A stretch of 64,000 nucleotides of DNA, taken from contig JALSGV010000044.1 in assembly GCA_026982565.1 (NCBI GenBank), positions 8,506 to 72,505 of the forward strand, written 5' to 3'. The DNA is from Gammaproteobacteria bacterium. GTDB taxonomy: Bacteria; Pseudomonadota; Gammaproteobacteria; SZUA-140. The position numbers and the translations under genes are program-made. Shown here piece after piece: positions 1-64,000 of this stretch. How positions within the stretch are numbered: the stretch's first letter is position 1; each line of letters starts with the position of its first letter. The notes beneath the pieces were generated by a model. The model did not search any database, was not told where the DNA came from, and saw nothing but the letters and a program-made list of their open reading frames with translations.

Positions 1-180
1 AGTTATGGGTCAATTCGATGACGGCCGACTTGCTCTCGTCCTCATAGCCGACGAAAGCCAGGGTAAACCGGCCTTCCGTATACTCCTCCATGCGCAGCAG
101 GCGCATGGCCAGGACCTCGGTGTAGAACTTGATGGACCGTTCGAGATTCCCGACACGGATCATGGTGTGAATAATGCGCA
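1..180 (-). CDS. gloA: Lactoylglutathione lyase (glyoxalase I), 5' part only; gene runs off the window start
   Basis: Minus-strand translation from the ATG at 180-178 gives [60 protein letters not shown]. This is a near-collinear match to the E. coli GloA N-terminus ([26 protein letters not shown]...LAFVGYGPE...AVIELTYN). It is absent from the ORF track because there is no in-window stop. Confidence 0.85.
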
Positions 181-280
181 TTGCCTCTCCCTCATGTTCT
201 CGCCCCCGCCAGCCCGGTCCATGCGCCGCTTCCCGGCAAAGCGCATCACGACAGGCCGGTCTTGTTTCCGGGCGTCCCTG

Positions 281-1492
281 TTATTGTTTTAAACGTGCTG
301 CGATACGCAAGCGCAGCGCATTCAGCCTGATGAATCCGGCGGCATCCTTCTGGTTGTATTTCCCCTCATCATCTTCGAACGTGGCGACATCTGCATCGAA
401 AAGACTGTAACTCTCCGACCTCCTGCCGACCACCTGGACATTGCCCTTGTACAGTTTGAGGCGCACCTCGCCTGTTACCGTGGCCTGGGACATGTCGATC
501 ATCTCCTGCAACATCTCCCGCTCCGGGCTCCACCAGTAGCCGTTATAGATGAGACTGGCGTAACGGGGCATAAGTTCATCTTTCAGGTGGGCCACCTCCC
601 GGTCCAGGGTGATGGACTCCAGGGCGCGGTGGGCCTTGAGCATGATGGTGCCGCCGGGCGTCTCGTAACAGCCGCGGGATTTCATGCCCACATATCGGTT
701 TTCCACGATGTCCAGGCGGCCGATGCCGTTCTGCCCCCCCAGATGGTTCAAGGTCGCCAACACCTTGGCGGGACTCATGGCCTCGCCGTTGATGGCGGTG
801 ATATCCCCCTTCTCATAGGTCAGCTCGACATACACCGGCTGATCCGGCGCCTGCTCCGGGGCCACCGACCAGCGCCACATGTCCTGCTCCGGCTCGCACC
901 AGGGATCCTCCAGGCACCCACCCTCATAGGAAATGTGCAGCAGGTTGGCGTCCATGGAGTATGGGGACTTCCTGCCGCGTTTCTTCTCGATGGGTATGCC
1001 GTGCCGCTCGGCATAGGCCAGCAGTTTCTCCCGCGAATTGAGATCCCACTCCCGCCAGGGCGCGATGACATGAATATCGGGCTTGAGGGCATAGGCGCCC
1101 AGCTCGAAACGCACCTGATCGTTGCCCTTGCCGGTGGCGCCGTGGGAAATGGCGTCGGCGCCCGTCTCGCTGGCGATCTCCACCAGGCGCTTGGCGATGA
1201 GGGGACGCGCAATGGAAGTACCCAGCAGGTACTCGCCTTCATAGACCGTGTTGGCGCGGAACATGGGAAACACATAGTCGCGCACGAAATCCTCGCAGAG
1301 ATCCTCGATGTAGATTTCCTTCACCCCCAGGGCCTCGGCCTTGGCGCGCGCCGGCGCCACCTCCTCGCCCTGCCCGATATCCGCGGTGAAGGTCACCACC
1401 TCGCAACCATAGGTTTCCTGCAGCCAGCGCAGAATCACCGCTGTATCCAGGCCGCCGGAATAGGCGAGCACGACTTTCTTGATGTCTGACAT
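281..1492 (-). CDS. argG: Argininosuccinate synthase
   Basis: 403 aa. N-terminal PP-loop [15 protein letters not shown], and a full-length ArgG-like sequence ([32 protein letters not shown]). Confidence 0.95.
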
Positions 1493-1550
1493 AGTCCGTA
1501 ATGTTGATGGTTGATATCTGTTATTCCCTCACCCCAACTCCTCTACCTCG

Positions 1551-1604
1551 GAGGGTGTCGTAAAAGCCCCTCTCCCGCCGGGAGAGGGGCTTTTACGACA
1601 CCCT
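1551..1604. repeat. REP-like long palindrome (copy 1 of a 4-member family): GAGGGTGTCGTAAAAGCCCCTCTCCC-GCC-GGGAGAGGGGCTTTTACGACACCCTC; likely also a bidirectional terminator
   Basis: Near-perfect 26-bp inverted repeat, intergenic between the argG start and the E2-E3 gene stop. Related copies lie at 11811-11875, 31583-31655 (inverted) and 58209-58236, and share the CCCTCACCCC / GGAGGGTGTCG(C/T)AAAAG / CTCCC(G/T)CCGGAGGGAG cores. Confidence 0.7.
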
Positions 1605-1683
1605 CCATGGGGAGTGGGAAACGAAAGGGACAGCCCCGATCCCAATCTTCTATCTTTCCTCTTTCCTCTTTTATCTTTAAAGT

Positions 1684-4600
1684 TTATCTTTTCCCCGCCT
1701 TCTTCGCCGACCGCATCAGACGCGACAACAAACGCCGCGCCATCTCGCCAAACATCTCGGTCTGGGTGGGATGGGGATGAATGGCCGCGGCGACCTGGTC
1801 CAGCGTCATCCTGCCGGCGACCATCATCACGGCCTCGCCGATGAGGGTATCCGCATGGTCCGCCAGGAAATGCACGCCGACGATGCGCCGCGTCTTCTTG
1901 TCGGCCACGATCTTGATCATGCCCAGGGTCTCGCCCGTGATCATGGCCTTGGCGTCGATGCTGAAGGGCATCTTGACCTCCACCGCATCCATGCCCTTTT
2001 CTCTGGCCTGCGCCACGGACAGGCCGACGAAGGCGGCCTGGGGCCGGGTGAAGATCACGCCGCAGTCCTGATCCTGGTCATAGGCCGCCGGCTCGCCGGC
2101 GATGGTGGACGCGGCCACGCGCCCTTGTTGTCCCGCCGTATGGGCCAGCATCAGGCCGCCGATGACATCGCCGACCGCGAAGATGTGAGGAACACTGGTG
2201 CGGCAACTGGCGTCGGCCTTGATGACGCCCCGCTCGATGGCCACGCCGGCCTTGTCCAGTTTGAGGGGCTCCAGCACAGGGCGCTTGCCCGTGGCCATGA
2301 TGACGTAGTCGCACTCAGTCTTGTGGGACTGGCCACCGGCGTCCTCGAACTCAACCGTCATGGCCCCCGGCGCGCCGGCGATGGCGCCGATCTTGACGGC
2401 GGTCTTGATGTCGAGGCGCGGTTCGTCATTGAGAATGGCGGTCAACTGGCCGGCAATCTCCGTCTCCACTTCCGCCAGGATGCGCTCCTGGGCCTCCAGC
2501 AAGGTCACCTCGGCACCGAAATCCTGGAAGATCTGCGCCATCTCCAGGCCGATGGCGCCACCACCGATGACCACCATGCTCCTGGGCACCTCGGTCAAAC
2601 CCCATACCGTATCCGATGTCAGGACCCCGCCCTGAGCCACACCCTCGGCGGCGCCGGGAATGGGCGGCACGTAGGGCGGCGCGCCGGTGGCGATGACGGC
2701 GCAGCCGAAAGTGATGCGTTCACCCTGGCTGCCATCCCCCAGGGGGGCGCGCGCGTGGGGGTCGGTGGTATTGGCCGAGGTATCCACGAACAACTGGTGA
2801 TCCGACTCGAAAGAGGCAAATCCCTGGATGACCTTGATCTTGACCCCCTTGTCGGTCTTGAGGGCCATGTCGCCACGGGTCTCCAGCACCTCGCGGCGCG
2901 TCTTCTCCAGCAGGGACCAGTCCAGCTTCGCGCCGGTGGTGCCCACCACGCCCAGATGGGCGTCATGGGCGCGGTCGCGGATGCGGTCCGCCGCGGCGCG
3001 CCAGGCCTTGGAGGGAATGCAGCCGCGCCACAGGCACTCGCCGCCCGGATAGGGCGCGTCGTTGATCATGGCCACCTTGATGCCATGGGCGGCCAGATCG
3101 CGGGCGCAGTCCTCGCCGCCCGGACCGCCGCCGATGACGACCACGTCATAATCCCATTCCCCTTCCGGGATGGCGGGGCCGGGCGCGCCCATCCAGGTCT
3201 CCGGGTGTTCGATTGCCTGCTTGAGCGCCTTGAGATACAAAGCCACCTGGGCGCCGTTCACCACGCGGTGATCGGCGGTGACGGTGAGGGGCATGCCCTC
3301 CTTGCCGGCGGCGGAAATGGCCAGAATGGCCGCCGTGCCGGGCGTCGGGATGGCATCGAAATGGTCGACGCCCAGCATACCCATATTGGAAACCATAAAG
3401 GTAGGATTGGAGAATTCCTCGGGCTTGAGGCGGCGGTTGCGCGCCTTCGCCACCAGATCCTTCCAGTCCTGGTTCAGTTCTTCCAGGGGGCGCGATTCAC
3501 AATGGCGCAGCACCGGCACCACCAGGCCGCCGTCATCGGCCGCCACCGCCATGCCCACATCCACGTTGCCGCGCTCCACCAGCTTGTCCACGGGCTGATA
3601 GGCCCAGTTCATGCGTGGCTGTTCCTGCATGGCCAGGGCGCAGGCCTTGGCGATGGCCACCGTCACCGATACCCCGTTCTTCTTGGCCGCGCGGATCAGG
3701 GCGTCGGGATGGGCGTTGACCGTGACCCGGAAGGTGGGCATGGTCAGTGAGGCCGTCATGTTCTGGCTGATGGCGCGCTCCAGGGAAGTCATCTTGCGGC
3801 CCTCGCCCGGCACCTGAATCTCGGGCATGGCGGGCGCGGCAGCCGCGGCCACGGGGGCCGGCGCGCCGTGTTGCCTCCCTTGTCGCGCGGCGGCGCGTTG
3901 CACATCGCTGCCCGTGATGACGCCGCCGGGCCCGCTGCCGCTCAGGGCGGCCAGGTCCACGCCATACTCCGCCGCCAGTTGGCGAGCGTAGGGCGTCGCC
4001 TGCTTTCCCGCGGGGCGCGGCGCCGGCGCCAGGCCCGGCATGCGGGCGGGGACTGGTGACTCCGCCTCCGCCGCAGGGGCGTCAGGCTGCGCCGCGGCTT
4101 CCTTGGGGGCGGCAGCCGCGGGAGAGGCCGCTTCGTCGCGCACCACCTGCGCGGCGGCCTCCACCAGGTAGGCCATGGGGGCGCCCACGGGCACCACACT
4201 GTCCACAGGGGTGATGGGACCGGACAGATAGCCCTCGCGGAACACCTCCACGTCCATAATGGCCTTGTCCGTCTCCACGGTGGCGACGATGTCGCCGCGC
4301 TCGATCCTGTCCCCGATATTCTTTTCCCAACTGACGACGATGCCTTCCGTCATGGTGTCGGAGAGCTGGGGCATCTTGATGGTATGCACCACCCCCTCCG
4401 GGGCCGCGGCGGCGCCGGAGGGCGCCGTGGATTCGGAAACCGCCGCCTCGGCTTCCGCCGCCGTGGCATCTTCCTGAGCAGAATCAGCCTGAACCGGCGC
4501 GCGCTCTGTTGCAAGCGCTTCTGTCGATACTTCTTCAGGGGTTTCCACCAGAAAGGCGATGGGCTCGCCCACCGGCACGGTGGCATCGACCTCGACGCGC

Positions 4601-4791
4601 GGCCCGGACAGATAGCCCTCGCGGAACACCTCCACGTCCATGATGGCCTTGTCCGTCTCCACGGTGGCGACGATATCGCCGCGCTCGATCCTGTCCCCGA
4701 TGTTCTTTTCCCAACTGACCAGCACACCTTCCGTCATGGTATCGGAAAGCTGGGGCATCTTGATGGCGTATCTTTCAGACATGTCACTCAC
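1684..4791 (-). CDS. Fused dihydrolipoamide acyltransferase (E2) - dihydrolipoamide dehydrogenase (E3): two lipoyl domains, E3-binding domain, E2 catalytic domain, then a full FAD/NAD E3
   Basis: Single 1035-aa ORF. Lipoyl motif appears twice (ATVETDKAIMDVE). PSBD-like region (PYARQLAAEYGVDLAALSGSGPGGVITGSDV). E2 catalytic domain with DHRVVNG. The E3 follows immediately: GXGXXG FAD site (DVVVIGGGPGGEDCA), redox disulfide (GGECLWRGCIPSK), NAD site (MVVIGGGAIGLEMAQ) and C-terminal HPHPTQTEMFGE. Confidence 0.85.
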   Translation of the reverse strand: MSDMSERYAIKMPQLSDTMTEGVLVSWEKNIGDRIERGDIVATVETDKAIMDVEVFREGYLSGPRVEVDATVPVGEPIAFLVETPEEVSTEALATERAPVQADSAQEDATAAEAEAAVSESTAPSGAAAAPEGVVHTIKMPQLSDTMTEGIVVSWEKNIGDRIERGDIVATVETDKAIMDVEVFREGYLSGPITPVDSVVPVGAPMAYLVEAAAQVVRDEAASPAAAAPKEAAAQPDAPAAEAESPVPARMPGLAPAPRPAGKQATPYARQLAAEYGVDLAALSGSGPGGVITGSDVQRAAARQGRQHGAPAPVAAAAAPAMPEIQVPGEGRKMTSLERAISQNMTASLTMPTFRVTVNAHPDALIRAAKKNGVSVTVAIAKACALAMQEQPRMNWAYQPVDKLVERGNVDVGMAVAADDGGLVVPVLRHCESRPLEELNQDWKDLVAKARNRRLKPEEFSNPTFMVSNMGMLGVDHFDAIPTPGTAAILAISAAGKEGMPLTVTADHRVVNGAQVALYLKALKQAIEHPETWMGAPGPAIPEGEWDYDVVVIGGGPGGEDCARDLAAHGIKVAMINDAPYPGGECLWRGCIPSKAWRAAADRIRDRAHDAHLGVVGTTGAKLDWSLLEKTRREVLETRGDMALKTDKGVKIKVIQGFASFESDHQLFVDTSANTTDPHARAPLGDGSQGERITFGCAVIATGAPPYVPPIPGAAEGVAQGGVLTSDTVWGLTEVPRSMVVIGGGAIGLEMAQIFQDFGAEVTLLEAQERILAEVETEIAGQLTAILNDEPRLDIKTAVKIGAIAGAPGAMTVEFEDAGGQSHKTECDYVIMATGKRPVLEPLKLDKAGVAIERGVIKADASCRTSVPHIFAVGDVIGGLMLAHTAGQQGRVAASTIAGEPAAYDQDQDCGVIFTRPQAAFVGLSVAQAREKGMDAVEVKMPFSIDAKAMITGETLGMIKIVADKKTRRIVGVHFLADHADTLIGEAVMMVAGRMTLDQVAAAIHPHPTQTEMFGEMARRLLSRLMRSAKKAGKR

Positions 4792-4887
4792 TCAGGAATT
4801 TTGGTACCGCAGAGGATACCCGGATTTGCAGAAAATACAATCCCTTCCCGCATCTCCAGGGATGGGGGAAGGGGTATGGAGCAGGTG

Positions 4888-5874
4888 TCAGTGTTTGCCG
4901 GGAAACAGGGACAGGGCCGCCGCGATGACATCCTTGGCGGAGGGTATGGCCGCCTTTTCCAGCTTGTGATTGTAGGGGATGGGCACATTGGCGGCGGAGA
5001 CGCGCACCGGCGGCGCATCCAGCTCGAAAAAGCATTCCTCGTTGAAGATGGCCATCACCTCGGCGCCCACCCCGACGGGGGCCTCGGCCTCCTCGGCGAT
5101 GATGGCCTTGTGGGTGCGGGCGACGGAGGCCTTGATGCCCTCGCGGTCCAGAGGGCTGAGCGCATAGAGATCCACCACCTCGGCCTCGATGCCGTGCTCC
5201 CTGGACAGCACTTCGGCGGCCTGCAGGCACCAGTGTACGGAGATGTTGTAGCCGAACAGGGTGATGTCACGTCCCTGTCTGACCACCTCGGAGCCTTCCA
5301 GGGGATGGAAGAATTCCTCGTCGGGCACCTCGCCCTTCATGTTGTACATGAGTTCGTGCTCGTTGATGAACACGGGATCGGCGCAGCGCACCGCCGATTT
5401 CAGCAGGCCATAGGCCTGTTTCGGGTTGGAGGGCGTCACCACGCGCAGCCCGGCGATGCCCATGAACACCTTCTCCATGCGCGCGGAGTGCTGGGCGCCC
5501 AACTGATGGGCGGTGCCGCCCGGCGAGCGGATGACGATGGGCGCCGTGAGCTGGCCGCCGGACATGTAACGCACCTTGGCGGCGGTGTTGACGATCTGGT
5601 CCGTGGCCAGCCAGGCGAAGTTCACCGACATGATCTCGATGATGGGCTTGACGCCCACGAAAGAGGCGCCGATGCCCAGGCCGGTGTAGCCGTTCTCGCT
5701 GATGGGCGTGTCGATGACCCGCTCCGCGCCGTACTTGTCGTACAGCCCCTGCGTGGCCTTGTAAGTGCCACCGGCCACGCCGATGTCCTCGCCCATGACA
5801 ATGACCAGGGGGTCATTGCCCAATTCCTCATCGTGGGCGCGGCGCAGCGCCTCCCAATACATCATCTGTGACAT
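4888..5874 (-). CDS. pdhB: Pyruvate/2-oxoacid dehydrogenase E1 component beta subunit (transketolase-like)
   Basis: 328 aa. Typical E1-beta N-terminus (YWEALRRAHDEELGNDPLVIVMGEDIG...YGAERVIDTPISENG). The start overlaps the pdhA stop by 1 nt, suggesting translational coupling. Confidence 0.9.
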   Translation of the reverse strand: MSQMMYWEALRRAHDEELGNDPLVIVMGEDIGVAGGTYKATQGLYDKYGAERVIDTPISENGYTGLGIGASFVGVKPIIEIMSVNFAWLATDQIVNTAAKVRYMSGGQLTAPIVIRSPGGTAHQLGAQHSARMEKVFMGIAGLRVVTPSNPKQAYGLLKSAVRCADPVFINEHELMYNMKGEVPDEEFFHPLEGSEVVRQGRDITLFGYNISVHWCLQAAEVLSREHGIEAEVVDLYALSPLDREGIKASVARTHKAIIAEEAEAPVGVGAEVMAIFNEECFFELDAPPVRVSAANVPIPYNHKLEKAAIPSAKDVIAAALSLFPGKH

Positions 5875-6923
5875 TAGTTGACTCCACCGTGTACATAGGG
5901 ATCGTTTTCGGCCAGCACATACTTCTCCAGATCCTCCACCCTGGGCTCCGGGGACTGCTCGGCGAAACCGATCACTTCATTTTCAATCTCTTCGATAATG
6001 GCCTTGTCCATTTCCTTGAACTCGCTCAGGGTCAGATCCCGGGAGTCGATGAGGCGGTTGCGCAGGATGTGGATGGGATCGCGCTTGAGCCACTTGCTCT
6101 CTTCGTCCTTGGAACGGTAGGCGTTGGAATCGGACATGGAATGGCCGCGGTAGCGGTAGGTCATCAATTCCAAAAAATAAGGCCCGTTGCCGGACCTTAC
6201 GTGTTCGATCGCCTTTTTGGCCGCCGCATACACCACCTCCACGTCCTGACCGTCCACCTGGACGGCGGGAATATCGTAGGCGGCGGCGCGCTTGTACTGA
6301 TCCTGAACCGCCGTGGAGCGGTCGATGCGGGTGCCGATGCCGTAGAGATTGTTTTCACACACATAGAGCACGGGCAGATCCCAGATCTTGGCCATGTTCA
6401 GGGACTCGTGAAAGGTGCCCTGGTTGTTGGCGGCATCGCCCAGAAAACAAATGGAGATCTCGTCCCCGCCCTTCATCTTGAGGCCCTTGGCGATGCCCAC
6501 CGCCAGCGGAAACGGGCCGCCCACCAGGGCATAACCGCCCATGAAACGGTGCGCCACGTCGAAGATGTGCATGGAACCGCCACGGCCCTTGCAGGTGCCG
6601 CCCTCCTTGCCGAACAACTCCGCCATGACCGCGCGCGGATCGGATCCGCACTTGATGGCGTGGATATGGTCGCGGTAGCTGGTCATGACATAGTCATGGC
6701 CGATGCGCGCGGCTTCGAGCACGCCATGGGCGCACGCCTCCTCGCCGGAATAGAGATGCAGGAACCCGCCGATCTTGCGCTCCACGTAGGCCTCGTAACA
6801 TCTTTCCTCAAAACGCCGGGCGTAGAGCATTTCGCGCAGCAGCCGCTTTTTGTCCGTCACGCTGAGCAGTTCACTGTCGTTCTCCGCCACACCCTGTTGT
6901 GCAAAACCTGGCATTACTTTCAT
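5874..6923 (-). CDS. pdhA: Pyruvate/2-oxoacid dehydrogenase E1 component alpha subunit (TPP-dependent)
   Basis: E1-alpha signatures (YRFEERCYEAY...GFLHLYSGEEA; YRYRGHSMSD). The start is placed at the internal MKVMPG Met (6923-6921), preceded by GAAGGATGG Shine-Dalgarno. The ORF-track start at 7028 adds a non-conserved 35-aa extension. Confidence 0.85.
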   Translation of the reverse strand: MKVMPGFAQQGVAENDSELLSVTDKKRLLREMLYARRFEERCYEAYVERKIGGFLHLYSGEEACAHGVLEAARIGHDYVMTSYRDHIHAIKCGSDPRAVMAELFGKEGGTCKGRGGSMHIFDVAHRFMGGYALVGGPFPLAVGIAKGLKMKGGDEISICFLGDAANNQGTFHESLNMAKIWDLPVLYVCENNLYGIGTRIDRSTAVQDQYKRAAAYDIPAVQVDGQDVEVVYAAAKKAIEHVRSGNGPYFLELMTYRYRGHSMSDSNAYRSKDEESKWLKRDPIHILRNRLIDSRDLTLSEFKEMDKAIIEEIENEVIGFAEQSPEPRVEDLEKYVLAENDPYVHGGVN

Positions 6924-7113
6924 AAGCCATCCTTCTGTTATTTCGTGTATGAAAAATCTGTCGATTTGGTTACGATGAACGGCCTGGCCACCCCCGGTTT
7001 CGTTATATTTTTGCGGTATGGCCGGCAAAAACCCATCATCTTTGGCCCGCTATCATCAGCTTTTTTGGCTACCAGGTCAAGAATATACCACACAATAAGA
7101 AAGGTTATTAGAC

Positions 7114-8598
7114 GTGAAAATCCATTTGAAACACCGCGCGGACCTGCCCACGCAGGCGGAACTCGACAAGATCAGCAACCTCATCATTTTGCTGCCGGAA
7201 CGGGACACATCTGCGCCCTGGCCCGCCTTTCCATTCATGAAAATTATTAGAAACAGGCTTAAAATCACTGATTCAAAAATAAATTCCAAATCGGCGATAA
7301 CGACCGACTTGCCCAACGAGGCAGGCACGCGGACCACCCTGAGCACCCTCAGGGCCGAACTCACCACCCATGAACTGCTGCGCCTGGCGCGCAAGCACGC
7401 CGATGTCCATCTGGCGCAGAATCCCCGCGACGTCACCCTCATCATGCCGGGCATCCGCCAGCGGGCGCTGCGTCACCGCGCGGCCGAGGCCATGCTCGCC
7501 GCACTCCTCGCCGGAGCCGCCGCCATGCCCACCTGCAAGAGCGCCAAGCCCGGCAAAAAGCGCCTGCGCGCCGTCACCTGCCACGGCCTCGGCGATTCAT
7601 TCGACTACCGGCGCATCCAGGCCGAGTGCGCGGGCAACTCCCTGGCGCGGGAGCTGACGGCCCTGCCTCCGAACCTGCTGACGCCCCGCCTCTACCGCCA
7701 GCGCATCCGGCAACTGGCGCGCCAGCAGGGCTGGACAATGCGCTTCCTGAACCACAAGGCCCTGGAGAAGGAAAACGCCGGCGCCTTCCTGGCCGTGGCC
7801 CAGGGCAGCCCGGACAAGGACGCCGGCATGGTGCGCCTCAGCTATATTCCCGCGCGCGGCAAAAGCAGAAAGCCCCTCACCCTCGTCGGCAAGGGCATCT
7901 GCTACGACACGGGCGGCGTCAACCTGAAACCCGCCCGCCACATGCACGGCATGCACGAGGACATGCAGGGCAGCGCCGTGGCCCTGGGCGCCCTCCTCGC
8001 CCTGAGCCAGCTCAAGGTCCCGTTTCCCGTGCACTGCTGGCTCGCCCTGGCGCAGAACCACATCGGTCCCAGGGCCTACAAACAGAACGACGTCGTCACC
8101 GCCAGCAACGGCACCACCATCGAAGTGATGCACACGGACGCCGAAGGGCGCATGGTGCTGGCCGACACCCTGGCCCTGGCGGCCCGTGACAAGCCCGCCC
8201 TGATGATCGACTACGCCACCCTGACGGGGTCCTGCGTCTACGCCCTCGGCACCCGCTACAGCGGCGCCTTCACCAACCGGGACAGCTATATTCCAACCCT
8301 CATCGCGGCGGGAAAGCACAGTGGCGAACGGGTGTGGCCTTTCCCCCTCGACGAAGATTACGAAGAAGCCCTGGAGAGCAAAATCGCCGACATCAAACAA
8401 TGCACCCTGGATGGCGAGGCGGATCACATCATCGCCGCGCGCTTTCTGCAGCGCTTCGCGGGCAAGGGCCCCTGGATCCACATCGATCTGGCCGCAGGCA
8501 ATCACAAAGGGGGGCTGGGTCACATTCCCACGGACTACACGGGCTTCGGGGTGCGATTCACACTCAATCTGCTCCTCGACCAAAAGATCATGGAATGA
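7114..8598 (+). CDS. M17-family (leucyl/cytosol) aminopeptidase-like protein
   Basis: 494 aa. C-terminal M17 catalytic domain (LVGKGICYDTGGVNLKP...HTDAEGRMVLADTLA..., compare the NTDAEGRL signature). Divergent from the pdh operon. Confidence 0.75.
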   Translation: MKIHLKHRADLPTQAELDKISNLIILLPERDTSAPWPAFPFMKIIRNRLKITDSKINSKSAITTDLPNEAGTRTTLSTLRAELTTHELLRLARKHADVHLAQNPRDVTLIMPGIRQRALRHRAAEAMLAALLAGAAAMPTCKSAKPGKKRLRAVTCHGLGDSFDYRRIQAECAGNSLARELTALPPNLLTPRLYRQRIRQLARQQGWTMRFLNHKALEKENAGAFLAVAQGSPDKDAGMVRLSYIPARGKSRKPLTLVGKGICYDTGGVNLKPARHMHGMHEDMQGSAVALGALLALSQLKVPFPVHCWLALAQNHIGPRAYKQNDVVTASNGTTIEVMHTDAEGRMVLADTLALAARDKPALMIDYATLTGSCVYALGTRYSGAFTNRDSYIPTLIAAGKHSGERVWPFPLDEDYEEALESKIADIKQCTLDGEADHIIAARFLQRFAGKGPWIHIDLAAGNHKGGLGHIPTDYTGFGVRFTLNLLLDQKIME

Positions 8599-8610
8599 GG
8601 CCCGGCGCCG

Positions 8611-8624
8611 TACTATAGTATAAT
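8611..8624 (+). promoter_or_regulatory. Candidate hicBA promoter -10 (TATAAT, 8619-8624) overlapped by a perfect 10-bp palindrome TACTATAGTA (8611-8620), a possible autoregulatory operator
   Basis: Seen directly in sequence. It lies 29 nt upstream of the hicB ATG. AAAGGA Shine-Dalgarno precedes the start. Confidence 0.35.
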
Positions 8625-8652
8625 GGGAAGGTAATCAGACAAAGGATTAGCC

Positions 8653-8865
8653 ATGAAAAACGAATTCACTGCGGTGATAAAGCAGGAAGCGGATTGGTGG
8701 ATAGGGTGGATTGAAGAGGTCCCAGGTGTCAATTGCCAGGAAAAAACCTATGAGGAATTGAGACAAACCTTGGAGCTTACGCTAAAAGAAGCCCTGGAAC
8801 TGAACCGGCAGGACGCTCTGACCGCCGCCGGCAGTGGCTACAAGGAAGAAAAAATCGCGCTATGA
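8653..8865 (+). CDS. hicB: HicB-family antitoxin (small UPF0150-type)
   Basis: 70 aa; FTAVIKQEADWWIGWIEEVPGVNCQEKTYEELRQTLELTLKEALEL matches the short HicB/UPF0150 pattern. Immediately followed by a HicA-like gene. Confidence 0.7.
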   Translation: MKNEFTAVIKQEADWWIGWIEEVPGVNCQEKTYEELRQTLELTLKEALELNRQDALTAAGSGYKEEKIAL

Positions 8866-8871
8866 TCTCCA

Positions 8872-9060
8872 ATGAGGAGAAGTAAACTTCTCAAGCATCT
8901 GCGCAATCACGGATGCGCGCTTTTGAGAGAAGGCGCAAAGCACTCCTGGTGGCATAACCCAGCATTGAACAAGCGCTCCGCAATTCCACGCCATTCCGAA
9001 ATAAAGGATATTCTGGCCAATAAAATTTGCAAAGACCTCGGAGTTGAAACTTTCAAATGA
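8872..9060 (+). CDS. hicA: HicA-family mRNA interferase toxin
   Basis: 62 aa; LLKHLRNHGCALLREGAKHSWWHNPALNKRSAIPRHSEIKDILANKICKDLGV matches the HicA consensus (L..L...GC...R.G..H.....P......T.PRH.EI......KI..DLG). Confidence 0.75.
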   Translation: MRRSKLLKHLRNHGCALLREGAKHSWWHNPALNKRSAIPRHSEIKDILANKICKDLGVETFK

Positions 9061-9117
9061 CGGCAAACACAGCGTTATGCACTACCGCACATCACCCGGA
9101 ATAAAGAAGGAAACCCC

Positions 9118-10119
9118 ATGCCTGAAGAATCACCCTTAGTAGAGGCTCAAAAGCAATTCACCGCCGCCCTGCCCTTCCGCGCCATGCCCGGCGAAACCAT
9201 TCCCCTCGCTGAGGCCGCGGGCCGCATCCTCCATGAGGACCTGGTGGCGCCCGAGGCCATCCCGCCCTACCCGCGCGTCATCGTGGAAGGCTTTCTGGTC
9301 CATACGGCGGCCACCGAAGGGGCTGCGGAGGACTCGCCCGTCACGTTCGACATCGTCGGCGAAGTCATGCCCGGCGACAGCGCCTGCCCTGATTTTCTGC
9401 CGGGCCAGGCCCTGCGCGTGGCCACGGGCAGCATCGTGTCCGACCAGCCATTGTCCGTGGTGCGCATGTGGGAGGCCCGCGTTGAAGGACAGCAGGTCAC
9501 CATCACCCGCCCCTTCCCGCCGCGTTTCTTCATCGAGGAACAGGGCTGCGATATCCAGCAGGGCGCCACGGTACTGGAAGCAGGCAGCCGCCTCACCACC
9601 ATGGACATCGGCAACATCGCCAGCCTGGGCATCGACACACTCAGCGTGGCGCGCCGCCCACGTGTCACCGTATTCAGTTCCGGCGACGAGGTCATTCCCT
9701 ACACGGAGCCTATGAAGCCGGGCGCCATTCGTGACAGCAATTCCGTCATGCTGTGCGCCGCCATCGACGCGGCAGGGGGCGAAGCGGCCTTCGCCGGTAT
9801 CATGAAAGACGACTTCGACCACTTTGCCGCCACCCTGAAGCAGGCGCTGCAGGACGCCGACATGGCCGTGATCTCCGGCGGCACCGCCGTGGGCGGGCAG
9901 GACTTCATCTCCGACCTGCTGCGCGCCGTGGGGGAACTCATCGTGGACGGCGTGCCCATGCGCTCGGGGCGGCCCCTGATCATGGGCGTGGCGGAAGGCA
10001 AGCCCATCGTCTGTGTCGCCGGACACCCCCCCGAGGCCCTGCGCGGCTTCCGCCTCTTCGGCGTCGCGGCGCTGGACAGGATCACCGGCCACCAGGCCGG
10101 ACTGCCCGCGGACGACTGA
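9118..10119 (+). CDS. MoeA-family molybdopterin-binding protein (N-terminal and MoCF-biosynthesis domains; C-terminal MoeA_C domain absent)
   Basis: 333 aa. MoeA-like N-terminus (ETIPLAEAAGRILHEDLVAPEAIPPY) and MoCF domain (PRVTVFSSGDEV...GAIRDSNS...ISGGTAVGGQD). Ends about 70 aa short of a canonical MoeA. Confidence 0.6.
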   Translation: MPEESPLVEAQKQFTAALPFRAMPGETIPLAEAAGRILHEDLVAPEAIPPYPRVIVEGFLVHTAATEGAAEDSPVTFDIVGEVMPGDSACPDFLPGQALRVATGSIVSDQPLSVVRMWEARVEGQQVTITRPFPPRFFIEEQGCDIQQGATVLEAGSRLTTMDIGNIASLGIDTLSVARRPRVTVFSSGDEVIPYTEPMKPGAIRDSNSVMLCAAIDAAGGEAAFAGIMKDDFDHFAATLKQALQDADMAVISGGTAVGGQDFISDLLRAVGELIVDGVPMRSGRPLIMGVAEGKPIVCVAGHPPEALRGFRLFGVAALDRITGHQAGLPADD

Positions 10120-10126
10120 CCCGCGC

Positions 10127-11167
10127 ATGCATGAACTGACCCTGACCCGTCCCGACGACTGGCACACCCACCTGCGGGATGGCGCGGCCCTGGCCACCAC
10201 CGTCCCCCATACGGCCCGCCAGTTCGCGCGCGCCATCGTCATGCCCAACCTGGCGCCGCCGGTGACGACCCTGGAACAGGCCGATGCCTACCGCGAGCGC
10301 ATCTGCGCCCACATCCCCGGAGGCACTGCGTTTACCCCCCTGATGACGCTCTACCTGACGGATGCGACCACGCCCGAGACCATCATCGCCGCCGCGGCGT
10401 CGGGGCGGATCGCCGCCGTCAAGCTCTACCCCGCCGGCGCCACCACCCATTCCAGCGCCGGCGTCACCGCGCTGGAGAAGGTTTACCCGGCCCTGGCGGC
10501 CATGGAGGAAGCGGACCTGCCCCTGCTGGTGCATGGCGAGGTGACCGATGACGACGTGGATGTCTTCGACCGCGAGAAAGTCTTCATCGAACGCTGCCTC
10601 GAACCCCTGACGGTAAAGTTTCCCGCTCTGCGCATCGTCTTCGAACACATCACCACGGCGGACGCCGTCGATTTCGTGCACGCGGCGCCGCGCACCGTCG
10701 CCGCCACCATCACCCCGCAGCACCTGCTGTTCAACCGCAACGCCCTGCTGGTGGGCGGCGTGCATCCCCATCACTACTGCCTGCCGGTGCTGAAGCGGGA
10801 ACGCCACCGCCGCGCCCTGCGGGAGGCGGCCACCAGCGGCCATCCGCGTTTTTTCCTCGGCACCGACAGCGCCCCCCACGAACGGCGGCGCAAGGAGTCC
10901 GCCTGCGGCTGCGCGGGCATCTACTCGGCCCACGCCGCCCTGGAACTGTATGCCGGCGTCTTCGAGGAGGCCGGCGCCCTGGACAGGCTGGAAGGCTTCT
11001 GCGCCCTCCATGGCGCGGCCTTCTACCGCCTGCCCGTCAACACGAACCGCGTGCGCCTGGTGCGGGAACCGTGGCAGGTACCGGACAGTTATGAACTGGG
11101 TGACGGGCGGGTGATTCCCCTGTGCGCGGGCGCGACACTGAACTGGCGGCTCGTCCATGAACACTGA
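10127..11167 (+). CDS. pyrC: Dihydroorotase (type II, E. coli-like)
   Basis: Start at [19 protein letters not shown] (E. coli: KIRRPDDWHLHLRDG). [24 protein letters not shown] and FLGTDSAPH are conserved. The ORF-track start at 10013 overlaps the upstream gene and is not conserved. Confidence 0.9.
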
Positions 11168-11804
11168 AGGGGACGCCGGAAAACCGCGCCTCGCCACCCG
11201 CTTCCGCGGCTACATGCCCGTGGTGGTGGACGTTGAAACCGGCGGTTTCGACGCGCGCAAGGACGCCCTCCTGGAAATCGCCACCGTCCTGCTCAACATG
11301 GATGAGGAAGGCCGCCTGTCGCGGGGGGAAACCATTGCATTTCACGTGGAACCCTTCGAGGGCGCCAATCTGGATCCCAAGTCCCTGGCCTTCACGGGCA
11401 TCGACCCCTACCACCCCTTCCGTTTCGCCGTTCCCGAGATGGAGGCCATGCGCAAGACATTCCAGGCCATCCGCACGGCCCAGAAAGAGGCCGGCTGCAA
11501 CCGCACCATCCTGGTGGGCCACAACCCCGGCATGGACCTGGCCTTCGTCAATGCCGCGGCGCAACGCTGCAATCTCAAGCGCAACCCCTTCCATCCCTTC
11601 AGCACCTTCGACACCGCCTCCCTGGCGGGCGTGGCCTACGGCCAGACCGTGCTGGCGCGCGCCGTGCAGGCGGCGGGACTGCCGTGGGACAATGACAGGG
11701 CGCACTCCGCCATCTACGACGCCGAAGTGACCGCCGACCTGTTCTGCGCCATCGTCAACGCCTGGGATGAGTGCCGGAAAAAAGGGGGGCGGGAAAAGGA
11801 TTGA
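11157..11804 (+). CDS. rnt: Ribonuclease T
   Basis: 215 aa; [28 protein letters not shown]...[10 protein letters not shown]...[11 protein letters not shown]...[18 protein letters not shown] is near-collinear with E. coli RNase T. Overlaps the pyrC stop. Confidence 0.95.
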
Positions 11805-12367
11805 GCCCTCACCCCTTCCAGAGGGTGTCGCAAAAGCCCCTCTCCCGCCGGAGGGTGTTGTAAAAGGTCTTTGCCACTCAATCGCCCCAGCAGCACACCG
11901 GGTAACTGGCTGACATCCACCGGCGGCATGAAGTGGCCCCGGTTCGCCTGCCAGCAGCGGCTGGCCGGGAAGATCGTGCGCCACCACCGGCGCCAACGGG
12001 CAAGCGTCTGTGGATAAAGATCGAGTTGCTCGATCAACTGCTGCCGACGCTTTGCGCTGAGACCATACTCCATGGCCGTCACCAGTATCACCAGGACACC
12101 CAGATAGACCTTGCGCCCGAGAAAACGCACCGATGGCGGGGTGCAGCGGCGCCGGCATCCCTCGGTGGCGCAACAAAAACTCAGGCGCCTCTCATAGGTC
12201 TCATCCAGTGCACAACGGATACCCCGGGGCTTGCGTGGATAATGGGCTACATGCAGCGTACTGCCACAATGAGCGCAGCCTTCTGATTGAGCCTCGTCGG
12301 CGATTTCCTGATCAATACGAAAGAGAAACTGATAAAATCTGGAATCATTGAAAAATGCATGACACAC
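11714..12367 (-). CDS. Cys-rich hypothetical protein (putative zinc-ribbon; CxxC...CC...C); the 3' end reads through the REP element and overlaps the rnt 3' end
   Basis: 217-aa ORF; [19 protein letters not shown]...[11 protein letters not shown]...[17 protein letters not shown] recall it as a conserved hypothetical family but cannot name it. It sits at the core/island junction, next to an AT-rich stretch. Confidence 0.4.
11811..11875. repeat. REP-like element copy 2 (degenerate; GAGGGTGTCG(C/T)AAAAG as two direct half-sites after a CCCTCACCCC leader)
   Basis: ccctcaccccttccaGAGGGTGTCGCAAAAGCCCCTCTCCCGCCGGAGGGTGTTGTAAAAGG; same family as 1551-1604. Confidence 0.6.
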
Positions 12368-12740
12368 TGGACTTGCCTCCTTTTTTCTTGGTCGAAAAAC
12401 AGGAGACAGCCCCCTTGGATAATTTTCAAGTTATTTGAGGGGGTTTTTCTTTATCCATCAGATAATGTGATCAAAAATCGGGGTAAATCCATCAATTATT
12501 CTGCTCACTCTCACAAGCAGCCGGGTACAGCGTGCGGGAAACTGATCCCTTCGAGACACCCGCACCGCCAGTAGCGATGACACGGGAACGCTTCACCAGG
12601 GTCAACCGCATTCTCCAATCTGGAAACCGCCTGAAAAACACGAAGACGAAAACGACCTTGCCGCTGGCCGGTAAAATTGCGGCAAGGCAACCCATCGAGG
12701 CCATCCCGGATCATGATACTTTGATCTGAGCGCTTTCTTA

Positions 12741-13058
12741 ATGGGTCCCAATCGCTTTGTACTTAAGGTACAAGGCGATTCCATGATCGAGGCTGGGATA
12801 CTTGATGGTGATATGGTCATCATTGAACAGCGGAATTGCGCAGGAAACGGTGACATCGTTGTCGCCCTGATCGACAGGGACGAAGCAACACTGAAATGTC
12901 TTCAGCAAAATGAGGATGGGACAGTTACATTATTTCCCGCCAACCAAACAATGCAGCCCATGAATTATTCAGCGGAGCGCATAGAAATTCAGGGCGTAGT
13001 CATAGGGCAAATGCGATCATACAATACTAACCAACATAGACGCGCCAACGAAAGGTAA
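12741..13058 (+). CDS. S24 (LexA/UmuD-type) peptidase catalytic-domain protein; probably the C-terminal part of a frameshifted LexA-like gene
   Basis: 105 aa; VLKVQGDSMIEAGILDGDMVIIEQ...GDIVVALIDRDEATLKCL...TLFPANQTMQP...IEIQGVVIG is the LexA/UmuD Ser-Lys peptidase core. The upstream out-of-frame ORF 12532-12729 ends ...LPLAGKIAARQPIEAIPDHDTLI, which looks like the LexA linker/cleavage-site region. Confidence 0.55.
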   Translation: MGPNRFVLKVQGDSMIEAGILDGDMVIIEQRNCAGNGDIVVALIDRDEATLKCLQQNEDGTVTLFPANQTMQPMNYSAERIEIQGVVIGQMRSYNTNQHRRANER

Positions 13059-13063
13059 CCAGA

Positions 13064-14218
13064 ATGCAGGAAGCAACACACTACAAAGGCAGGGAGCACA
13101 GCGGCATCAAGCACTATCTTCTTGAAAGCTACCTGGAAGTACTGTTCATGATAATTGGCCAACATGAACGAAGAATATGCTACGTCGATTGCTTTTCAGG
13201 CCCTTGGAACGAAGCGAACGAGAACCTGGCTGGCACATCGATCGCGCTATCTCTGAATGTTATGCGCAAATGCCGCAACAGCCTAAGAAAACTGGGTAAA
13301 TCCGTCGAGTTTCGAGCCCTGTTCATCGAGAAGGAAAAGCATGCCTATAAAAAGCTCAACGCCTATCTGAAAGAAACCCATATAGATGGCGTCACATCAG
13401 AGGCTAAAAATGGTGAATTCCTTGACTTGCGCCCTGAGATACTGAAGTGGTGTAGCCCCAATGACTTTGTATTTTTCTTTATTGATCCGAAAGGCTGGAA
13501 GAACGCTATTGAAATACCAACACTGTCACCCCTATTGCGGCGTCAGCGATCAGAATTCCTGATAAACTTTATGTACGACTTCTTGAATCGTGCCCTTACA
13601 CAGGAACAATTTCAGGAAGATATGAACTCAATATTTGGTGAAATACCAGACACATCAGGAATGACACCGAAGGAAAGGGAAGAGCACCTGATACAGAGAT
13701 ACCTGGATTGCCTCAGATCCGTACCTACTGACAATAAAGACAGGCTACGATCAGCATATGTAAGTATATTGGACCCTATCAAAGACAGGACAAAATATCA
13801 CCTTGTTTATCTTACTCGCCACCCCTTGGGTATCGTGAAATTTATGAATGCCTCGGAAAAAATAGATATCGTACAGAAACGGGTACGCGCCAAAACAAAA
13901 CAACAGCGAAGGATCGAATCGACGAGACAGGAGGAGTTATTCTTCGACGAACCCGATTCCAGCACCACAGATACCGTGGCTATGGAAAGCGTAAAACAAT
14001 ATTGGCTAGAGAAACTTGCTACTACACCACGAGCATACGGGATAGAAGAGCTTGCAGACATGCTGGAAGAGACAAATTGGTTCGAAACAAATTTACAGCA
14101 AGCATTCAATGAGCTTATAGAGGAAGGTAAAGTGGTGAATATTGATTCTCGCGGCAAACGCCCCAAAAGGCCCGTGCACTTTGACAAGAACGAACAATTG
14201 AAAAGGACAAAGCCATGA
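13064..14218 (+). CDS. TcmP-like protein (three-Cys-motif partner protein family, as I recall TIGR04474), paralogue 1
   Basis: 384 aa. The N-terminal block HSGIKHYLLESYLEVLF...RICYVDCFSGPW parallels HSLAKHRVYEEYLLHYI...LTLIDGFAGGGVY in the second paralogue, an FxGxG-like nucleotide-binding motif. Directly followed by a Gp37/Gp68 gene with a 4-bp overlap. Confidence 0.55.
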   Translation: MQEATHYKGREHSGIKHYLLESYLEVLFMIIGQHERRICYVDCFSGPWNEANENLAGTSIALSLNVMRKCRNSLRKLGKSVEFRALFIEKEKHAYKKLNAYLKETHIDGVTSEAKNGEFLDLRPEILKWCSPNDFVFFFIDPKGWKNAIEIPTLSPLLRRQRSEFLINFMYDFLNRALTQEQFQEDMNSIFGEIPDTSGMTPKEREEHLIQRYLDCLRSVPTDNKDRLRSAYVSILDPIKDRTKYHLVYLTRHPLGIVKFMNASEKIDIVQKRVRAKTKQQRRIESTRQEELFFDEPDSSTTDTVAMESVKQYWLEKLATTPRAYGIEELADMLEETNWFETNLQQAFNELIEEGKVVNIDSRGKRPKRPVHFDKNEQLKRTKP

Positions 14219-14970
14219 GTACGCAATCTTCTATTGAATGGACCGAACAGACGTGGAATCCGGTAACAGGATGCACGAAGATATCCCCTGGATGCAAACA
14301 CTGCTATGCCGAAACTATGGCGAGGAGGCTCGAGGCCATGGGTGTTCGTGGATATGAAAATGGTTTCAGCCTTACCCTACTTCCAGAACGCCTGGGTGAA
14401 CCTCTGAAGCGCAGGAAACCGACGGTATATTTTGTTAACTCGATGAGCGACCTGTTCCATGAGGAGATTCCGGATAGCTTTATCCAACAAGTCTTCGATA
14501 TCATCAGACAAACACCTCAACACACCTATCAAATCTTGACCAAACGTGCCTACAGGATGGCGGAATTCTTCGATCATTACACTGCACCTCGAAATGCCTG
14601 GCTTGGCGTTTCAGTCGAAGATAGAAGACACGGTTTACCAAGAATCAAAGCACTCCGTAAAATATCAGCACAGATTCGGTTCTTGTCCGTAGAACCATTA
14701 CTCGAGGATCTTGGGAAAATTGATTTGCGGGATATCCATTGGGTCATTGTCGGAGGCGAATCCGGACCGAAGGCCCGCCCAATGAAGCAAGACTGGGTAA
14801 TCAATGTTCAGCGCCAGTGCGAACAACAAAATGTTGCCTTCTTCTTTAAGCAATGGGGCGGCTGGGGAGCTGACGGCAAAAAACGGGCAAAGAAACAAAA
14901 TGGCAGGACGCTATTAGGAAAGACGTGGGATGAAATGCCGACGCCTACGCTAGGCAATCAGTTTTTATAA
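14215..14970 (+). CDS. Phage Gp37/Gp68-family (DUF5131) three-Cys-motif protein
   Basis: 251 aa; SIEWTEQTWNPVTGCTKISPGCKHCYAETMA is the family's characteristic N-terminal W...WNP.TGC...GC..CYA motif (C-x6-C-x2-C), followed by VEPLLEDLG...VIVGGESGP.ARPM...W. Confidence 0.75.
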   Translation: MSTQSSIEWTEQTWNPVTGCTKISPGCKHCYAETMARRLEAMGVRGYENGFSLTLLPERLGEPLKRRKPTVYFVNSMSDLFHEEIPDSFIQQVFDIIRQTPQHTYQILTKRAYRMAEFFDHYTAPRNAWLGVSVEDRRHGLPRIKALRKISAQIRFLSVEPLLEDLGKIDLRDIHWVIVGGESGPKARPMKQDWVINVQRQCEQQNVAFFFKQWGGWGADGKKRAKKQNGRTLLGKTWDEMPTPTLGNQFL

Positions 14971-14984
14971 ATATCACCCTGATA

Positions 14985-16340
14985 TTGATAGGAGTAATAG
15001 ATTTGCCAAAAAAGGAATATGATTGGCAGCTTGGCGAGGATCCCCCAAAGATTGAACTGCACAGCCTGGCTAAACATCGTGTTTACGAAGAATACCTCCT
15101 CCACTACATCCAGGTACTAAATTCTAATCCAAAGATTCCAAAATTTCGGCTAACACTGATAGACGGCTTCGCCGGCGGCGGCGTCTATCTCGACCCAAGA
15201 AACAATAGCCTATATACCGGGTCGCCACTGCGCCTTATCAAGGCGGCAGAAGCAGCGGCTTCTGCGGTAAATGTCAAACGGCAGCAAGGAGGGGTTCGTA
15301 ACCCTTTTGAACTACAGGCTGAGTATTTCTTCATTGAAAAGAAAAAGTCAAACCATGACTATCTGAACTGGTATCTGCGCGAACAGGGTTTGGGAGAACG
15401 CCTCAATAAGGATATCTTCTCATGGCCGGGTCAGTTCACAAAATTTCTGCCAACATTAATTAGCCGTATTAGCAGCAAAGGGAAAAGTCAACGGTGTATT
15501 TTTTTATTGGACCAATACGGTTATGGAGAAATCCCGTTTCCAGATATTCAAACAATTTTCGCAAAATTGCCCCATGCCGAGATCATATTGACCTTTGCTA
15601 CAGACTGGCTCATCGACTACATGTCAAACAAGCCAGAATATCTCAAAACTCTACAACGAATCGGGATCGCTCATGAGCTAGATATCGATCAATTATTGAA
15701 CTCCAAGAACGACACACCACAATGGCGACAACTAGTCCAATTTGAATTACATAAAGCCATTCCAAAACTCAGTGGCGCACTGCATTACACCCCCTTCTTT
15801 ATTGTGTCACCAGAGGCCAACCGCTCATTCTGGTTAATCCACCTTTCAAACCATCCGCGCGCGCGTGATGTAATGACACAATTGCATTGGCAGCTGAAGA
15901 ATCACTTCACACATTATGGCGGAGCTGGACTCCATATGTTTGGCTACGACCCGATGAAAGATGAACAACTGATCGGCGTGGCCGACATGTTTGGTAATAG
16001 TGAATTTTCCTTTGACAAGATTGCAAGAAAAAGAACTATCGAAGGGATAGTAGAAGAACTTCCACGGCTGATACACCGTTTCGCTGATGGAATTCGGTTT
16101 GATGAGTTCTACCGTTTAGTCGCTAACCAAACACCCGCTACGAGCGACCATATTCGAGAAGGCGCAAATCTATTGGCAGAGATTAAGGAGCTTGAAATTC
16201 TAGGCCCCAATGGAGAAAGACGGCGGAAAGCAAATACTATTACTAATCAAGATATTATTCGACCGCCTCAGCAAAAGACCCTCAGTTTTAGCAATAATGT
16301 GCCACTTGAAAGGAAAAACGAAAAAGCAACTAAAAAGTGA
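14985..16340 (+). CDS. TcmP-like protein, paralogue 2 (longer, C-terminal extension)
   Basis: 451 aa. Shares the HS..KH...Y...Y...D.F.G.G N-terminal architecture with the 13064-14218 product, and has a mid-region FLLDQYGYGEIPF like FFFIDPKGWKNAIEIP in paralogue 1. Confidence 0.55.
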   Translation: MIGVIDLPKKEYDWQLGEDPPKIELHSLAKHRVYEEYLLHYIQVLNSNPKIPKFRLTLIDGFAGGGVYLDPRNNSLYTGSPLRLIKAAEAAASAVNVKRQQGGVRNPFELQAEYFFIEKKKSNHDYLNWYLREQGLGERLNKDIFSWPGQFTKFLPTLISRISSKGKSQRCIFLLDQYGYGEIPFPDIQTIFAKLPHAEIILTFATDWLIDYMSNKPEYLKTLQRIGIAHELDIDQLLNSKNDTPQWRQLVQFELHKAIPKLSGALHYTPFFIVSPEANRSFWLIHLSNHPRARDVMTQLHWQLKNHFTHYGGAGLHMFGYDPMKDEQLIGVADMFGNSEFSFDKIARKRTIEGIVEELPRLIHRFADGIRFDEFYRLVANQTPATSDHIREGANLLAEIKELEILGPNGERRRKANTITNQDIIRPPQQKTLSFSNNVPLERKNEKATKK

Positions 16341-16361
16341 CACATGCAACATTCTCAATCA

Positions 16362-19067
16362 TCAATCTGATATTCGCGCAAAACGCTCAAAATCTTTCAA
16401 ATGCCGTGATTCATTGATCTCGTTATGGGGGATCAGCAGGTATTTCCATGGTTTCCCGCCATGTTTTTCCGCATATTCCGAAGCATGCCGACACCACTGG
16501 GCCGCTACCTCAGCTTTGGCCAACGCTTCCGAATCCTGCATGTCGGACTTGGCTTTGGTTTCCACCATATAAATCACACGATCCGTCTCGGCCACGAAAT
16601 CCGGCACGTATTCGGGCTGTTCCGCGCCGTGCTGGTAGTAGGTCTGGAACTGCCCCTTGACAGGCCGGAACCACTTTTCCACGTCGCGCTCCAGGATAAC
16701 GGCGAACCGTCGTTCGCTGTCTGAATCGAACTTTTGTAGTGGATAGAGGCATTTTTTGAACCCACCGAACAGCATCTGCTTGATCCGGCCTTTGTCATCC
16801 ACGGTTTCACGATAATTGCGAACCGGATGCTTTTCCGACGCCGTATAGTTGCAGGGCTTGAGCTGGGTGAATCCGCGGCTGACCTTGACCTCATATCCAG
16901 CCGCTTTTTCCCAGAAATGCTCCATCATCTGGGTATGAATATGCTCGCCGATAAGCCGTCGGTCACGGTCCAATACTGCCTGAGCCTCGTCCTTGGACAG
17001 ATAGCTCAACAGGTGTCGCACAACCTGTCCAGCCAGGTCGTAGAGCAAATCGGCATGTGCGGCATAGTCGATATCGTCGTAGTCAACCAGCGTGTATACG
17101 ACATAATCTTCGAGTCGCTGCTCAGTGATACCCACTTCCGAGGCCAGGGTCTCCTGCTCGTTGGTGCGCAAGTTCTGGATGATCAGCTCCCGATCCACAG
17201 GTTGCAGGTGCAGGCCGCTCAAATCCAGGGTAAAGGGATTGAAGCCCACGGTCACTTCTCCAGTTGGAACCACCGCAATTCGGGGAATATCGATAATCTT
17301 CCGGCTGACAATCTCGGTGGTCCTGGCCACGATCGTTTCCAGATCGACTGCCTCTTTCTCCAACAGCTCACCTTGCATAGGTGTCAGGCGTTCCTTGACC
17401 CGCTCCATGATGGCCTCACGCACATGGGGCTGGTTCAGGGCTGAACTGGTGGGCACCTTGTCATGCTGCTTTTCCAGTTCATGAATCACATCAAGCACCG
17501 CACGGGCCGCCTCCTTTTCCGCTTCCTGGGTGAATACTGGCGCTTCCAGACCTTCTGGCTTGATTTCATACTGTGTTCCACCCGCACTTGTTGCCTTGGG
17601 CTCAGCCAGCCCCAAGGCTTCCTCTGCAGTGGAACCCACGGTGATGCTGATCATCCCCTCGTCATCGTCCGGTGCTTCCAGAATCACCTGTTTGAGTCGG
17701 ATGGGCGAATCTCCCCGGTTGGCCTCGTCGATGATCTCCTGAAAGCGATCATGGGCGATGATATTGAGCCTATCCACCGCACTCGCGCCGGTACGTTTCC
17801 CGTAGGGCAATCGCAAGCCGCGGCCGATGGACTGTTCGATCAAGGTACGCGCATTGGCGGCACGCAACGGCACGATGGTGTAGAGATTGGTAACATCCCA
17901 GCCCTCCTTGAGCATGTTGACGTGGATCACGATCTCAGTCGGCTCCCCCTCGCTCTCCACGGCCAGCAGCCGCTCAATCATCTCCTCTTCCGCCTTGCCG
18001 GTCTTGCTGCTGTCCACCTGGATCACCTTGTCGCGGTAACGGCCCTCGAAGAAGGCCTCGGACTGAATCAACGCCAGTAACTGCGATGCATGCGTGGTAT
18101 CACGGGCGATCACGAGCACGAAGGGTTTGACCGTTTTTACGCTGTTCTGGCGCGCATAGGTCATCAGCTCCACCTTGGTAGCCTCGTGCACACGAATGCC
18201 GTCCTCCAGCTTGATCTTTTCGATCTCCTCCGGCGTATGGCGTTTGGCGTCGAAATCGCGTTGGGTAACTACTGCTGGCTCTTTGACGAAACCGTCCTCC
18301 ATGGCACGAGCCAGGGGATAATCCATCACCACGTTCTTGAACGGCACAGGCCCACGGTTGGATTCCACGAAGGGGGTCGCCGTCAGTTCCAGGCCAAACA
18401 GGGGTTTCAATTCATTGATGGCGCGCACCCCGGCGCTGGCGCGGTAGCGGTGCGACTCATCCATCAGCAGCACCAGATCGGGCAACTCGGCGAGATAATT
18501 GAAGTAGCTGTCCCCCAGGTACTCGGACAGGCGCTTGATACGGGGACTCTTGCCGCCACGCACCTCCGAGTTGATCTTGGAAATATTGAAAATGTTAATC
18601 ACGACAGGCGACAGCAGGCTCAGATTACCCGCGCGCTGTTCATAATTGTCCCCAGTGATGATCTCTGGTGGATAGGCAGCGAACTCGGCGATGCCCTTGA
18701 ACACATACTTGGGTGTGTTGGGGGTAAAGTCCGTGATCAACTTGTCGTAGATGGTCAGGTTCGGCGCCAGCACGAAAAAGTGCTTGAAGCCATGGGCCAG
18801 GTGCAGATAGCTGATAAAAGCCCCCATCAGGCGCGTCTTACCCACACCAGTGGCCAACGCGAAACACAGCGACGGAAACTCCCGCTCGAAATCCTCCAGC
18901 GTGGGGAACTCCGCCTTGAGGATATTTAGCACCGCCTCCAGATCGCGGTCATGGCTGCGCATATCCGGTGCAGTATCCAACGCCCTGGCCAATTTCTCCA
19001 GGGACTCGGCCTGGGGAGGGCGCAGTGACAACCGCCCCTTGATGGAATTCAACACGCGCAGATTCAT
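16362..19067 (-). CDS. res: Type III restriction-modification system restriction subunit (Res; SF2 helicase-like ATPase with C-terminal nuclease)
   Basis: 901 aa. Walker A LATGVGKTRLMG, motif II LVLLMDESHRY, motif III LELTATPF. The start overlaps the mod stop by 4 bp. Confidence 0.85.
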   Translation of the reverse strand: MNLRVLNSIKGRLSLRPPQAESLEKLARALDTAPDMRSHDRDLEAVLNILKAEFPTLEDFEREFPSLCFALATGVGKTRLMGAFISYLHLAHGFKHFFVLAPNLTIYDKLITDFTPNTPKYVFKGIAEFAAYPPEIITGDNYEQRAGNLSLLSPVVINIFNISKINSEVRGGKSPRIKRLSEYLGDSYFNYLAELPDLVLLMDESHRYRASAGVRAINELKPLFGLELTATPFVESNRGPVPFKNVVMDYPLARAMEDGFVKEPAVVTQRDFDAKRHTPEEIEKIKLEDGIRVHEATKVELMTYARQNSVKTVKPFVLVIARDTTHASQLLALIQSEAFFEGRYRDKVIQVDSSKTGKAEEEMIERLLAVESEGEPTEIVIHVNMLKEGWDVTNLYTIVPLRAANARTLIEQSIGRGLRLPYGKRTGASAVDRLNIIAHDRFQEIIDEANRGDSPIRLKQVILEAPDDDEGMISITVGSTAEEALGLAEPKATSAGGTQYEIKPEGLEAPVFTQEAEKEAARAVLDVIHELEKQHDKVPTSSALNQPHVREAIMERVKERLTPMQGELLEKEAVDLETIVARTTEIVSRKIIDIPRIAVVPTGEVTVGFNPFTLDLSGLHLQPVDRELIIQNLRTNEQETLASEVGITEQRLEDYVVYTLVDYDDIDYAAHADLLYDLAGQVVRHLLSYLSKDEAQAVLDRDRRLIGEHIHTQMMEHFWEKAAGYEVKVSRGFTQLKPCNYTASEKHPVRNYRETVDDKGRIKQMLFGGFKKCLYPLQKFDSDSERRFAVILERDVEKWFRPVKGQFQTYYQHGAEQPEYVPDFVAETDRVIYMVETKAKSDMQDSEALAKAEVAAQWCRHASEYAEKHGGKPWKYLLIPHNEINESRHLKDFERFARISD

Positions 19068-20857
19068 TGCTCTTCCTCCCCAAACAGGGCCACCTGTCCG
19101 GGTGCGGTTTTCTTCTTTGACTTCTTCTTAGGTACGGCTGGCTGTTCAGGTTCTGGCTCCAACATTGGGAGATTCTGTACGTTCAAGCTGTAGTCGTCAC
19201 GACCCCATTCGCAACGGGAAAGCACCACTTTGGGAATCTTCTTGATGGTGAGATTGGGCCAGCGCTCCGTCGCTTTTGCCGCGCTGATACCCCGGAAAGC
19301 GCTGCATAGTACCAGCAAGCTGCGGCCTTCACCCACCTCTTCCGCCAGGGCCTGCAACTGGCTCACCGACAGGTTCTGCGTGGTGACATAGATGAAATCC
19401 TGCTCCGTGGAATGGCCGTGCTGCCACCAGACGGTTTCCGACGGCGTATAGGTAAATCCCTCCAGCTTGCACAGCGCCTCGGCCAACATGGCAGCATTGT
19501 ATTCCTTATTGATGACCCAGTTACCCCACTTGTCCTTCTCCAGCAATGAAGGGGCCAGGCGGTAGTAACGGAAACCGCCGCCACCCTTCCACTCATAATT
19601 CTCACTAACTCCAGACTTATCATCCCCATCAATAACTCTCATTAATCTTGGAACTATATGTGTATATGCCTGTTCCCGTAATTCCACTGTAATCCATTTT
19701 CTACCCATTTTATGGGCCACGGCAGAAGTAGTGCCCGACCCACCAAAAGAGTCAAGCACAAGATCACCCGGTTTGGAAAAGTGTTTCAATATTAGCTCTA
19801 ATAGTTTTTCTGGCTTTTTTCCGCCCCGGAAATCCACACCACCTTCATGTCTACAATTACCAAAACTACCAGCCAGATCGAAGAAATTTTGGATTGGTTT
19901 TGCTTTATCCGCCTTCCCTTCTTTTATAGCACTTAATGTTTTCAACGGTATACCTGAGTAAAATTTACCTTTTGTGGCTGTAGATTTTTTTGGACCCGTC
20001 ATGTAACGGTAACCCAATCCATCCTCACCTATTCCATAGACTTTATATAAACATGATAATCCATCTATTTTTTTTCTAGGAGCTAAGTACTTATCAAGAA
20101 ACTCTCCTGAACTTCCAGACTGCCGAACCAAAGACCCTGTTGCCCACGTCTCCTTTAACCCTGTTAAGGATGGCTCTATTTTCTTGATTTCGTATTCTCC
20201 AGGCTTAAATAACACCACCTTCTTTCCACCCAACTCTAGCTCTTCACCATCTGATTTTTCAATTATCATCCATTCAAATTTTTCAATCTTGTAGGGTTCT
20301 TTATCTTTATTCGCCTTCGCCAAATTGCGATCCTTTGCATAGATAAAGCACTGCTCAATTACTTTTTGGTAATCGTTATCTTCTGCAAGAGTTTTATGGC
20401 CATATCTAACTTGAACATAAAATGTCGTTAAATAGTTCGATCTTCCAAAGATCTCATCTAGCAACACTTTAAGATATGCACCTTCACCATCATCTATTTG
20501 ACAACAAAAAAAACCATCATCTGAAAGCAGTCGCCTAAGAGATTCCAAACGATCTCTCATCAAAGATAACCATATTGAGTGCTCTATTCCATCATCGTAG
20601 TTTTCAAAAGCATTTCCGGTATTGTATGGAGGATCGATATAGATACACTTCACCTTGCCCGTAAACTCCTGCTCCAGCGCCTTCAGCGCCAGCAGGTTGT
20701 CACCGAAGATCAGGCGATTGTCGAAAATGTCGTTCTCCGTCACCCGATGCTTGGCGTAATACGACTTATCCGGATCTTCCAGCAGAATCCGCGGTTCCAG
20801 CTTCGGCCGCTTGTCCTTTCCTATCCAGGTGAGTTCCAGTTTTTGTTTCTTGGCCAT
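19064..20857 (-). CDS. mod: Type III restriction-modification system methyltransferase subunit (Mod; beta-class N6-adenine MTase)
   Basis: 597 aa. Motif IV IYIDPPYNTGNAF, motif I VLDSFGGSGTTSAVA near the C-terminus, and a central variable TRD. AT-rich compared with its surroundings. A8/T8 homopolymers at 20506-20513 and 20068-20075. Confidence 0.9.
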   Translation of the reverse strand: MAKKQKLELTWIGKDKRPKLEPRILLEDPDKSYYAKHRVTENDIFDNRLIFGDNLLALKALEQEFTGKVKCIYIDPPYNTGNAFENYDDGIEHSIWLSLMRDRLESLRRLLSDDGFFCCQIDDGEGAYLKVLLDEIFGRSNYLTTFYVQVRYGHKTLAEDNDYQKVIEQCFIYAKDRNLAKANKDKEPYKIEKFEWMIIEKSDGEELELGGKKVVLFKPGEYEIKKIEPSLTGLKETWATGSLVRQSGSSGEFLDKYLAPRKKIDGLSCLYKVYGIGEDGLGYRYMTGPKKSTATKGKFYSGIPLKTLSAIKEGKADKAKPIQNFFDLAGSFGNCRHEGGVDFRGGKKPEKLLELILKHFSKPGDLVLDSFGGSGTTSAVAHKMGRKWITVELREQAYTHIVPRLMRVIDGDDKSGVSENYEWKGGGGFRYYRLAPSLLEKDKWGNWVINKEYNAAMLAEALCKLEGFTYTPSETVWWQHGHSTEQDFIYVTTQNLSVSQLQALAEEVGEGRSLLVLCSAFRGISAAKATERWPNLTIKKIPKVVLSRCEWGRDDYSLNVQNLPMLEPEPEQPAVPKKKSKKKTAPGQVALFGEEEQ

Positions 20858-20866
20858 GATTTACCT

Positions 20867-21427
20867 TTAGAGTGGTTGCGTGAGAGCAGCCATCATCGAA
20901 TTCTTCACTGTTTGCACGTCGGTCTGATTTTCGAAAATTGCCCTTGGCTGTTTGTTCCAGGTGTTCGCCTTTATAACATTGATCAATTCATTCGCAATGG
21001 TGTCGATCGCCACCGAGATTCGCTTTTTCTCATCGTCGGTCAGCGCCAAATCGCCACTCCAGCGCAACTGAGTCTTCAGTAATAGTATATGCAGAATCAG
21101 CCATTTTCCGTGCCGAAGGATTTCGCCATCTTCCTGAGATTCACCTTTGGCACGATCGATGATCGTTTTCTGAACAATGCGGCTTATCTGTACGACACGC
21201 CATAGTTCCCTGGCTGTCAAAGCATCCGAAAAAAGGCGTTCATACGCCTCATCCAATGGCGATCCCGTTGCGGACAGGTCCGGCCGTCTGAACAACCGCT
21301 TTTGATCTTTCTTTGCCGCCACAACAAAGGCAGGCCAGGAGCTGGCTGTTTCGCAACATGCCAGAGCGGGTGCGGCCTCACGAACGCTGAAGACTGCATC
21401 CGATAACGAGGGGGTCATTGTCGCCAT
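20867..21427 (-). CDS. Hypothetical protein (no recognisable domain) downstream of the AIPR gene, overlapping it by about 50 bp
   Basis: 186-aa ORF in the same orientation as AIPR and mod-res. Coding status is uncertain. Confidence 0.35.
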   Translation of the reverse strand: MATMTPSLSDAVFSVREAAPALACCETASSWPAFVVAAKKDQKRLFRRPDLSATGSPLDEAYERLFSDALTARELWRVVQISRIVQKTIIDRAKGESQEDGEILRHGKWLILHILLLKTQLRWSGDLALTDDEKKRISVAIDTIANELINVIKANTWNKQPRAIFENQTDVQTVKNSMMAALTQPL

Positions 21428-22691
21428 GCTTATACAGATACTCGATACCCGTTATAGCCAGTGTCTGTCGCCACGTTTCCTGGCGTTCATCCAGCGCCGA
21501 GAAATCCTCAAGGTCAACCGCGTTCTGGCGGTTACGGTACTGGGTTACCCGTTTGCCAAACTCATCGGGTGCTTGGTCAAGAGAGATGAATGTAACCAGC
21601 ACCTCGGCGGGATGGTCGTCGAAATAGGCTGCATTTTGCTCTGCAATGGTACCAACAGTTTGTGCGCCATTGATGATGGAAATATCACGGACTCGAAAAC
21701 GTCCTTGCTGCCGATCTTGTTGAATCGGCGGTAGCTGCTGAATACTTGAGCAGAGAAATGTCACTCCATTGTTGAAATAGAAGAAATGATCCCATTCTTC
21801 CTGCAAAGTTTTCGCCATGCCGTCATTGACAACAGTCGAGCCCTTGAATCTCCGTATATTTTTCTCGACTATGCGGTCGCCATACTGCTGCTCCAAATTA
21901 GCGAGGTTTTTTGCCGACATTCGCCCATAGAAACCTCGGTACGGGCTTTCAATATAGCCAAAATCGAGCAGATTGACTTCAGTATCTATGGGTTGAGCCG
22001 CTTGATCGTCCAGTTGAAATCCATGGAGGCTTGTCAGCCCTCGCGAATAGCAGCGAAGAAAATCGGGCACCGTAGCATTGTATGTATGTTCGAGGTCTGA
22101 GAATATGTTTCTGCGGTCATCTGATATTGCTCCCCCGGTGTGAGCAAGAACGACTTTGACTCGGTGACCTTCATCTGCCAGGGCGCTTTCAATGGCATGT
22201 CTTTTCTCGTTCAGAGCCTCATTGAAGCGGTCGTATTTTCCAGCCAGAAGATCCACGACACCATCCTTGAACTTGGATACATCCCCCAGGTCAGGTTCAC
22301 CTCTCCCGCTGGAGATATATTTGGATTGAATCAACCATAGTGTTCCGTCCGCGCCAATATAAACAGAATCGATGCCGTGATCGTCACCGCCATCGATGCA
22401 GGCAGCAACGGCTTCTTCTTGAGTGGCCCCTGCTTCATGAGTTAGCACAAAGGCTGCGATAGCTTTGGATAGAAAATTGTTTCGTCGTGCGTCATCATTC
22501 GCACCAATACCTGTAATTAATGCACCAAACTCATTGTCCAATGACTCAGTCAAAAGCCTTAGTTCAAGTGGCGTTCCTTGTGGTGGCATTTTCACGATTC
22601 CCGGATTTCGTAACAAAACAATACCCTGCATTTCCTCTAGCTTGGCTTTGTCAATGGATGCAAACGACGTGTTTCGCCTACCGTTGCCCAA
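21378..22691 (-). CDS. AIPR-family abortive-infection-like protein (restriction-endonuclease-like N-terminal region plus AIPR domain)
   Basis: 437 aa. N-terminal HGIDSVYIGADGTLWLIQSKY (Mrr-cat-like D...QxK) and C-terminal AIPR hallmark ISIINGAQTVGTI (NGxQT). The true start may be the internal Met at 22631, which would remove the 55-bp overlap with the upstream ATPase. Confidence 0.7.
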   Translation of the reverse strand: MGNGRRNTSFASIDKAKLEEMQGIVLLRNPGIVKMPPQGTPLELRLLTESLDNEFGALITGIGANDDARRNNFLSKAIAAFVLTHEAGATQEEAVAACIDGGDDHGIDSVYIGADGTLWLIQSKYISSGRGEPDLGDVSKFKDGVVDLLAGKYDRFNEALNEKRHAIESALADEGHRVKVVLAHTGGAISDDRRNIFSDLEHTYNATVPDFLRCYSRGLTSLHGFQLDDQAAQPIDTEVNLLDFGYIESPYRGFYGRMSAKNLANLEQQYGDRIVEKNIRRFKGSTVVNDGMAKTLQEEWDHFFYFNNGVTFLCSSIQQLPPIQQDRQQGRFRVRDISIINGAQTVGTIAEQNAAYFDDHPAEVLVTFISLDQAPDEFGKRVTQYRNRQNAVDLEDFSALDERQETWRQTLAITGIEYLYKHGDNDPLVIGCSLQRS

Positions 22692-24955
22692 TAGCTGCCA
22701 GATTTACGGTTGCGTGGCCATCCACTATCCGGGTCAACCAGGCTTTCCATCAACGCCAACACTTCTTTTCCAAATGCGAGTGCATCATCATCCAGTAATT
22801 CAAATGACAGCGCATTGAAATGCGCACCAAACAAGTTTCTCGCCTGTATGATTCTTGTAAGTTCATTCAGATGAGGTTCGAGCACCTTCTCGATGTAGGT
22901 CACTGTGCCATCCGGTTCTTCCTTCTTGTGTTCAACTTTCAGAGCCGCCCTAAGCTTCTTGTCAATTGCTGGCAAGAGGTCACCCAAGGTATAACGACCA
23001 CTTGCGCGGCGTGGTACCTGGCACTCGTACGTCACCGTCAGAAATTCGAGTGCGGCCTCGAGGACCACACCTGCTTTTGCGCAAACCAGCTGCACGTCAG
23101 GCGGCGTCTCCTCCAGCAGCATTTTCAATCTTTCAATATCAGGTATGCTTTGAGTGAGGGAGATGCCGCCATCCAACGTCCATTTCTTGAGTTCGACAAA
23201 CTGGCATTGCCCATTTTTCAGCCAACCCCAACGAAACTTCTCTTTCCAGGGACGATAGTGCGTTGTGATGATGCATTGACGGAATTTGTTGGCTTCCTCG
23301 TACAACATTTCAATCAGTCGCTCAACATGAGGCTCATCCACGCTACCGAGCACATCATCTAGAACAAGTATCGTCTCCTCTGGCTTTTCTCTCCGGACCA
23401 GCGACAGGAATACGCAAAGCCCCAAGGTATCCAGATGGGAATCACTGAAATAGGCCTGGGGCGGCGCGCCTCCCTTCCCCAAGAATTCTGCCGAAATATC
23501 CAAAGAGGCCCGCCTCACCGGATCCAGTTCAAGGCTGATTTTATTTAAACCTTCTCCAGGATGAACCTTCTCGTACAACACCCCGACATCATTAGCGATT
23601 TCGTGCAATATATTGTCGGTATATTTCTTTCGCTCAGTTTCTACAATTTCGAGAGCTTTTTTCAACCGCGGCAGTAACACATCGAGTTCCTGCTGGATCT
23701 GACTGTTGGATTCCAAGGTATCGAGTGATGTTTTCAGAGCTTCGATAAACCGCATACTATCCGCGCACTCGTCCGACAGTACCCTCCATTTCCCGATCAG
23801 CTCTTCGCCATTTGCCAGCCACTCTGTCCAGTCATCTACCCTGGCTGGATAAGGCAGGTCTGGTATTGTGATATCAACCGGCAAAGCATCGTCTTTTGTA
23901 GACTCTACAAATTTTTGGGCATCCTGCAAAGCCGTGTTAATCAGTTCATCAAGCTCTCGTTCTTTCTGTTCCAGCGAACTTTCCAACAGCGTCAGTTTGC
24001 GCCTAGCTTCTTTGAGTTGATTGGCAACCACCTGAGACTCGATCCTTTCCGTGACTCTTGCCGGCAGTCCGGCGACCTTCTCCGCACTCTCGCACAGTGG
24101 ACAAACTTCAGGGTCGGGATGATTTTCGAAATGACTCTGCGCAGCATGCAGTATTTCGAGTATCTCGACATATTCCCCAGCTACTTTCTCAGTCAAGCCC
24201 AGAACATGCTGCTTCTGATCTTCAATGGCAGCCTTTATGCTGGATATTTCCTTTTTGCGTGCACAAATTGCTTCTGGATAACTGAGAAGTTTTCGGAATG
24301 TTTCTCGCAATTCATCCAAAGCAGCCCTTGTAGCCTCGACTGATGCCATGTCCCGGGCAACTTCATTCTGCGCCCACTGAATCGCATCATCACCCACCTT
24401 TCCTGCCTGTTCCCAGAAGTTTTCTATCGTATCCCTGTTTTCCTGAACACGTGCAATGGCAACTTCGATCCGGCTTTCGATATCGCGGATAAGCGCACGC
24501 AGATTGGCTTCCGATGCTTCAACACCTGCCACGTCGATAAAGTGGCTGATAGCTGAATAGCGATCAGCTGGTCTTGCTTCGACCAGATTCAGGATTTGAC
24601 TCCTTCGTAATACGTTTACAAGCGGGCGATGATCTTCTGAATCCACCAGTACGTTGCCTTTTTCAAGCGTCGCCTTGCAGCTGCCAGTTGATAGTGTCAG
24701 CGTAACCGAGGTGTCAGACGGCGTTTTGCCAACCGTATGCCAGTATTTACCAGTCCTGTTCAGCCCTCTGTTATCAAGCGAGCCGACCCTGCCGTTGCCG
24801 ATGAAGTCGAATGCGTCACATATTGTTGACTTACCGGTACCGTTCTCACCATATATAAGTGTCAGCTTTTTTCCTTTTTCGAAGGTGAGGGTGAACGGGG
24901 CAACAGCCCCCCTAAGATGATCAATTGTCAGTGATTTTAGAGCACCGCTATTCAT
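22637..24955 (-). CDS. SMC/Rad50/RecF-like ABC ATPase with long coiled coil, CxxC zinc-hook-like motif and an about 200-aa C-terminal domain of unknown function
   Basis: 772 aa. Walker A LIYGENGTGKSTICDA at the N-terminus. Mid-protein HPDPEVCPLCES within a predicted coiled coil. C-terminal signature-like FSDSHLDTLGL, Walker B ILVLDDVLGSVD and H-loop CIITTHY, then an extra domain with no recognisable motif. Confidence 0.75.
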   Translation of the reverse strand: MNSGALKSLTIDHLRGAVAPFTLTFEKGKKLTLIYGENGTGKSTICDAFDFIGNGRVGSLDNRGLNRTGKYWHTVGKTPSDTSVTLTLSTGSCKATLEKGNVLVDSEDHRPLVNVLRRSQILNLVEARPADRYSAISHFIDVAGVEASEANLRALIRDIESRIEVAIARVQENRDTIENFWEQAGKVGDDAIQWAQNEVARDMASVEATRAALDELRETFRKLLSYPEAICARKKEISSIKAAIEDQKQHVLGLTEKVAGEYVEILEILHAAQSHFENHPDPEVCPLCESAEKVAGLPARVTERIESQVVANQLKEARRKLTLLESSLEQKERELDELINTALQDAQKFVESTKDDALPVDITIPDLPYPARVDDWTEWLANGEELIGKWRVLSDECADSMRFIEALKTSLDTLESNSQIQQELDVLLPRLKKALEIVETERKKYTDNILHEIANDVGVLYEKVHPGEGLNKISLELDPVRRASLDISAEFLGKGGAPPQAYFSDSHLDTLGLCVFLSLVRREKPEETILVLDDVLGSVDEPHVERLIEMLYEEANKFRQCIITTHYRPWKEKFRWGWLKNGQCQFVELKKWTLDGGISLTQSIPDIERLKMLLEETPPDVQLVCAKAGVVLEAALEFLTVTYECQVPRRASGRYTLGDLLPAIDKKLRAALKVEHKKEEPDGTVTYIEKVLEPHLNELTRIIQARNLFGAHFNALSFELLDDDALAFGKEVLALMESLVDPDSGWPRNRKSGSYWATVGETRRLHPLTKPS

Positions 24956-25160
24956 CTGACGCCTCCTTGTCTAGCGCTTTTTCTATCAGCAAACGCCAGT
25001 CCTCTGCCCTCAATTTACCTGAAGCTATTTCCCGGGACGTATGCGGAGCATCTTCCTTTAGAATCAATCCCTCATCCAACAATGCGTTGGTTACGATTTC
25101 TGCGAGTTCCTCGGCAGGTGTTTTGTCATTTTCTTCTGCGTCACTCATATGAGCCTCCAT
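24948..25160 (-). CDS. Small acidic hypothetical protein (70 aa) between the SNF2 helicase and the SMC-like ATPase genes, overlapping both ends
   Basis: ORF MEAHMSDAEENDKTPAEELAEIVTNALLDEGLILKEDAPHTSREIASGKLRAEDWRLLIEKALDKEASDE. Overlaps the SNF2 stop by 16 bp and the ATPase start by 8 bp. No homology recognised. Confidence 0.4.
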   Translation of the reverse strand: MEAHMSDAEENDKTPAEELAEIVTNALLDEGLILKEDAPHTSREIASGKLRAEDWRLLIEKALDKEASDE

Positions 25161-28009
25161 TCGATGGTGAACAGGTGCTTTTCCTCTGCCTTTTGCGTGA
25201 GCCGGGCTTCCAACTCAACAATGAGCGCATTGCGCTTTTCTTCTACCTCATCCTGCCGATCAAACAGTTCACGACGTAGCCTGTTGCGCTTCTGTTCCAG
25301 CTCGCGCTGTTGTTTCTGCCAGTCCAGTTTTTCCTCCAGCGTTGGCGCGGTTGCAGCGGTGCGCCGCACTTCCTTGATCTGACGGTCCATTTCCTTGATT
25401 TCCTGTTCCAGCCCTACCTTAAGGTCATCCGCCCAGGCATCGAGCTTTTGGACCTCCTGTTCAAAGTACCCAAGGTTGCGCCGGTTGATGGACTCGGCCA
25501 GTCGGTTTTTTCGTTCGATCAGGTCGGATTCCAGTGCAGGATTAACTGGTAGTGCGCTGATTTGCTCCTGGTGGCTTGCAGGCAGGCGCAGGAGCTTTTC
25601 CGGGTCGTCTTCAGGTAGTACTTCACCACTATCGGTCACGGCAGAAACTACGAGGTGTTGTTCGGTTCCACCAAGAGACTGGATGGTCAGTAGTTCCGCA
25701 ATCAGAACCCCGCTTTTCCCTCGCCAGGCCTCCAGCGTGGTCAGGCGACCGCCTTTCCAGGCGCCATAGTCGAATACCAGTCGTGCCGGAGGCAGATCAC
25801 GGGCTTTGGCCTGTTGCAGCACATACTCGCCCAGGGGATGCCCCAGACGGTAGAGATGGGCGTCACCTGTGCGTCGTGGCAGTTCGTAACGGCCCAACGG
25901 GACGGCATCCCGAAGGCTGTCATCAGGCAGGGACTCGAGAATGAAGCTATTATCGCCGTCGAAGCGGGCATGACGTTTGAGTTCCACCCGGGTGAGGTTC
26001 ATGAATAGCTGTTCGTAACGGTTGCGGGTTTCGAGGCTGTCGATACGGATCTTTTCCAGTACCTGTTCATCGAAATGCTCGAACAGGGCTTCTCTGGTCT
26101 TGACCATGGCCTCGTTGATTTCAGTGGCCAGCTCCAGCTGCAACTGTTCGAAGCTCTTGCGGATGGTTTCGGGATCCCGGCAGCTTTGATAGATATCCGC
26201 GATACGGCGCTCAAAATCCACGCCTGAACCAATGACGCCGAGCACTTCGTCACTGGCACCGAAGACACCGTCGAACAGGCGGAACTTCTGTTCCAGCAGT
26301 TCATAGACCCGGCGATCCGCCTCGTTGGTCAGATCGACGAAGTTCACCACCACGACATCGAACTTTTGCCTGTAGCGGTGGCAGCGGCCGATACGCTGCT
26401 CGATGCGTTGCGGGTTCCAGGGCAGATCGTAGTTGATGACCAGCGAACAGAATTGCAGGTTGATGCCTTCCGCGCCGGCTTCGGTAGCGATCATGATCTT
26501 GCCCTGGTCGCGGAAGTATTCCACCAGTGCGGCGCGGGTGTCGGCGGTTTTTGAGCCGGTGATGCGATCTGAGCCGGCGTGTTTTTCCAGCCAGTCCTTG
26601 TAGACCTGACGTGCTGCCGGATTGTCGTTGGTGCCGTTGAACAGAACGATGCCATCCCCGTAGGCAGTTTCCCTGAGCAGGGACAGAAGATAGTCCTGCG
26701 TACGGCGGGATTCAGTGAAGATCAGTGCCTTGCGCGGTGCGCCAAGTTTGTCGAGTTCCCTGAAAGCGCGATCCAGGGCGGTGATCAGCGCCTTGCCCTT
26801 GGCGTTGTCGCGTATCGCCTTCGCCATGGTCTCGTAGCGGCGCAACTCGGCAATTTCGTCACGAATGGCCTGCTTGTCTTTCTCATCGAGCAGGTTGTTT
26901 GCCAGCTCAATCTCCCACTCCTCGGCTTCTTCATCAAGGGCTTCGTAATCCTTGTCAAGGGAGTCGATGAGTGATTCGGCCGTTTCGGCATCTTCGAGCA
27001 GCTTTTCCAACCGGGCCGCCATGGTACCCAGGGCACCTCCAATGGCATAAGTGGATGACGCCAGCAGCTTCCACAGAACCAACGAGATGAGTTGCCGCTG
27101 GCCACTAGGCAGGGCCTTGAGTTCTGGGCGGCGCAGGTAGTCGGCGACCAGTTCGCGCAGGTGCTGCTCGTCCCTGGTGGGCGTGAACTGCTCCACTAGG
27201 GGAATGCGTTTGGTATAGGCAATGGTGTGGGCCACCTGCTTGCGCAGCGTGCGCTTGCACAGAGGCGCGATGCGGCTGCGCAGCTGCTGGAAGACGGCGT
27301 TGTCGTTCAGCCGCGCATACTGGCGACGAAAACTGTCCAGATCGCCAAACACGCGCTCGTCGATGATACTGACCAGTCCATAGAGCTCCAGCAAGGAATT
27401 TTGCAGTGGAGTAGCGGTGAGTAGCACCTTGGATTTCACGCCGGCCAGCCCATCCTTGAGGGTGTTGGCGATGATATTACCTTTCTTATAGACATTGCGC
27501 AGGCGGTGCGCCTCGTCATAGACCAGCAGATCCCAGGGAACCATGCGCACATTGTCAATCCTGGACTTGGCGAACTGATAGGAGCAGATCACCGGCCGGT
27601 CGGTGTCGAAGGGGTTGAGTACACCTTGTCTCCTGAGCTGGTTGTAGCTCTTGGACTCGAGTATCAAGGAGTCCAGCGCAAATTTGTCCAGTAACTCCTG
27701 ATGCCACTGCTTGCGCAGATTGGCGGGCACGATGATGAGGATGCCACGCTTGCGCTCCGCCCAGAATTGGGCAAGGACGAGGCCGGCTTCGATAGTCTTC
27801 CCAAGACCAACCTCATCAGCCAGGATAACACCACGGGACAAGGGGTTCTGGCATGCGAACAGTGCCGCCTCGACCTGGTGAGGGTTCAAATCAACCTGAG
27901 CATCCATGAGGGTAGATCCCAAGGAATCCACCGAATCACCAGCAGCCCGGCGTGTGAGCTGCCAGGCAAAAAACTGGCTGTGGTAAAGGGTAAGCCCGAG
28001 GTCGTTCAC
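25145..28009 (-). CDS. SNF2-family (Swi2/Snf2) helicase-like ATPase with C-terminal coiled-coil region
   Basis: 954 aa. Motif I ILADEVGLGKTIEA, II LLVYDEAHRLRN, III VLLTATPLQNS, VI EQRIGRCHRYRQK. The C-terminal 130 aa is charged and heptad-like (EEKLDWQKQQRELEQKRNRLRRELF...). Confidence 0.85.
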   Translation of the reverse strand: MNDLGLTLYHSQFFAWQLTRRAAGDSVDSLGSTLMDAQVDLNPHQVEAALFACQNPLSRGVILADEVGLGKTIEAGLVLAQFWAERKRGILIIVPANLRKQWHQELLDKFALDSLILESKSYNQLRRQGVLNPFDTDRPVICSYQFAKSRIDNVRMVPWDLLVYDEAHRLRNVYKKGNIIANTLKDGLAGVKSKVLLTATPLQNSLLELYGLVSIIDERVFGDLDSFRRQYARLNDNAVFQQLRSRIAPLCKRTLRKQVAHTIAYTKRIPLVEQFTPTRDEQHLRELVADYLRRPELKALPSGQRQLISLVLWKLLASSTYAIGGALGTMAARLEKLLEDAETAESLIDSLDKDYEALDEEAEEWEIELANNLLDEKDKQAIRDEIAELRRYETMAKAIRDNAKGKALITALDRAFRELDKLGAPRKALIFTESRRTQDYLLSLLRETAYGDGIVLFNGTNDNPAARQVYKDWLEKHAGSDRITGSKTADTRAALVEYFRDQGKIMIATEAGAEGINLQFCSLVINYDLPWNPQRIEQRIGRCHRYRQKFDVVVVNFVDLTNEADRRVYELLEQKFRLFDGVFGASDEVLGVIGSGVDFERRIADIYQSCRDPETIRKSFEQLQLELATEINEAMVKTREALFEHFDEQVLEKIRIDSLETRNRYEQLFMNLTRVELKRHARFDGDNSFILESLPDDSLRDAVPLGRYELPRRTGDAHLYRLGHPLGEYVLQQAKARDLPPARLVFDYGAWKGGRLTTLEAWRGKSGVLIAELLTIQSLGGTEQHLVVSAVTDSGEVLPEDDPEKLLRLPASHQEQISALPVNPALESDLIERKNRLAESINRRNLGYFEQEVQKLDAWADDLKVGLEQEIKEMDRQIKEVRRTAATAPTLEEKLDWQKQQRELEQKRNRLRRELFDRQDEVEEKRNALIVELEARLTQKAEEKHLFTIEWRLI

Positions 28010-28077
28010 TATTTCTATTCCGGTATTGTCATTTCCGTTTCAGATTCGCATCCCACATCATTTTACATTCAACTACA

Positions 28078-29331
28078 TCATGTCTCCCAAAGACATCGGA
28101 TTGGCACCGCGTACAAGCCCTCTCCAAAGGGCATCGTGGCTTCACCGTCGTATAGCACTATCCCTCCGACAAATCGTTGAGCAGCAGCCTGCTTGAGTCT
28201 GCGCAGTCCTCGAAAATCTGAGGCCGTTACCGTGGCCGCTGCCTTGATCTCGACACCGGCAACCCGCTGGCCGCTCGTTTCCAGCACGATATCCACTTCG
28301 GCGCCATCCTTGTCGCGGAAATGGTGAAAGTTGACGGTATCTTCCCACCCGCTTGCCTGGCGGCGTAATTCCTGAAACACGAAAGTTTCCAATAGCTGGC
28401 CCAGCAGCGCACGATCGGACTTCAGTGCCGCCACGTCTACCCCCAGCAACGCACAGGCAAGGCCGGTGTCACCCAAGTGCAGCTTGGGGGTCTTGATCAA
28501 GCGTCGCAGGCGGTTGCTGTGCCAGGATGGCAGTTCCTCCAGCAGGAATACCCGTGTCAGCAGCGTGATGTAGTCGCGTATGGTCTGCCGGCTGAGCTGG
28601 AATGGCGATGCCAGATCACTCACGTTGAGCAGCCGGGCGGTCTGTCCGGCGGCCAGCATCAACAAACGCGGCAAGGCATCCAGTAACCGGATACGCGCCA
28701 GATCCCGTACGTCGCGCTGCACTAGCGTCTCGATGTAATCGCGGTACCAAGCGGCCCGCCGGCGTGGAGCCAGGCGGGCAAGCGCCGCAGGATAGCCGCC
28801 TGCGACGATCCGTTCGGGCAGCTCGTCGCCGAGACGAGGCCAGTTACCCATTTCGAATCCCGCCCCGAACAGCGTGTTCAGAAACGTGGGTGGCGTTCTC
28901 GTCAGCTCCACCTGGGCTAACGGGTGCAGTCGCAGGATCTCCATGCGCCCCGCCAGGGAATCAGCGAGTTTCGGTACCAACAGCACGTTGGCAGAGCCGG
29001 TGAGCAGGAACCGGCCCGGTGTGCGGTCGCGGTCCACGGTGCTTTTCAGGGCAGTGAATAGTTCGGGAACCCGCTGCACCTCATCGAGAATGGCCCGCTC
29101 CGGCAGATCCCCGGCAAAACCCACCGGGTCCTCCCGAGCAGCGGCAAGCGCAACATCATCATCGAAACTGAAGTACGCACAACCCCTCGCCTCACCCACC
29201 ATACGCGCCAATGTGGTCTTGCCACACTGGCGCGGCCCGTGGATCAGAACGACAGGTGTATCGGCCAGCGCCTCATCGAGGCGCGGCTCCACCAGGCGGG
29301 GGTAAATTGCAGGATTGGCCATACCGGCCAA
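28078..29331 (-). CDS. AAA+ ATPase of the DUF4143/AAA_14 (COG1373) family
   Basis: 417 aa. Walker A VLIHGPRQCGKTTLAR. Typical length and architecture. High-GC, core-like composition. Confidence 0.8.
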   Translation of the reverse strand: MAGMANPAIYPRLVEPRLDEALADTPVVLIHGPRQCGKTTLARMVGEARGCAYFSFDDDVALAAAREDPVGFAGDLPERAILDEVQRVPELFTALKSTVDRDRTPGRFLLTGSANVLLVPKLADSLAGRMEILRLHPLAQVELTRTPPTFLNTLFGAGFEMGNWPRLGDELPERIVAGGYPAALARLAPRRRAAWYRDYIETLVQRDVRDLARIRLLDALPRLLMLAAGQTARLLNVSDLASPFQLSRQTIRDYITLLTRVFLLEELPSWHSNRLRRLIKTPKLHLGDTGLACALLGVDVAALKSDRALLGQLLETFVFQELRRQASGWEDTVNFHHFRDKDGAEVDIVLETSGQRVAGVEIKAAATVTASDFRGLRRLKQAAAQRFVGGIVLYDGEATMPFGEGLYAVPIRCLWET

Positions 29332-29414
29332 TCGTAACCTTAGGAATCGGCCAATTGCAAGTTTTTGCCCCGTCCAATTGTAACTTTATGGTTCGGCTGA
29401 TTGTAACTTTCCGG
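29323..29414. repeat. Four tandem, roughly 24-bp direct repeats (consensus CGGCCAATTGTAACTTT) immediately upstream of the DUF4143 ATPase start
   Basis: ccggCCAATCGTAACCTTagg / tcggCCAATTGCAAGTTTtt / cgtCCAATTGTAACTTTatgg / cggCTGATTGTAACTTTccgg, seen directly; iteron or operator-like. Confidence 0.6.
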
Positions 29415-29764
29415 CCATCTCTGCAGACCCGGAAGGAGATGTCCAGGTGATGGCACTGCCATCACCCTCGGGCCACGAACTCCCTTCGCGCCTGGAAATC
29501 GAAATTCCCCCGAAAGCCCGCACGTTGCTCCACGCTTTCACCGTTGAAATCCCGGAGCCATTCTTCCAGACTGCGGGCTGATACATCGCCATATCGCTTG
29601 GATAAAATCGCACAAACAGAAAACATCAGCAGTCCACGCAGAATAACCCGTCGTCATTCTCGCATATTTCCACTGTGAGTTCCCCAGCCCGTGTTTCTCA
29701 CCAGGAGGCGGGATGAAATAGTCGTGCGAGGCCCCGCTGATGGTGGGCCTGTTGTTTGATCATC

Positions 29765-30703
29765 CTACTGCTTTCCCTTGTTCCCCGCACTCCGGCCGAC
29801 CAGGGTCACCCCCGCCAGGATCATCGCCGCCCCGGCCAGTTGCGCCATGCCCAGGGATTCATCGAGCAACAGCCAGGCGAGGAACAGCGTGACCACAGGG
29901 CCCGTCGAGCCGATGATGGAGGCCGGGCTGGCGCCGATGCGATGGATGCCGGCATGCATGAGGAAAGCCGGCACCACCGTTGACACGATGGCCATGAGCA
30001 GCGTCAAGGCGTAAACCTCCAGCGGCAGATTGAGCGCCGACAGAGGATGGCTGAGACTGAAATGGACAACTGCCGCAATACTGGCCGCCGTCATGGCATA
30101 GGCGGTAAACGCGATGGAGCCTGAGCGCCGCATACGGGCGCCGGACAGCATCAGATAGAGAGCGAACACTACGGCCGATGCGAATACCAGGGACGCGCCC
30201 AGCCACAGGCGCGGCAATACCGTCTCCTGCGGCTGCATAAAGACCACTGCGATCCCCAGGTAACTCAGAACCAGTGCGCCTGCCTCACCTGCCGAGATGG
30301 GACGGCGGTAAAATAATGACGAGAACATTACCACCATTGTCGGATAGAGAAACAGGATCAGACGCTCTACACCGGCCGGAATGTATGCCAGCCCGGCAAA
30401 GTCGAGAAACCCTGCCAGATAGAAACCCATCATCCCCAGCGCGGCGATCAGCGCCAGCTCGCGGCGCCCGGGCGACGGAATGTGGCGCTGGCTCTGCAAC
30501 CAAAGGGCGACACCGAGAAAAAAAGGCAGCGCAAACAGCATGCGCAAGGTCATCAATGTAATGGCGTCCACCTCGGTGCTGTGAGCATAGGCCAGCTTGA
30601 CAAGAACCGCCTTGGTGGAAAATCCCACGGCCGCGAGCAGCACCATGGATATGCCGATCAGGCGCTGACGAGCCCTTGTTTGTATCGTTCGAGCCGTTTC
30701 CAC
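29765..30703 (-). CDS. DMT-superfamily (EamA-like) transporter
   Basis: 312 aa; about 10 predicted TM helices. Duplicated EamA-like halves. Confidence 0.75.
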   Translation of the reverse strand: METARTIQTRARQRLIGISMVLLAAVGFSTKAVLVKLAYAHSTEVDAITLMTLRMLFALPFFLGVALWLQSQRHIPSPGRRELALIAALGMMGFYLAGFLDFAGLAYIPAGVERLILFLYPTMVVMFSSLFYRRPISAGEAGALVLSYLGIAVVFMQPQETVLPRLWLGASLVFASAVVFALYLMLSGARMRRSGSIAFTAYAMTAASIAAVVHFSLSHPLSALNLPLEVYALTLLMAIVSTVVPAFLMHAGIHRIGASPASIIGSTGPVVTLFLAWLLLDESLGMAQLAGAAMILAGVTLVGRSAGNKGKQ

Positions 30704-31052
30704 GCACGTCTCCCTGTTGGTCAGGGCAACCGTGGATCTTGCTTCAGGAAGGTGTCAGGACAGAGCTTTGCGGCGAGATCCGCGGCTGTCCTGAGTTGAT
30801 TGAAATTTATGAAATGTAATCAGCACAGACCGCAGTGGAAACCCGGTTTCCACCACAGTCGCATGGAGCGAACAGTTGATTCTGTGCTGATGAAAGAATT
30901 CATGAAATCAGACTAACTGCGCCACAGCCTCTTTGTCAACACTTCTTCCTGTTCCCGCGAAGACCCTGTCACCGGCCCCGCCTACTGTACTCTGGAACCC
31001 TGGTGAACGATGCATGAACGAACTTCATGGCCGCGTTGCTGCCACCCAGTGA

Positions 31053-31590
31053 TCAACCCGCCGGGCCGTTCTGCGGATTTCCATTCCGGGTCAACACACC
31101 TTCCGTGCAGCGCATGTCCATTGGCCGGCAGACATCGGCCTTTCTGAACCATCTCGCCTGATTGTCGGTCTGGATCAGCACAACCTTGCTCTTGACCTCG
31201 ACAACGAAACCACAGTGGATATCATCACCTTTCTGCAGATGCTCCCGGAAAGTGGATGTCGGTAATGCCCCGGTCCTTGAACACGGCAATCACGCGCTGA
31301 TGCCGGTCCGGTAGGACGGGAAGTTCGTCCTTGATACTGGTGAGCGCGCCGGCCACATCCTCGTCGGCATAGATGGCCAATGCCTCTTTCAGATGGCGCC
31401 CCACGCCGTAGCAGTCCACCACCGGTCCGCAGTGCTTGTTGGGACAGGTCCGATTGACACGGGCGATGGCTTGCAAGAGATCGTGGTCGCGAATGGAGCG
31501 ATCGAGGTATAGCACCTATTCGACCGGCGCATCGAAACCGTGAGCAGCATGCTCTTGGCGATGATAAAGGCCAGGCTGTCGGTTCTCCCC
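31053..31590 (-). pseudogene. hsdR: Remnant of a Type I restriction enzyme R subunit (HsdR) C-terminal helicase region; frameshifted and truncated
   Basis: Three consecutive frames: ...HGFDAPVE (end of ORF 31516-32097), then MLYLDRSIRDHDLLQAIARVNRTCP...VVDCYGVG (31225-31515), then a shifted tail. These match the HsdR/SF2 motifs ...TGFDAP..TLYLDKP..H.L.QAI.RVNR.....G.VVDY.G. A REP-like element and grxD follow immediately. Confidence 0.55.
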
Positions 31591-31655
31591 TCTCCCTCCG
31601 GAGGGAGAAGGGACTAAAACCTTTTGCGACACCCTCCAGGGAGGGGTGAGGGGGG
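31583..31655. repeat. REP-like element copy 3, inverted orientation (CTCCCCTCTCCCTCCGGAGGGAGAAGGGAC ... CTTTTGCGACACCCTCCAGGGAGGGGTGAGGGGGG)
   Basis: Reverse complement of the CCCTCACCCC...GAGGGTGTCGCAAAAG unit seen at 11811-11840. Lies between the HsdR remnant and the grxD stop. Confidence 0.6.
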
Positions 31656-31673
31656 ATAGAAAAGAAAGGCTGA

Positions 31674-31997
31674 TCAGCTCACTGCGCTGTGGGCGGCCTG
31701 CACCATTTTCTGCAATTCGCCCTGCTGGTAGAGTTCCATGACGATGTCGCAGCCGCCTACCAGTTCGCCATTGATATAGAGCTGGGGAAAGGTGGGCCAG
31801 TTGGCGTACTTGGGGAGGTTGGCGCGGATCTCGGGATCGGCCAGGACGTCCACGTGAACGAAATCCGCGCCGCAGGCCTGCAGGGCCTGGACCACGTGGC
31901 TGGAGAAACCGCACATGGGAAATTGCGGCGATCCCTTCATATAGAGGACGATGGAATGACCTTCGACCTGCTGTTTGATTTTTTCCATCACATCCAT
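31674..31997 (-). CDS. grxD: Monothiol glutaredoxin (Grx4 family, CGFS active site)
   Basis: 107 aa; VLYMKGSPQFPMCGFSSHVVQAL...WPTFPQLYINGELVGGCDI. Confidence 0.95.
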   Translation of the reverse strand: MDVMEKIKQQVEGHSIVLYMKGSPQFPMCGFSSHVVQALQACGADFVHVDVLADPEIRANLPKYANWPTFPQLYINGELVGGCDIVMELYQQGELQKMVQAAHSAVS

Positions 31998-32072
31998 ATC
32001 GTCTGATCCTCACTTTCTGTCGATTGCATATAAACCGCCATGATACGACAAATACCTGACTAATCCAATAGG

Positions 32073-33617
32073 TTATTGGCCTTCGGCTGGGCCCCATCCC
32101 CCGCCGCCAGGCGTCTCGATGCGCAGCCGGTCGCCCGCCTGCACGGTGAAAACCGTCTTGGGGGGCAACTTGCGCCCGTTCAGGGTATCGCTACCCACCT
32201 TGCCCGGGGCCCCACCCCGCAGCCCCCAAGGTGCATGGTAACGCCGTTCCGTAATGAGTGTGACCGTCGCCGGGGCGAGAAATTCATATTCCCGCACCAG
32301 CCCGTCCCCGCCCGCGTGGCGTCCCGCCCCGCCGGAGCCATGGCGGATCCCGTAGCGCCGGATGCGCAAGGGAAAATGCATTTCAGCGCTCTCTATGGGG
32401 GTGTTGAGCGTATTGGTCATGTGGGAATGTATGGCGCCCAGGCCAGCCCGCCGCGCTCCGCCTCCCATGCCGCCGCCCAGGGTCTCGTAATAATCCCAGG
32501 CCTGGCCGTGATCCCCGCCCATGGCAATGTTGTTCATGGTGCCTTGGCTGGCGGCGGGAATACGCCCGGGCATGGCCTGGGCCAATGCCCCCAACACCAC
32601 GTCCACGATGCGCATGCTGGTCTCCACGTTGCCCGCGGCCACCGCGGCGGGGCGGCGCGCATTGACCAGGCTCCCCGCGGGCGCCGTGAGCGTAATGGGC
32701 CGGAAGCTGCCGGCGCAGGCCGGCGTCTGGGAGGGCATGAGACAGCGGAACACGTAATAGACCGCTGCCGCCGCCACCGACAGGGGGCAGTTGATGTTGC
32801 CCGGCGCCTGCGCCGCCGTGCCGCTGAAATCCACGGCCACGTCTTCCCCCTGCTTGGTGATGCATACCTGGATGGGAATGTCCCGGAGCCCGGTACCGTC
32901 GTCATCCATGACATCGGCAAAGGTATAGCGCCCATCGGGAATTCGGGCCAGGCTGCCCCGCGCCAGGCGCTCGCCGTAATCATTGAGGGCGCGCAGGGCC
33001 TGTGCGTATGAAGCGCTTCCCATCCCCTCCACCAATGCCCGCAGGCGCCGCGCCCCGCAGCGGTTGGCGCTGAGCTGGGCCGCATAGTCGCCCCGCGCCT
33101 GCGCCGCGTTGCGGCTGCCCTTTATGATCTCCGCCATCGCCTCCTCATTCACCTGCCCGTCGCGCGCGAGATGGGTGGGGGGAATGACGACGCCCTCCTC
33201 CTCCAGGGTGCGCGAGATGGGCATGGAGCCGGGGGTGGCGGCGCCGATATCGGCGTGATGGGCGCGATTGACCACGAAACCCGCCAACTCTTCCCCTTCC
33301 AGAAACACAGGAGTAATGAGGGTCACATCGGGGAGGTGGGTGCCGCCCAGGTAGGGATCGTTGACGATGACCGTATCCCCGGGCCGCCAGGCCATGCGGC
33401 GCACGATGCCTTCCATGGCATAGGCCATGCTGCCGAGATGAACGGGGATATGGGCGGCCTGGGCGCACAGCCCGCCCGAAGTGTCGAACACGGCGCAGGA
33501 GAAGTCCAGGCGGTCCTTGATATTGGGGGACAAGGCGGCGCGTTGCAGCACCGCGCCCATCTCGTCACAAATGGCGCTGATGCGGCTGGCGAAAAGGCTC
33601 AGTTCAATGGCGTTCAT
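32073..33617 (-). CDS. Hydantoinase B / oxoprolinase-family protein (HyuB-like); no adjacent A subunit
   Basis: 514 aa; [23 protein letters not shown] and the glycine-rich C-terminus are typical of N-methylhydantoinase B / 5-oxoprolinase B. Confidence 0.8.
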
Positions 33618-33760
33618 GTCCAGGCCATCTTATGGCGTGATCCCGCGCCGCACAAGACGTTGTCAAGTTGAACCGGGGAAGCGGGTGCTATAAACTCTGC
33701 CCCAGCAATTCACTCGGGAATAATGCCGGCGCCTGGCCGGCGTATTCACCTCTCAAGCAT

Positions 33761-34354
33761 ATGGAGAAAGCAATGGAACACAAACTACCCGAACTGCCCT
33801 ACAGCAAAGACGCCCTGGAGCCCCATATTTCGGCCGAGACGCTGGAATATCACTACGGCAAGCATCACCAGACCTACGTCACCAATCTGAACAAGCTCAT
33901 TTCCGGCACGGAATTCGAGGACATGAGCCTGGAGGACATCATCAAAAAATCCAGCGGCGGCCTGTTCAACAACGCGGCCCAGGTCTGGAATCACACCTTC
34001 TACTGGAACTGCCTCAGCCCCAACGGGGGCGGCGCGCCCGGCGGTGAGCTGGCCGCGGCCATCGACAAGGCCTTCGGCTCCTTCGAGGAATTCAAGAATC
34101 AGTTCAGCCAGACAGCCATCACCACCTTCGGCTCCGGCTGGGCCTGGCTGGTCAAGAACGCCGACGGCTCCCTGGCCCTGGTCAGCACCAGCAACGCCGG
34201 CTGCCCCCTGACAGCGGACCAGACGCCGCTGCTGACCTGCGACGTATGGGAGCACGCCTACTACATCGACTACCGCAACGCGCGCCCGCAATACGTTGAC
34301 CACTTCTGGAATCTCGTCAACTGGGATTTCGCCGCCGGCAATTTCGCGGGCTGA
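33761..34354 (+). CDS. sodB: Fe/Mn superoxide dismutase
   Basis: [36 protein letters not shown]...[16 protein letters not shown]...[16 protein letters not shown] is near-identical in pattern to E. coli SodB. Start taken at [14 protein letters not shown]; the ORF-track start at 33668 is not conserved. Confidence 0.95.
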
Positions 34355-34364
34355 GATTGCAAGA

Positions 34365-34392
34365 CGGCGCCGGCCAGGCGGCCGGCGCCGCG
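34365..34392 (+). terminator. GC-rich perfect hairpin GGCGCCGGCC-aggc-GGCCGGCGCC just downstream of sodB (no U-tract)
   Basis: Seen directly in sequence. Lacks a T-run, so it may be a regulatory or structural element rather than an intrinsic terminator. Confidence 0.35.
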
Positions 34393-34393
34393 A

Positions 34394-35113
34394 GTGGCTT
34401 CCATGGCGCAAACCCGCAAACAGGTTCAGATCAACTATTTCTCTGACGTCCTGTGTGTATGGGCCTATACGGCGCAAATCAGACTGGACCAATTGAAGGC
34501 CCAGTTCGGCGACAGCGTCAGCGTAACCTATCACTACCTGACCATTTTCGGCCATACGCAGTCACGGGTCGTCGAAGGATGGAAAGAGCGGGGTGGCGTC
34601 GAGGCCTATTGCGAACATGTCAGACAGGTCGGAGAAACTTTCGATCACATCCATATTCACCCAGACATATGGAAAACCAACCGTCCCGCCTCTTCCCTGA
34701 GCTGCCACCTGTTTCTCAAGGCCGTGGAACTGCTGGAGCAGAAAGGCCTGATTCCCACCACGCCACAGGCGCACTGCGATGGCAGGACACTCTACGAGGA
34801 AGCGGCCTGGCAGTGCCGCCTGGCCTTTTTTCGCGACCTGAAGGACATTGCGCGCTATGAATGCCAGATGGAGATCGCCGCCACACTGGGCTTGCCATGC
34901 GCCGAAATCGATACCCTGCTGAAAAACGGCGAGGCCTGCGCCGCCCTCAGCGCCGACCTCGAAAGCAAGGAAAAATATGCCGTCAAGGGCAGCCCCACCC
35001 TGATTCTCAATGAAGGCCGCCAGATCCTCTACGGCAACATCGGTTACAAGATCATCGAGGCCAACATCCACGAACTGCTCGAACGGCCCGCGGACCAAGC
35101 CAGCTGGTGTTGA
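34394..35113 (+). CDS. DsbA-like thioredoxin-fold protein (FrnE/HCCA-isomerase-like; single Cys in place of CxxC)
   Basis: 239 aa; N-terminal VQINYFSDVLCVWAY resembles the DsbA/FrnE active-site region but has CVWA rather than CPxC. Confidence 0.55.
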   Translation: MASMAQTRKQVQINYFSDVLCVWAYTAQIRLDQLKAQFGDSVSVTYHYLTIFGHTQSRVVEGWKERGGVEAYCEHVRQVGETFDHIHIHPDIWKTNRPASSLSCHLFLKAVELLEQKGLIPTTPQAHCDGRTLYEEAAWQCRLAFFRDLKDIARYECQMEIAATLGLPCAEIDTLLKNGEACAALSADLESKEKYAVKGSPTLILNEGRQILYGNIGYKIIEANIHELLERPADQASWC

Positions 35114-35291
35114 TATGATTAACCCGGCACGCTACCCATATACGTAAATTCTCCACTGGCCTGTCACCCCTCGCCCAGAATGGAAGGACCTGCAAAACGC
35201 CTGAATCCTTTGCGAATCCGGAAAAGCGGCTATAATAACCTGTGTTGCAGCCCTGTGCTGCTTTTTGCTTTCAGGACCGCGGAAAATTCTC

Positions 35292-36476
35292 ATGGCAGAC
35301 CACTTGATGACGAACTATGCCCCACTGCCGATCACCTTCACCCGTGGTGAAGGCGCCTGGTTGTGGGACGAGCAGGATAAAATCCACCTCGACGCCTTGA
35401 GCGGCATCGGGGTGTGCGGCCTGGGCCATGCCCACCCTGCGGTAACGGAGGCCATCCGTGAGCAGGCGCAGCGGTTGTTGCACACCAGCAACCTCTACCA
35501 TATCCAGCGCCAGGAACAACTGGCGGAGAAGCTGTGCGGCGTGGCGGACATGGAGAAGGCCTTTTTCTGCAACTCCGGCGCGGAAGCCGTGGAAGCCGCC
35601 ATCAAACTGGCCCGCCTCCATGGACACCAGCGGGGCATTGCACAACCTTCCATCATCGTCATGGAAAACAGTTTTCACGGCCGCACCCTGGCCACCCTCT
35701 CCGCGACGGGCAACCGCAAGGTGCAGGCCGGTTTCGAACCCCTGGTGCAGGGCTTCATCCGCGCTCCTTTTAATGACATCGAGGCCCTCAGGGTGATCGC
35801 CCGGAACGACCCCAACGTGGTGGCTGTGCTCCTCGAACCCATACAGGGGGAAGGCGGTATCATCGTCCCCGACGATGACTACCTGCCGCAGGTGCGCGCC
35901 CTGTGCGACGACCATGGCTGGCTCATGATGCTCGACGAGATCCAGACCGGCATGTGCCGCACCGGCGCCTGGTTCGCCTGCCAGCATGGCAACACCCTTC
36001 CCGATGTCATGTGCCTCGCCAAGGGACTGGGCAACGGCGTACCCATCGGCGCCTGCCTGGCGCGCGGCAAGGCGGCCGAAGCCTTCCAGCCCGGCAACCA
36101 CGGTTCGACCTTCGGCGGCAACCCCCTGGCATGCAGCGCCGCACTGGCCGTCATTACCACTCTGGAGGAACAGGACCTGGCCGCACGCGCTGCCGAACTG
36201 GGTGAGAACATTCGTGAGGGCCTGAAAAATGCCCTGGCTGATTGCAGTATTGTCAGGGAAATTCGTGGCGCAGGCCTGATGATCGGCATCGAACTGCACC
36301 GCCCCTGTACGGATCTGGTCACGTCGGCGGCCGTGGATCACGGTCTGTTGATCAGCGTTCAGGCTGAACGCACCATCAGGCTGCTGCCGCCTCTCATCAT
36401 CAGCGATGACGAGGCCTACCAGCTCATCAATATTACCAGCACCGTTATCCATGACTTTGCTGCAACCACCGACTGA
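35292..36476 (+). CDS. argD: Acetylornithine aminotransferase (class III PLP aminotransferase)
   Basis: MTNYAPLPITFTRGEGAWLWD...GLGHAHPAV..., FFCNSGAEAVEAAIKLAR, DEIQTGMCRTG, GSHGSTFGGNPLAC. Start taken at MADHLMTNY. Confidence 0.9.
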   Translation: MADHLMTNYAPLPITFTRGEGAWLWDEQDKIHLDALSGIGVCGLGHAHPAVTEAIREQAQRLLHTSNLYHIQRQEQLAEKLCGVADMEKAFFCNSGAEAVEAAIKLARLHGHQRGIAQPSIIVMENSFHGRTLATLSATGNRKVQAGFEPLVQGFIRAPFNDIEALRVIARNDPNVVAVLLEPIQGEGGIIVPDDDYLPQVRALCDDHGWLMMLDEIQTGMCRTGAWFACQHGNTLPDVMCLAKGLGNGVPIGACLARGKAAEAFQPGNHGSTFGGNPLACSAALAVITTLEEQDLAARAAELGENIREGLKNALADCSIVREIRGAGLMIGIELHRPCTDLVTSAAVDHGLLISVQAERTIRLLPPLIISDDEAYQLINITSTVIHDFAATTD

Positions 36477-36512
36477 GTTCCTGTCAGCGAGAATAAATTC
36501 TGAAACAGTTTT

Positions 36513-37418
36513 ATGAAGCAGCCTCGTCATTTCTTGTCTTTGCTGGATATTTCAGGCGAAGAATTCCGCAACCTGATCACGCGCGCCATTGAACTCAAGG
36601 CCATGGTGCGCGCCGGCACCATTTACGAGCCCCTGAAGAACAAAACCCTGGCCATGGTGTTCGAGAAATCATCCACACGCACGCGCGTCTCATTCGAAAC
36701 AGGCATGGTGCAATTCGGTGGCAGCGCCATTTTTCTCTCGCCGCGGGATACCCAGCTTGGTCGAGGCGAACCCGTGGAGGACTCGGCCCGCGTGCTGTCG
36801 CGCATGGTGGATGTCATCATGGTGCGGACCTACGCCCATGAAACCCTGGAACTGTTCGCCACGCATTCACGCGTCCCGGTGATCAACGGCCTGTCGGACC
36901 TGTTTCACCCCTGCCAATTGCTGGCGGACATGCAGACCTATTTTGAACACCGCGGCGATATAGGAGGCAAGACCGTGGCCTGGATCGGCGACGGGAACAA
37001 CATGTGCCATTCCTATATCAACGCCGCGCACCTGCTGGGTTTCAAGCTGCGCATCGCTTCACCAGCCGGCTACCAGCCCCGCCCGCATCTCATCCAGGCA
37101 AAACAGGCCGGCATCGAGCTGTTCGAGGATCCCGCGGAAGCAGCCCGGAATGCCGACCTCGTGGTCACCGATGTGTGGGCCAGCATGGGACAGGAAGATG
37201 AAAACCATCAGCGCAGCCTGGCATTCCGGAATTATCAGGTCGACAGCCGGCTGATGGCGCTGGCCGCCCCGAATGCGGTCTTCATGCATTGCCTGCCCGC
37301 CCACCGCGGCGAGGAAGTCTCCGCCGATGTCATCGATGGCAGCCAGAGCGTGGTGTGGGACGAGGCCGAGAACCGCCTGCACGCCCAAAAGGCCCTGCTG
37401 GAGTTCCTCCTTACCTGA
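36513..37418 (+). CDS. argF: Ornithine carbamoyltransferase
   Basis: 301 aa; [24 protein letters not shown] motifs. Confidence 0.95.
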
Positions 37419-37427
37419 CGGATAACC

Positions 37428-38474
37428 ATGGAAACGCTTCTCGACATCAAGGATATCGAGTGCCGGTATCACCGCCAGACGGTCGTCGATGGACTCACCT
37501 TCCATGTCAACAAGGGCAACATCGCCTGCCTGCTGGGTCCCAGCGGTTGTGGCAAGACTACGGTATTGCGCGCCATCGCCGGCTTCGAGCCCCTATTGAG
37601 GGGAGAGATACGCCTGGACAACCGCTCCCTGTCCCGCCCGGGGTATCTACTCCCCCCCCACAAACGCCGTCTGGGCATGGTGTTCCAGGACTACGCGCTC
37701 TTTCCCCACATGGACGTCAATGGAAATGTCTGCTTCGGCATCCGCGGCAAGTCTTCCAGCGAGAAACAGGCCATTGCCGCCCAATTACTGGAGACCGTTG
37801 GCATGGCGCAATTTGACAAGCGTTATCCCCACGAGCTCTCGGGTGGACAACAACAGCGTGTGGCGCTGGCCCGCGCGCTGGCCGCCCAACCCGTCCTGCT
37901 CCTGCTGGACGAACCCTTTTCCAACCTTGATATCGATTTGCGCGAACGCCTGGGAATTGAAATCCGCGACTTGCTCAAGGCGCGCGGCATCACCACCCTG
38001 TTGGTCACCCATGACCAACATGAGGCCTTTGCCCTGGGGGACCAGGTGGGAATCATGAACGAGGGACGTATCCTGCAGTGGGACACCCCCTTCAACATCT
38101 ACCACGAGCCCGCCAACCGCTTCATTGCGGACTTCATCGGGCAGGGCGTATTCCTCAAGGGCACACTCATCACATCCGATTCGGTGCAAACGGAAATCGG
38201 TATTATTCAGGGTGACCGCGCCTACCCTTGGCCACCAGGAAGTGAAGTGGACATCCTGCTGCGCCCCGACGATATCGTCCCCGACCCGCAGAGCAGCCTG
38301 CGCGGAGAAATCGTCCAGAAGGCGTTCAAGGGCGCGGAGATCCTCTATACCCTCAAGCTCTCAACGGGCAACAAGATACTTTCCCTGTTTCCCAGTCATT
38401 ATCACCACACCATTGGAGAAACCGTGGGCATCCGCATCGCGGCGGATCATCTGGTGGCGTTTCCCCTTGAATAA
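37428..38474 (+). CDS. ABC transporter ATP-binding protein with C-terminal TOBE domain (PotA/FbpC/ModC-like); no adjacent permease or binding protein
   Basis: 348 aa. Walker A GPSGCGKTT, signature LSGGQQQRVALARAL, Walker B LLLDEPFSNLD, and a C-terminal about 100-aa beta-rich TOBE-like tail. Confidence 0.85.
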   Translation: METLLDIKDIECRYHRQTVVDGLTFHVNKGNIACLLGPSGCGKTTVLRAIAGFEPLLRGEIRLDNRSLSRPGYLLPPHKRRLGMVFQDYALFPHMDVNGNVCFGIRGKSSSEKQAIAAQLLETVGMAQFDKRYPHELSGGQQQRVALARALAAQPVLLLLDEPFSNLDIDLRERLGIEIRDLLKARGITTLLVTHDQHEAFALGDQVGIMNEGRILQWDTPFNIYHEPANRFIADFIGQGVFLKGTLITSDSVQTEIGIIQGDRAYPWPPGSEVDILLRPDDIVPDPQSSLRGEIVQKAFKGAEILYTLKLSTGNKILSLFPSHYHHTIGETVGIRIAADHLVAFPLE

Positions 38475-38478
38475 ACGA

Positions 38479-38514
38479 ACAACGGCCAGCCTGGGTCCAG
38501 ACTGGCCGTTGTTG
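38479..38514. terminator. Bidirectional terminator-like hairpin AACAACGGCCAG-(12 nt)-CTGGCCGTTGTT between convergent ABC ATPase and cytochrome c4 genes
   Basis: Perfect 12-bp stem, seen directly. Confidence 0.55.
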
Positions 38515-38531
38515 TGGTGATGCCGTGTCAA

Positions 38532-39173
38532 TCAGGGAAGTTGCGCAGCGAGATATTCAGACACGGCCTTGATTTCATCGTCCTTGAGGCGCTTGGCGAT
38601 ATCCGCCATCATACCCCCCGGATCATTGGCGCGCAGTCCCGATTTGAAGTCCTTGAGCTGCTTGATGAGATAGTCACGGTGCTGCCCGCCGATCACGGGA
38701 AACTGGGAGATTGTCTTGGACCTACCCTTGCCTTTGGGGCCGTGGCAGTTGATACACCCATAGACACCGTTCACGGGAATGCCTTCCTTGAAGATTTTCT
38801 CGCCTTTGCTTGCCAGCTTCTTGTTGATGGGTTCCAGGGGTTTCTTGGCCATTTTCTGCTTGGCGAAGTAGCTGGCGATATCCTTGGCGTCCTGCACACT
38901 GGCCACGGTGGCCGCCATGCCCGCCATGGTGTCATTGTTGGCGCGGATCCCTTTCTGAAAGTCACGGATCTGTTTTACGATGTATGCTTCATATTGCCCA
39001 GCCAGACGCGGAAAATCGGCGGTCGCGCTGTTACCATCCCCCCCATGACAACCGGCGCACAGCGCCGATTTCGCCTCACCTGCGGCCGGATCCCCACCAG
39101 CAGCCTGGGTATTGCTGATAACAAAGACAGACCCCACCAGAACTGCTGTCAAAACAGATAATTTCTTGATCAT
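38532..39173 (-). CDS. Diheme cytochrome c4
   Basis: 213 aa. Signal peptide, and two CxxCH haem sites (CAGCHG, CINCHG) in duplicated halves. Confidence 0.9.
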   Translation of the reverse strand: MIKKLSVLTAVLVGSVFVISNTQAAGGDPAAGEAKSALCAGCHGGDGNSATADFPRLAGQYEAYIVKQIRDFQKGIRANNDTMAGMAATVASVQDAKDIASYFAKQKMAKKPLEPINKKLASKGEKIFKEGIPVNGVYGCINCHGPKGKGRSKTISQFPVIGGQHRDYLIKQLKDFKSGLRANDPGGMMADIAKRLKDDEIKAVSEYLAAQLP

Positions 39174-39368
39174 AGATGCACCCTTTTATATTTGTTCTCT
39201 GCTATAGTTGGCGGGACATCCCACCCTGATTGTCATTGCAACCACAAGCGGTCCTATTTTAAGCTCATATCACGCTGACAATCAATCATCGATGATCCCG
39301 GGACAATAGCACCCGGCGCCCTGGCGATCAAGGACCCCCTGTAATTAACTCCTGATTATTCATACAGT

Positions 39369-40436
39369 TTATGCTGTTTCCCGCCGCCTTTTCCTATAAT
39401 TCACGACAGCGTTATGAAAGAAGGCAATGAACAGGGCGGCAATGAGGCCGACGAGGAACCCCAGAACGACGATCAGAGGACGCTGAGGCTTGACAGGCTC
39501 CTGAGGCGCCACGGCGGGATCCACCACCTTGAAGGCATATTCGTCCTGTACATTGGCCAGCATGATCTGCTTGGTCTCCGCCTCGATGAGGCGGTAGATG
39601 GCCTGTTGCACTTCCACGGAACTGGTCTTAGTCAGTTGCTTCTCCAGATAGCTGATACTCGTCCTTGCTTCCTCGATGGCCTGGCTGCTGAGCAGCTTGT
39701 TGACCCGCAGGACAAGGCTGTTGGCCCATTCCGCGGCAAGCTCTGGATCCCGCCATTCAATTGCCAACGTCAACAAGCCGGTTGAACGGTCCAGATCGAT
39801 AAACCGGATCTCATGATCGAAAAGGTTGAAGGCATCCCACAGGGTTGGCGCATCACCCTCGAAAAAGCCCAGACTGCCTTTCCCACCCTCACTGCCGCCG
39901 CCCTCTGCTTCGGGGAACAGAACGGGCATCAGATTCTCATCCTCGATAAAAGACGTGGTCAATGAACGTGAACCCAAGGTCGCAATGTGGCGGGCAATCT
40001 GCTTGCCACCTGCCCCCATGGAAATTCCGCTGCGGGCGAGGATGTCTCCAAACTGACTGGAATTGAAAGCAGACAACTTGCTGTCATCCTCCTCGAGGGA
40101 GACGGGAGCCAACAATACCTCGGCACGGTAGACTGGCGTCATCAGAAAGGCCGCGGCCAGCGCCAACAGTGTGCTTGCCAAGGTAAGCAGAAGAATGAGT
40201 TTCTTGTACCCGAGCATCACCTGACAGTATTCGAAGAGATCGATCTCGTCCTCGGGATAATAGGGATAAACAGGGGGCATAGGCGCCTGATAGGGCGCAC
40301 GGAACTCAGGGGGCTGCGCCTTCTCCCCTGGCTCAGGTCCCCCGGGATCCTCATGGGAAGGCTGATTGTCCTGCCGGGCCTTCTCGGCATCCCGCAGGCG
40401 GGCCTCCCCGACCTTATACAATGAGCGTTTCACCAC
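39369..40436 (-). CDS. Polysaccharide chain-length determinant / co-polymerase (Wzz/PCP-family) protein
   Basis: 355 aa. TM helix near the N-terminus (LILLLTLASTLLALAAAFL) preceded by the IDLFEY..VMLGYKKLI Wzz motif, a periplasmic coiled region, and a C-terminal TM (IVVLGFLVGLIAALFIAFF). Confidence 0.65.
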   Translation of the reverse strand: MVKRSLYKVGEARLRDAEKARQDNQPSHEDPGGPEPGEKAQPPEFRAPYQAPMPPVYPYYPEDEIDLFEYCQVMLGYKKLILLLTLASTLLALAAAFLMTPVYRAEVLLAPVSLEEDDSKLSAFNSSQFGDILARSGISMGAGGKQIARHIATLGSRSLTTSFIEDENLMPVLFPEAEGGGSEGGKGSLGFFEGDAPTLWDAFNLFDHEIRFIDLDRSTGLLTLAIEWRDPELAAEWANSLVLRVNKLLSSQAIEEARTSISYLEKQLTKTSSVEVQQAIYRLIEAETKQIMLANVQDEYAFKVVDPAVAPQEPVKPQRPLIVVLGFLVGLIAALFIAFFHNAVVNYRKRRRETA

Positions 40437-40447
40437 GGTTTTCCCTG

Positions 40448-43138
40448 TCAGAATACATCCAGCACCTTGAGGCTCGCGGCGGTAATGGCCAGTTGATAGA
40501 GGACCTGGCTGACATCGACCATCAACTGGTGGCTGCTGATACGGTCCAGCTTGAAAGGCACGACTATAACATCTCCTGGACCGATCCTGGCCTTTTTGCT
40601 CTGCACCACCGACCCATCGACATGGACCACATAGATCATCCGCTTGTTCCCTTTCTCATTGACCCCGCCACTGAGGCGGATATAGTCGTTCACGTCGAAT
40701 TTGCTGTGATAGAGATGGGAGGTGGGATGATAGACCTCTCCCATGACGATGACATCCTCGTACTGGTGGGGAATGAAGAGCTTGTCACCCGGCTGCAATG
40801 TGATATCGAAAGCCTCTCGATTCTCCAGTATGGCATCCAGCCTGATGACCATGCGCCCCAGGGCCCTGGCCTTCCGCATCTGCCCCAGCAGCACCTCCCC
40901 CTCCATCAGGGCCTTGTCCTTGTCCTTGCCGATATCCCGCCCCTCCACGCTGATGGTGGCCAGATCCTGTTCCAGGCGCGACGCCAGACGGTTGATCTGC
41001 TCCTGCTCGCGCAACCGTATGGACTCGCGCACGAAGACCGCCCCCTTGGGATAGGCGTCCTCCGTCAGGCCACCGGCCCGCCTGAGGAGATCGCTGAGCT
41101 TTTCTCCGCGCTCGATGGGATAGGTACCGGGGAAACGCACTTCTCCGGAAATCTCGAAACGGCCCTGGTCGGTCCAGTCGGGAATACGCCGCACCACGAT
41201 CTGGTCATAGGGCCTTACGGCGATATCACTGTGCTCATCGCCCTGGATCACGGCGCTGATATCGATTTCCATGCGCTGTTGCACCCTGCGCTCCCCCTGC
41301 TCCACCACAAAGCGGGTCAATTCCGCCTTGAGGGTATAGGCGCTATCTGTGAGGCCACCCGCCGCCTTCAACAAAGTACTGACCCTCATCTCCGCGGAAA
41401 CCGGATAACGCCCAGGATGGTGCACCATACCGGAAACCGTGGCCTCCTTGTACAGGCTGCCTGGCCGCGCCTGATAGCGCATGGTGTCCAGCAGGGGATC
41501 GATGACCTTGCTGCGGTCGTCATGTATATCAAAAACATAGACCTCATCCCGCGGTTGCAGCAATTTATCGGCGGCGCCCTTTCCCAGCAGCGCCTCGTTG
41601 AGATCCGTGGCCAGCAGCTCTATTCCGCGGTCATGAGGATTCTCGCGCTTGATGAGCACATAGCGGCTGTCGGCACCGGGCAACAAGGCCCGCATGCCGC
41701 CAATCAGGTCCGTCATGCGCATGCCCTTGAACCATTGCCTGATTCCCGGCCGTTGCACATGCCCATAGAGACTGACGATATTTTCCAACTGGCCCGATAC
41801 GGACGGAATGGAGATGATGTCGCCATCCCGCACCGGCATCTCCCGCCCGCCCGGCTGGCTCAGGTCGATGGCCACCATGATGCGCGCACCCGAGCTGCTG
41901 AAACGTTCGATACTGGCCTCCTGAAGCAGGGCCCCGGGCGCATAGCCTCCCGCCATCTCGACCAGTTCAGCCACTGTCCGCTCCCCTTTCAGTTCATAGA
42001 TGGCGGGCCGCCTCACCTGACCGTCGACAGTGACGGTTTGCCCCACAGGGGGGATGAATATCACGTCGCCCGGCAACAGGCGGACGTTGCTGCGCATATC
42101 CCCCTTTAACAGAAGATCGTAGAGGTCGAGGCGCGCGATGGTCTTGCCGTCACGCTTGAGCTGGATATTGCGCAGGCTGCCAATGGTCTTGACGCCGCCG
42201 CTGGCAAAGAGGGCATTGGTCATATTCGACAGGCCGCTGATCACATAGGAGCCTGGCTGTTCCACATCACCCATGGCAAAAACACGAATGGAACGCAGTT
42301 TCCCCAATGTCACCGAGGCCTTGACGCCAATCAGCTGGGTGGCGATGCGGTTGCGGATCTCCCTCTGCAGTTGGGAGAAGGTCAGGCCCGAGACAGGCAC
42401 AGGGCCAATACTGGGCAGCAGCAACATGCCATTGCGCGTGACCGGCAGTTCGTACTCCACGTTCTCCTTGCCAAACAGTTGCACCAGCACCGTATCCCCC
42501 GGCCCCAGCACATAGTTGTCGGGGACGGGGACGCCCGTGACGGCCCTCAGGGCCTCCTGTTTTCCCGAAAACAAATCGTAACCGAAGGGTTTGACCTCCT
42601 GCTCCAGGGGGAGGATCTTGAACGTCACCGCCAGGCCTGCAAAAGCGGGCTCCGCCTCGATACGTTCCGCCGCCTCCCGCTCACTGAGCCCCGCCAGGGG
42701 TATCCGGCCCACATTGCCGAGGGTCAACCCTCCGCCATTATCCAGTACGAACAGGGTGCGATCAGGAATGCGCACATCCCGTTTCGTCATCGCTTTCGCT
42801 TCCAGGCCGGCCTCATCCGGCCTCGCGCTGAACCTCAGCAGAATGGTTTCACCACCAAAGATGCGGGGAATATCGGGTGTCGCAGATTTTGTATCCGTGG
42901 GGTTCCCTGGTAGAAACGCCGCAGACCTGGAGAAATCCTCCTCCACCGACCAGTCGGCGCCTAGCTCCTGGTTCTGGCTCCCCGCGGCCCTGTTTCCCAT
43001 CTGCCCGGAAGCGCCCTGGAGCCCCTGCAGTTGCTTCATCATCTGTGGCGTGACCTCCAGGGCGAACACGCCATGGAAACACCAAAACAGGGCTGACAGG
43101 ACGACGACTGCTTTCCAGAAATTATTCATGTGAATCAT
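40448..43138 (-). CDS. Large periplasmic polysaccharide export protein (Wza-like Poly_export domain plus multiple SLBB repeats)
   Basis: 896 aa. Signal peptide, then a PGDTVLVQLFG...YELPVTRNGMLLLPSIGPVPVSGLT Poly_export motif. Then repeated SLBB-like units (PGD.I.IP...). Confidence 0.8.
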   Translation of the reverse strand: MIHMNNFWKAVVVLSALFWCFHGVFALEVTPQMMKQLQGLQGASGQMGNRAAGSQNQELGADWSVEEDFSRSAAFLPGNPTDTKSATPDIPRIFGGETILLRFSARPDEAGLEAKAMTKRDVRIPDRTLFVLDNGGGLTLGNVGRIPLAGLSEREAAERIEAEPAFAGLAVTFKILPLEQEVKPFGYDLFSGKQEALRAVTGVPVPDNYVLGPGDTVLVQLFGKENVEYELPVTRNGMLLLPSIGPVPVSGLTFSQLQREIRNRIATQLIGVKASVTLGKLRSIRVFAMGDVEQPGSYVISGLSNMTNALFASGGVKTIGSLRNIQLKRDGKTIARLDLYDLLLKGDMRSNVRLLPGDVIFIPPVGQTVTVDGQVRRPAIYELKGERTVAELVEMAGGYAPGALLQEASIERFSSSGARIMVAIDLSQPGGREMPVRDGDIISIPSVSGQLENIVSLYGHVQRPGIRQWFKGMRMTDLIGGMRALLPGADSRYVLIKRENPHDRGIELLATDLNEALLGKGAADKLLQPRDEVYVFDIHDDRSKVIDPLLDTMRYQARPGSLYKEATVSGMVHHPGRYPVSAEMRVSTLLKAAGGLTDSAYTLKAELTRFVVEQGERRVQQRMEIDISAVIQGDEHSDIAVRPYDQIVVRRIPDWTDQGRFEISGEVRFPGTYPIERGEKLSDLLRRAGGLTEDAYPKGAVFVRESIRLREQEQINRLASRLEQDLATISVEGRDIGKDKDKALMEGEVLLGQMRKARALGRMVIRLDAILENREAFDITLQPGDKLFIPHQYEDVIVMGEVYHPTSHLYHSKFDVNDYIRLSGGVNEKGNKRMIYVVHVDGSVVQSKKARIGPGDVIVVPFKLDRISSHQLMVDVSQVLYQLAITAASLKVLDVF

Positions 43139-43246
43139 GTAAGTACAAGCCTGGTGCCAAGCAATTGATACTGCCAGCAGACAACAGCAATTGCCTCAGC
43201 CAGGACTGATTGACCGCAACCGGCTGATGAGCAAATTTTATTATTG

Positions 43247-43282
43247 TTAACCCGGCAACAATATATATGATAGCCGGGTTAA
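43247..43282 (-). terminator. Hairpin TTAACCCGGC-(16 nt AT-rich loop)-GCCGGGTTAA downstream of the yjbH-like gene, followed on the transcribed strand by an A/U-rich tract
   Basis: Perfect 10-bp stem. It could also act as an operator in the roughly 225-bp AT-rich gap upstream of the wza-like gene. Confidence 0.4.
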
Positions 43283-43364
43283 TAAGAGATGACCCTTCCA
43301 GATCACGGAACATGAGAATACCACATCAGGGCTAAGAACTGATGGCAAGAGGGACAGGGCCCGC

Positions 43365-45485
43365 CTATTTGCCGAAATCCGTCCATGGCCCGATTTCACT
43401 GCTATCCAGCATGAGTGGACGTTCGACCAAGCTGTACAGATCCCCTGGAGACGCCACCATCTGGCCCACATCCCTGGTCCACGGCGCAATGGACATGCTG
43501 GCAAAGGCCTGGGTGTCCTTGGTCAACATGGCGTTCAGGTAAACCATCATATAGATGCCCTTGTCGTAATAGGGGTCGTCCGGGCTGCCCGGCGACGTGA
43601 TGTCGTCACCATCGGTCATGGTATACCAGGCGCCCAGCTCGACGCCCGAGCGGAAACGGCGCTTCAATTCAAAGCGCACGCCATTGTCCCTGGCCAGGAA
43701 GCGTCCTCCCCGGGCGGTCGCCGTCAGCCCCATGACGGGCATGCGGTAGTGAAGGGCCCCCAGGGCCGTCAATACAGAGTAATTCCGGAAGTCCAGATAG
43801 CCGTCGGGGGAGCGCTGCCTGAGCCAGTCGATGCTCAGGTCCACGGCCCAATCTCCCGCGCGCGGCAGATACAATACCTGCCCTCCTATCCCGGCAAACA
43901 TCTCCTCGTAGTAACCGGCGGATACACGGCTGAAGACACGTTCACCCAGGAGGGTGAATTTATTGATCAGAAATTTGTCCAGATTGAGGCGCCCGCCCTG
44001 CAGATATTGGGCGATATCCGAGCGCACATGGGGCAGCTCGCTATTGGATGCCTGCGTGACTTTACTGACATCTTCGAGAAGGGTGAAGCGCACACCGCTG
44101 TCCAGAAAGAAACCCTGTCCAAAATGCTTGCGATATTGCGCCAGGGAGTAGATATCATAGTGAAAGGCGCCGCTGGGGTCGTTCACGAACAGGCGCACGT
44201 TAAAGGGCACCACGTGAAGACTGGACAGGCGCCGGTCCTCCCATTTGAAAGCCAGCAGATGCCCCTCATTGTCCTCGGCGGTCTCCAGCTTCTCCACCTG
44301 CTCTTGGTGCAGGGCATCCTCAATCGCCGCATGGCGCCGGCCAGACTGTGGCGCCGCGAAGCTCACCTCAACGGATTGACTCAGCCTTTCCTCCGCGACT
44401 TCGCCATTGAAATAGGACCTCAACACATTCAGGTCCGTGAAATGATACGTCAGCAACGGCAGATCATTACGCGTATAGGTAATGTGGAAGGCCTCCATGT
44501 CGGAAGGCCCTGACAACAACAGGGTGCGCGCCGCGCGGCCTACCGCCCTTCCCATCAGGAAGATGCGAGGATGGGTCAGGTTCACGCGAACCACTCCGCC
44601 ACTGATCTCCACGTGGACATTTTTGTAACCCTGCATTTCCAGGTCTCTGAGCAAGATCCCGCCATACCTGGAATCCTGACGCCACGCCTCCATGGCCCGC
44701 TGCCGCCGCTTTTCCCGAAACGGCGCCGGCTCATCGAACTTGGGGATATATTCCTTGCGACCCAGAGGAATGGACACAAACAGGTTGCCCCCAAGATCAC
44801 CACTATTGTAGGAGAGCTGGGCGCCAATCCAGCCCATTCGATACTCCACGCCATAGGTCATGCCTCCGACCTTTTCATCAGCACCGGATTCAGCCGCCCG
44901 CAGGTCGCTCTTATAGTCATTGGCGTCATATTCCAGCACCAAACCCAGCCTCTCGTGCCAGGAAGGGCTGTAGCGCAGGCCGCCATACAGGCCATCGATA
45001 CGATCCGTGCCATACCCAAGGACCACATCGACATCGTCAAGAAATCTCTTGTTCAGCGCGATGAAATGGGCCGAGAACAGGCGGGTGCCGGTGAAGTCCT
45101 GTGTGCCCGCAGAAACCGCGGGAAAAAAACGCGACTCCCGCAACAACAGCAATTTGGCATCGAAAGCCTTGTCCTTGTAGTCACCGAAATCCGCGCCTTC
45201 GACATCCTGAAAGGCGGAAACACCGTCGAGGCGGGTATACCGGGCAGAGAGTTCCAGCCGGGGAAGGAAGCTGATGCTGCTCCAGATAGCGCCATAAGGG
45301 TCATTGTAGCTGACGCCAAAGCGCAAGACGCCTTCGCTGGCGATCCGACCGTCAGGCATATTGATCAGGCCCGTCTGGCCGGTTGAAGATGGCTGAGCAT
45401 GCAGCCACAGAGGATTCAGCAGGAAACACAGGCCAAACCAAGCGGCCTTAGCGCGCCGGCCATTCCGCGAACGCGCTGCCGTCAA
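43365..45485 (-). CDS. yjbH: YjbH-family outer-membrane exopolysaccharide-associated protein
   Basis: 706 aa. Signal peptide. GLINMPDGRIASEGVLRFGVSYNDPY...LELSARYT...YKDKAFDAKLLLLRE...PAVSAGTQDFTG parallels E. coli YjbH (...SYNDPY...LEFSVRYT...YKDKSFD...PALAVGTRD). C-terminal ...FVSIPLG...WTRD. Confidence 0.7.
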   Translation of the reverse strand: MTAARSRNGRRAKAAWFGLCFLLNPLWLHAQPSSTGQTGLINMPDGRIASEGVLRFGVSYNDPYGAIWSSISFLPRLELSARYTRLDGVSAFQDVEGADFGDYKDKAFDAKLLLLRESRFFPAVSAGTQDFTGTRLFSAHFIALNKRFLDDVDVVLGYGTDRIDGLYGGLRYSPSWHERLGLVLEYDANDYKSDLRAAESGADEKVGGMTYGVEYRMGWIGAQLSYNSGDLGGNLFVSIPLGRKEYIPKFDEPAPFREKRRQRAMEAWRQDSRYGGILLRDLEMQGYKNVHVEISGGVVRVNLTHPRIFLMGRAVGRAARTLLLSGPSDMEAFHITYTRNDLPLLTYHFTDLNVLRSYFNGEVAEERLSQSVEVSFAAPQSGRRHAAIEDALHQEQVEKLETAEDNEGHLLAFKWEDRRLSSLHVVPFNVRLFVNDPSGAFHYDIYSLAQYRKHFGQGFFLDSGVRFTLLEDVSKVTQASNSELPHVRSDIAQYLQGGRLNLDKFLINKFTLLGERVFSRVSAGYYEEMFAGIGGQVLYLPRAGDWAVDLSIDWLRQRSPDGYLDFRNYSVLTALGALHYRMPVMGLTATARGGRFLARDNGVRFELKRRFRSGVELGAWYTMTDGDDITSPGSPDDPYYDKGIYMMVYLNAMLTKDTQAFASMSIAPWTRDVGQMVASPGDLYSLVERPLMLDSSEIGPWTDFGK

Positions 45486-45500
45486 GGCCAGAAGAAATTA

Positions 45501-45908
45501 TCAGGGGCTGACGCCGTGCGTTGGGGTTGAATTTCCACCGCCCCCTCCACCGCCGGCTACTGCGGCCAGCAAGGCCGCCAATCCGACGCCTACGCCAATA
45601 GCGATTTTGGAAACACCCTTACCTGACGTTGCAGCCTCCCCAGTCTCTCCAACGCCAGTTGTCGCCTCGGACCCAGGAGGCGACACATCAGAAGGGTCGG
45701 AAACAGGCGCTTCCGCTTCTTTGGATGGCTTTTCATCCGACCTGGGTTTGACGATCCCGATGGCGGCCGCCAACTGGACGGAGGCTTCGCCCTGACCCGG
45801 CGCCCGGGGCGGCGCACCCGCAAGGGACTGGGCCGCGAGATGAGGACTCGCAAAAACCAGAATCACGCACAAGGTAAAAACTCTATGCATTCGCATACTT
45901 CTGTTCAT
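45501..45908 (-). CDS. Small secreted Gly/Ala/Ser-rich protein (YjbE-like)
   Basis: 135 aa. Signal peptide, low-complexity G/A/S/T-rich body ending in a poly-Gly run. Sits immediately upstream of yjbH, as in E. coli yjbE-H. yjbF/G equivalents were not recognised. Confidence 0.45.
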   Translation of the reverse strand: MNRSMRMHRVFTLCVILVFASPHLAAQSLAGAPPRAPGQGEASVQLAAAIGIVKPRSDEKPSKEAEAPVSDPSDVSPPGSEATTGVGETGEAATSGKGVSKIAIGVGVGLAALLAAVAGGGGGGGNSTPTHGVSP

Positions 45909-46028
45909 GACCTACCCTCCCCCTGGCATCAGTCCCTGTTGAGTAACCCCTGAATCCGTAGGTTCAGGTAATCGATAGAGGCGATTGTATACACTTTTGA
46001 ACAAGGAAGCCAAATGGCTGACAAAGCC

Positions 46029-48038
46029 TCATTCATAAGTATGGAAAAAGCGCGTGATAAGCACATCCCGGCCCCGCTTTTCCACATCGATCTTCACCCG
46101 CCCCTTGACGGTCGTAATTGAAGGCTCCCCCTTCAGAAGCACCTTGACCTCGAAGCCCCCCTCCCCCTGGGCACGATCCTTCCCGCTTTGCGTCCATGTC
46201 AGGTCCTCGATAATAAACTGACGCTTTTCCGTTACTTCAAACAGCTCCCGATAGTCTCCGGCAATACCTTCTCTATCATTACGATCATTGGTGCGCGCAT
46301 CCTGGGCAAAAACACTCAATAACCCCCGCAGATCGCCCTCTTCATAGCTGCGCACAAAGACCCTCATCATGCTGTCCAGTTCTTCCTGTGGAATAGCTTC
46401 TATCCGGGGCGTTTCCATAAGGGGCGGCGGCGGTGGCAGACTGGCTATCCCCGTCACCGATTCGCCCCTGGATGGAACGTCGAATGTGGGAGCGGCGGAC
46501 TCCCCAGCGGGAAGCTGTTGGATTTTACCTTGCATCCCGGGTTGAACCGGCACGGCGGTGGGAACCGGTCCTGGAGCAAGCGGGACAGCAGGCTCCGCTG
46601 CCTTCATGGAAACAGCGGCGGGTTTCTCTACTTGCTTCTTAGCGGGTTTGCTTATCAGGGCCTCAACCCTTTTCTGCATCGGGGCGGGCACATTGACTGG
46701 AGCGGGCACGGGTGGCGTCTGAGATGTGCGCCGGGGCGACAAGGTCAAGCCGGTTACAACAGGCTCCTCACGGCGTTCGTCCGCGGGCGCCTTCTCTGTT
46801 GTAATTTTCTCCACGACCGGGGCTTCCTTCTTCTCCTCCACGACGCTCTGAAGCGGTTCTCTCTCCCCTTCAGACTGAGCAACGGGTCGTGAATCTCGCG
46901 GCTCCTCTTCCATTTCAGGGCTGGCTGGAACAGCGGCCTCCTCCTTAGGCACTCCCAATGGTTCCTTTTCCGGGGCCTCAGGAGAAATGGCTGCCGGGCC
47001 GACCGCATTCCCCGCAAGGACAGGCATTTCAGGCGCGGCCGCCGACGGCGCCCTTGCCGCGCCGGGATCCACCGTTCCATCTTCACTGAATAGCGCTGAC
47101 AACTGTCCCGGCGCTATCTGATATTCATAGACAGCCGCCAAAACGCCCACAAAGACAAGCAATGTGGCCAGTATCACCCCCCACCTGGCTGAAGAGCGGC
47201 CCCGGGACCTGTGCTGATAGGCTGCCTCGACTGCCGATCCAAGATCTTCATCGGCCACAATGGGAGCGATTTTGCTACTGCGCCTCCCTTCCTCTTCAAC
47301 GTCCGGCATCACAGGGGTGACCGGGGGCGCTGCCCGCACGCCCGCGTCGTTATAAGCGCGCTCAATACTGTCCGCAATAAAGGACTCTTCATCCTGAGCG
47401 GAGGCTACGGCGCTTGCCACGCCATTCTCACGAACTGCCGTTCCAGCTAACCCGCCCGGCAACGAAGCTCCGCTTCCGGCCACGCCTTCAGGCCGCGTTC
47501 CGGTTTGTTCAGGTTCATTTTTCTTTTTCACCTTGGCGAATGAAACGATGGAACGGGCAAAGGAATGCGTATCTTCCTTTTGTCTATTGATTTCCCCGCC
47601 GCCTGGCGATGGCCCAGCCTGGCGCAAATCATATTCGCGCCGTTTTGCAGGATCCCTCAGGATGGAATAGGCGCGGTTGATGCATTCAGCGAATTCGGCG
47701 CTCCACCCCTCCGCCATATCGTCCCTGTCCAGCATGAAAAGATGCATCAGCAAATGGTAGTGCCTGCGGATCTGCTCCTGGGTTGCGTGACGATCCACGC
47801 CCAAATGGCGATAATAGTCGCCACCCGGGACAAACAACACGCGCCCCACGAAGAAGGATGCCGCAGCCACCAATTCCTCGGATAGACGGCTTTCCGGATC
47901 CGCCGCGTCCTCGGCGGCAACCGTTTCCAGCAGCTTGCCGAGATCCTCGGGCAACGGCTTGTCCGGCCCGATCAGAGCAGCGAAATGCGAGGGGTCCTCG
48001 CGGAAATCCAGCACCAGCTGAAAGATGTCATATGTCAC
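46029..48038 (-). CDS. J-domain-like (degenerate HPD) membrane protein with Pro/Ala-rich linker and C-terminal NTF2/SnoaL-like domain
   Basis: 669 aa. N-terminal YYRHLGVDRHATQEQIRRHYHLLMHLFMLDRDD...INRAYSILRDPAKRREYD is J-domain-like, but HPD is replaced. One TM helix (WGVILATLLVFVGVLAAVY). Long PA-rich low-complexity region. C-terminal about 130-aa globular domain. Confidence 0.5.
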   Translation of the reverse strand: MTYDIFQLVLDFREDPSHFAALIGPDKPLPEDLGKLLETVAAEDAADPESRLSEELVAAASFFVGRVLFVPGGDYYRHLGVDRHATQEQIRRHYHLLMHLFMLDRDDMAEGWSAEFAECINRAYSILRDPAKRREYDLRQAGPSPGGGEINRQKEDTHSFARSIVSFAKVKKKNEPEQTGTRPEGVAGSGASLPGGLAGTAVRENGVASAVASAQDEESFIADSIERAYNDAGVRAAPPVTPVMPDVEEEGRRSSKIAPIVADEDLGSAVEAAYQHRSRGRSSARWGVILATLLVFVGVLAAVYEYQIAPGQLSALFSEDGTVDPGAARAPSAAAPEMPVLAGNAVGPAAISPEAPEKEPLGVPKEEAAVPASPEMEEEPRDSRPVAQSEGEREPLQSVVEEKKEAPVVEKITTEKAPADERREEPVVTGLTLSPRRTSQTPPVPAPVNVPAPMQKRVEALISKPAKKQVEKPAAVSMKAAEPAVPLAPGPVPTAVPVQPGMQGKIQQLPAGESAAPTFDVPSRGESVTGIASLPPPPPLMETPRIEAIPQEELDSMMRVFVRSYEEGDLRGLLSVFAQDARTNDRNDREGIAGDYRELFEVTEKRQFIIEDLTWTQSGKDRAQGEGGFEVKVLLKGEPSITTVKGRVKIDVEKRGRDVLITRFFHTYE

Positions 48039-48451
48039 TGTTTTAGTACTCCTCGGAATTTTCCGGGAAAACCTGTCCGTTATATACTATATCGACCCTG
48101 GGCCGCGCCCCTTGAACCCAGGTCGAATCCTGATTCTATCAAGGCCCACTACAAACATTCCATTTATTTCAAAACGTTAGCCTATGAGGCGGCAATACTT
48201 GGCAACCGGCTCCCCGCGGGCCAGTTCAGGCTTTATACGTGTCAGCCCCCTCAGAAAACTAGCGCGTTCCGAGCCACAGATCAACAAGCAACTGCTTCAC
48301 CCGCGAAACGTTAAAGATATTTACCGGCTTTGTCGATGGTGAAGCAGAGGTTGTAAATTTATTGCAGATAATTGCTATACTTGTATCCCTTGCACGCCAA
48401 GGCAGCGACCAAGAGACAAACAGCAAAATGCAATGATGGACGTCACAAGAT

Positions 48452-50380
48452 TTGGAGCAAATCCGAACCATGAATCGTGCGCTGAACGTAGACTATGGCT
48501 TTCCCGCCCATGATACGTTGTATCAAGTTTTTGAGACCAAGGCCAAAACAAATCCATCCGATGCCGCCATCGAAGCGCCAAGCAGGGAAGCGCTCGACTT
48601 TTGGAATCTCGGCAAGCATATCAACGCCACGATCGCCTGCCTGAACGAGGCCGGCATCGGCCGGAATGACCGGGTCGCACTGGTACTTCCCAATGGTCCT
48701 GAAATGGGTGCGGCTTTCCTGGCCGTAGGCGCTGCAGCCACCTGCGCGCCACTCAATCCCGGATATCGTAAAAGTGAATTTGAGTTCTTTCTGTCTGACC
48801 TCAACGCCAAGGCGCTCCTGATTCAGGCGGGCATGGACTCTCCGGCCAGGGATGTGGCTGCTGAACGCAAGATACCCATCATAGAACTTCAACCCAGTCT
48901 GGATGACCCGGCGGGCGTTTTCTCCTTACGCTGCGGCACCCGCCACACTATCAGTCATGGAGGACCCGCGCAACCCGGTGACATAGCCCTGGTCCTGCAT
49001 ACCTCCGGGACAACATCAAGACCCAAGATCGTCCCACTGACGCACCGTAACATCTGTACCTCGGCCCATAATATCGGCCTTACGCTTGATTTGAGCAGTA
49101 AGGACCGCTGCCTGAATGTGATGCCCCTATTCCATATCCACGGGTTGATCGCCGGGATCCTTTCTTCCCTGGCCGCAGGCGGGAGCACGGTCTGCATGAG
49201 TAAATTTTCAGCCGCGGGATTTTTCGAGTTGCTGCATCAGTACAAGCCCAGCTGGTACACCGCCGTACCCACCATCCATCAGACCTTGTTGTCCAAACTG
49301 GACGAACACCGGGATCAACTCGAAAATCATCGCTTGCGATTCATTCGTTCCTCGTCTGCCGCCCTGCCGCCACAGGTGATGGCCGATCTGGAAGAAGCAT
49401 TTGGCGTTCCAGTCCTGGAGTCCTATGGCATGACCGAGGCTGCACATCAAATGGCCAGTAACCCACTTCCTCCCCTGACCCGCAAACCCGGCTCGGCCGG
49501 CCTGGCTGCGGGACCGGAGGTCGCCATCATGGATGAAAAAGGGAACCTGCTGCCCCCTGGCGAAAAAGGGGAAATCGTTATTCAAGGCGACAATATCACC
49601 AGCGGCTACGAAGGCAACGAACAGGCCAATGCCGAAGCCTTTACCAATGGCTGGTTCCGCACCGGCGACCAAGGCTACCTCGATAATGAGGGCTATCTTT
49701 TCATAACCGGACGGCTCAAGGAAATCATCAACAGAGGGGGAGAAAAGGTATCACCCAGGGAAATCGATGAGCTTCTCGTAGAACACCCCGATGTCTCGCA
49801 GGCTGTCGCCTTCGCCTTGCCCCATCCCTCACTGGGTGAGGACATCGCGGCCGCTGTTGTCCTGCACGAAGGAGCGAACCTCACAGAGGCCGCATTACGC
49901 GATTATCTTTTTGGAAAGATCGCCGACTTCAAGATTCCCAGCCAACTGCTGATCGTCGACATGATCCCCAAAGGTCCCACGGGAAAGGTACAACGAATCG
50001 GGCTGGCGGAAAAGTTCTCCGATCTTTTGACCCGCGACCACCTTGCCCCTGAAAGCGACCTGGAAAAAACCATCGCCGATATAATCAAGGAGGTCTTGGG
50101 CGCGGAAAATATCAGCATGAACGACAATTTCTTCGCATTGGGAGGAGATTCCATTCGCGCGACCCAGGCAGCCGCGCGCATTCGCGCCACGTTCCAGGTT
50201 GAACTCCCCATCATTACCCTGTTCAGAAAACCTACAGTCATCGAACTTGCAAACGAAGTTGCCCACCTGACAGAGAATAAAGGCGATGATGACATCGCCG
50301 ATATCCTGGCTGAACTGGAATCCATGTCCGATGAAGACGCGGAGCGCTTGCTCAATGAACTGGATGACACGGGCCGCTGA
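48452..50380 (+). CDS. Acyl-AMP ligase / acyl-CoA synthetase-like adenylating enzyme fused to a C-terminal carrier protein (A-T didomain) with acidic C-terminal tail
   Basis: 642 aa. AMP-binding core (LVLHTSGTTSRPKIVPLTHRN; YGMTE; GWFRTGDQGYLDNEGYLFITGRLKEIINRGGEKV). C-terminal PCP (FFALGGDSIRATQ). Tail DDDIADILAELESMSDEDAERLLNELDD. Confidence 0.8.
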   Translation: MEQIRTMNRALNVDYGFPAHDTLYQVFETKAKTNPSDAAIEAPSREALDFWNLGKHINATIACLNEAGIGRNDRVALVLPNGPEMGAAFLAVGAAATCAPLNPGYRKSEFEFFLSDLNAKALLIQAGMDSPARDVAAERKIPIIELQPSLDDPAGVFSLRCGTRHTISHGGPAQPGDIALVLHTSGTTSRPKIVPLTHRNICTSAHNIGLTLDLSSKDRCLNVMPLFHIHGLIAGILSSLAAGGSTVCMSKFSAAGFFELLHQYKPSWYTAVPTIHQTLLSKLDEHRDQLENHRLRFIRSSSAALPPQVMADLEEAFGVPVLESYGMTEAAHQMASNPLPPLTRKPGSAGLAAGPEVAIMDEKGNLLPPGEKGEIVIQGDNITSGYEGNEQANAEAFTNGWFRTGDQGYLDNEGYLFITGRLKEIINRGGEKVSPREIDELLVEHPDVSQAVAFALPHPSLGEDIAAAVVLHEGANLTEAALRDYLFGKIADFKIPSQLLIVDMIPKGPTGKVQRIGLAEKFSDLLTRDHLAPESDLEKTIADIIKEVLGAENISMNDNFFALGGDSIRATQAAARIRATFQVELPIITLFRKPTVIELANEVAHLTENKGDDDIADILAELESMSDEDAERLLNELDDTGR

Positions 50381-50452
50381 CCACCTGCAACAAATCCAGA
50401 AACACCCATAAAACCGCTCGGCAGTGAAGAAGGAATACGCAAGGATAAATAA

Positions 50453-52195
50453 ATGAAAGATGCCGCCAGAAAAACGGCGCCTAGTGACTTCGCCAACAAG
50501 CTTGCCACGCTTTCTCCCGCCAAGCGCGCCCTGCTCGACAAGCTCTCAGCCAAGGGAAAGCATGGCGGCAACACCCTGATAGCCAAAACTCTCAGGAGAC
50601 TGGGTATCTCGCATGCCTACTGTCTGGCGGGAACACCCATCCACAAGACAATGGGCGCCTGCATCAAGGAAGGCATCCGTGTTCTGGGTGTTCGGCATCA
50701 GCAGGCCGCTGTCATGATGTCCCTGGCACACAATTACACCACGGGGAAAATGACTTCCATCGCCATGGCTTCTTTCGGTCCTGCGGTTACCAACATGGTT
50801 ACGGGCGTCCTCAACGCCAGGGACGATTGCTGGCCACTTATCGTTATCGGCGGAAGACAACCCATCGATACCCAGCATATGGGCTGCTTCCAGGATCTGG
50901 ACGCCATCCCCATATTCAGCCCCATCACAAAGTGGACGGCCGCCGTGAGAAAAACGGAAGACATCCCTGAATATCTCGAACGCGCCTATCATATCGCCAC
51001 AGAGGGGAGACCCGGCCCCGTCTATCTTGACATCCCCGTCGAAAGCCTTGAAAGGTCAGCCACGCTACCCCCAAGCCCGGCGCGGGAAACAGCTCCTCCA
51101 CCGACGGTAGATACACAAAAGATTAAGCTGGCAGCGGATCTCCTGAGCAAAGCCATGCGTCCGGCCCTGCTTCTGGGGAAAGGCATTCGCTGGTCTATGC
51201 CCACGGAGGAGCTGTCCCGGCTCATCGGGAAACTCAACATGCCTTTCTCTGCCTCACCCATGGGCAGGGGCTATCTCCCTGACGATCATCCTCTGTGTTT
51301 CAATGGGCTGTCCACGGACCTCCAGGGTGGCGCCGATACCGTGATCATGGTCGGCGCCCGCATGAACTGGACATTCCGCTTTGGAAGTGAACTCGCCAAG
51401 GACGCTAAATTCATCCAGATTGATATCTGCCCAGATGAAATCGGCAGAAACATTACGCCAGACATCGGCATCGTGGGTGACATAAAAACAGTTCTGCAAG
51501 CCCTGCTGGCGGAAATTGAACACAGCAACCCCGCGGACGCCATAACCAAAGACAGATGTTCATGGGTCGAACACATGGACGCCCGGCGGAAAGAAAGAAA
51601 CAGCCAGATGCAGGCGCTTTCAAACAGCGACAATATCCCCATTTCTCCTCACCGTATGTGCAGGGAGATACGCGACTTCCTTCCAAGGAACGCCATCGTT
51701 ACCGTGGATGGGAGCACCATAATGGCTGCCGTACAACAAGTGATACCCAGTTATCTTCCGGCCAGCAGACTCACGGCGGGCGTCAATGGGTGCATGGGCA
51801 CTGCCGTCCCCTACGCCATTGGCGCCAAAATCGCCAACCCGGAGCGTCCTGTTATCGCTATCAGCGGCGATTCCGGATTTGGATTCAACGCCATGGAAAT
51901 GGAAATGGCGGTCAGGCACAGGGTCCCCGTAATATTTATTGTCGCCAACAACGGCGGCATTGTCGGCTCCGTCTTCCAGAACATCGTTGCTCCCGACTAC
52001 ACGGAAAGAACTGCTCTTTTCGAGCCGGGCATTCGTTATGAAAAAATCATGGAGGCCTTTGGCGGCCATTACGAGAGCGTGAGCCGGGCGGAGGAAATTG
52101 GCCCCGCATTGGCCCGGTCCGCCAACTCCGGCCTGCCGGCATGTGTCAATATTTTCATCGATCCTGACGTCCCTCCACTGGATCATATGGGATGA
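50453..52195 (+). CDS. Thiamine-pyrophosphate-dependent enzyme of the acetolactate-synthase / pyruvate-oxidase family with a short basic N-terminal extension
   Basis: 580 aa. The three-domain ALS-like layout is alignable (GISHAYCLAGTPIH...ASFGPAVTNMVTGVLNA...RPGPVYLDIP; C-terminal TPP-binding GDSGFGFNAMEMEMAV...VANNGG). Confidence 0.8.
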   Translation: MKDAARKTAPSDFANKLATLSPAKRALLDKLSAKGKHGGNTLIAKTLRRLGISHAYCLAGTPIHKTMGACIKEGIRVLGVRHQQAAVMMSLAHNYTTGKMTSIAMASFGPAVTNMVTGVLNARDDCWPLIVIGGRQPIDTQHMGCFQDLDAIPIFSPITKWTAAVRKTEDIPEYLERAYHIATEGRPGPVYLDIPVESLERSATLPPSPARETAPPPTVDTQKIKLAADLLSKAMRPALLLGKGIRWSMPTEELSRLIGKLNMPFSASPMGRGYLPDDHPLCFNGLSTDLQGGADTVIMVGARMNWTFRFGSELAKDAKFIQIDICPDEIGRNITPDIGIVGDIKTVLQALLAEIEHSNPADAITKDRCSWVEHMDARRKERNSQMQALSNSDNIPISPHRMCREIRDFLPRNAIVTVDGSTIMAAVQQVIPSYLPASRLTAGVNGCMGTAVPYAIGAKIANPERPVIAISGDSGFGFNAMEMEMAVRHRVPVIFIVANNGGIVGSVFQNIVAPDYTERTALFEPGIRYEKIMEAFGGHYESVSRAEEIGPALARSANSGLPACVNIFIDPDVPPLDHMG

Positions 52196-53178
52196 GCAGG
52201 ACATCTAAAATATCTCAAGCCCAGGATCATACAGCATGTAAAACCGGGAGACAGAAAATGACTATTCACCAGTACGGCGAAAGATTAAGAGACACCACCA
52301 GGAACTCTGACATCACCACCTTCACAGGTGTCTATGATGTATTCTCTGCTTCCATCGCCGCGAAGTACAACGATGGAATCTTTGTCAGCGGCTTCGGCTT
52401 TGCAGCAAGCTTCTATGGCCTTCCAGACGTTGGGTTTATTGCGTGGCCGGACATGGTTTCCTACGTACAAAGAATGCGCACCATACTTCCCGACCATCAT
52501 ATCCTGGTTGATATCGACGACGGTTACTGTGATACGGAAGTGGCATGCCATGTTGTCTCGCTGCTTGAATCCGTAGGCGCATCCGGCATCATCATGGAAG
52601 ATCAGCTCAGGCCACGCCGCTGTGGGCATGTGGATGGCAAGCAGATCATGGAACTCGACCAATTCATGGCCAAACTGGACAAGGTCATGTCGGTGCGCCA
52701 GGATATTTTCGTCGTGGCGCGTACGGATGCATCGGATCCCGAGGACATTATCAAAAGGGTCAGGGCCTTCTCGAGCGCGGGAGTAGATGCCATTCTTGTC
52801 GACGGATTGCGTGATCTGCAATTTCTGAAAACCATAAAAAGCCAGTTTGATCAGCCGCTCATGTTCAACCAGATCGCTGGCGGAAAATCCCAGCCCTGCG
52901 ACCTAGATGAACTCAAGTCGCTGGGCGTCTCTCTTGTCAACTATAGCACCCCCTGCCTCTTTGCCGCGCAGACAGCTATTGAAGACACGATGAAATTTCT
53001 CCAGAAAAGCAACGGACGGCTTCCAGATCAGTCTCAGCAAAGAACATGCTTGTGCGAATGCAATGAGGTCTTGAGCGAAAACCTTTCCAGAAGAGACAAA
53101 AACAAGGAAACACTTCGGCCTCCCAGGCTCCAGGATGTGCAAATTTCCACGCCTCGCAAGAAACGGGCTGCGCTCTGA
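52192..53178 (+). CDS. Isocitrate lyase / PEP mutase-superfamily protein (methylisocitrate-lyase-like; not a PEP mutase)
   Basis: VDIDDGYC and IIMEDQLRPRRCGH (the ICL/MICL-type K/R-R-CGH catalytic loop), VVARTDA. It lacks the PepM-specific EDKx5NS motif. 4-bp overlap with the upstream TPP-enzyme gene. Confidence 0.75.
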   Translation: MSRTSKISQAQDHTACKTGRQKMTIHQYGERLRDTTRNSDITTFTGVYDVFSASIAAKYNDGIFVSGFGFAASFYGLPDVGFIAWPDMVSYVQRMRTILPDHHILVDIDDGYCDTEVACHVVSLLESVGASGIIMEDQLRPRRCGHVDGKQIMELDQFMAKLDKVMSVRQDIFVVARTDASDPEDIIKRVRAFSSAGVDAILVDGLRDLQFLKTIKSQFDQPLMFNQIAGGKSQPCDLDELKSLGVSLVNYSTPCLFAAQTAIEDTMKFLQKSNGRLPDQSQQRTCLCECNEVLSENLSRRDKNKETLRPPRLQDVQISTPRKKRAAL

Positions 53179-53213
53179 TGTCACAATTCATAAGCAGGAT
53201 CCAGAACACTTAA

Positions 53214-56200
53214 ATGTCCACCCTAGAGAACAAACTCGCGTCGCTCTCTTCTGAACAACGCGCGGCATTGGCAAAAAGACTGAAAAACAAACAGGGAAAG
53301 TCTGGCCAGTCTCCCTGCCGGGACAGCATCCCACAAAGACAGAGATCCGAGGACACGCCTCTTTCACACGCACAGCAACGTCTGTGGTTTCTGGACCAGA
53401 TGGACCCAGGAAGCCCCTTGTACAACCTGCACCTGACCCTTGACCTGAAAGGATCCTTGGATACCATCGCGCTACAGAAATCGCTCGATGTGATCATCGA
53501 GCGTCATGAATCCCTGCGAACCATTTTCAGGACGGAAAACAACCTAACGATCCAGAAAGTCCTGCCAGAGCACAGGCTACACATCAAAATCAGTGACCTG
53601 TCTCATCTTCCACCCTGGGAACGAGAGAAACAGGCCCGCAGCGTGATCATCGATGAAGCCAGCATTCCTTTCGACCTGTCGGATCGCCCGCCACTCCGCG
53701 CGTCTCTTCTAAAACTTGAAAAGGACCATCACGTCTTCTTCATAATAATCCACCATATTATCGTCGATGGATGGTCACTCGGCATATTTCAGGAAGAACT
53801 GGAAAAGCTCTATGATGGGTTCTGCAGAAACACTGTACCTGGCCTTCCCGACCTGCCCATCCAATACACCGACTTCTCCTTATGGCAGCGCGAATATCTG
53901 CAGGATCACATGATCGAGCGGCAATTTAATTATTGGCGTGAAAAAATGTCTGGCGCTGCGCCACTGCTCGACCTTCCCTCAGACAAACCCAGGCCCGCCG
54001 TCAAGACCATCAATGGCGCGCGCCAATCCGTCTTTATAGACGACATGCTGACCAGGAAATTGAATGAACTATGCCGGAAAGAGCAAGTCACGCTCTACAT
54101 GGTCCTATTAAGCGCCTACCAGATACTTCTGCACCGCTATTCCGGAAAAGACGATATTATCGTGGGATCACCTATTGCCGGGCGAATCCGGCCGGAATTC
54201 GAAAATCTGATCGGCTTCTTTGTCAACGCGCTTATCATGCGCACCGACCTTTCTGGAAACCCCTCCTTTCTGGAATTGCTGAAGCGTGTCCAGAAAACGG
54301 CGCTGGAGGCATATGACAACCAGGATATTCCTTTCGAAAAACTGGTTGAAAAATTGAAACCCCAGCGCAACCTGTCCTATTCACCCATATACCAAGTGGC
54401 ATTTGCCTTTCAGAACATGCACATCAAGCCGATCAGGCTGAGAAGGCTGAGCGTATCCACATTGGAAATCGACAGGGGCACTGCCGCTTTCGACCTCTCT
54501 CTGTTCGTTCTCAATACAGAACGTGGCCTGAAGGTCATGATGGAATACAACACGGATCTGTTCGAGCATCAGACAGCTGAACGCATGCTGGGTCATTACC
54601 TGGTACTACTCAACGCCATCGTGGAAACACCTGGGGAATCCATCGGCAAGCTTCCCCTCCTGAAAAAAGACGAGAGGGAAACGATGCTCTCCAGGTGGAA
54701 CCAAACCCAGGCTGACTACCCGCGTGACAAGAGCCTCGTCGCCCTGTTTCAGGAACAAGCCGGGATCGCCACCAGCAAAATCGCCGTAGCTAACGAGGAA
54801 GGCGGCTACACCTATGGCCAACTCAATGAAATGGCCAACCAACTGGCGCGCCATCTGATAGCACAGGGAGGCAGGCCTGGCGAAATCATTGGCCTGTGCC
54901 TGGACCGCTCCATTGAGATGTTTGTCGGCATGCTCGGAATTCTCAAGACAGGAGCGGCCTACCTCCCCCTTGATCCCGATTATCCCCGAGAAAGACTGAA
55001 GTTCATGGCCAGGGACTGCAATGTTTCAAGGGTTGTCACCCTGGAAAAACACCGGGATATCACCTCCGGGTTCCATACAAAAACGATTTCCCTCGATATG
55101 GAGTGGCATGAGATAGCCATCCAGCCCGGAGACAACCTGGATATAAATATCAATCCCGGGGACCTGTGTTACGTTATCTATACATCCGGCTCCACCGGGA
55201 TGCCCAAAGGGGTGCTCATCGAACATGGGAATATCGTCCACTCGACATGCGCCCGCATGGACTACTACCCTGATCCCGTAGAGCGTTTTATCCTTCTATC
55301 TTCATTCTCCTTCGACAGTTCCGTTGCGGGGATATTCTGGACCTTGTGCCAGGGCGGAACCCTGGTGCTTCCTGGTCAGGGCGACGAAAAGGACCTGCAC
55401 AAGATCGCCACCCTCATCCACCATCACCAGCCATCCCATATGCTATGCCTGCCCTCGGTCCATGGGCTGCTGCTGGATACGGCCTCACCCGGTCAACTTT
55501 CATCCCTGAGGACCGTTATCGTCGCAGGAGAAACCTGTCCGGTTTCTCTCGTGCAAAAACATGCCGAAAAACTTCCTCACAGCAGGCTCTATAACGAATA
55601 CGGCCCCACGGAAGGCACGGTATGGAGCACTGTTTACAGCGTTGACCTCCAGAACCCGCCGAGGCACCACATACCAATAGGGAAACCCATTCAGAATGTT
55701 CAGGCCTACATTCTGGACAAAAATCTGCAAGCTGTTCCCATAGGCGTCACGGGAGAGTTGCATATAGCCGGTGAGGGGCTGGCCAGAGGCTACCTGAACA
55801 ATGATGTCTACAACCGGACAAAATTTATCCGGCTACCCCTGCACGAGGGCGGAAGAAAAACCCGCCTGTACAAGACAGGCGACCTGGCCCGATACCTCCC
55901 TGACGGTAATATTGTCTATATGGGAAGAACAGACGCCCAGGTAAAGCTGAGAGGCTACCGGATCGAGCTGGGCGAAATAGAAAGCGCCATCGCCACCCAC
56001 CCGAAAGTCAGGGAAACAGCCGTCATTGTCCGCGAAGACAGGCCGGGAGACAAACGCCTCACTGCCTATATCGCGCCACGACAGGGCACGCAGCCAAACC
56101 AAGGCATGATCCGCGCCTATCTAGAGGAAAAACTTCCGGCGTACATGATCCCATCCACATTCGTTTTTATCGATGGATTCAAACTGACTCCCAACGGAAA

Positions 56201-57386
56201 GGTTGACAAAAATGCCCTGCCCGAACCCCACGATATATCCCCTGAACATGAAGAGCAATACATTGCGCCGCGCAATAATACAGAGTCCATTCTGGAAGAA
56301 ATCTGGGCGGAAACCCTCGGCCTCGAAAAAGTGGGCGCAAAAGATAACTTTTTCAATCTTGGGGGCCATTCACTGCTCGGAGTCTCACTACTGAACAACG
56401 TCGAAAAGAACTTCGGGAAACGCCTTCCCATATCCTCACTTTTCAAGGCGCCTACCATCGAGGGCATGGCCCGCCTGCTGGATGCGGAAAGTGGAGCAAT
56501 GGCTGACACGACTTCCCCGGAAACCGGCAAACAGTGGGAAACGCTTGTCGCCATAAAGCCGGAAGGGAAGCGCACCCCCTTTTTCTGCGTTCACGGCAGG
56601 GCACATTCCCTCTCGCAGTACATGCACGAAGAACAACCTTTCTACTGGCTGCACCATGGGCAGGATGCCAAGCGCACAAAATATCTTTCCGTGGAAGCAA
56701 TAGCCGATATCCACCTGCGGGAGATCAGAACCGTCCAGCCAGCAGGGCCATATTACATAGGCGGTTTCTCATTCGGCGGCATGGTTGCTTTTGAGATGGC
56801 GCAGAAACTCATCAATGAAGGGGAGGAGATTGCCGTGCTGGCCCTTTTCGACCCGACTCTGGTCGGAAAATTTTCCCATGGGTCAGGGAATAAAAGCAAA
56901 TTACACGCGTTCTTGAGCCGCCTGAAAAAAGAACAGTCATCTACCGGAAAAATCCAACAGATCCTGGATATAACCCACTCCAGGGCGCGACGGCTCAGGC
57001 ACAACCTCTCGGAACAATCCAAATCCATCATCTGCAAGGCTTGCATGTCCCTGGACAGGCCGGTTCCGGCCCCGCTGGCGGTCTTCAACCTGATACGGAT
57101 GTTCAAACAAGCCGCCTCACAATATGAATACAAGCCCTATCCTGGGCCTGTCACCATGTTCGTCCCCGAAAGCTATCACAAACGGGAGAGGCTGCTTGAG
57201 AACCTGAAAGCAAGATGGTCTGATATCGCCCGGCAAGGCGTGGAATTCCGCTTCGTCAAGGGAGCAACGTCCCACCACAAAATGGTTGAGGAGCCTTTTG
57301 TCAGAGACCTGGTCGAGCAACTGGAGGATTGTCTCATGAGCGCATCGGGCGAACACGGCTTGAACCAGGAAAAGCGGCCCAAATGA
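53214..57386 (+). CDS. Single-module nonribosomal peptide synthetase: condensation (starter-type) - adenylation - thiolation - thioesterase
   Basis: 1390 aa. C domain: [22 protein letters not shown]. A domain: [80 protein letters not shown]. T domain: [14 protein letters not shown]. TE domain: [12 protein letters not shown]. Confidence 0.9.
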   Translation: [1390 protein letters not shown]

Positions 57387-57393
57387 CAAGCTC

Positions 57394-58113
57394 TTGCCAG
57401 TTCCCATGCCAGGAAAACCAGATACAAGCCAGGGACTGATATCGGCGGGGACAGGCGAAATTCATGTCTGGAGGGCGTCTCTGAATGCGGCCACTCCCCT
57501 CGCGCAGGAGTTCATCGCCATTCTTGACGACGAGGAACGGCGCAGGTCGGAGGGGTTCATCCATCATTCAGACAGGGCGGATTATATCGCGAGACGGGCA
57601 ATACTCCGCTTAGTCATCTCAAGATACACAGGCAATGAGCCGCGATCCCACCGCTTCCAGCGCGGCAAACACGGCAAACCGTTCCTCTGCAATCCGCAAA
57701 ACAGGGCGGGCATCCAATTCAACCTTTCTTTTTCAGGCCACCACCTGCTCATAGCAGTCACCGCAAGACAACCCGTGGGCGTGGACATTGAGCGCGCCCA
57801 GACACATATCGACCACCTGGATATTGCCAGGCTCTACTTCCCGGAAGAAGAGTACGAATATATACGTCAACAGCCCCCCCCACAGCAAACCGCGGCGTTC
57901 TATAGAATATGGACAATGAAAGAAGCCTATGTAAAAGCTCTTGGGCAAGGCATGTCATTGGACCTGAAGAAATTCACGGTTCTGAATGCAGACAGAAAAA
58001 ACACATGCCCGGAAATTCGGGAAATCCCCACGGAACAGGGTTATTACGCGGCAATCGCACTCATGGGTAAGATAACAAAGCTCTCCTTCATGGAACTCTC
58101 CCAAATCATGTGA
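57394..58113 (+). CDS. Sfp-type 4'-phosphopantetheinyl transferase
   Basis: 239 aa; GKP...FNLSFSGHHLL...VGVDIE...W..KEAYVKALG core motifs. Follows the NRPS by 8 bp. Confidence 0.8.
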   Translation: MPVPMPGKPDTSQGLISAGTGEIHVWRASLNAATPLAQEFIAILDDEERRRSEGFIHHSDRADYIARRAILRLVISRYTGNEPRSHRFQRGKHGKPFLCNPQNRAGIQFNLSFSGHHLLIAVTARQPVGVDIERAQTHIDHLDIARLYFPEEEYEYIRQQPPPQQTAAFYRIWTMKEAYVKALGQGMSLDLKKFTVLNADRKNTCPEIREIPTEQGYYAAIALMGKITKLSFMELSQIM

Positions 58114-58208
58114 ACGGTCAGCGATGAGGGCAGCGGCCCCTAAGAAGGCTGCAGGTACAGGATTTATGGACTCTTCAGCAGAATTTGCAGGTTGCCACCG
58201 TTCTAACT

Positions 58209-58236
58209 TCCTCTTCCTCCGGAGGGAGAGGGGACC
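58209..58236. repeat. REP-like element copy 4 (CCTCTTCCTCCGGAGGGAGAGGGGACCC) in the convergent gap between the PPTase and sulfotransferase genes
   Basis: Shares the CTCCCTCCGGAGGGAGA(A/G)GGGAC core with copy 3. Confidence 0.5.
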
Positions 58237-58276
58237 CTTTATTCATGGCCCATGAAAATCATGACGTTGCCCCCCC

Positions 58277-59059
58277 TTATTCAACAGAAGTTGATAATCT
58301 CCCGGCCTGTTCGAGCGCCTGCCTCAGCGCCTCGTAATTTCCGATGTAGTCTTCAGGCCCCTTTGTAGCCTGGCGTTTGATTTCCCCTTGCTCTTTTTCC
58401 ATGTCCGTTTTATCACAGTCCAGCAATTGAAGGCCTGCTTCCAGCGCGTTATCCTGATGGCGTAGAAAATCTTCATAATATACCCTGACATAAGGATTGG
58501 TTACCGACAGTGCGGCAAGCCGTGTATCCACCCAGTCTTTGGAGATAACACGCTTGATGGCCTCCCGGATGGAGATCCTGACTTTCAGGTCCTCGGGGTA
58601 AGCCTTTCCAACATAGCTGTTTGTCAGGCTTGCAAGATATTTGGAACACAACCAGGCAATATTATCACGGCGGACGATATGAATAACCGCAATGTCTTGC
58701 CTGCTTGAGATCCAGCCGAGGTGACGCGCAAACTGATCAACCCAGAGCGCGGGTGACAGCCTGGGTGAAAACAACCACTTGTTGGAAGCCCTGAACAAAC
58801 GCCGATACCCGATCCACGCGGGTTTTTTTCTCAGCAAGCCTTCGATATGCTGCCTCTCCCTGTCCGGCAGGCGGGAAAAATCCCCATTCAGGGCGCTCTC
58901 CGCCAAACCGGGCTTGTCAGAAAAATATTCTTTCTGGAACCATTCCCAGCCACATGCAATATCGGGGTGCATATTCATCAATTCGGCATATGCACTACTC
59001 CCGGTGCGTTGAGTGCCGACTATAATAAAGTGCTTCATAATATCGGGGAACTCAAGCAC
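58277..59059 (-). CDS. Sulfotransferase-family protein
   Basis: 260 aa; N-terminal P-loop-like PAPS 5'-phosphosulfate-binding motif IIVGTQRTGSS (compare xGxxRSGTT). Size typical of Stf0/Sulfotransfer_3 enzymes. Confidence 0.6.
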   Translation of the reverse strand: MLEFPDIMKHFIIVGTQRTGSSAYAELMNMHPDIACGWEWFQKEYFSDKPGLAESALNGDFSRLPDRERQHIEGLLRKKPAWIGYRRLFRASNKWLFSPRLSPALWVDQFARHLGWISSRQDIAVIHIVRRDNIAWLCSKYLASLTNSYVGKAYPEDLKVRISIREAIKRVISKDWVDTRLAALSVTNPYVRVYYEDFLRHQDNALEAGLQLLDCDKTDMEKEQGEIKRQATKGPEDYIGNYEALRQALEQAGRLSTSVE

Positions 59060-60215
59060 CCCGCCCCTCTATCACCGCCATCAACTGGTTCACATTGGAG
59101 AGATCATGCTCATTCAGGGCATGACGCCGCGCCGCTTCCCCCATTCCAACCCGCTGCCGCTCATTTTCCAAAAGCTGCGCCACACGACTCTTCATTTCCT
59201 CGAAAGTCTTGCCGCAGAACCCAATCTTCCCTTCTTCAAGGATCCCATCCGTATCAATACCCAGGCTTACAACGGGAACGCATCTCATCCATGCCTGAAT
59301 GAAAGTATTTGGAAACCCTTCCAAAAGGCTCGTATTCACAAAGATATGCGCAGCCGCCATCAGCCGGTTAACCTCATCCTGCGTCTTCTCGCCCAGATAT
59401 CTCAGATTGCCCAGTTGCTCAATCTCGCGGTGAAGATCACCGTATAGCCTGGCGTCACCCGCGCGCCCCGCCATCACAAACTCGACATCAGACATATGCC
59501 CAAGCTCCCTGGCAAGCCTTACGAACAACTCGGGCCGCTTCACGCGCTTGAAATTGGCCACCCAGAGCACCTTCAGTGGAAGCGGCTTCTCCAGCGACTC
59601 CAATGGCCTGGGATGAAAATTCCTTATAACCGCGTCCGCCTCCCTCCCGAAGTTTCTTTTCAAAAGTGTTTTCTGCCTGCGGGTCTGCGTGACGATAGCG
59701 CTGGCATGGCGAATACCATGGCTACCGATTTTCTTGTCAATAAACGGAACATTGTAACCTGGCAGTCTCCACAACTCAGGAACAGTCATCACATCAAGGT
59801 CTGAGGCAATGTGGAGCACCATTCTCGCCTTGTTTTTTCTTGCATAGTGGGCGGCTATGCCCGTATAGGCGGTAAATCCCCGCTGATAAATGATATCCGG
59901 CGAGATTCCGCCGAGCACTTTCATAAGGGCCGGATAGTCCGCCACGAACCCCATCCGCTTGAGGTAACGGCTGGCAGGCACCTTTACAATTTCATAACCG
60001 ACTGGCTCAAACCCAGGATCAATGTTCCTCGCCACATAATAAATCTCGTACTCGTCCCGCTTTACGAAGCTCTCCAGCAATATCCTTGCCTGATACTGTG
60101 CGCCACCGTGAACCGCCGAGAAATGCGACATCAAAAGGAAACATAATCTTTTCTTGCGTTTTTCCATATTCAGCGCTGTGGGCGTGTCAGATGGAAGTCT
60201 CACTTTCCACGGCAA
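59052..60215 (-). CDS. Glycosyltransferase family 4 (GT-B, RfaG-like)
   Basis: 387 aa; the C-terminal Glycos_transf_1 domain has FVNTSLLEGFPNTFIQAWMRCVPVVS (E-x7-E). Overlaps the neighbouring gene ends, indicating an operon. Confidence 0.75.
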   Translation of the reverse strand: MPWKVRLPSDTPTALNMEKRKKRLCFLLMSHFSAVHGGAQYQARILLESFVKRDEYEIYYVARNIDPGFEPVGYEIVKVPASRYLKRMGFVADYPALMKVLGGISPDIIYQRGFTAYTGIAAHYARKNKARMVLHIASDLDVMTVPELWRLPGYNVPFIDKKIGSHGIRHASAIVTQTRRQKTLLKRNFGREADAVIRNFHPRPLESLEKPLPLKVLWVANFKRVKRPELFVRLARELGHMSDVEFVMAGRAGDARLYGDLHREIEQLGNLRYLGEKTQDEVNRLMAAAHIFVNTSLLEGFPNTFIQAWMRCVPVVSLGIDTDGILEEGKIGFCGKTFEEMKSRVAQLLENERQRVGMGEAARRHALNEHDLSNVNQLMAVIEGRGA

Positions 60216-61474
60216 GCTTCCCGGTAACGATTCTCCACCAGGTCGGCAATTTTTTCATAGCTGCGCTGCCCGAGTACATATGCCCTTCCCCTTTCCCCCA
60301 TTTCCTCGGCCTCACCAGGGTTTTCCAGAAGCTCAACAACAGCCCTGGCAAAAGCCGCCTCATCATAGGCGACACAAACACCGCCCCGGCTTTCACGCAG
60401 GACCATTTCCTGCTCGGGGTGGTCATTAGCCACCACGGGCCGGCCCAGCGCCATATATTCAACCACCTTGGTTGGAGAAGTGGAATTCAGAATTGGCGTT
60501 GGATAGAAGGGCGACACACAGACTTTCGCGCCCCGCACGTATTTCAATGCATCCTTCTGCGGAAGAAACCCGGTAATCACCACCGCATCTTCCATGTTCA
60601 AGCGCCTGGCCTCATTCCTGATGACAGCCGTGTCTTCCGGGTCCTCTCCATCGCCAACCAGGTACAGCCTTGCCCCTGGCCGCGACTTAGTTACAAGCGC
60701 CATCACCCTGACCAGAAAATCAATCCTTCTTTCCCTGATGAGCGTACCCAGATATACGACTCTCTCCTCGGAGTCCTGCGTCACGCAGGCATCCTCCTCC
60801 CTTACCAGCCCGGAGATTTTCTTCATGCTGACGCCCATGGGAACCGCGGTCAGTTTGCTTTCTGCAATCCCTTCCCTGGCAACATCCCTCTTCATCTGTT
60901 CACTCTGCACGAAAACCTCATCGGCAAAGGGCATGATGACTTTATAGAGCAGAAACTTGAACATCATACCGCGAAAGCGGTAGAACACGGGATAGCGGGC
61001 CGAGCCTTCCTCAGCGGCATAGAGCGAGGCCTCAGGAAAAGGGTAGGACAACCAATAGAAGAAACGCGTGTCGTTCAGCTTTGCCGCCAGAATTCCAACC
61101 AGCGCCACGAGAAACTGGTCCTTGACCTGTATAAAATCATATTGATTCCCATGCGCCAGTTTCAACATCTTGAATGAATGAAAAAGATTATAAATGTGCT
61201 TTCTCAAACGGCAGAGCCGCGTCCCGCCATTATCGGTCCGCCCTACCCATACGCGGCCACCCTTCCATTGCGTACAATATGAACGCGCGCAGGTTTCCTC
61301 CGACTGCAGGATCCAGTCAATGCCGTGCCCCCTGGAAGCAAGCTCTTCACCAAACAGAACGGCAACATCCACCCGGAAAGGCGGAAACTTGTCCGCGGAG
61401 CAGAAAAGAAACTTCAGATTTCCCTTGTTTTCATTCATCGCAGCCAGATCTCCCGGATCGAAGGCCGGGTTCAT
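60200..61474 (-). CDS. Glycosyltransferase family 4 (GT-B)
   Basis: 424 aa; VCVSPFYPTPILNSTSPTKVVEYMALGRPVVANDH (E-x7-E-like region) and an N-terminal Glyco_trans_4-like domain. Confidence 0.75.
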   Translation of the reverse strand: MNPAFDPGDLAAMNENKGNLKFLFCSADKFPPFRVDVAVLFGEELASRGHGIDWILQSEETCARSYCTQWKGGRVWVGRTDNGGTRLCRLRKHIYNLFHSFKMLKLAHGNQYDFIQVKDQFLVALVGILAAKLNDTRFFYWLSYPFPEASLYAAEEGSARYPVFYRFRGMMFKFLLYKVIMPFADEVFVQSEQMKRDVAREGIAESKLTAVPMGVSMKKISGLVREEDACVTQDSEERVVYLGTLIRERRIDFLVRVMALVTKSRPGARLYLVGDGEDPEDTAVIRNEARRLNMEDAVVITGFLPQKDALKYVRGAKVCVSPFYPTPILNSTSPTKVVEYMALGRPVVANDHPEQEMVLRESRGGVCVAYDEAAFARAVVELLENPGEAEEMGERGRAYVLGQRSYEKIADLVENRYREACRGK

Positions 61475-62289
61475 GATTGGACCGGCAGAGCGGGAGAAAC
61501 AGACAACAAGGACCTGGCCTGCGTATAAACTGGCATACAGATATCGCTGACCATGTCATGCGCCCTCTGCGGCAACCGCTCCGCCTTTTTGATGCTTTTT
61601 TTATTGATCGGGCTGATATATTGCGACTTGAAAGGCAGGTCGATGAAATCATAGATCTGATCGAACAAGGCTGCGCTGTCAGAAACAAGCTCATCATAGT
61701 CGACAACCATGACGTCATCCCCAAGCTCCCTTTTAATTTCGAAAAGCTGCATGGTTTTCCCCTTGTAGGCCAGGCAGGCCCTGCGCGCCCGCCCGACCAT
61801 TATCAGACCAAGGCGTTCATAGCGTCTCTTTTCATCACCTTCGAGATACCCGGCGCCACAAGCCTCGAACAATTCATTGAGCGCGAAGCGGCTCCAGTTA
61901 TACAGCATGGAATGAATGACTGAATAGGGGTTTCTCAACACCCAGATCAGGCGAAATCCGCCCTTGTGCTGAAAATACTCATGAAAACACTCATTGAGAT
62001 AGGTTGTCTGGAAACAATAGCGGCCGGGGGCAATGGAAAACCCCTTTTTATTTCCAGAAAGAATAAGCGCCGCATCCAGCTCGTCGTCAGGGCCAGTCCA
62101 ATAGTCCACCATGCCTTCACTCTTGAAAATGATCCGGGCGAGCATGGTCGTTCCCGAACGCTGACAGCCGCTCACCAAAACGGCATTGGGAAAATCACCA
62201 AGATTTTTCAGGAGATGACACCCGCCAGACCTGACATGGCGCGCAAATTTCCGCCACGTACCTATTTCATGGCTCCCGTATCGCAACAT
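61471..62289 (-). CDS. Sulfotransferase-family protein
   Basis: 272 aa; VLVSGCQRSGTTMLARI matches the PAPS-binding 5'-PSB loop. First gene of a four-gene minus-strand operon (ST-GT-GT-ST). Confidence 0.7.
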   Translation of the reverse strand: MLRYGSHEIGTWRKFARHVRSGGCHLLKNLGDFPNAVLVSGCQRSGTTMLARIIFKSEGMVDYWTGPDDELDAALILSGNKKGFSIAPGRYCFQTTYLNECFHEYFQHKGGFRLIWVLRNPYSVIHSMLYNWSRFALNELFEACGAGYLEGDEKRRYERLGLIMVGRARRACLAYKGKTMQLFEIKRELGDDVMVVDYDELVSDSAALFDQIYDFIDLPFKSQYISPINKKSIKKAERLPQRAHDMVSDICMPVYTQARSLLSVSPALPVQS

Positions 62290-62354
62290 GATGGCCTCGT
62301 CCCGCTCGTTACCGCTTCTTATTCGTATTCTGGAAGTAACTGCTCATGCCCCGT

Positions 62355-62730
62355 TTACCCGTCATTCCGGCTCAATTTTCACCCTGCGAGCACAAATCCC
62401 GAGAGCACCGAGATCTCTGCAGCTACTTGATTCTTAAGGAAGGCCTGATTAATCCGACAATCGTCATTCCCGCGCAGGCGGGAATCCAGGAAAATCAAAT
62501 AACTGGATCCCGGCCTTCGCCGGGATGACGAATTAATCAGACCTTCCTTAATAAGATACAGTGCCGCATTATGGCCATTCCCGCGCGGACGGGAATCCGG
62601 GAAAATCTATGGGTTCTGGATTCCTGCATCCGCAGGAATGACAGAACTCGGTACTCTCAAGTACAAATGAGCCGGAACCCCTGTCGGAAAAGCCGCTGGT
62701 CTCCCGCTTACGCCATGCGGGAATGACGCA
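62355..62730. repeat. Cluster of dRS3-like palindromic repeats (ATTCCC-N8-GGGAAT and variants), including an about 120-bp MITE-like unit with 20-bp terminal inverted repeats (62437-62556)
   Basis: GTCATTCCCGCGCAGGCGGGAATCCAGGAAAATC (62462-62495); CCATTCCCGCGCGGACGGGAATCCGGGAAAATC (62575-62608); ATTCCTGCATCCGCAGGAATGAC (62620-62642); GCGGGAATGACG (62716-62729); CGTCATTCCGG (62359-62370); ATCCCGGCCTTCGCCGGGAT (62505-62524). TIR: TTAAGGAAGGCCTGATTAAT ... ATTAATCAGACCTTCCTTAA. Confidence 0.6.
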
Positions 62731-62791
62731 TAGCAACTATCCCGCCATCTGAGGTGTGAGTCAGTCACCTCTGAAAGACGCATATTGCCTG

Positions 62792-63046
62792 TTAGGGGCC
62801 AAGGCGCTCTCGCCAGTAAGCTGGTTTCCTAGAATGATGAGCAATAGCGATTACTACTGTTTCAAGTTTGCCTTCGGTGACAACCAGGTCATACGGAAAT
62901 CGCTTGTGTATCAGCCGCTTTACACCTATGGCGCCGGATTTACCCGGCATTGGAGAGAGTGGGAGTATTTCTTCTTCTATCAAGTCAATAGCAATTTCCA
63001 CAGCACCGGCAAATTCTTTTCCAGGACCTTCACAGTTCCTTGTCAT
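62792..63046 (-). CDS. RelE/ParE-family toxin (N-terminally short)
   Basis: 84 aa; GVKRLIHKRFPYDLVVTEGKLETVVIAIAHHSRKP matches the ParE/RelE C-terminal core (R.L....PYR.VY......V.I.R..H.R). An in-frame stop immediately upstream limits the N-terminus. Confidence 0.5.
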   Translation of the reverse strand: MTRNCEGPGKEFAGAVEIAIDLIEEEILPLSPMPGKSGAIGVKRLIHKRFPYDLVVTEGKLETVVIAIAHHSRKPAYWRERLGP

Positions 63047-63103
63047 ACCAGTCTGCCGCTGCTATCGCTTCTTCAGCGGCTTCCTGGAGTATCCTTGCCT
63101 TCC

Positions 63104-63346
63104 TCACTGCTGGTTCATGTATCGCGTTCGCATTTTCAGCCTAAATTCCTCCCGGTCAAGTAGTTTTGCCTGCCCTGAATCAATCAAAGAAATCCGGCGT
63201 AATATCTCATGGTCCCATGCATCCTCGACACCGCTCTCTCCAGGCTCATCCAAGCTGGCTATCAGGCCATGCGCTAACTCCGCACGTTCAGCCTCGGTGA
63301 GGTCCAGCACTTCGGTACGTATCCGCTCTAATGCTCCAGACGCCAT
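63104..63346 (-). CDS. Putative addiction-module antitoxin (TIGR02574/Unstab_antitox-like)
   Basis: 80 aa; LTEAERAELAHGLIASLDEPGE...VEDAWDHEILRRISLIDSGQAKLLDREEF fits the small helical antitoxins that pair with ParE/RelE toxins. Sits 57 bp upstream of the toxin. Confidence 0.55.
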   Translation of the reverse strand: MASGALERIRTEVLDLTEAERAELAHGLIASLDEPGESGVEDAWDHEILRRISLIDSGQAKLLDREEFRLKMRTRYMNQQ

Positions 63347-63494
63347 AAGCCTCCAATATTTAGTATGGCTATTGTAGCCCCATATAGACCCCCTAACAAG
63401 GCGGACAAGTATGTATGTGTGTAGTTGACAGAAGATGACTGAACCCCTAAATTATTTAGGTGTAGCGACAACAATTGTCAAATTTGTGGTGCTT

Positions 63495-64000
63495 ATGAAA
63501 GTGCAGGACTTTTTCAATGAAAATCCGGTATTCCGGCATGAGGCCTTCGTGGCCTTTCTGGAAACCACCGGCTCGCGCCGGACGAAGACACGGGAGGCAC
63601 TGCTTGCCTATCACGTCAAGGAAGGGCACCTACTACGGCTCCGACGTGGCCTGTATGCCGTCGTTCCCCGGGGATTCAATCCCGAAGACTACCCGGTCGA
63701 TCCCTACCTGCTGGCAGGGCATCTCGCAAACGATGCTGTCCTGTCCCATCACAGCGCATTGCAATTTCACGGCAAGGCCTATTCTGTGCATCATCGGTTT
63801 ACATATCTAACCCGGAATACCCGACGGCCTTTCGTCTTTCGTGGGCAGGAATTCCTTGCTGTCCCATTTCCCAGGGTACTGTTGGCGCAACAGGCCGAAT
63901 TATTCGGGGTCACGGTTCAACGCCATGCCGGTGGGAATGTCCGAGTGACGAGTCTGGAGCGTACCCTGGTCGATGTGCTGGTGCGCCCTGATCTGGGTGG
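63495..64000 (+). CDS. AbiEi-family (COG5340) antitoxin / transcriptional regulator, 5' part (runs off the window end)
   Basis: Open frame from the ATG at 63495 with no stop to the window end: MKVQDFFNENPVFRHEAFVAFLETTGSRRTKTREALLAYHVKEGHLLRLRRGLYAVVPRGFNPEDYPVDPYLLAGHLANDAVLSHHSALQFHGKA...VTSLERTLVDVLVRPDLG. The wHTH ..G.L.RLRRGLY.. and TS.ERTL.D.L motifs match AbiEi. Confidence 0.5.
   Translation, partial: MKVQDFFNENPVFRHEAFVAFLETTGSRRTKTREALLAYHVKEGHLLRLRRGLYAVVPRGFNPEDYPVDPYLLAGHLANDAVLSHHSALQFHGKAYSVHHRFTYLTRNTRRPFVFRGQEFLAVPFPRVLLAQQAELFGVTVQRHAGGNVRVTSLERTLVDVLVRPDLG

Follow-up and report, generated by a model that had tools for sequence, protein, structure and literature searches.

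The genes in the 64,000-nucleotide stretch of DNA analysed here (the window) that code for an SNF2 helicase, a small helical protein and a Rad50-like ATPase are best explained, and in our judgement probably so, as parts of a two-layer composite defence operon. Its scaffold is the SNF2 gene together with the mod and res genes of a Type III restriction–modification (R-M) system, and its cargo would be an abortive-infection RNase pair gated by the ATPase, together with an AIPR gene (Table 1).

Organization of the locus

Translation of the window confirmed the ORFs for the SNF2 helicase, the small protein and the ATPase on the minus strand, and their motifs and overlapping stop/start codons are as the earlier note described. 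The TGA stop of the SNF2 gene overlaps an ATG at 25148 (ATGA) that has GGAGG 5' of it, and the stop of the small ORF overlaps the ATG of the ATPase gene by 8 nt, with AAGGAGG upstream. From these overlaps a self-contained trio of sensor, motor and DNA-mimic regulator had been proposed, with the AIPR and R-M genes as neighbours. The array does not end at the ATPase: packing that is equally tight runs on through a 5-nt gap to AIPR and a 9-nt gap to mod, the stop of which is overlapped by the start of res (4 nt). Because more than 70 species-level genomes, spread over many phyla, share this gene arrangement, it is far beyond what chance would produce. The placing of the three genes in a defence island is likewise supported, and the HMM libraries assigned the trio to no named system.

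Table 1. Features of the proposed composite operon, with positions in the window
Feature	Position	Strand	Remarks
Probable composite defence operon	16362-28009	-
Type III Res subunit, 901 aa	16362..19067	-	Scaffold gene; PADLOC REase_III 5.5e-215; Pfam ResIII
Type III Mod methyltransferase, 597 aa	19064..20857	-	Scaffold gene; PADLOC MTase_III 8e-179; Pfam N6_N4_Mtase
AIPR (AbiU-like) gene	20867..22631	-	Second embedded cargo; frameshift near 21411/21412; Pfam AIPR 5e-36
Rad50/SMC-class ABC ATPase, 772 aa	22637..24955	-	Coiled coil, zinc hook and C-terminal HEPN; RloC-like architecture
C-terminal HEPN-fold domain, residues ~605-745	22721..23143	-	Predicted RNase effector
Putative HEPN catalytic motif Rx5H, R706-N-L-F-G-A-H712	22820..22840	-	Partner acidic residue E633; from translation
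CPLC zinc-hook motif, residues 285-288	24092..24103	-	Apex of coiled coil; from translation
Walker A GENGTGKST, residues 36-44	24824..24850	-	From translation
Small helical protein, 66 aa	24948..25148	-	Invariant D-W motif; obligate partner of the ATPase
SNF2-family helicase, 954 aa, GTG start	25145..28009	-	Scaffold gene, partnered with Mod and Res

The SNF2 protein consists of a DrmD-like ATPase core (motif I DEVGLGKT and motif II DEAH in the translation; Pfam SNF2-rel_dom at residues 50-265 and Helicase_C at 439-546) followed by a family-specific C-terminal globular domain and a coiled coil. Its match to the PADLOC DrmD model PDLC02619 (1e-198) is limited to residues 32-654. Mod has a DPPY motif in its translation, an FGGSG motif and a variable central recognition region, and Res combines an SF2 helicase with a C-terminal PD...ExK nuclease (PDFVAET...VETKAK in the translation). 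The AIPR gene is split: the intact 580-aa homologue from the closest relative of the scaffold aligns over residues 2-400 in frame -3 and over residues 400-580 in frame -1, and the split is identical in two independent assemblies.

Scaffold and cargo across genomes

When loci were collected around ATPase homologues in 80 species-representative genomes, the order was nearly always SNF2, small protein, ATPase, Type III Mod and Res, all co-oriented, with Mod downstream in 54 of 57 loci and Res in 53 of 57. An SNF2 gene lay directly upstream in 69/70 loci, so that co-occurrence of the three genes in other genomes, on which the trio proposal depended, was indeed found. One locus has SNF2, small protein and ATPase followed by DarT/DarG in place of Mod/Res, which also favours a self-contained trio.

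A second survey, of 80 metagenome loci anchored on Res, speaks against it. Mod was present in all 60 loci with enough flank, and SNF2 was kept upstream of Mod/Res in 23/26 loci whatever the cargo, whereas the ATPase was found in only 6/26 (8/46 when loci with at least 6 kb upstream were counted). In loci without the ATPase the C-terminal region of the SNF2 protein is still full-length. Between SNF2 and Mod the gap measures 0.1 to 5.7 kb. In 14 loci it holds AIPR, in eight the small protein and ATPase, always together, and elsewhere either other known defence genes (IetA+IetS, Ppl, an Old-like gene, GmrSD/HEC-06, PD-T4-4 or a Type IIG R-M enzyme) or a GHKL ATPase; in one locus SNF2 abuts Mod. 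The closest scaffold relative of the window (Res 78 % and SNF2 77.5 % identical) has AIPR and a Type IIG enzyme instead of the ATPase. The Mod–Res slot holds RhuM in many surveyed loci. Since SNF2 stays with Mod/Res, the ATPase is mostly absent and the contents of the gap vary, SNF2, Mod and Res form a scaffold in which one slot takes up cargo, an example being the small protein with the ATPase. The Type III genes, earlier regarded as mere neighbours, are thus the partners of SNF2.

The small protein and ATPase also occur as a pair without SNF2 or R-M genes, in three loci; in one of these, housekeeping genes lie upstream of the pair. A 31 %-identity ATPase with a homologous small ORF is found on Fibrella and Hymenobacter (Bacteroidota) plasmids that have neither SNF2 nor R-M genes. 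The third-position GC content (GC3) of the operon is a mosaic, with 0.69 for SNF2 and 0.70 for Res against 0.46 for the small protein, 0.51 for the ATPase, 0.45 for AIPR and 0.48 for Mod; a break falls exactly at the boundary between SNF2 and the small gene, and the composition points to a recent exchange of the cassette here. A functional unit made of SNF2, small protein and ATPase is largely contradicted by these data already, and we find it hardly credible.

A different reading makes the ATPase a constitutive and not an exchangeable part of an integrated complex with SNF2, the small protein, Mod and Res. Such a ‘Type III-plus’ system would resemble the Hma/Type-1 BR systems, where a HEPN-fused ATPase works together with an SNF2-type helicase and an MTase. 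ATPases of at least 40 % identity are all but confined to the SNF2/Type III scaffold, and one locus (L169) repeats the gene order with a 31 %-identity ATPase inside a very divergent SNF2–MTase–Res array, despite Mod and Res identities of 26 % and 22 %. Together these observations argue for a tighter functional dependence than that of ordinary cargo, perhaps an integrated five-protein machine. Minimal five-gene loci without other cargo are common (gaps of ~185, 12 and 20 nt), and systems combining a HEPN-DUF499 ATPase, a helicase and an MTase offer a conceptual parallel (PMC12839542). Yet roughly three in four close relatives of the scaffold have no such ATPase and contain in its place defence systems that are unrelated and self-sufficient, and both the stand-alone pairs and the composition of the window tell against a fixed complex, so that we regard this reading as possible but unlikely.

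The ATPase and its HEPN domain

The search gave at least 953 homologues of the ATPase; among the 120 listed, lengths run from 720 to 777 aa, nearly all being 764-777 aa. Six residues of the Walker A motif (G36, E37, N38, G41, K42 and T44) do not vary among the aligned homologues, and its other three are conserved to 90 % or more; translation places Walker B (ILVLDD) at residues 528-533 and the H-loop (TTHY) at H566. C285, P286 and C288 of the CPLC motif are invariant in 24 homologues, and the motif, which is kept in the 31 %-identity Bacteroidota homologues, lies in a loop between helices 260-278 and 297-306 in the AF2 model (full-length pLDDT 76.8). Pfam matches are SMC_N, AAA_23 and AAA_13, the last covering the coiled coil and the C-lobe of the ATPase and not the nuclease region.

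The C-terminal 200 residues, thought earlier to be without recognizable motifs, carry R706-N-L-F-G-A-H712, which has the HEPN form Rx4-6H, within a domain that has the HEPN fold. Among 96 full-length cluster representatives (clustered at 50 % identity) R706 is conserved in 99 %, N707 in 97 %, G710 in 99 %, H712 in 99 % and both E633 and G629 in 100 %. The analogy of an SMC sensor with a helicase motor overlooks a predicted effector within the ATPase itself, and the presence of the HEPN domain points to an abortive-infection mechanism of the RloC/PrrC type.

The ATPase might instead act on DNA, as an SMC/Rad50-like factor of the Lamassu or Wadjet kind or in DNA repair, its C-terminal domain being a non-catalytic binding module. 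Any defence would then be directed at DNA and not at RNA. Its best PADLOC matches are LmuB models (5e-27), the best Foldseek matches of the AF2 model are Rad50 (7zr1, 1e-13), an SMC head, Lamassu LmuB, RecN and JetC, and some HEPN domains are indeed non-catalytic (PMC3710099). We nevertheless consider this improbable: no LmuA, LmuC, Mre11/SbcD-like or kleisin gene lay alongside the ATPase in the surveyed neighbourhoods, and no positions of the domain are better conserved than the catalytic-type residues (97-100 %), the pattern expected for an active RNase.

The small D-W protein

An alternative start at ATG 25160 gives a small protein of 70 aa (24948-25160), but 66 aa is more likely because of the ATGA overlap and the GGAGG that precedes it; a separate gene prediction for this contig agrees on 66 aa. 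Homologues, filtered by the D-W motif, lie directly upstream of the ATPase in 67/78 loci; they do so too in all eight Res-anchored loci that have it and, with the 31 %-identity ATPase relatives, in L085, L086 and L169. No match was found in Pfam, NCBIfam, PADLOC, PHROGs or the PDB. The gene is real, and the high acidity first ascribed to its product holds for the window copy (net charge -11) but not for the family (median -1, range -7 to +4). Since the acidity is not conserved, the idea of an acidic DNA mimic fails, which also counts against the trio reading.

Proposed mechanism

Returning to the two-layer operon, our preferred explanation is that in the first layer the DrmD-like SNF2 protein would act with Mod and Res as a methylation-based DNA-restriction system, of which the SNF2–Mod and Mod–Res junctions serve as insertion slots for other defence genes. 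The second layer, in the SNF2–Mod slot, is an autonomous module of a ~60-aa D-W protein and the ABC-HEPN ATPase, plus the frameshifted AIPR. By analogy with RloC and PrrC, an ATPase dimer, joined through the zinc hook and the ATP-engaged heads, may hold two HEPN domains inactive until a signal at the level of DNA, showing that restriction has failed or been overwhelmed, switches it. Free or damaged DNA ends and other DNA damage are candidates for this signal, as is a phage anti-restriction factor that inactivates the R-M/SNF2 complex. The paired HEPN domains would then form an active RNase, most likely directed at tRNA or other translation RNAs, and cutting of these would halt translation and abort the infection. 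The small protein may be a stoichiometric regulator, working as a silencer or as an adaptor. What the data show directly is how the genes are arranged and conserved, that the cargo can be exchanged, which folds the domains have and that residues of catalytic type are conserved; the RNase activity with its substrate and trigger, and the parts played by the small protein and SNF2, are predictions.

Comparison with known systems

Like classical Type III R-M systems (EcoP15I-type Mod2Res), the window has a Mod with DPPY, FxGxG and a variable recognition region and a Res with SF2 helicase motifs and a C-terminal PD-ExK nuclease; unlike them, its lineage has an upstream gene for a dedicated SNF2 helicase, plus two slots for cargo. 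Neither is part of the classical Type III picture, and we found no published account of them. The SNF2 core is closest to DrmD_b of class 1 DISARM, which is also paired with an adenine-type methylase, but its score (665 bits) is below the NCBIfam DISARM_DrmD_b cutoff of 950, its C-terminal 290 aa differ and its partner is a Type III Mod/Res; DrmA, DrmB and DrmC were not found among the window proteins scanned.

Hma/Type-1 ‘BREX-related’ systems combine an SNF2-type helicase, an N6-MTase and a DUF499 ATPase, often fused to HEPN, and employ a last-resort RNase (PMC12839542); their operon, too, is a scaffold, in which embedded defence cassettes share the orientation of the host genes (10.1101/2024.01.29.577857). 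The window shares this logic of helicase, methylase and ATPase with an attached HEPN domain. HmaC, however, is a STAND/AAA+ DUF499 ATPase whereas the window ATPase is of the ABC/SMC class, the Hma methylase is of the DUF1156 type whereas that of the window is a Type III Mod with a separate Res nuclease-helicase, and the HmaA model matches the window SNF2 weakly (3e-46 against 1e-198 for DrmD in PADLOC).

The ATPase resembles the heads of Rad50 (7zr1), SMC (5xei) and Lamassu LmuB (9hqx), the last an SMC-like ATPase with a comparably short coiled coil, but differs from Lamassu and Rad50 in having no LmuA effector, LmuC partner or Mre11/SbcD, its effector being the fused C-terminal HEPN domain. 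In plan it matches RloC, a wobble-nucleotide-excising anticodon nuclease (Davidov & Kaufmann 2008; Klaiman et al. 2012) switched by its zinc hook and its DNA-dependent ATPase (PMC2610378, PMC3458546): in both proteins a coiled coil bearing a CxxC zinc hook divides the ABC head, and a HEPN-type RNase domain follows at the C terminus. The 772 aa of the window ATPase fall within the size class of RloC orthologues (658-897 aa), some of which have their genes in R-M loci of Type I or Type III (PMC2610378). PADLOC and NCBIfam gave no RloC/PrrC-type match to the ATPase, and it differs from RloC in that the published R-x3-E-x36-52-H triad spacing is absent (H712 follows E633 at a distance of 79 residues, and Gly stands four positions ahead of E633), in its obligate small partner protein, undescribed for RloC, and in being linked to R-M genes almost always, whereas RloC is so rarely.

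ABC-HEPN proteins often occur in R-M operons beside RhuM-like genes (PMC3710099). PrrC, which resides within the Type Ic R-M system EcoprrI and is kept silent by it (PMC3710099), is such an ABC-ATPase–HEPN protein coded within an R-M operon; it has no coiled coil or zinc hook, is half the size of the ATPase and has a Type Ic host where the ATPase has Type III plus SNF2, and in the window silencing by the R-M system is putative. PrrC in its R-M operon is nevertheless the model case of a suicide RNase that stays latent while it guards a restriction system (PMC3710099, PMC3632139), and by analogy the cassette of small protein and ATPase is probably a suicide back-up defence inside a restriction operon.

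Results

The three genes that the earlier note had proposed as one undescribed system, encoding a SNF2 helicase, an acidic protein of 70 aa and a zinc-hook ATPase, lie on the minus strand where it had placed them, and reading of the junctions bore out their overlapping stop and start codons. The small ORF is likewise present, but its product is probably 66 rather than 70 aa long, since an ATG at 25148 overlaps the SNF2 stop codon TGA (ATGA) and GGAGG stands five bases before it; a 66-aa protein also appears in an independent gene call of the same contig. The ATG of the ATPase gene is overlapped by 8 nt by the stop of the small ORF and has AAGGAGG ahead of it. This tight packing runs on past the ATPase, with 5 nt to the AIPR/AbiU-like gene, 9 nt from there to Mod and a 4-nt overlap of Mod and Res, and the whole array of six genes (28009 to 16362) has the appearance of a single transcription unit. 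A promoter and terminator scan of 16-29.8 kb gave nothing exceeding shuffled expectation, and a tRNA scan found no tRNA genes and therefore no obvious integration site.

Coordinates of features in the window and in related loci (L-numbers) from other genomes and metagenomes
Feature	Sequence	Position	Strand	Remarks
SNF2	window	25145-28009	-	954 aa, GTG start
Small (D-W) protein	window	24948-25160	-	probably 66 aa, from ATG 25148; junction reading and independent gene call
ATPase	window	22637-24955	-	772 aa
AIPR/AbiU-like gene	window	20867-22631	-	frameshift near 21411/21412
Mod	window	19064-20857	-	
Res	window	16362-19067	-	
AAA_14/DUF4143 ATPase	window	28078-29331	-	
TcmP-DUF5131-TcmP triplet	window	13064-16340	+	
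GC3 0.69-0.70 (SNF2, Res, DUF4143 gene)	window	25145-29331 and 16362-19067		
GC3 0.45-0.51 (small gene, ATPase, AIPR, Mod)	window	19064-25148		
E2-E3 fusion	window	1684-4791	-	one ORF, 1035 aa
Secondary-metabolite cluster	window	48452-57386	+	
DarT-DarG in place of Mod/Res	L060	10127-11823		Alphaproteobacteria MAG
Divergent five-gene array	L169	6440-16676		IMG/VR contig
Second small ORF family	L002; L096; L113; L108	9590-9820; 2593-2835; 4495-4737; 7048-7278		76-80 aa
Complete known systems between SNF2 and Mod (IetAS, Ppl, GmrSD/HEC-06, PD-T4-4, Type IIG R-M)	L090; L105; L108; L112; L088	3148-6503; 4291-7089; 5275-6993; 5600-7006; 3527-6664		

Translation confirmed helicase motifs I and II of SNF2 (DEVGLGKT and DEAH) as well as the Walker A, CPLC, Walker B and H-loop motifs of the ATPase, and the view of these genes as defence-related was upheld. 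The SNF2 core (residues 32-654) is nearest to DrmD of DISARM (PADLOC, 1e-198), and the last 290 aa had no match in the PADLOC and NCBIfam searches. Mod and Res match MTase_III (8e-179) and REase_III (5.5e-215) of PADLOC, Mod also falling in the N6_N4_Mtase/Type III class; as a predicted Type III R-M pair they carry DPPY and PD...ExK and are adjacent, co-oriented and overlapping. The gene that separates the ATPase from Mod is AIPR/AbiU-like (PADLOC, Pfam) and is frameshifted: an intact 580-aa homologue from the related locus L088 aligns across it, starting in frame -3 and continuing in frame -1; as two independent assemblies of the window sequence share this split, it probably reflects a genuine pseudogene or slippage site and not faulty assembly. 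GC3 forms a sharp mosaic inside the one operon (see table), which suggests that the central block was exchanged as a cassette, cargo and Mod specificity gene together, from a lower-GC donor.

The AAA_14/DUF4143 ATPase gene lies 68 nt upstream of SNF2 in the same orientation and matches the PADLOC candidate system PDC-S01 (3e-168); it is not kept beside SNF2 in other loci, where one distant match was found (L008). Directly beside Res is a triplet of low GC (0.44-0.48) encoding TcmP (three-Cys-motif partner), DUF5131 and TcmP, adjoined on the source contig by a Peptidase_S24 gene, which may be another mobile or defence-associated module of the island; its DUF5131 gene is Gp37/Gp68-like and matches the NCBIfam model of radical-SAM mobile pair protein A only weakly, with a score under the cutoff. 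The other window ORFs scanned are housekeeping, NRPS/phosphonate and polysaccharide-export genes. One long ORF joins lipoyl, E3-binding and 2-oxoacid dehydrogenase acyltransferase (E2) catalytic domains with an entire dihydrolipoyl dehydrogenase (E3, made up of Pyr_redox_2 and the dimerisation domain), and the gene content of the secondary-metabolite cluster (a stand-alone adenylation-PCP protein, a TPP-dependent decarboxylase-like enzyme, a PEP mutase and a C-A-PCP-TE NRPS) suggests a phosphonate-containing peptide as its product.

The ATPase has the motifs GENGTGKST (Walker A), YFSDSHLD (signature), ILVLDD (Walker B/D-loop) and TTHY (switch His), all conserved, and in Pfam matches only the generic families SMC_N, AAA_23 and AAA_13, its other matches being weak ones to LmuB and mad3. 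In a full-length AF2 model (pLDDT 76.8) an ABC head (residues 1-140 and 470-565) carries two long helical arms running antiparallel to each other (143-278 and 297-464), the loop joining them holds CPLC (residues 285-288, with C285 and C288 invariant), and an extra domain is present at the C-terminus. Foldseek comparison of the head and arms returned Rad50 (7zr1, 1e-13), SMC, Lamassu LmuB, condensin, RecN and JetC. The C-terminal domain had been described as lacking recognisable motifs, which proved incorrect: among 96 full-length representatives the positions of highest conservation are G629 and E633 (100%), R706, G710 and H712 (99%) and N707 (97%). Of these, E633 appears equivalent to the acidic residue in helix 1 of HEPN, and 706-712 to an R-N-x2-G-x-H form of the Rx4-6H motif, defined as the catalytic motif of HEPN (PMC3710099). 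In view of this conserved acidic residue and catalytic-type motif, the domain is most likely an active HEPN RNase. A profile of the domain recovered at least 584 clusters at 50% identity (E<=1e-3), in which it nearly always ends proteins of 750-790 aa. The ATPase itself has at least 953 homologues, the best 120 listed being 720-777 aa long (nearly all 764-777) and 53-81% identical.

In 71 of 78 loci an ORF of matching length directly adjoins the ATPase start, and a D-W motif filter is passed by 67 of the 71. The core of this small protein is about 58 aa, predicted to be helical, with D-W invariant and one Gly and two Leu near-invariant; it had no match in Pfam, NCBIfam, PADLOC or PHROGs, and its family profile gave chance-level matches only, and no relative, in the PDB. 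The suggestion that it is a DNA mimic was based on an acidity that is genuine for the window copy, a charge outlier at -11 for which an N-terminal extension is partly responsible, but does not extend to the family, the 67 homologues having a median net charge of -1 (range -7 to +4). Since acidity is not conserved, a conserved DNA-mimic function is unlikely and we have rejected it. A second conserved family of small ORFs, with no relation to the D-W protein, is found repeatedly in the interval between SNF2 and Mod; in several loci it sits between SNF2 and the D-W protein, where the gap is then about 414 nt as against about 185, and in L108 it lies just upstream of Mod.

Co-occurrence of the three genes in other genomes, as the earlier note had expected, was found in an ATPase-anchored survey, which took one genome per species and gave 80 loci from Proteobacteria, Verrucomicrobiota, Acidobacteriota, Planctomycetota, Chloroflexota, Firmicutes and Cyanobacteria. 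Counting only loci with enough flank, SNF2 is directly upstream of the ATPase in 69 of 70, and Mod and Res follow downstream in 54 and 53 of 57, respectively, all co-oriented. Called genes in Cupriavidus, Steroidobacter and an Opitutaceae MAG run SNF2, 58-aa ORF, ATPase, (AIPR), Mod, (RhuM), Res, with brackets marking optional genes, and in many loci the array is pared down to five genes, the gaps being about 185, 12 and 20 nt. The exceptions are L039, with housekeeping genes upstream, L060, L079 and L084. In L060 the SNF2, small protein and ATPase genes are kept, while DarT-DarG, an ssDNA ADP-ribosyltransferase toxin with its macrodomain antitoxin, replaces Mod/Res and is followed by housekeeping genes.

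A contig classified as viral (L169) carries the whole five-gene array in the same order in deeply divergent form (identities of 49% for SNF2, 31% for the ATPase, 26% for the MTase and 22% for the Res-like protein, with a 73-aa ORF between SNF2 and ATPase). As it was the sole relative, and a distant one, in the viral contig collection searched, the module of small protein and ATPase is not typically phage-borne; because L169 repeats the gene order with divergent genes, the association of the ATPase with SNF2/R-M scaffolds is old or recurrent. For this last reason we retain, as an improbable alternative, the possibility that the ATPase works as an integral part of a SNF2/R-M complex. Full-length homologues with 31% identity to the ATPase also occur among defence-like genes on plasmids of Fibrella and Hymenobacter, in loci without SNF2 and without Type III R-M, each preceded by an overlapping ORF of 79-81 aa that aligns with the window small protein. 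The reading that we prefer, from these gene neighbourhoods, is that the small protein and ATPase form an autonomous pair with a preferred host.

The reciprocal survey, which is free of the bias that comes from starting at the ATPase, comprised 80 metagenome loci with Res 58-78% identical to that of the window, and its presence counts were confirmed by profile HMM. Mod was present in 60 of 60 loci; with at least 9.5 kb of upstream sequence, SNF2 was present in 23 of 26 and the ATPase in only 6 of 26 (8 of 46 with at least 6 kb). The gap between SNF2 and Mod ranges from 0.1 to 5.7 kb, and its ORF clusters include AIPR (14 loci) and the small protein with the ATPase (8 loci, never apart); other cassettes identified by PADLOC and Pfam are IetA+IetS, Ppl, an Old-like ATPase-Toprim protein, GmrSD/HEC-06, PD-T4-4, Type IIG R-M and a GHKL ATPase. 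Mod directly abuts SNF2 in L155, and L088, whose scaffold is closest to that of the window (Res 78% and SNF2 77.5% identity), holds AIPR and Type IIG without the ATPase. The Mod-Res junction is a second slot, often occupied by RhuM. Two gap families, F7 (about 1030 aa, ABC ATPase C-lobe) and F9 (GHKL ATPase), are unassigned. Given the retention of SNF2 as against the ATPase and the varied gap contents, the stable unit is SNF2, Mod and Res, and the small protein and ATPase are one of several alternative embedded cargos, so that the proposal of the trio as a unit does not stand and it should not be catalogued as a three-gene system; the GC3 composition of the window is consistent with this division. 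Embedded cargo of this kind has been described for Hma, BREX, DISARM and Type I R-M (10.1101/2024.01.29.577857). In 'guilt by embedding' (Payne et al. 2024), a cassette lies co-oriented between conserved host-system genes, is replaceable by known systems and is found elsewhere non-embedded; the pair has this position, orientation and replaceability, with non-embedded copies in two Bacteroidota plasmid loci (L085 and L086) and in L039.

Discussion

We hold the gene organisation and domain assignments with high confidence, lean modestly towards an abortive-infection RNase function, and have low confidence in the particular trigger and in the roles of the small protein and SNF2 that follow. Our current working model is that Mod/Res would restrict unmethylated DNA, SNF2 probably assisting, and that the embedded ATPase would dimerise by its zinc hook. 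Engagement of the heads, dependent on ATP and DNA, would then bring two C-terminal HEPN domains together, an arrangement that fits the usual behaviour of HEPN RNases, which work as dimers and have a composite site. As has been proposed for RloC and PrrC, the ATPase would probably be triggered by DNA ends, by DNA damage or when anti-restriction factors eliminate the R-M complex; tRNA or some other RNA would then be cut and the infection aborted. The small protein could act as a latch or an adaptor.

A more inclusive reading, which we advance only tentatively, is that the pair may constitute a widespread abortive-infection system (at least 584 clusters) that is as yet undescribed, specialised as the guard of an equally undescribed scaffold of SNF2 and Type III R-M. 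In this reading the zinc-hook ATPase would be a sensor, either of DNA ends that Res/SNF2 had made or failed to process or of an R-M complex lost to phage anti-restriction proteins; head engagement driven by ATP would bring two HEPN domains together as an active tRNase, with the D-W protein as release latch. The whole would parallel PrrC-EcoprrI in a Type III setting, built from an independent protein family. If our main reading is correct, a sizeable unannotated family, whose HEPN domain and small partner are invisible to Pfam, NCBIfam, PADLOC and PHROGs, joins the ABC-ATPase-gated suicide RNases, and there is a second natural case, beside PrrC-EcoprrI, for dissecting the coupling of a restriction enzyme to a back-up RNase, here with a Rad50-like zinc hook as a possible reader of DNA ends. 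The Type III R-M lineage, having a DrmD-like SNF2 dedicated to it, would also be a new scaffold whose two slots gather defence genes, extending 'guilt by embedding' past Hma, BREX, DISARM and Type I R-M, offering a source of more candidates (the SNF2-Mod scaffold may help to find them, e.g. F7 and F9) and giving a handle on the function of DrmD-type SNF2 proteins.

The earlier statement that no described system is matched holds for the HMM libraries tried (Pfam, NCBIfam, PADLOC and PHROGs). A literature search on combinations of SNF2 and Type III with AIPR, SMC or HEPN found, within the library covered, no description of the operon, the pair or a SNF2-bearing Type III lineage with cargo slots, which is not proof of novelty. 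DISARM class 1, consisting of DrmD with DrmA (helicase), DrmB (DUF1998), DrmC (PLD) and DrmMI, was rejected: SNF2 scores 665 bits against an NCBIfam DrmD_b cutoff of 950, DrmA, DrmB and DrmC are missing among the window ORFs scanned, and DrmMI is absent from the top matches of Mod. LmuB models match the ATPase (5e-27), but there is no LmuA/LmuC-like gene in the window or related loci; across Lamassu, Wadjet, PARIS, Septu and Gabija, similarity is at the P-loop level or partial to LmuB, without partner genes. For MADS the matches to mad3 (4e-15) and mad8 (2e-5) are weak and the other mad genes absent. Hma/Type-1 BR, a set of SNF2-type helicase, DUF1156 MTase and DUF499 (STAND/AAA+) ATPase, is a functional parallel in its SNF2-type helicase, MTase and HEPN-fused ATPase, but was rejected because HmaC is a DUF499 AAA+ ATPase whereas that of the window is of ABC/SMC class, and the methylase type differs; HmaC and HmaB models were not among the 25 best PADLOC matches shown for the ATPase and Mod.

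[quoted passage not shown] The ATPase shares its architecture of ABC ATPase, CxxC zinc-hook coiled coil and, as predicted, C-terminal HEPN, and as in RloC-type zinc hooks the CxxC is at the coiled-coil apex and the insert splits the ATPase. However, the R-x3-E-x36-52-H spacing of the RloC C-terminal anticodon-nuclease triad (PMC2610378) is not reproduced, and the ATPase has an obligate small partner. RloC and PrrC families were absent from NCBIfam matches of the ATPase and from PADLOC matches (E<=10) of its C-terminal half or HEPN domain, in a release (v2.0.0) presumed to include their models, and Pfam AAA_13 (47 bits) covers residues 272-591 only. Because these models are unmatched, AAA_13 coverage is partial and the triad spacing differs, we file the ATPase, on present sequence comparisons, as a distinct ABC-HEPN family of RloC-like architecture with an obligate small partner, rather than in the RloC family proper. 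PrrC, a relative of RloC, is embedded in and silenced by Type Ic R-M, and ABC-HEPN genes have been noted in R-M operons with RhuM-like genes (PMC3710099). Set beside these, and in a scaffold of which we found no published description, the finding is a predicted R-M-embedded, ATPase-gated HEPN suicide RNase housed by Type III R-M and SNF2.

Follow-up and report, generated by a model that had tools for sequence, protein, structure and literature searches.

Nonribosomal peptide synthetases (NRPSs) can start their products with units that are not amino acids, as in the lipo-initiation systems, primed by an acyl ligase and ACP, and in LgrA, primed by a formyl-transferase. In the naphthyridinomycin and quinocarcin NRPS lines, glycolyl-S-ACP is formed in a ThDP-dependent manner. 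The HACL/OXC family of ThDP enzymes is under engineering for one-carbon extension. An engineered OXS-OXC(Y497A)-thioesterase cascade converts oxalate and aldehydes to 2-hydroxy acids (PMC7154664, PMC8411744). In the literature searched, we found no description of an oxalate-loading A-T cassette priming an NRPS.

The locus analysed here lies in a 64,000-nucleotide stretch of gammaproteobacterial DNA (the window; contig JALSGV010000044.1, positions 8,506 to 72,505). Judging from its sequence, we consider it fairly probable that the operon specifies an oxalate-primed NRPS making an acyl-histidine: oxalate would be made, loaded onto a T domain, reworked by a ThDP enzyme, joined to histidine and released by a thioesterase. 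The ligase, the ThDP enzyme and the lyase converge on oxalate, since the family and residue features of each point there.

Operon layout and the NRPS module

Five co-oriented + strand open reading frames were confirmed between 48452 and 58113. Pfam assigns AMP-binding and PP-binding domains to the first (48452-50380), three TPP-enzyme domains to the second (50453-52195), PEP_mutase/ICL to the third (52192-53178), Condensation, AMP-binding, PP-binding and Thioesterase to the fourth (53214-57386), and ACPS and AASDHPPT_N to the fifth (57394-58113). The open reading frames and Pfam thus agree with the preliminary description of this DNA, which had listed five co-oriented genes of these families in a compact operon, with a stand-alone A-T loading protein, a ThDP enzyme and an ICL-family C-C lyase. 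It had also given overlaps of 4-8 bp. The adopted starts (48470 for the ligase, 52258 for the lyase and 57406 for the PPTase; the gene-caller choice, backed by homologue N-termini) instead give intergenic gaps of 72, 62, 35 and 19 bp, and the sole possible overlap, of 4 bp, needs an unsupported long lyase ORF from 52192.

Operons identical or near-identical to that of the window are present on three independent metagenome contigs (L001, L002 and L090), and in a relative with 56-84% identity (L003) the TPP gene is relocated behind the NRPS gene. Because of this recurrence, the five genes can be regarded as real and conserved, not chance ORFs. The catalytic motifs of the NRPS operon are intact (HHIIVDG in C, GGHSL and GGDSI in T, GFSFGG in TE).

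The single NRPS module (53214..57386, + strand, 1390 aa) has the C-A-T-TE order originally given for it, in line with Pfam and its motifs. An N-terminal docking-type motif (KLASLSSEQRAALAKRL, ∼53226-53288) precedes the C domain (∼53349-54686, HHIIVDG), the A domain (∼54747-56201), the T domain (∼56292-56480, GGHSL) and the TE domain (∼56667-57383, GFSFGG), all assigned by Pfam. Extraction of the A-domain specificity code, proposed earlier as a check, gave DSACIAEVWK, identical at 9/10 positions to the His code DSALIAEVWK, and the domain is predicted to load histidine. The C domain, previously labelled a starter-C, falls among ordinary elongation C domains in a neighbour-joining tree of the present sequences, none of them a reference starter-C. 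The last gene (57406..58113, + strand) encodes an Sfp/HetI-type 4'-phosphopantetheinyl transferase (PF01648, 73.9 bits; PF22624, 38.2 bits) whose best NCBIfam match is HetI, at 144 bits and under the equivalog cut-off; its ACPS and AASDHPPT_N domains bear out the dedicated Sfp-type PPTase said to end the operon.

A terminator-like hairpin (58208..58233, + strand), with an 11-bp stem and a T-rich tail and defined by consensus match only, closes the operon 95 bp past the PPTase stop. Of two + strand sites returned by the terminator scan, it alone is intergenic. The adjoining sulfotransferase and glycosyltransferase genes lie past this hairpin, convergent to the operon and within a Wza/YjbH polysaccharide block. 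They travel with the cluster in close relatives only, and the co-oriented sulfotransferase of L003 has no homology to that of the window. The suggestion that these neighbours tailor the product was therefore set aside, as they form a separate convergent unit and, beyond close relatives, do not stay with the cluster.

The A-T ligase and the lyase

The first gene (48470..50380, + strand) encodes an adenylation domain, predicted to activate oxalate, and a fused carrier (T) domain that bears the serine motif GGDSI, as indicated by Pfam (AMP-binding, AMP-binding_C, PP-binding), solved relatives and the pocket; the ORF opens at TTG 48452, and gene callers start it at ATG 48470. Three oxalate-CoA ligases lead its solved relatives (6QJZ, 438.9 bits; 5IE0, 437.2 bits; 8AFF, 378.5 bits), with E = 1e-130 for the oxalyl-CoA synthetases 6QJZ and 5IE0, whereas the next family reaches at most 256 bits and malonyl-CoA synthetase 192. 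Identity to the plant oxalyl-CoA synthetases is ∼45%. The oxalate pocket of AtAAE3 consists of Val215-His216, Cys288-Ser289, Ala313-Met314, His319 and Lys500, with Ser289, His319 and Lys500 contacting the oxalate (PMC8905533). The pocket positions in the window's ligase read H-I-H-S-S-G-M-H-K; the equivalents of the three contact residues are all identical and three lining residues are changed conservatively (V>I, C>S, A>G). The same pattern occurs in 24 further ligase orthologues from at least eight phyla, one of them with the Cys of AtAAE3 in fourth place, and the oxalate pocket pattern is found in 57/150 top cluster representatives. By these sequence criteria, the A domain is the bacterial counterpart of the plant and yeast oxalyl-CoA synthetases. 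Since a PP-binding domain and a docking-type tail are fused on, the protein would be an NRPS loading didomain working like an oxalate ligase. Given the ∼45% identity and the three pocket changes, the substrate might also be an acid nearly isosteric with oxalate, for example glyoxylate or oxamate.

The preliminary description had taken this protein for a fatty-acyl-AMP ligase (FAAL) that loads a fatty acid for release as a lipo-amino acid, with the ThDP and ICL-family enzymes as makers of a keto- or hydroxy-acid decoration and the neighbouring genes as tailoring functions. An A-T protein, a C-A-T-TE module and a PPTase do resemble a lipo-initiation system in architecture. However, the oxalate ligases score best among the 60 solved-structure matches listed, which contain no FAAL or FadD32-type enzyme; ligase residues 21-522 are collinear with AAE3 residues 4-510, with no FAAL-type insertion; the FadD7 family, and not FAAL, gives the best NCBIfam match; the acyl pocket corresponds to the closed, polar oxalate pocket; and the would-be tailoring genes are those discounted above. 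We thus consider fatty-acid loading highly improbable. The expected product is still an N-acyl amino acid with an unusual moiety, as had been proposed, with a small acid-derived acyl group in place of a fatty one.

The third gene (52258..53178, + strand) encodes a 306-aa C-C lyase of the ICL/PEP-mutase superfamily, 100% identical to P0001 and predicted from homology, its Cys loop and Ser230 to be an oxalate-forming oxaloacetate acetylhydrolase (OAH). Its best solved relatives are petal death protein (PDP), DMML and OAH, with ∼30% identity to characterised OAH/PDP. The Cys gating loop EDQLRPRRCGH, which aligns with KKCGH/KRCGH of PDP, DMML, OAH and MICL, and the Mg-binding DIDDGY are invariant in 14 members of the lyase subfamily. 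Ser230 (YSTP), likewise invariant across the subfamily, falls in a column that holds Ser in OAH (3LYE) and PDP and Pro in DMML and three MICL-type structures. Joosten et al. are said to have found in 2008 that an active-site Ser (PDP Ser257) marks the members with oxaloacetate acetylhydrolase activity. In actinomycetes, genes of the subfamily also stand alone, and in Accumulibacter and others they are paired with a different ligase. Because of these other contexts and the ∼30% identity, the substrate assignment leans chiefly on the partner ligase. We infer that the protein belongs to the C-C lyase branch and is likely to form oxalate from oxaloacetate. The lyase and the ThDP enzyme had been viewed as builders or trimmers of keto or hydroxy acids; taken with the ligase, they suggest one oxalate-based route instead.

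The Pfam PEP_mutase match next to a ThDP enzyme could also indicate a phosphonate pathway feeding the NRPS, in which a PEP mutase is paired with a ThDP-dependent phosphonopyruvate decarboxylase. The PEP mutase motif EDKxxxxxNS is not present in the lyase, where EDQLRPRRCGH takes its place, and the lyase scores 66.7 bits against the PEP mutase model TIGR02320 (cut-off 319.6). This pathway was rejected on the motif test; the ThDP enzyme, moreover, is homologous to HACL/OXC over all three domains and is no phosphonopyruvate decarboxylase, and the probability of the pathway is negligible.

Pairs of the lyase and the oxalate ligase lie upstream of NRPS modules in cyanobacteria, Burkholderiales, Methylococcales, Planctomycetota, Gemmatimonadota, Rhodothermaceae and Bacillota, and NRPSs fed by the oxalate A-T cassette occur in cyanobacteria, Proteobacteria, Gemmatimonadota, Planctomycetota and others. 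Fusions of the type A(ox)-T-C also exist, as does a single polypeptide with the order A(ox)-T-C-A-T-TE (P0253). In the gene-neighbourhood search suggested earlier, this pair recurred beside NRPS genes in multiple phyla, and the ThDP gene also recurred beside NRPS genes.

The ThDP enzyme and the proposed pathway

The second gene (50453..52195, + strand) encodes a ThDP enzyme with TPP_enzyme_N/M/C domains, first taken to be acetolactate synthase (ALS)-like. Its matches to solved structures are led by 6XN8 (346 bits, E = 3e-102) and 8VZA (342 bits), while no ALS structure exceeds 186 bits, and HACL, OXC and glyoxylate carboligase all come out ahead of the ALS structures. In a Foldseek search with the predicted structure, the best 48 matches are all HACL/S or OXC (TM ∼0.83). 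The NCBIfam ALS models score far under their cut-offs (e.g. TIGR00118, 286 versus 538), and the enzyme is also under the cut-offs of the OXC equivalog models.

The active-site residues narrow the assignment. HACL differs from OXC by a Phe-Gln that replaces Tyr-Glu (PMC7154664); the window's enzyme has Phe-Gln (GCFQD) where OXC has Tyr-Glu (MeOXC 134/135), and GxFQ[DE] is found in 120/120 of its closest homologues. Removal of Tyr497 and Ser568 moves MeOXC from protonation to carboligation. Both equivalents are gone, the first within a 3-residue deletion and the second with the C-terminal segment that carries it; no equivalents of Tyr483 and Ser553 were found, and the C-terminus is short. In ApbHACL/S, a C-terminal covering peptide touches the acyl-CoA via R545, K546, Q548 and W552 (PMC11271303). 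No RKxQxxxW-like segment was found in the window's enzyme, by a residue mapping that is approximate; the protein terminates 11 residues beyond the last strand (…IDPDVPPLDHMG), so that the CoA lid is truncated, and the subfamily consensus ends in …VDPxAPYPxD. By homology and structure prediction, the enzyme is a member of the thioester-acting HACL/OXC family and lacks the proton-relay residues of OXC proper.

These features bear on two further explanations. An oxalyl-CoA synthetase and an oxalyl-CoA decarboxylase make up the known CoA-dependent route of oxalate degradation, and such a catabolic pair might merely adjoin an unrelated NRPS gene. Against this, the ligase carries a fused T domain and docking tail, the catalytic residues of OXC and the CoA lid are missing from the ThDP enzyme, degradation would be futile with an oxalate-forming lyase alongside, and the linkage to NRPS C-A-T genes recurs across phyla, gene fusions included; we regard it as extremely unlikely. 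In the second explanation, which we think rather improbable, the lyase releases another small 2-oxo or 2-hydroxy acid, such as glyoxylate, pyruvate, glycolate or tartronate, which the ligase loads, and the HACL-type enzyme cleaves or extends the T-bound 2-hydroxyacyl unit in the way usual for HACL. ICL-family lyases do release glyoxylate or pyruvate besides oxalate, the ThDP enzyme bears the HACL and not the OXC signature, and three pocket-lining residues of the ligase are unlike AAE3. However, the three AtAAE3 contact residues are invariant across phyla, the lyase has the Ser of oxalate-forming members and not the Pro of the pyruvate-forming DMML/MICL, and pyruvate and glyoxylate are common metabolites for which a dedicated lyase would be needless.

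The ThDP enzyme may be recruited to the carrier protein. After its T domain, the A-T protein ends in a putative docking-type tail (DIADILAELESMSDEDAERLLNELDDTGR; 50291..50377, + strand), and this acidic 'LxELExLSDEEAxxLL' sequence is also present in the stand-alone A-T orthologues L003, L028, L070, L075, L089 and L090. The ThDP enzyme carries an N-terminal extension (ANKLATLSPAKRALLDKL; 50486..50551, + strand) ahead of the catalytic core, in which AlphaFold2 predicts two helices (residues 12-18 and 22-33). This extension is not in E. coli OXC, and is present in cluster-linked homologues and in the NRPS N-terminus. Its motif, 'LSPxKRALL', marks the N-termini of ThDP enzymes, namely that of the window and about half of the subfamily, and of the first NRPS subunit, whereas NRPS subunits further downstream have TubC_N-type N-termini. 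The ThDP enzyme and the NRPS could thus both dock on the acidic A-T tail via their common motif.

In the oxalate-primed pathway that we favour, the lyase would first hydrolyse oxaloacetate to oxalate and acetate. The A-T protein, its phosphopantetheine arm fitted by the operon's PPTase, would adenylate oxalate and load it onto that arm as oxalyl-S-T, a step suggested by homology and pocket conservation. The ThDP enzyme, recruited to the acidic tail through its helical motif, would attack the oxalyl thioester and decarboxylate it, leaving a ThDP-bound formyl-thioester carbanion that may either pick up a proton to give formyl-S-T or react with a cellular aldehyde or ketone to give 2-hydroxyacyl-S-T. 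The 2-hydroxyacyl outcome suits the HACL-like active site better, since the OXC proton-relay residues are missing; no gene for supply of an aldehyde acceptor was found within the operon. The C domain would then move the small acyl group onto L-histidine, for which the A domain is responsible, and the TE would release N-acylated histidine, namely formyl-histidine, 2-hydroxyacyl-histidine or, if the ThDP step is bypassed, oxalyl-histidine. The ThDP step on oxalyl-S-T is uncertain because human HACL, which also has Phe-Gln, decarboxylates oxalyl-CoA very slowly. We propose only tentatively that oxalyl-S-T serves as a masked formyl anion, which a docked HACL-type enzyme adds to an aldehyde or ketone to form a 2-hydroxyacyl NRPS starter.

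Alternatively, the C domain may take oxalyl-S-T directly to give N-oxalyl-histidine as the final product, the ThDP enzyme being an accessory that, for example, clears oxalyl thioester that is mis-loaded or prone to hydrolysis, or sets the oxalyl/formyl ratio. Most oxalate-cassette clusters have no ThDP gene, so direct use of oxalyl-S-T is needed there; the fused proteins described above and the poor oxalyl-CoA decarboxylation by HACL-signature enzymes also fit this alternative. Furthermore, the first C domains of clusters with and without the ThDP enzyme are intermixed in our tree, and as the two groups are not separated the tree gives no separate hint that the donor has changed. Conversely, the ThDP gene is kept in the operon in at least seven independent contexts, either between the A-T and NRPS genes or straight after the NRPS gene (L003). 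All members of the ThDP subfamily with sufficient flanks (the window, L003, L070, L088, L089, L090 and a JGI contig) are linked to an A-T ligase and NRPS C-A-T, the adjacent ligase being of the oxalate type wherever the DNA could be checked, and on a short contig (L015) the gene likewise follows ligase-T. This retention, and the N-terminal motif common with the NRPS acceptor subunit in the window and about half of the subfamily, suggest an on-line ThDP step and not a housekeeping one, and we consider N-oxalyl-histidine unlikely as the final product.

Comparison with known systems

If the oxalate-primed reading is right, A-T modules that load oxalate would mark out a large, so far undescribed class of N-oxalyl or oxalate-derived peptides that is spread widely over the phyla. 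Standard genome mining would then be labelling as generic acyl-CoA ligase or 'CAL' starters a whole class of NRPS loading modules that in fact prime peptides with oxalate or with a C1 or 2-hydroxyacyl unit derived from it. N-oxalyl amino acids such as N-oxalylglycine and N-oxalyl-D-phenylalanine are 2-oxoglutarate mimics and oxygenase inhibitors. With this mimicry, and with oxalyl- or hydroxyacyl-histidine being a plausible metal ligand, the products could have distinctive biology. C1 carboligation on the carrier, if it occurs, would be a previously unrecognised route to NRPS starter units and the first case of a HACL/OXC-family enzyme acting on a protein-bound thioester. A natural ThDP enzyme for carrier-protein substrates and oxalyl donors would offer new sequence space for biocatalysis and give the synthetic oxalate-to-hydroxy-acid cascade a precedent in nature, and the five-gene operon is of a size that allows direct heterologous expression.

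The adenylating family and the oxalate pocket are as in the plant and yeast oxalyl-CoA synthetases (AtAAE3, LsOCS and Pcs60), and in the grass-pea beta-ODAP route, where AAE3-made oxalyl-CoA N-oxalylates diaminopropionate, an activated oxalyl thioester likewise N-acylates an amino acid. In the bacterial operon, however, the thiol acceptor is a fused carrier domain instead of free CoA, amide formation would fall to an NRPS C domain in place of a BAHD acyltransferase, and a ThDP enzyme comes between loading and condensation. The lyase shares the Mg-binding aspartates and Cys gating loop of OAH, petal death protein and DMML, with the Ser of the oxalate-forming members, but is only ∼30% identical to them and falls in a bacterial subfamily of its own with a wide distribution.

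The ThDP enzyme has the fold of OXC/HACL, which are its closest sequences, and the operon brings together the three functions of the OXS-OXC(Y497A)-thioesterase cascade: oxalate activation, a ThDP C1 enzyme and a thioesterase. The residues whose loss favours carboligation in OXC are naturally missing here; the substrate is presumably tethered to a protein, the CoA-covering lid is truncated and a docking-type N-terminal extension is added. As in lipo-initiation NRPSs and in LgrA, whose own structures are among the solved-structure matches listed for the A-T ligase, a non-amino-acid starter would be handed to the first C domain. The starter would be a C2 diacid or a C1 or 2-hydroxyacyl derivative of it, whereas lipo-initiation uses a fatty acid; if the ThDP enzyme yields formyl-S-T, the outcome would resemble the N-formyl peptide of LgrA, with the formyl group derived from oxalate decarboxylation and not from formyl-tetrahydrofolate. 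The naphthyridinomycin and quinocarcin lines are alike in that a ThDP enzyme supplies the NRPS with a small hydroxyacyl unit built on a carrier protein, but they do so with transketolase/E1-E2-type proteins and ketose phosphates, not with a HACL/OXC homologue on an oxalyl thioester.

Operon layout and surroundings

The ORF listing and Pfam place five genes on the forward strand: an A-T ligase (48452-50380; AMP-binding, AMP-binding_C and PP-binding), a ThDP enzyme (50453-52195; three ThDP-enzyme domains), a lyase (52192-53178 in its long form; PEP_mutase/ICL), an NRPS C-A-T-TE module (53214-57386) and a PPTase (57394-58113; ACPS and AASDHPPT_N). The co-orientation and domain families given in the preliminary description are thus present. 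The overlaps of 4-8 bp that it also gave are not real, as gene callers and homologue N-termini support starts at 48470 for the ligase, 52258 for the lyase and 57406 for the PPTase, leaving intergenic gaps of 72, 62, 35 and 19 bp. The lyase on record is the 306-aa form, 100% identical to the database protein P0001 by exact sequence look-up, and the long ORF had no exact database match.

The operon recurs, identical, on the independent metagenome contigs L001 and L002, and at 65-88% identity on a further one, L090. The ThDP gene is relocated behind the NRPS gene in the more distant loci L003/L007 (MAG Gammaproteobacteria bacterium SZUA-140). Conservation despite this change in gene order argues for the operon being a functional unit. 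A terminator-like hairpin (58208-58233) lies directly past the PPTase gene. Rfam gave no match to the operon or to its leader, and promoter scores in the operon were no better than those of shuffled sequence.

Both flanks are on the reverse strand. To the left (40448-48038) are a Wza-like Poly_export/SLBB protein, YjbH, an unknown protein of 135 aa and a 669-aa DnaJ-domain protein; to the right (58277-62289) are a sulfotransferase, two GT1 glycosyltransferases and a second sulfotransferase. This polysaccharide-type block points to a locus for sulfated exopolysaccharide. Synteny of its left part extends to L003 and L090, but the association of the flank genes with the operon is confined to close gammaproteobacterial relatives and is not seen in the cyanobacterial and other clusters. 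Given their strand and this narrow association, the sulfotransferases and glycosyltransferases, earlier proposed to tailor the product, are placed outside the cluster. In L003, a Sulfotransfer_3 gene (17755-18507, forward strand) lies on the same strand as the PPTase gene, 13 bp after it; it shows no homology to either window sulfotransferase, and it is possible that it sulfates the product in that organism.

Two other regions of the window stood out. The segment 12000-28000, with a GC content of 46-53% against ~60% in its flanks, is probably a defence island that arrived by horizontal transfer. Its defence-type genes encode two GMT-wHTH proteins, the Res subunit and Mod methylase of type III restriction, an AIPR abortive-infection protein, an AAA_13/SMC-like ATPase and an SNF2 helicase. 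On the reverse strand, a 1035-aa ORF (1684-4791) joins a 2-oxoacid dehydrogenase E2, complete with two lipoyl domains, E3-binding domain and catalytic domain, with an equally complete E3 (dihydrolipoamide dehydrogenase), an unusual fusion unless a frameshift or an assembly error produced it.

The ligase and the lyase

The best solved-structure match of the ligase A domain was the Lathyrus oxalyl-CoA synthetase (6QJZ; 438.9 bits, E = 3e-130), followed by Arabidopsis AAE3 (5IE0; 437.2 bits) and yeast Pcs60 (378.5 bits). Scores then dropped sharply (LgrA 256, FadD13 217 and malonyl-CoA synthetase 193 bits), and the best NCBIfam model, the FadD7 family, scored under its cut-off. The protein had been described as resembling a fatty-acyl-AMP ligase (FAAL); no FAAL appeared among the listed matches to solved structures, and the alignment is collinear with the oxalate ligases and holds no FAAL-type insertion.

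The oxalate pocket of AtAAE3 is formed by Val215-His216, Cys288-Ser289, Ala313-Met314, His319 and Lys500, of which Ser289, His319 and Lys500 contact oxalate (PMC8905533). The window ligase has I-H, S-S, G-M, H and K at these positions and likewise keeps the flanking His214. The resulting nine-residue pattern, H-I-H-S-S-G-M-H-K, was found in 24 further orthologues (one with Cys at the fourth position, as in AtAAE3) from cyanobacteria, Burkholderiales, Methylococcales, Planctomycetota, Gemmatimonadota, Rhodothermaceae, Bacillota and others. By its matches and its pocket, the ligase is a predicted oxalate-activating enzyme and not a FAAL.

Assignment of the lyase to the ICL family was borne out by the Pfam match, by its closest solved relatives, which are petal death protein (PDP; 119 bits), a Bacillus methylisocitrate-lyase-like protein, 2,3-dimethylmalate lyase (DMML) and oxaloacetate acetylhydrolase (OAH), and by its gating loop, EDQLRPRRCGH, which carries the catalytic Cys in place of the PEP mutase EDKxxxxxNS. 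Against the equivalog models for PEP mutase and for isocitrate lyase it scored far under the cut-offs. A phosphonate pathway (PEP mutase plus decarboxylase) is excluded by the motif and the model scores.

In an alignment with solved relatives, the column of PDP Ser257 holds Ser in the oxalate-forming OAH 3LYE and in PDP, and Pro in the pyruvate-forming DMML and methylisocitrate lyases. The window lyase has Ser230 there, a residue invariant throughout its subfamily. This serine was reportedly put forward by Joosten et al. in 2008 as the sequence marker of OAH activity.

Members of the lyase subfamily (52-65% identity) are found very widely. A GTDB scan for relatives gave at least 600 pattern matches, at least 511 of them encoding a relative, from which 80 loci were kept. 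At ~20 distinct loci among these 80, the lyase has an orthologous oxalate-type ligase as its neighbour (52-62% identity), mostly followed by NRPS C-A-T modules. Elsewhere it occurs alone, in actinomycetes, or, in Accumulibacter, Verrucomicrobia and others, together with a membrane sulfatase-family protein and a different ligase that has no T domain. In this second conserved context the T-less AMP-ligase has a pocket of another kind, F-G-H-G-S-G-I-S-K (loci L012, L016-L018, L020-L022, L024-L026, L029, L031, L035, L036, L038, L042, L064 and L076); the Accumulibacter locus L017 adds a 463-aa protein with no Pfam match and an LTA-synthase-like membrane sulfatase-family protein.

The ThDP enzyme, the NRPS module and their proposed docking

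The ThDP enzyme had been called ALS-like, but it is no acetolactate synthase. Its best solved relatives are 2-hydroxyacyl-CoA lyases/synthases (HACL/S; 6XN8, 346 bits; 8VZA, 342 bits), with oxalyl-CoA decarboxylase (OXC) next (E. coli, 266 bits) and acetolactate synthases at 186 bits or less. An AlphaFold2 model (mean pLDDT 80, pTM 0.81) agrees with this placement, since its top 48 Foldseek matches were exclusively HACL/S and OXC (TM ~0.83).

Alignment to E. coli OXC showed Phe-Gln in place of the OXC Tyr-Glu, a pair that is the sole lower-active-site difference between OXC and HACL; human HACL decarboxylates oxalyl-CoA slowly (Burgener et al., PMC7154664). The equivalent of MeOXC Tyr497 falls within a 3-residue deletion in the same alignment. 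Removal of Tyr497 moves OXC from protonation, with formyl-CoA release, to carboligation, ~400-fold (PMC7154664), and E135G, Y497F and S568G follow the same trend (Nattermann et al., PMC8411744). The window enzyme ends 11 residues past the last strand, without the C-terminal segment bearing Ser568 and the CoA-covering lid, and the acyl-CoA contacts of HACL/S (R545, K546, Q548 and W552; PMC11271303) have no counterpart in it. The motif GxFQ[D/E] and the short C-terminus are common to all 120 closest database homologues, about half of which also carry an N-terminal extension of ~30 residues with the motif IAxLSPEKRxLL.

Catalytic motifs of the C, T and TE domains of the NRPS are intact. The ten specificity positions of its A domain were placed by hand from conserved A-domain motifs, following GrsA numbering, and read from 36 A domains aligned with MAFFT, among which other domains gave recognisable Pro, Thr, Gly and Val-type codes. 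The window and L090 share the code DSACIAEVWK, while L003 has DSASIAEVWK. PMC12283262 gives DSALIAEVWK as a code for histidine and reports that such codes stand clearly apart from the rest, and since the window code matches at nine of ten positions, L-histidine is the predicted substrate by this hand reading.

In every member of the ThDP subfamily with enough flank, the gene is directly after an A-T ligase and adjoins an NRPS C-A-T, and the ligase is oxalate-type wherever its DNA was to hand (the window, L003/L007, L070, L088, L089, L090 and a JGI contig). Two short contigs hold partial arrangements (L015, ligase-T and ThDP; L033, lyase and ThDP). L088 and the JGI contig have no lyase gene within ~10 kb on each side.

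The stand-alone A-T proteins have an acidic C-terminal tail, ILAELESMSDEDAERLLNEL in the window. The ThDP enzymes carry the N-terminal motif ...LATLSPAKRALLDKL, and the first NRPS subunit begins with a motif of the same kind (KLASLSSEQRAALAKRL in the window; similar in L003, L005, L008, L014, L028, L037, L039, L057 and L070). Downstream NRPS subunits have TubC_N-type N-termini instead. The AlphaFold2 model folds the ThDP extension into two helices, at residues 12-18 and 22-33, before the core. We infer that the A-T tail is a docking site for both the ThDP enzyme and the NRPS, in which case the ThDP enzyme would act on oxalyl carried by the T domain rather than on a CoA ester. The intermediate-length candidates checked were A-T-C or A-T-TE, and none fused A-T to a ThDP enzyme.

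Proposed pathway, its spread and known systems

The lyase would convert oxaloacetate to oxalate and acetate, and the ligase would adenylate the oxalate and load it as oxalyl-S-T. Decarboxylation by the ThDP enzyme would give a ThDP-bound formyl-thioester carbanion, either protonated to formyl-S-T or added to a carbonyl compound to give a 2-hydroxyacyl-S-T. The C domain would then N-acylate His-S-T, and the TE would release the product. Homology, residue conservation and gene linkage are what the sequences show; the activities, the docking and the final acyl group are predictions, and we regard this oxalate-primed model as moderately likely.

A neighbour-joining tree of this data set places the first C domains of oxalate cassettes among ordinary elongation C domains, whether or not a ThDP gene is present. 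It therefore lends no support to the starter-C assignment that had been supposed; those of ThDP-containing clusters do not separate, and the tree gives no independent sign of which acyl donor is used. There is a meaningful probability that the product is simply N-oxalyl-histidine, or that a near-isosteric acid is loaded. Within the decarboxylative model, the 2-hydroxyacyl outcome is rated slightly above formyl, as proton-relay residues are missing from the ThDP enzyme.

The oxalate pocket was present in 57 of the best 150 cluster representatives from a library of 1.84 billion proteins; only this pocket-filtered count was used, as the search was dominated by multi-module NRPSs with summed scores and its raw counts are no measure of family size. 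Of the 57, 46 have their oxalate-type A domain at the N-terminus of a larger NRPS, as its loading module, and nine fall in a 700-1000-aa length class (the one scanned, P0310, is A-T-TE). In protein P0253, one polypeptide spans A(ox)-T-C-A-T-TE, with the same logic as the window operon minus the ThDP enzyme.

Oxalate-pocket A-T-TE tridomains (P0310, P0307, P0333 and others) were also seen. Some, of 830-900 aa, are paired with a lyase in L006/L023 (Nostoc linckia), L010 (Nostoc sp. FACHB-152) and L019 (a gammaproteobacterial MAG), with no C domain or NRPS nearby; such pairs could be stand-alone oxalyl-transfer or oxalyl-release systems. The cassette appears also to feed larger, possibly siderophore-like peptides. 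The cyanobacterial oxalate cluster L089 (15235-20262) has a C-Formyl_trans_N-C-A-T module, and L028 (10941-16013), L009 and L011 have an equivalent ~1.7 kb insertion between C and A. The A code of this module is DAELIGTVVK, whose Glu at the third position we take to suggest a basic substrate. In Lusitaniella coriacea (L005), the genes for the oxalate A-T, the lyase and a 4190-aa NRPS are immediately preceded by one of the dihydroxy-acid dehydratase family (ILVD_EDD; 6043-7728).

The literature searched, which included few subscription journals, held no description of an oxalate-loading NRPS module or of an HACL/OXC enzyme in an NRPS cluster, and no mention of this gene combination, an oxalyl carrier-protein thioester or an oxalyl starter; on that literature, we class the operon as an NRPS with a new starter logic. 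AAE3 works like the window ligase, the difference being that the latter is an NRPS loading didomain. The plant beta-ODAP route likewise passes from an oxalyl thioester to an N-oxalyl amino acid, whereas the window pathway is NRPS-based. Finally, the engineered OXS-OXC-YciA cascade is mirrored by the ligase, ThDP enzyme and thioesterase of the window.
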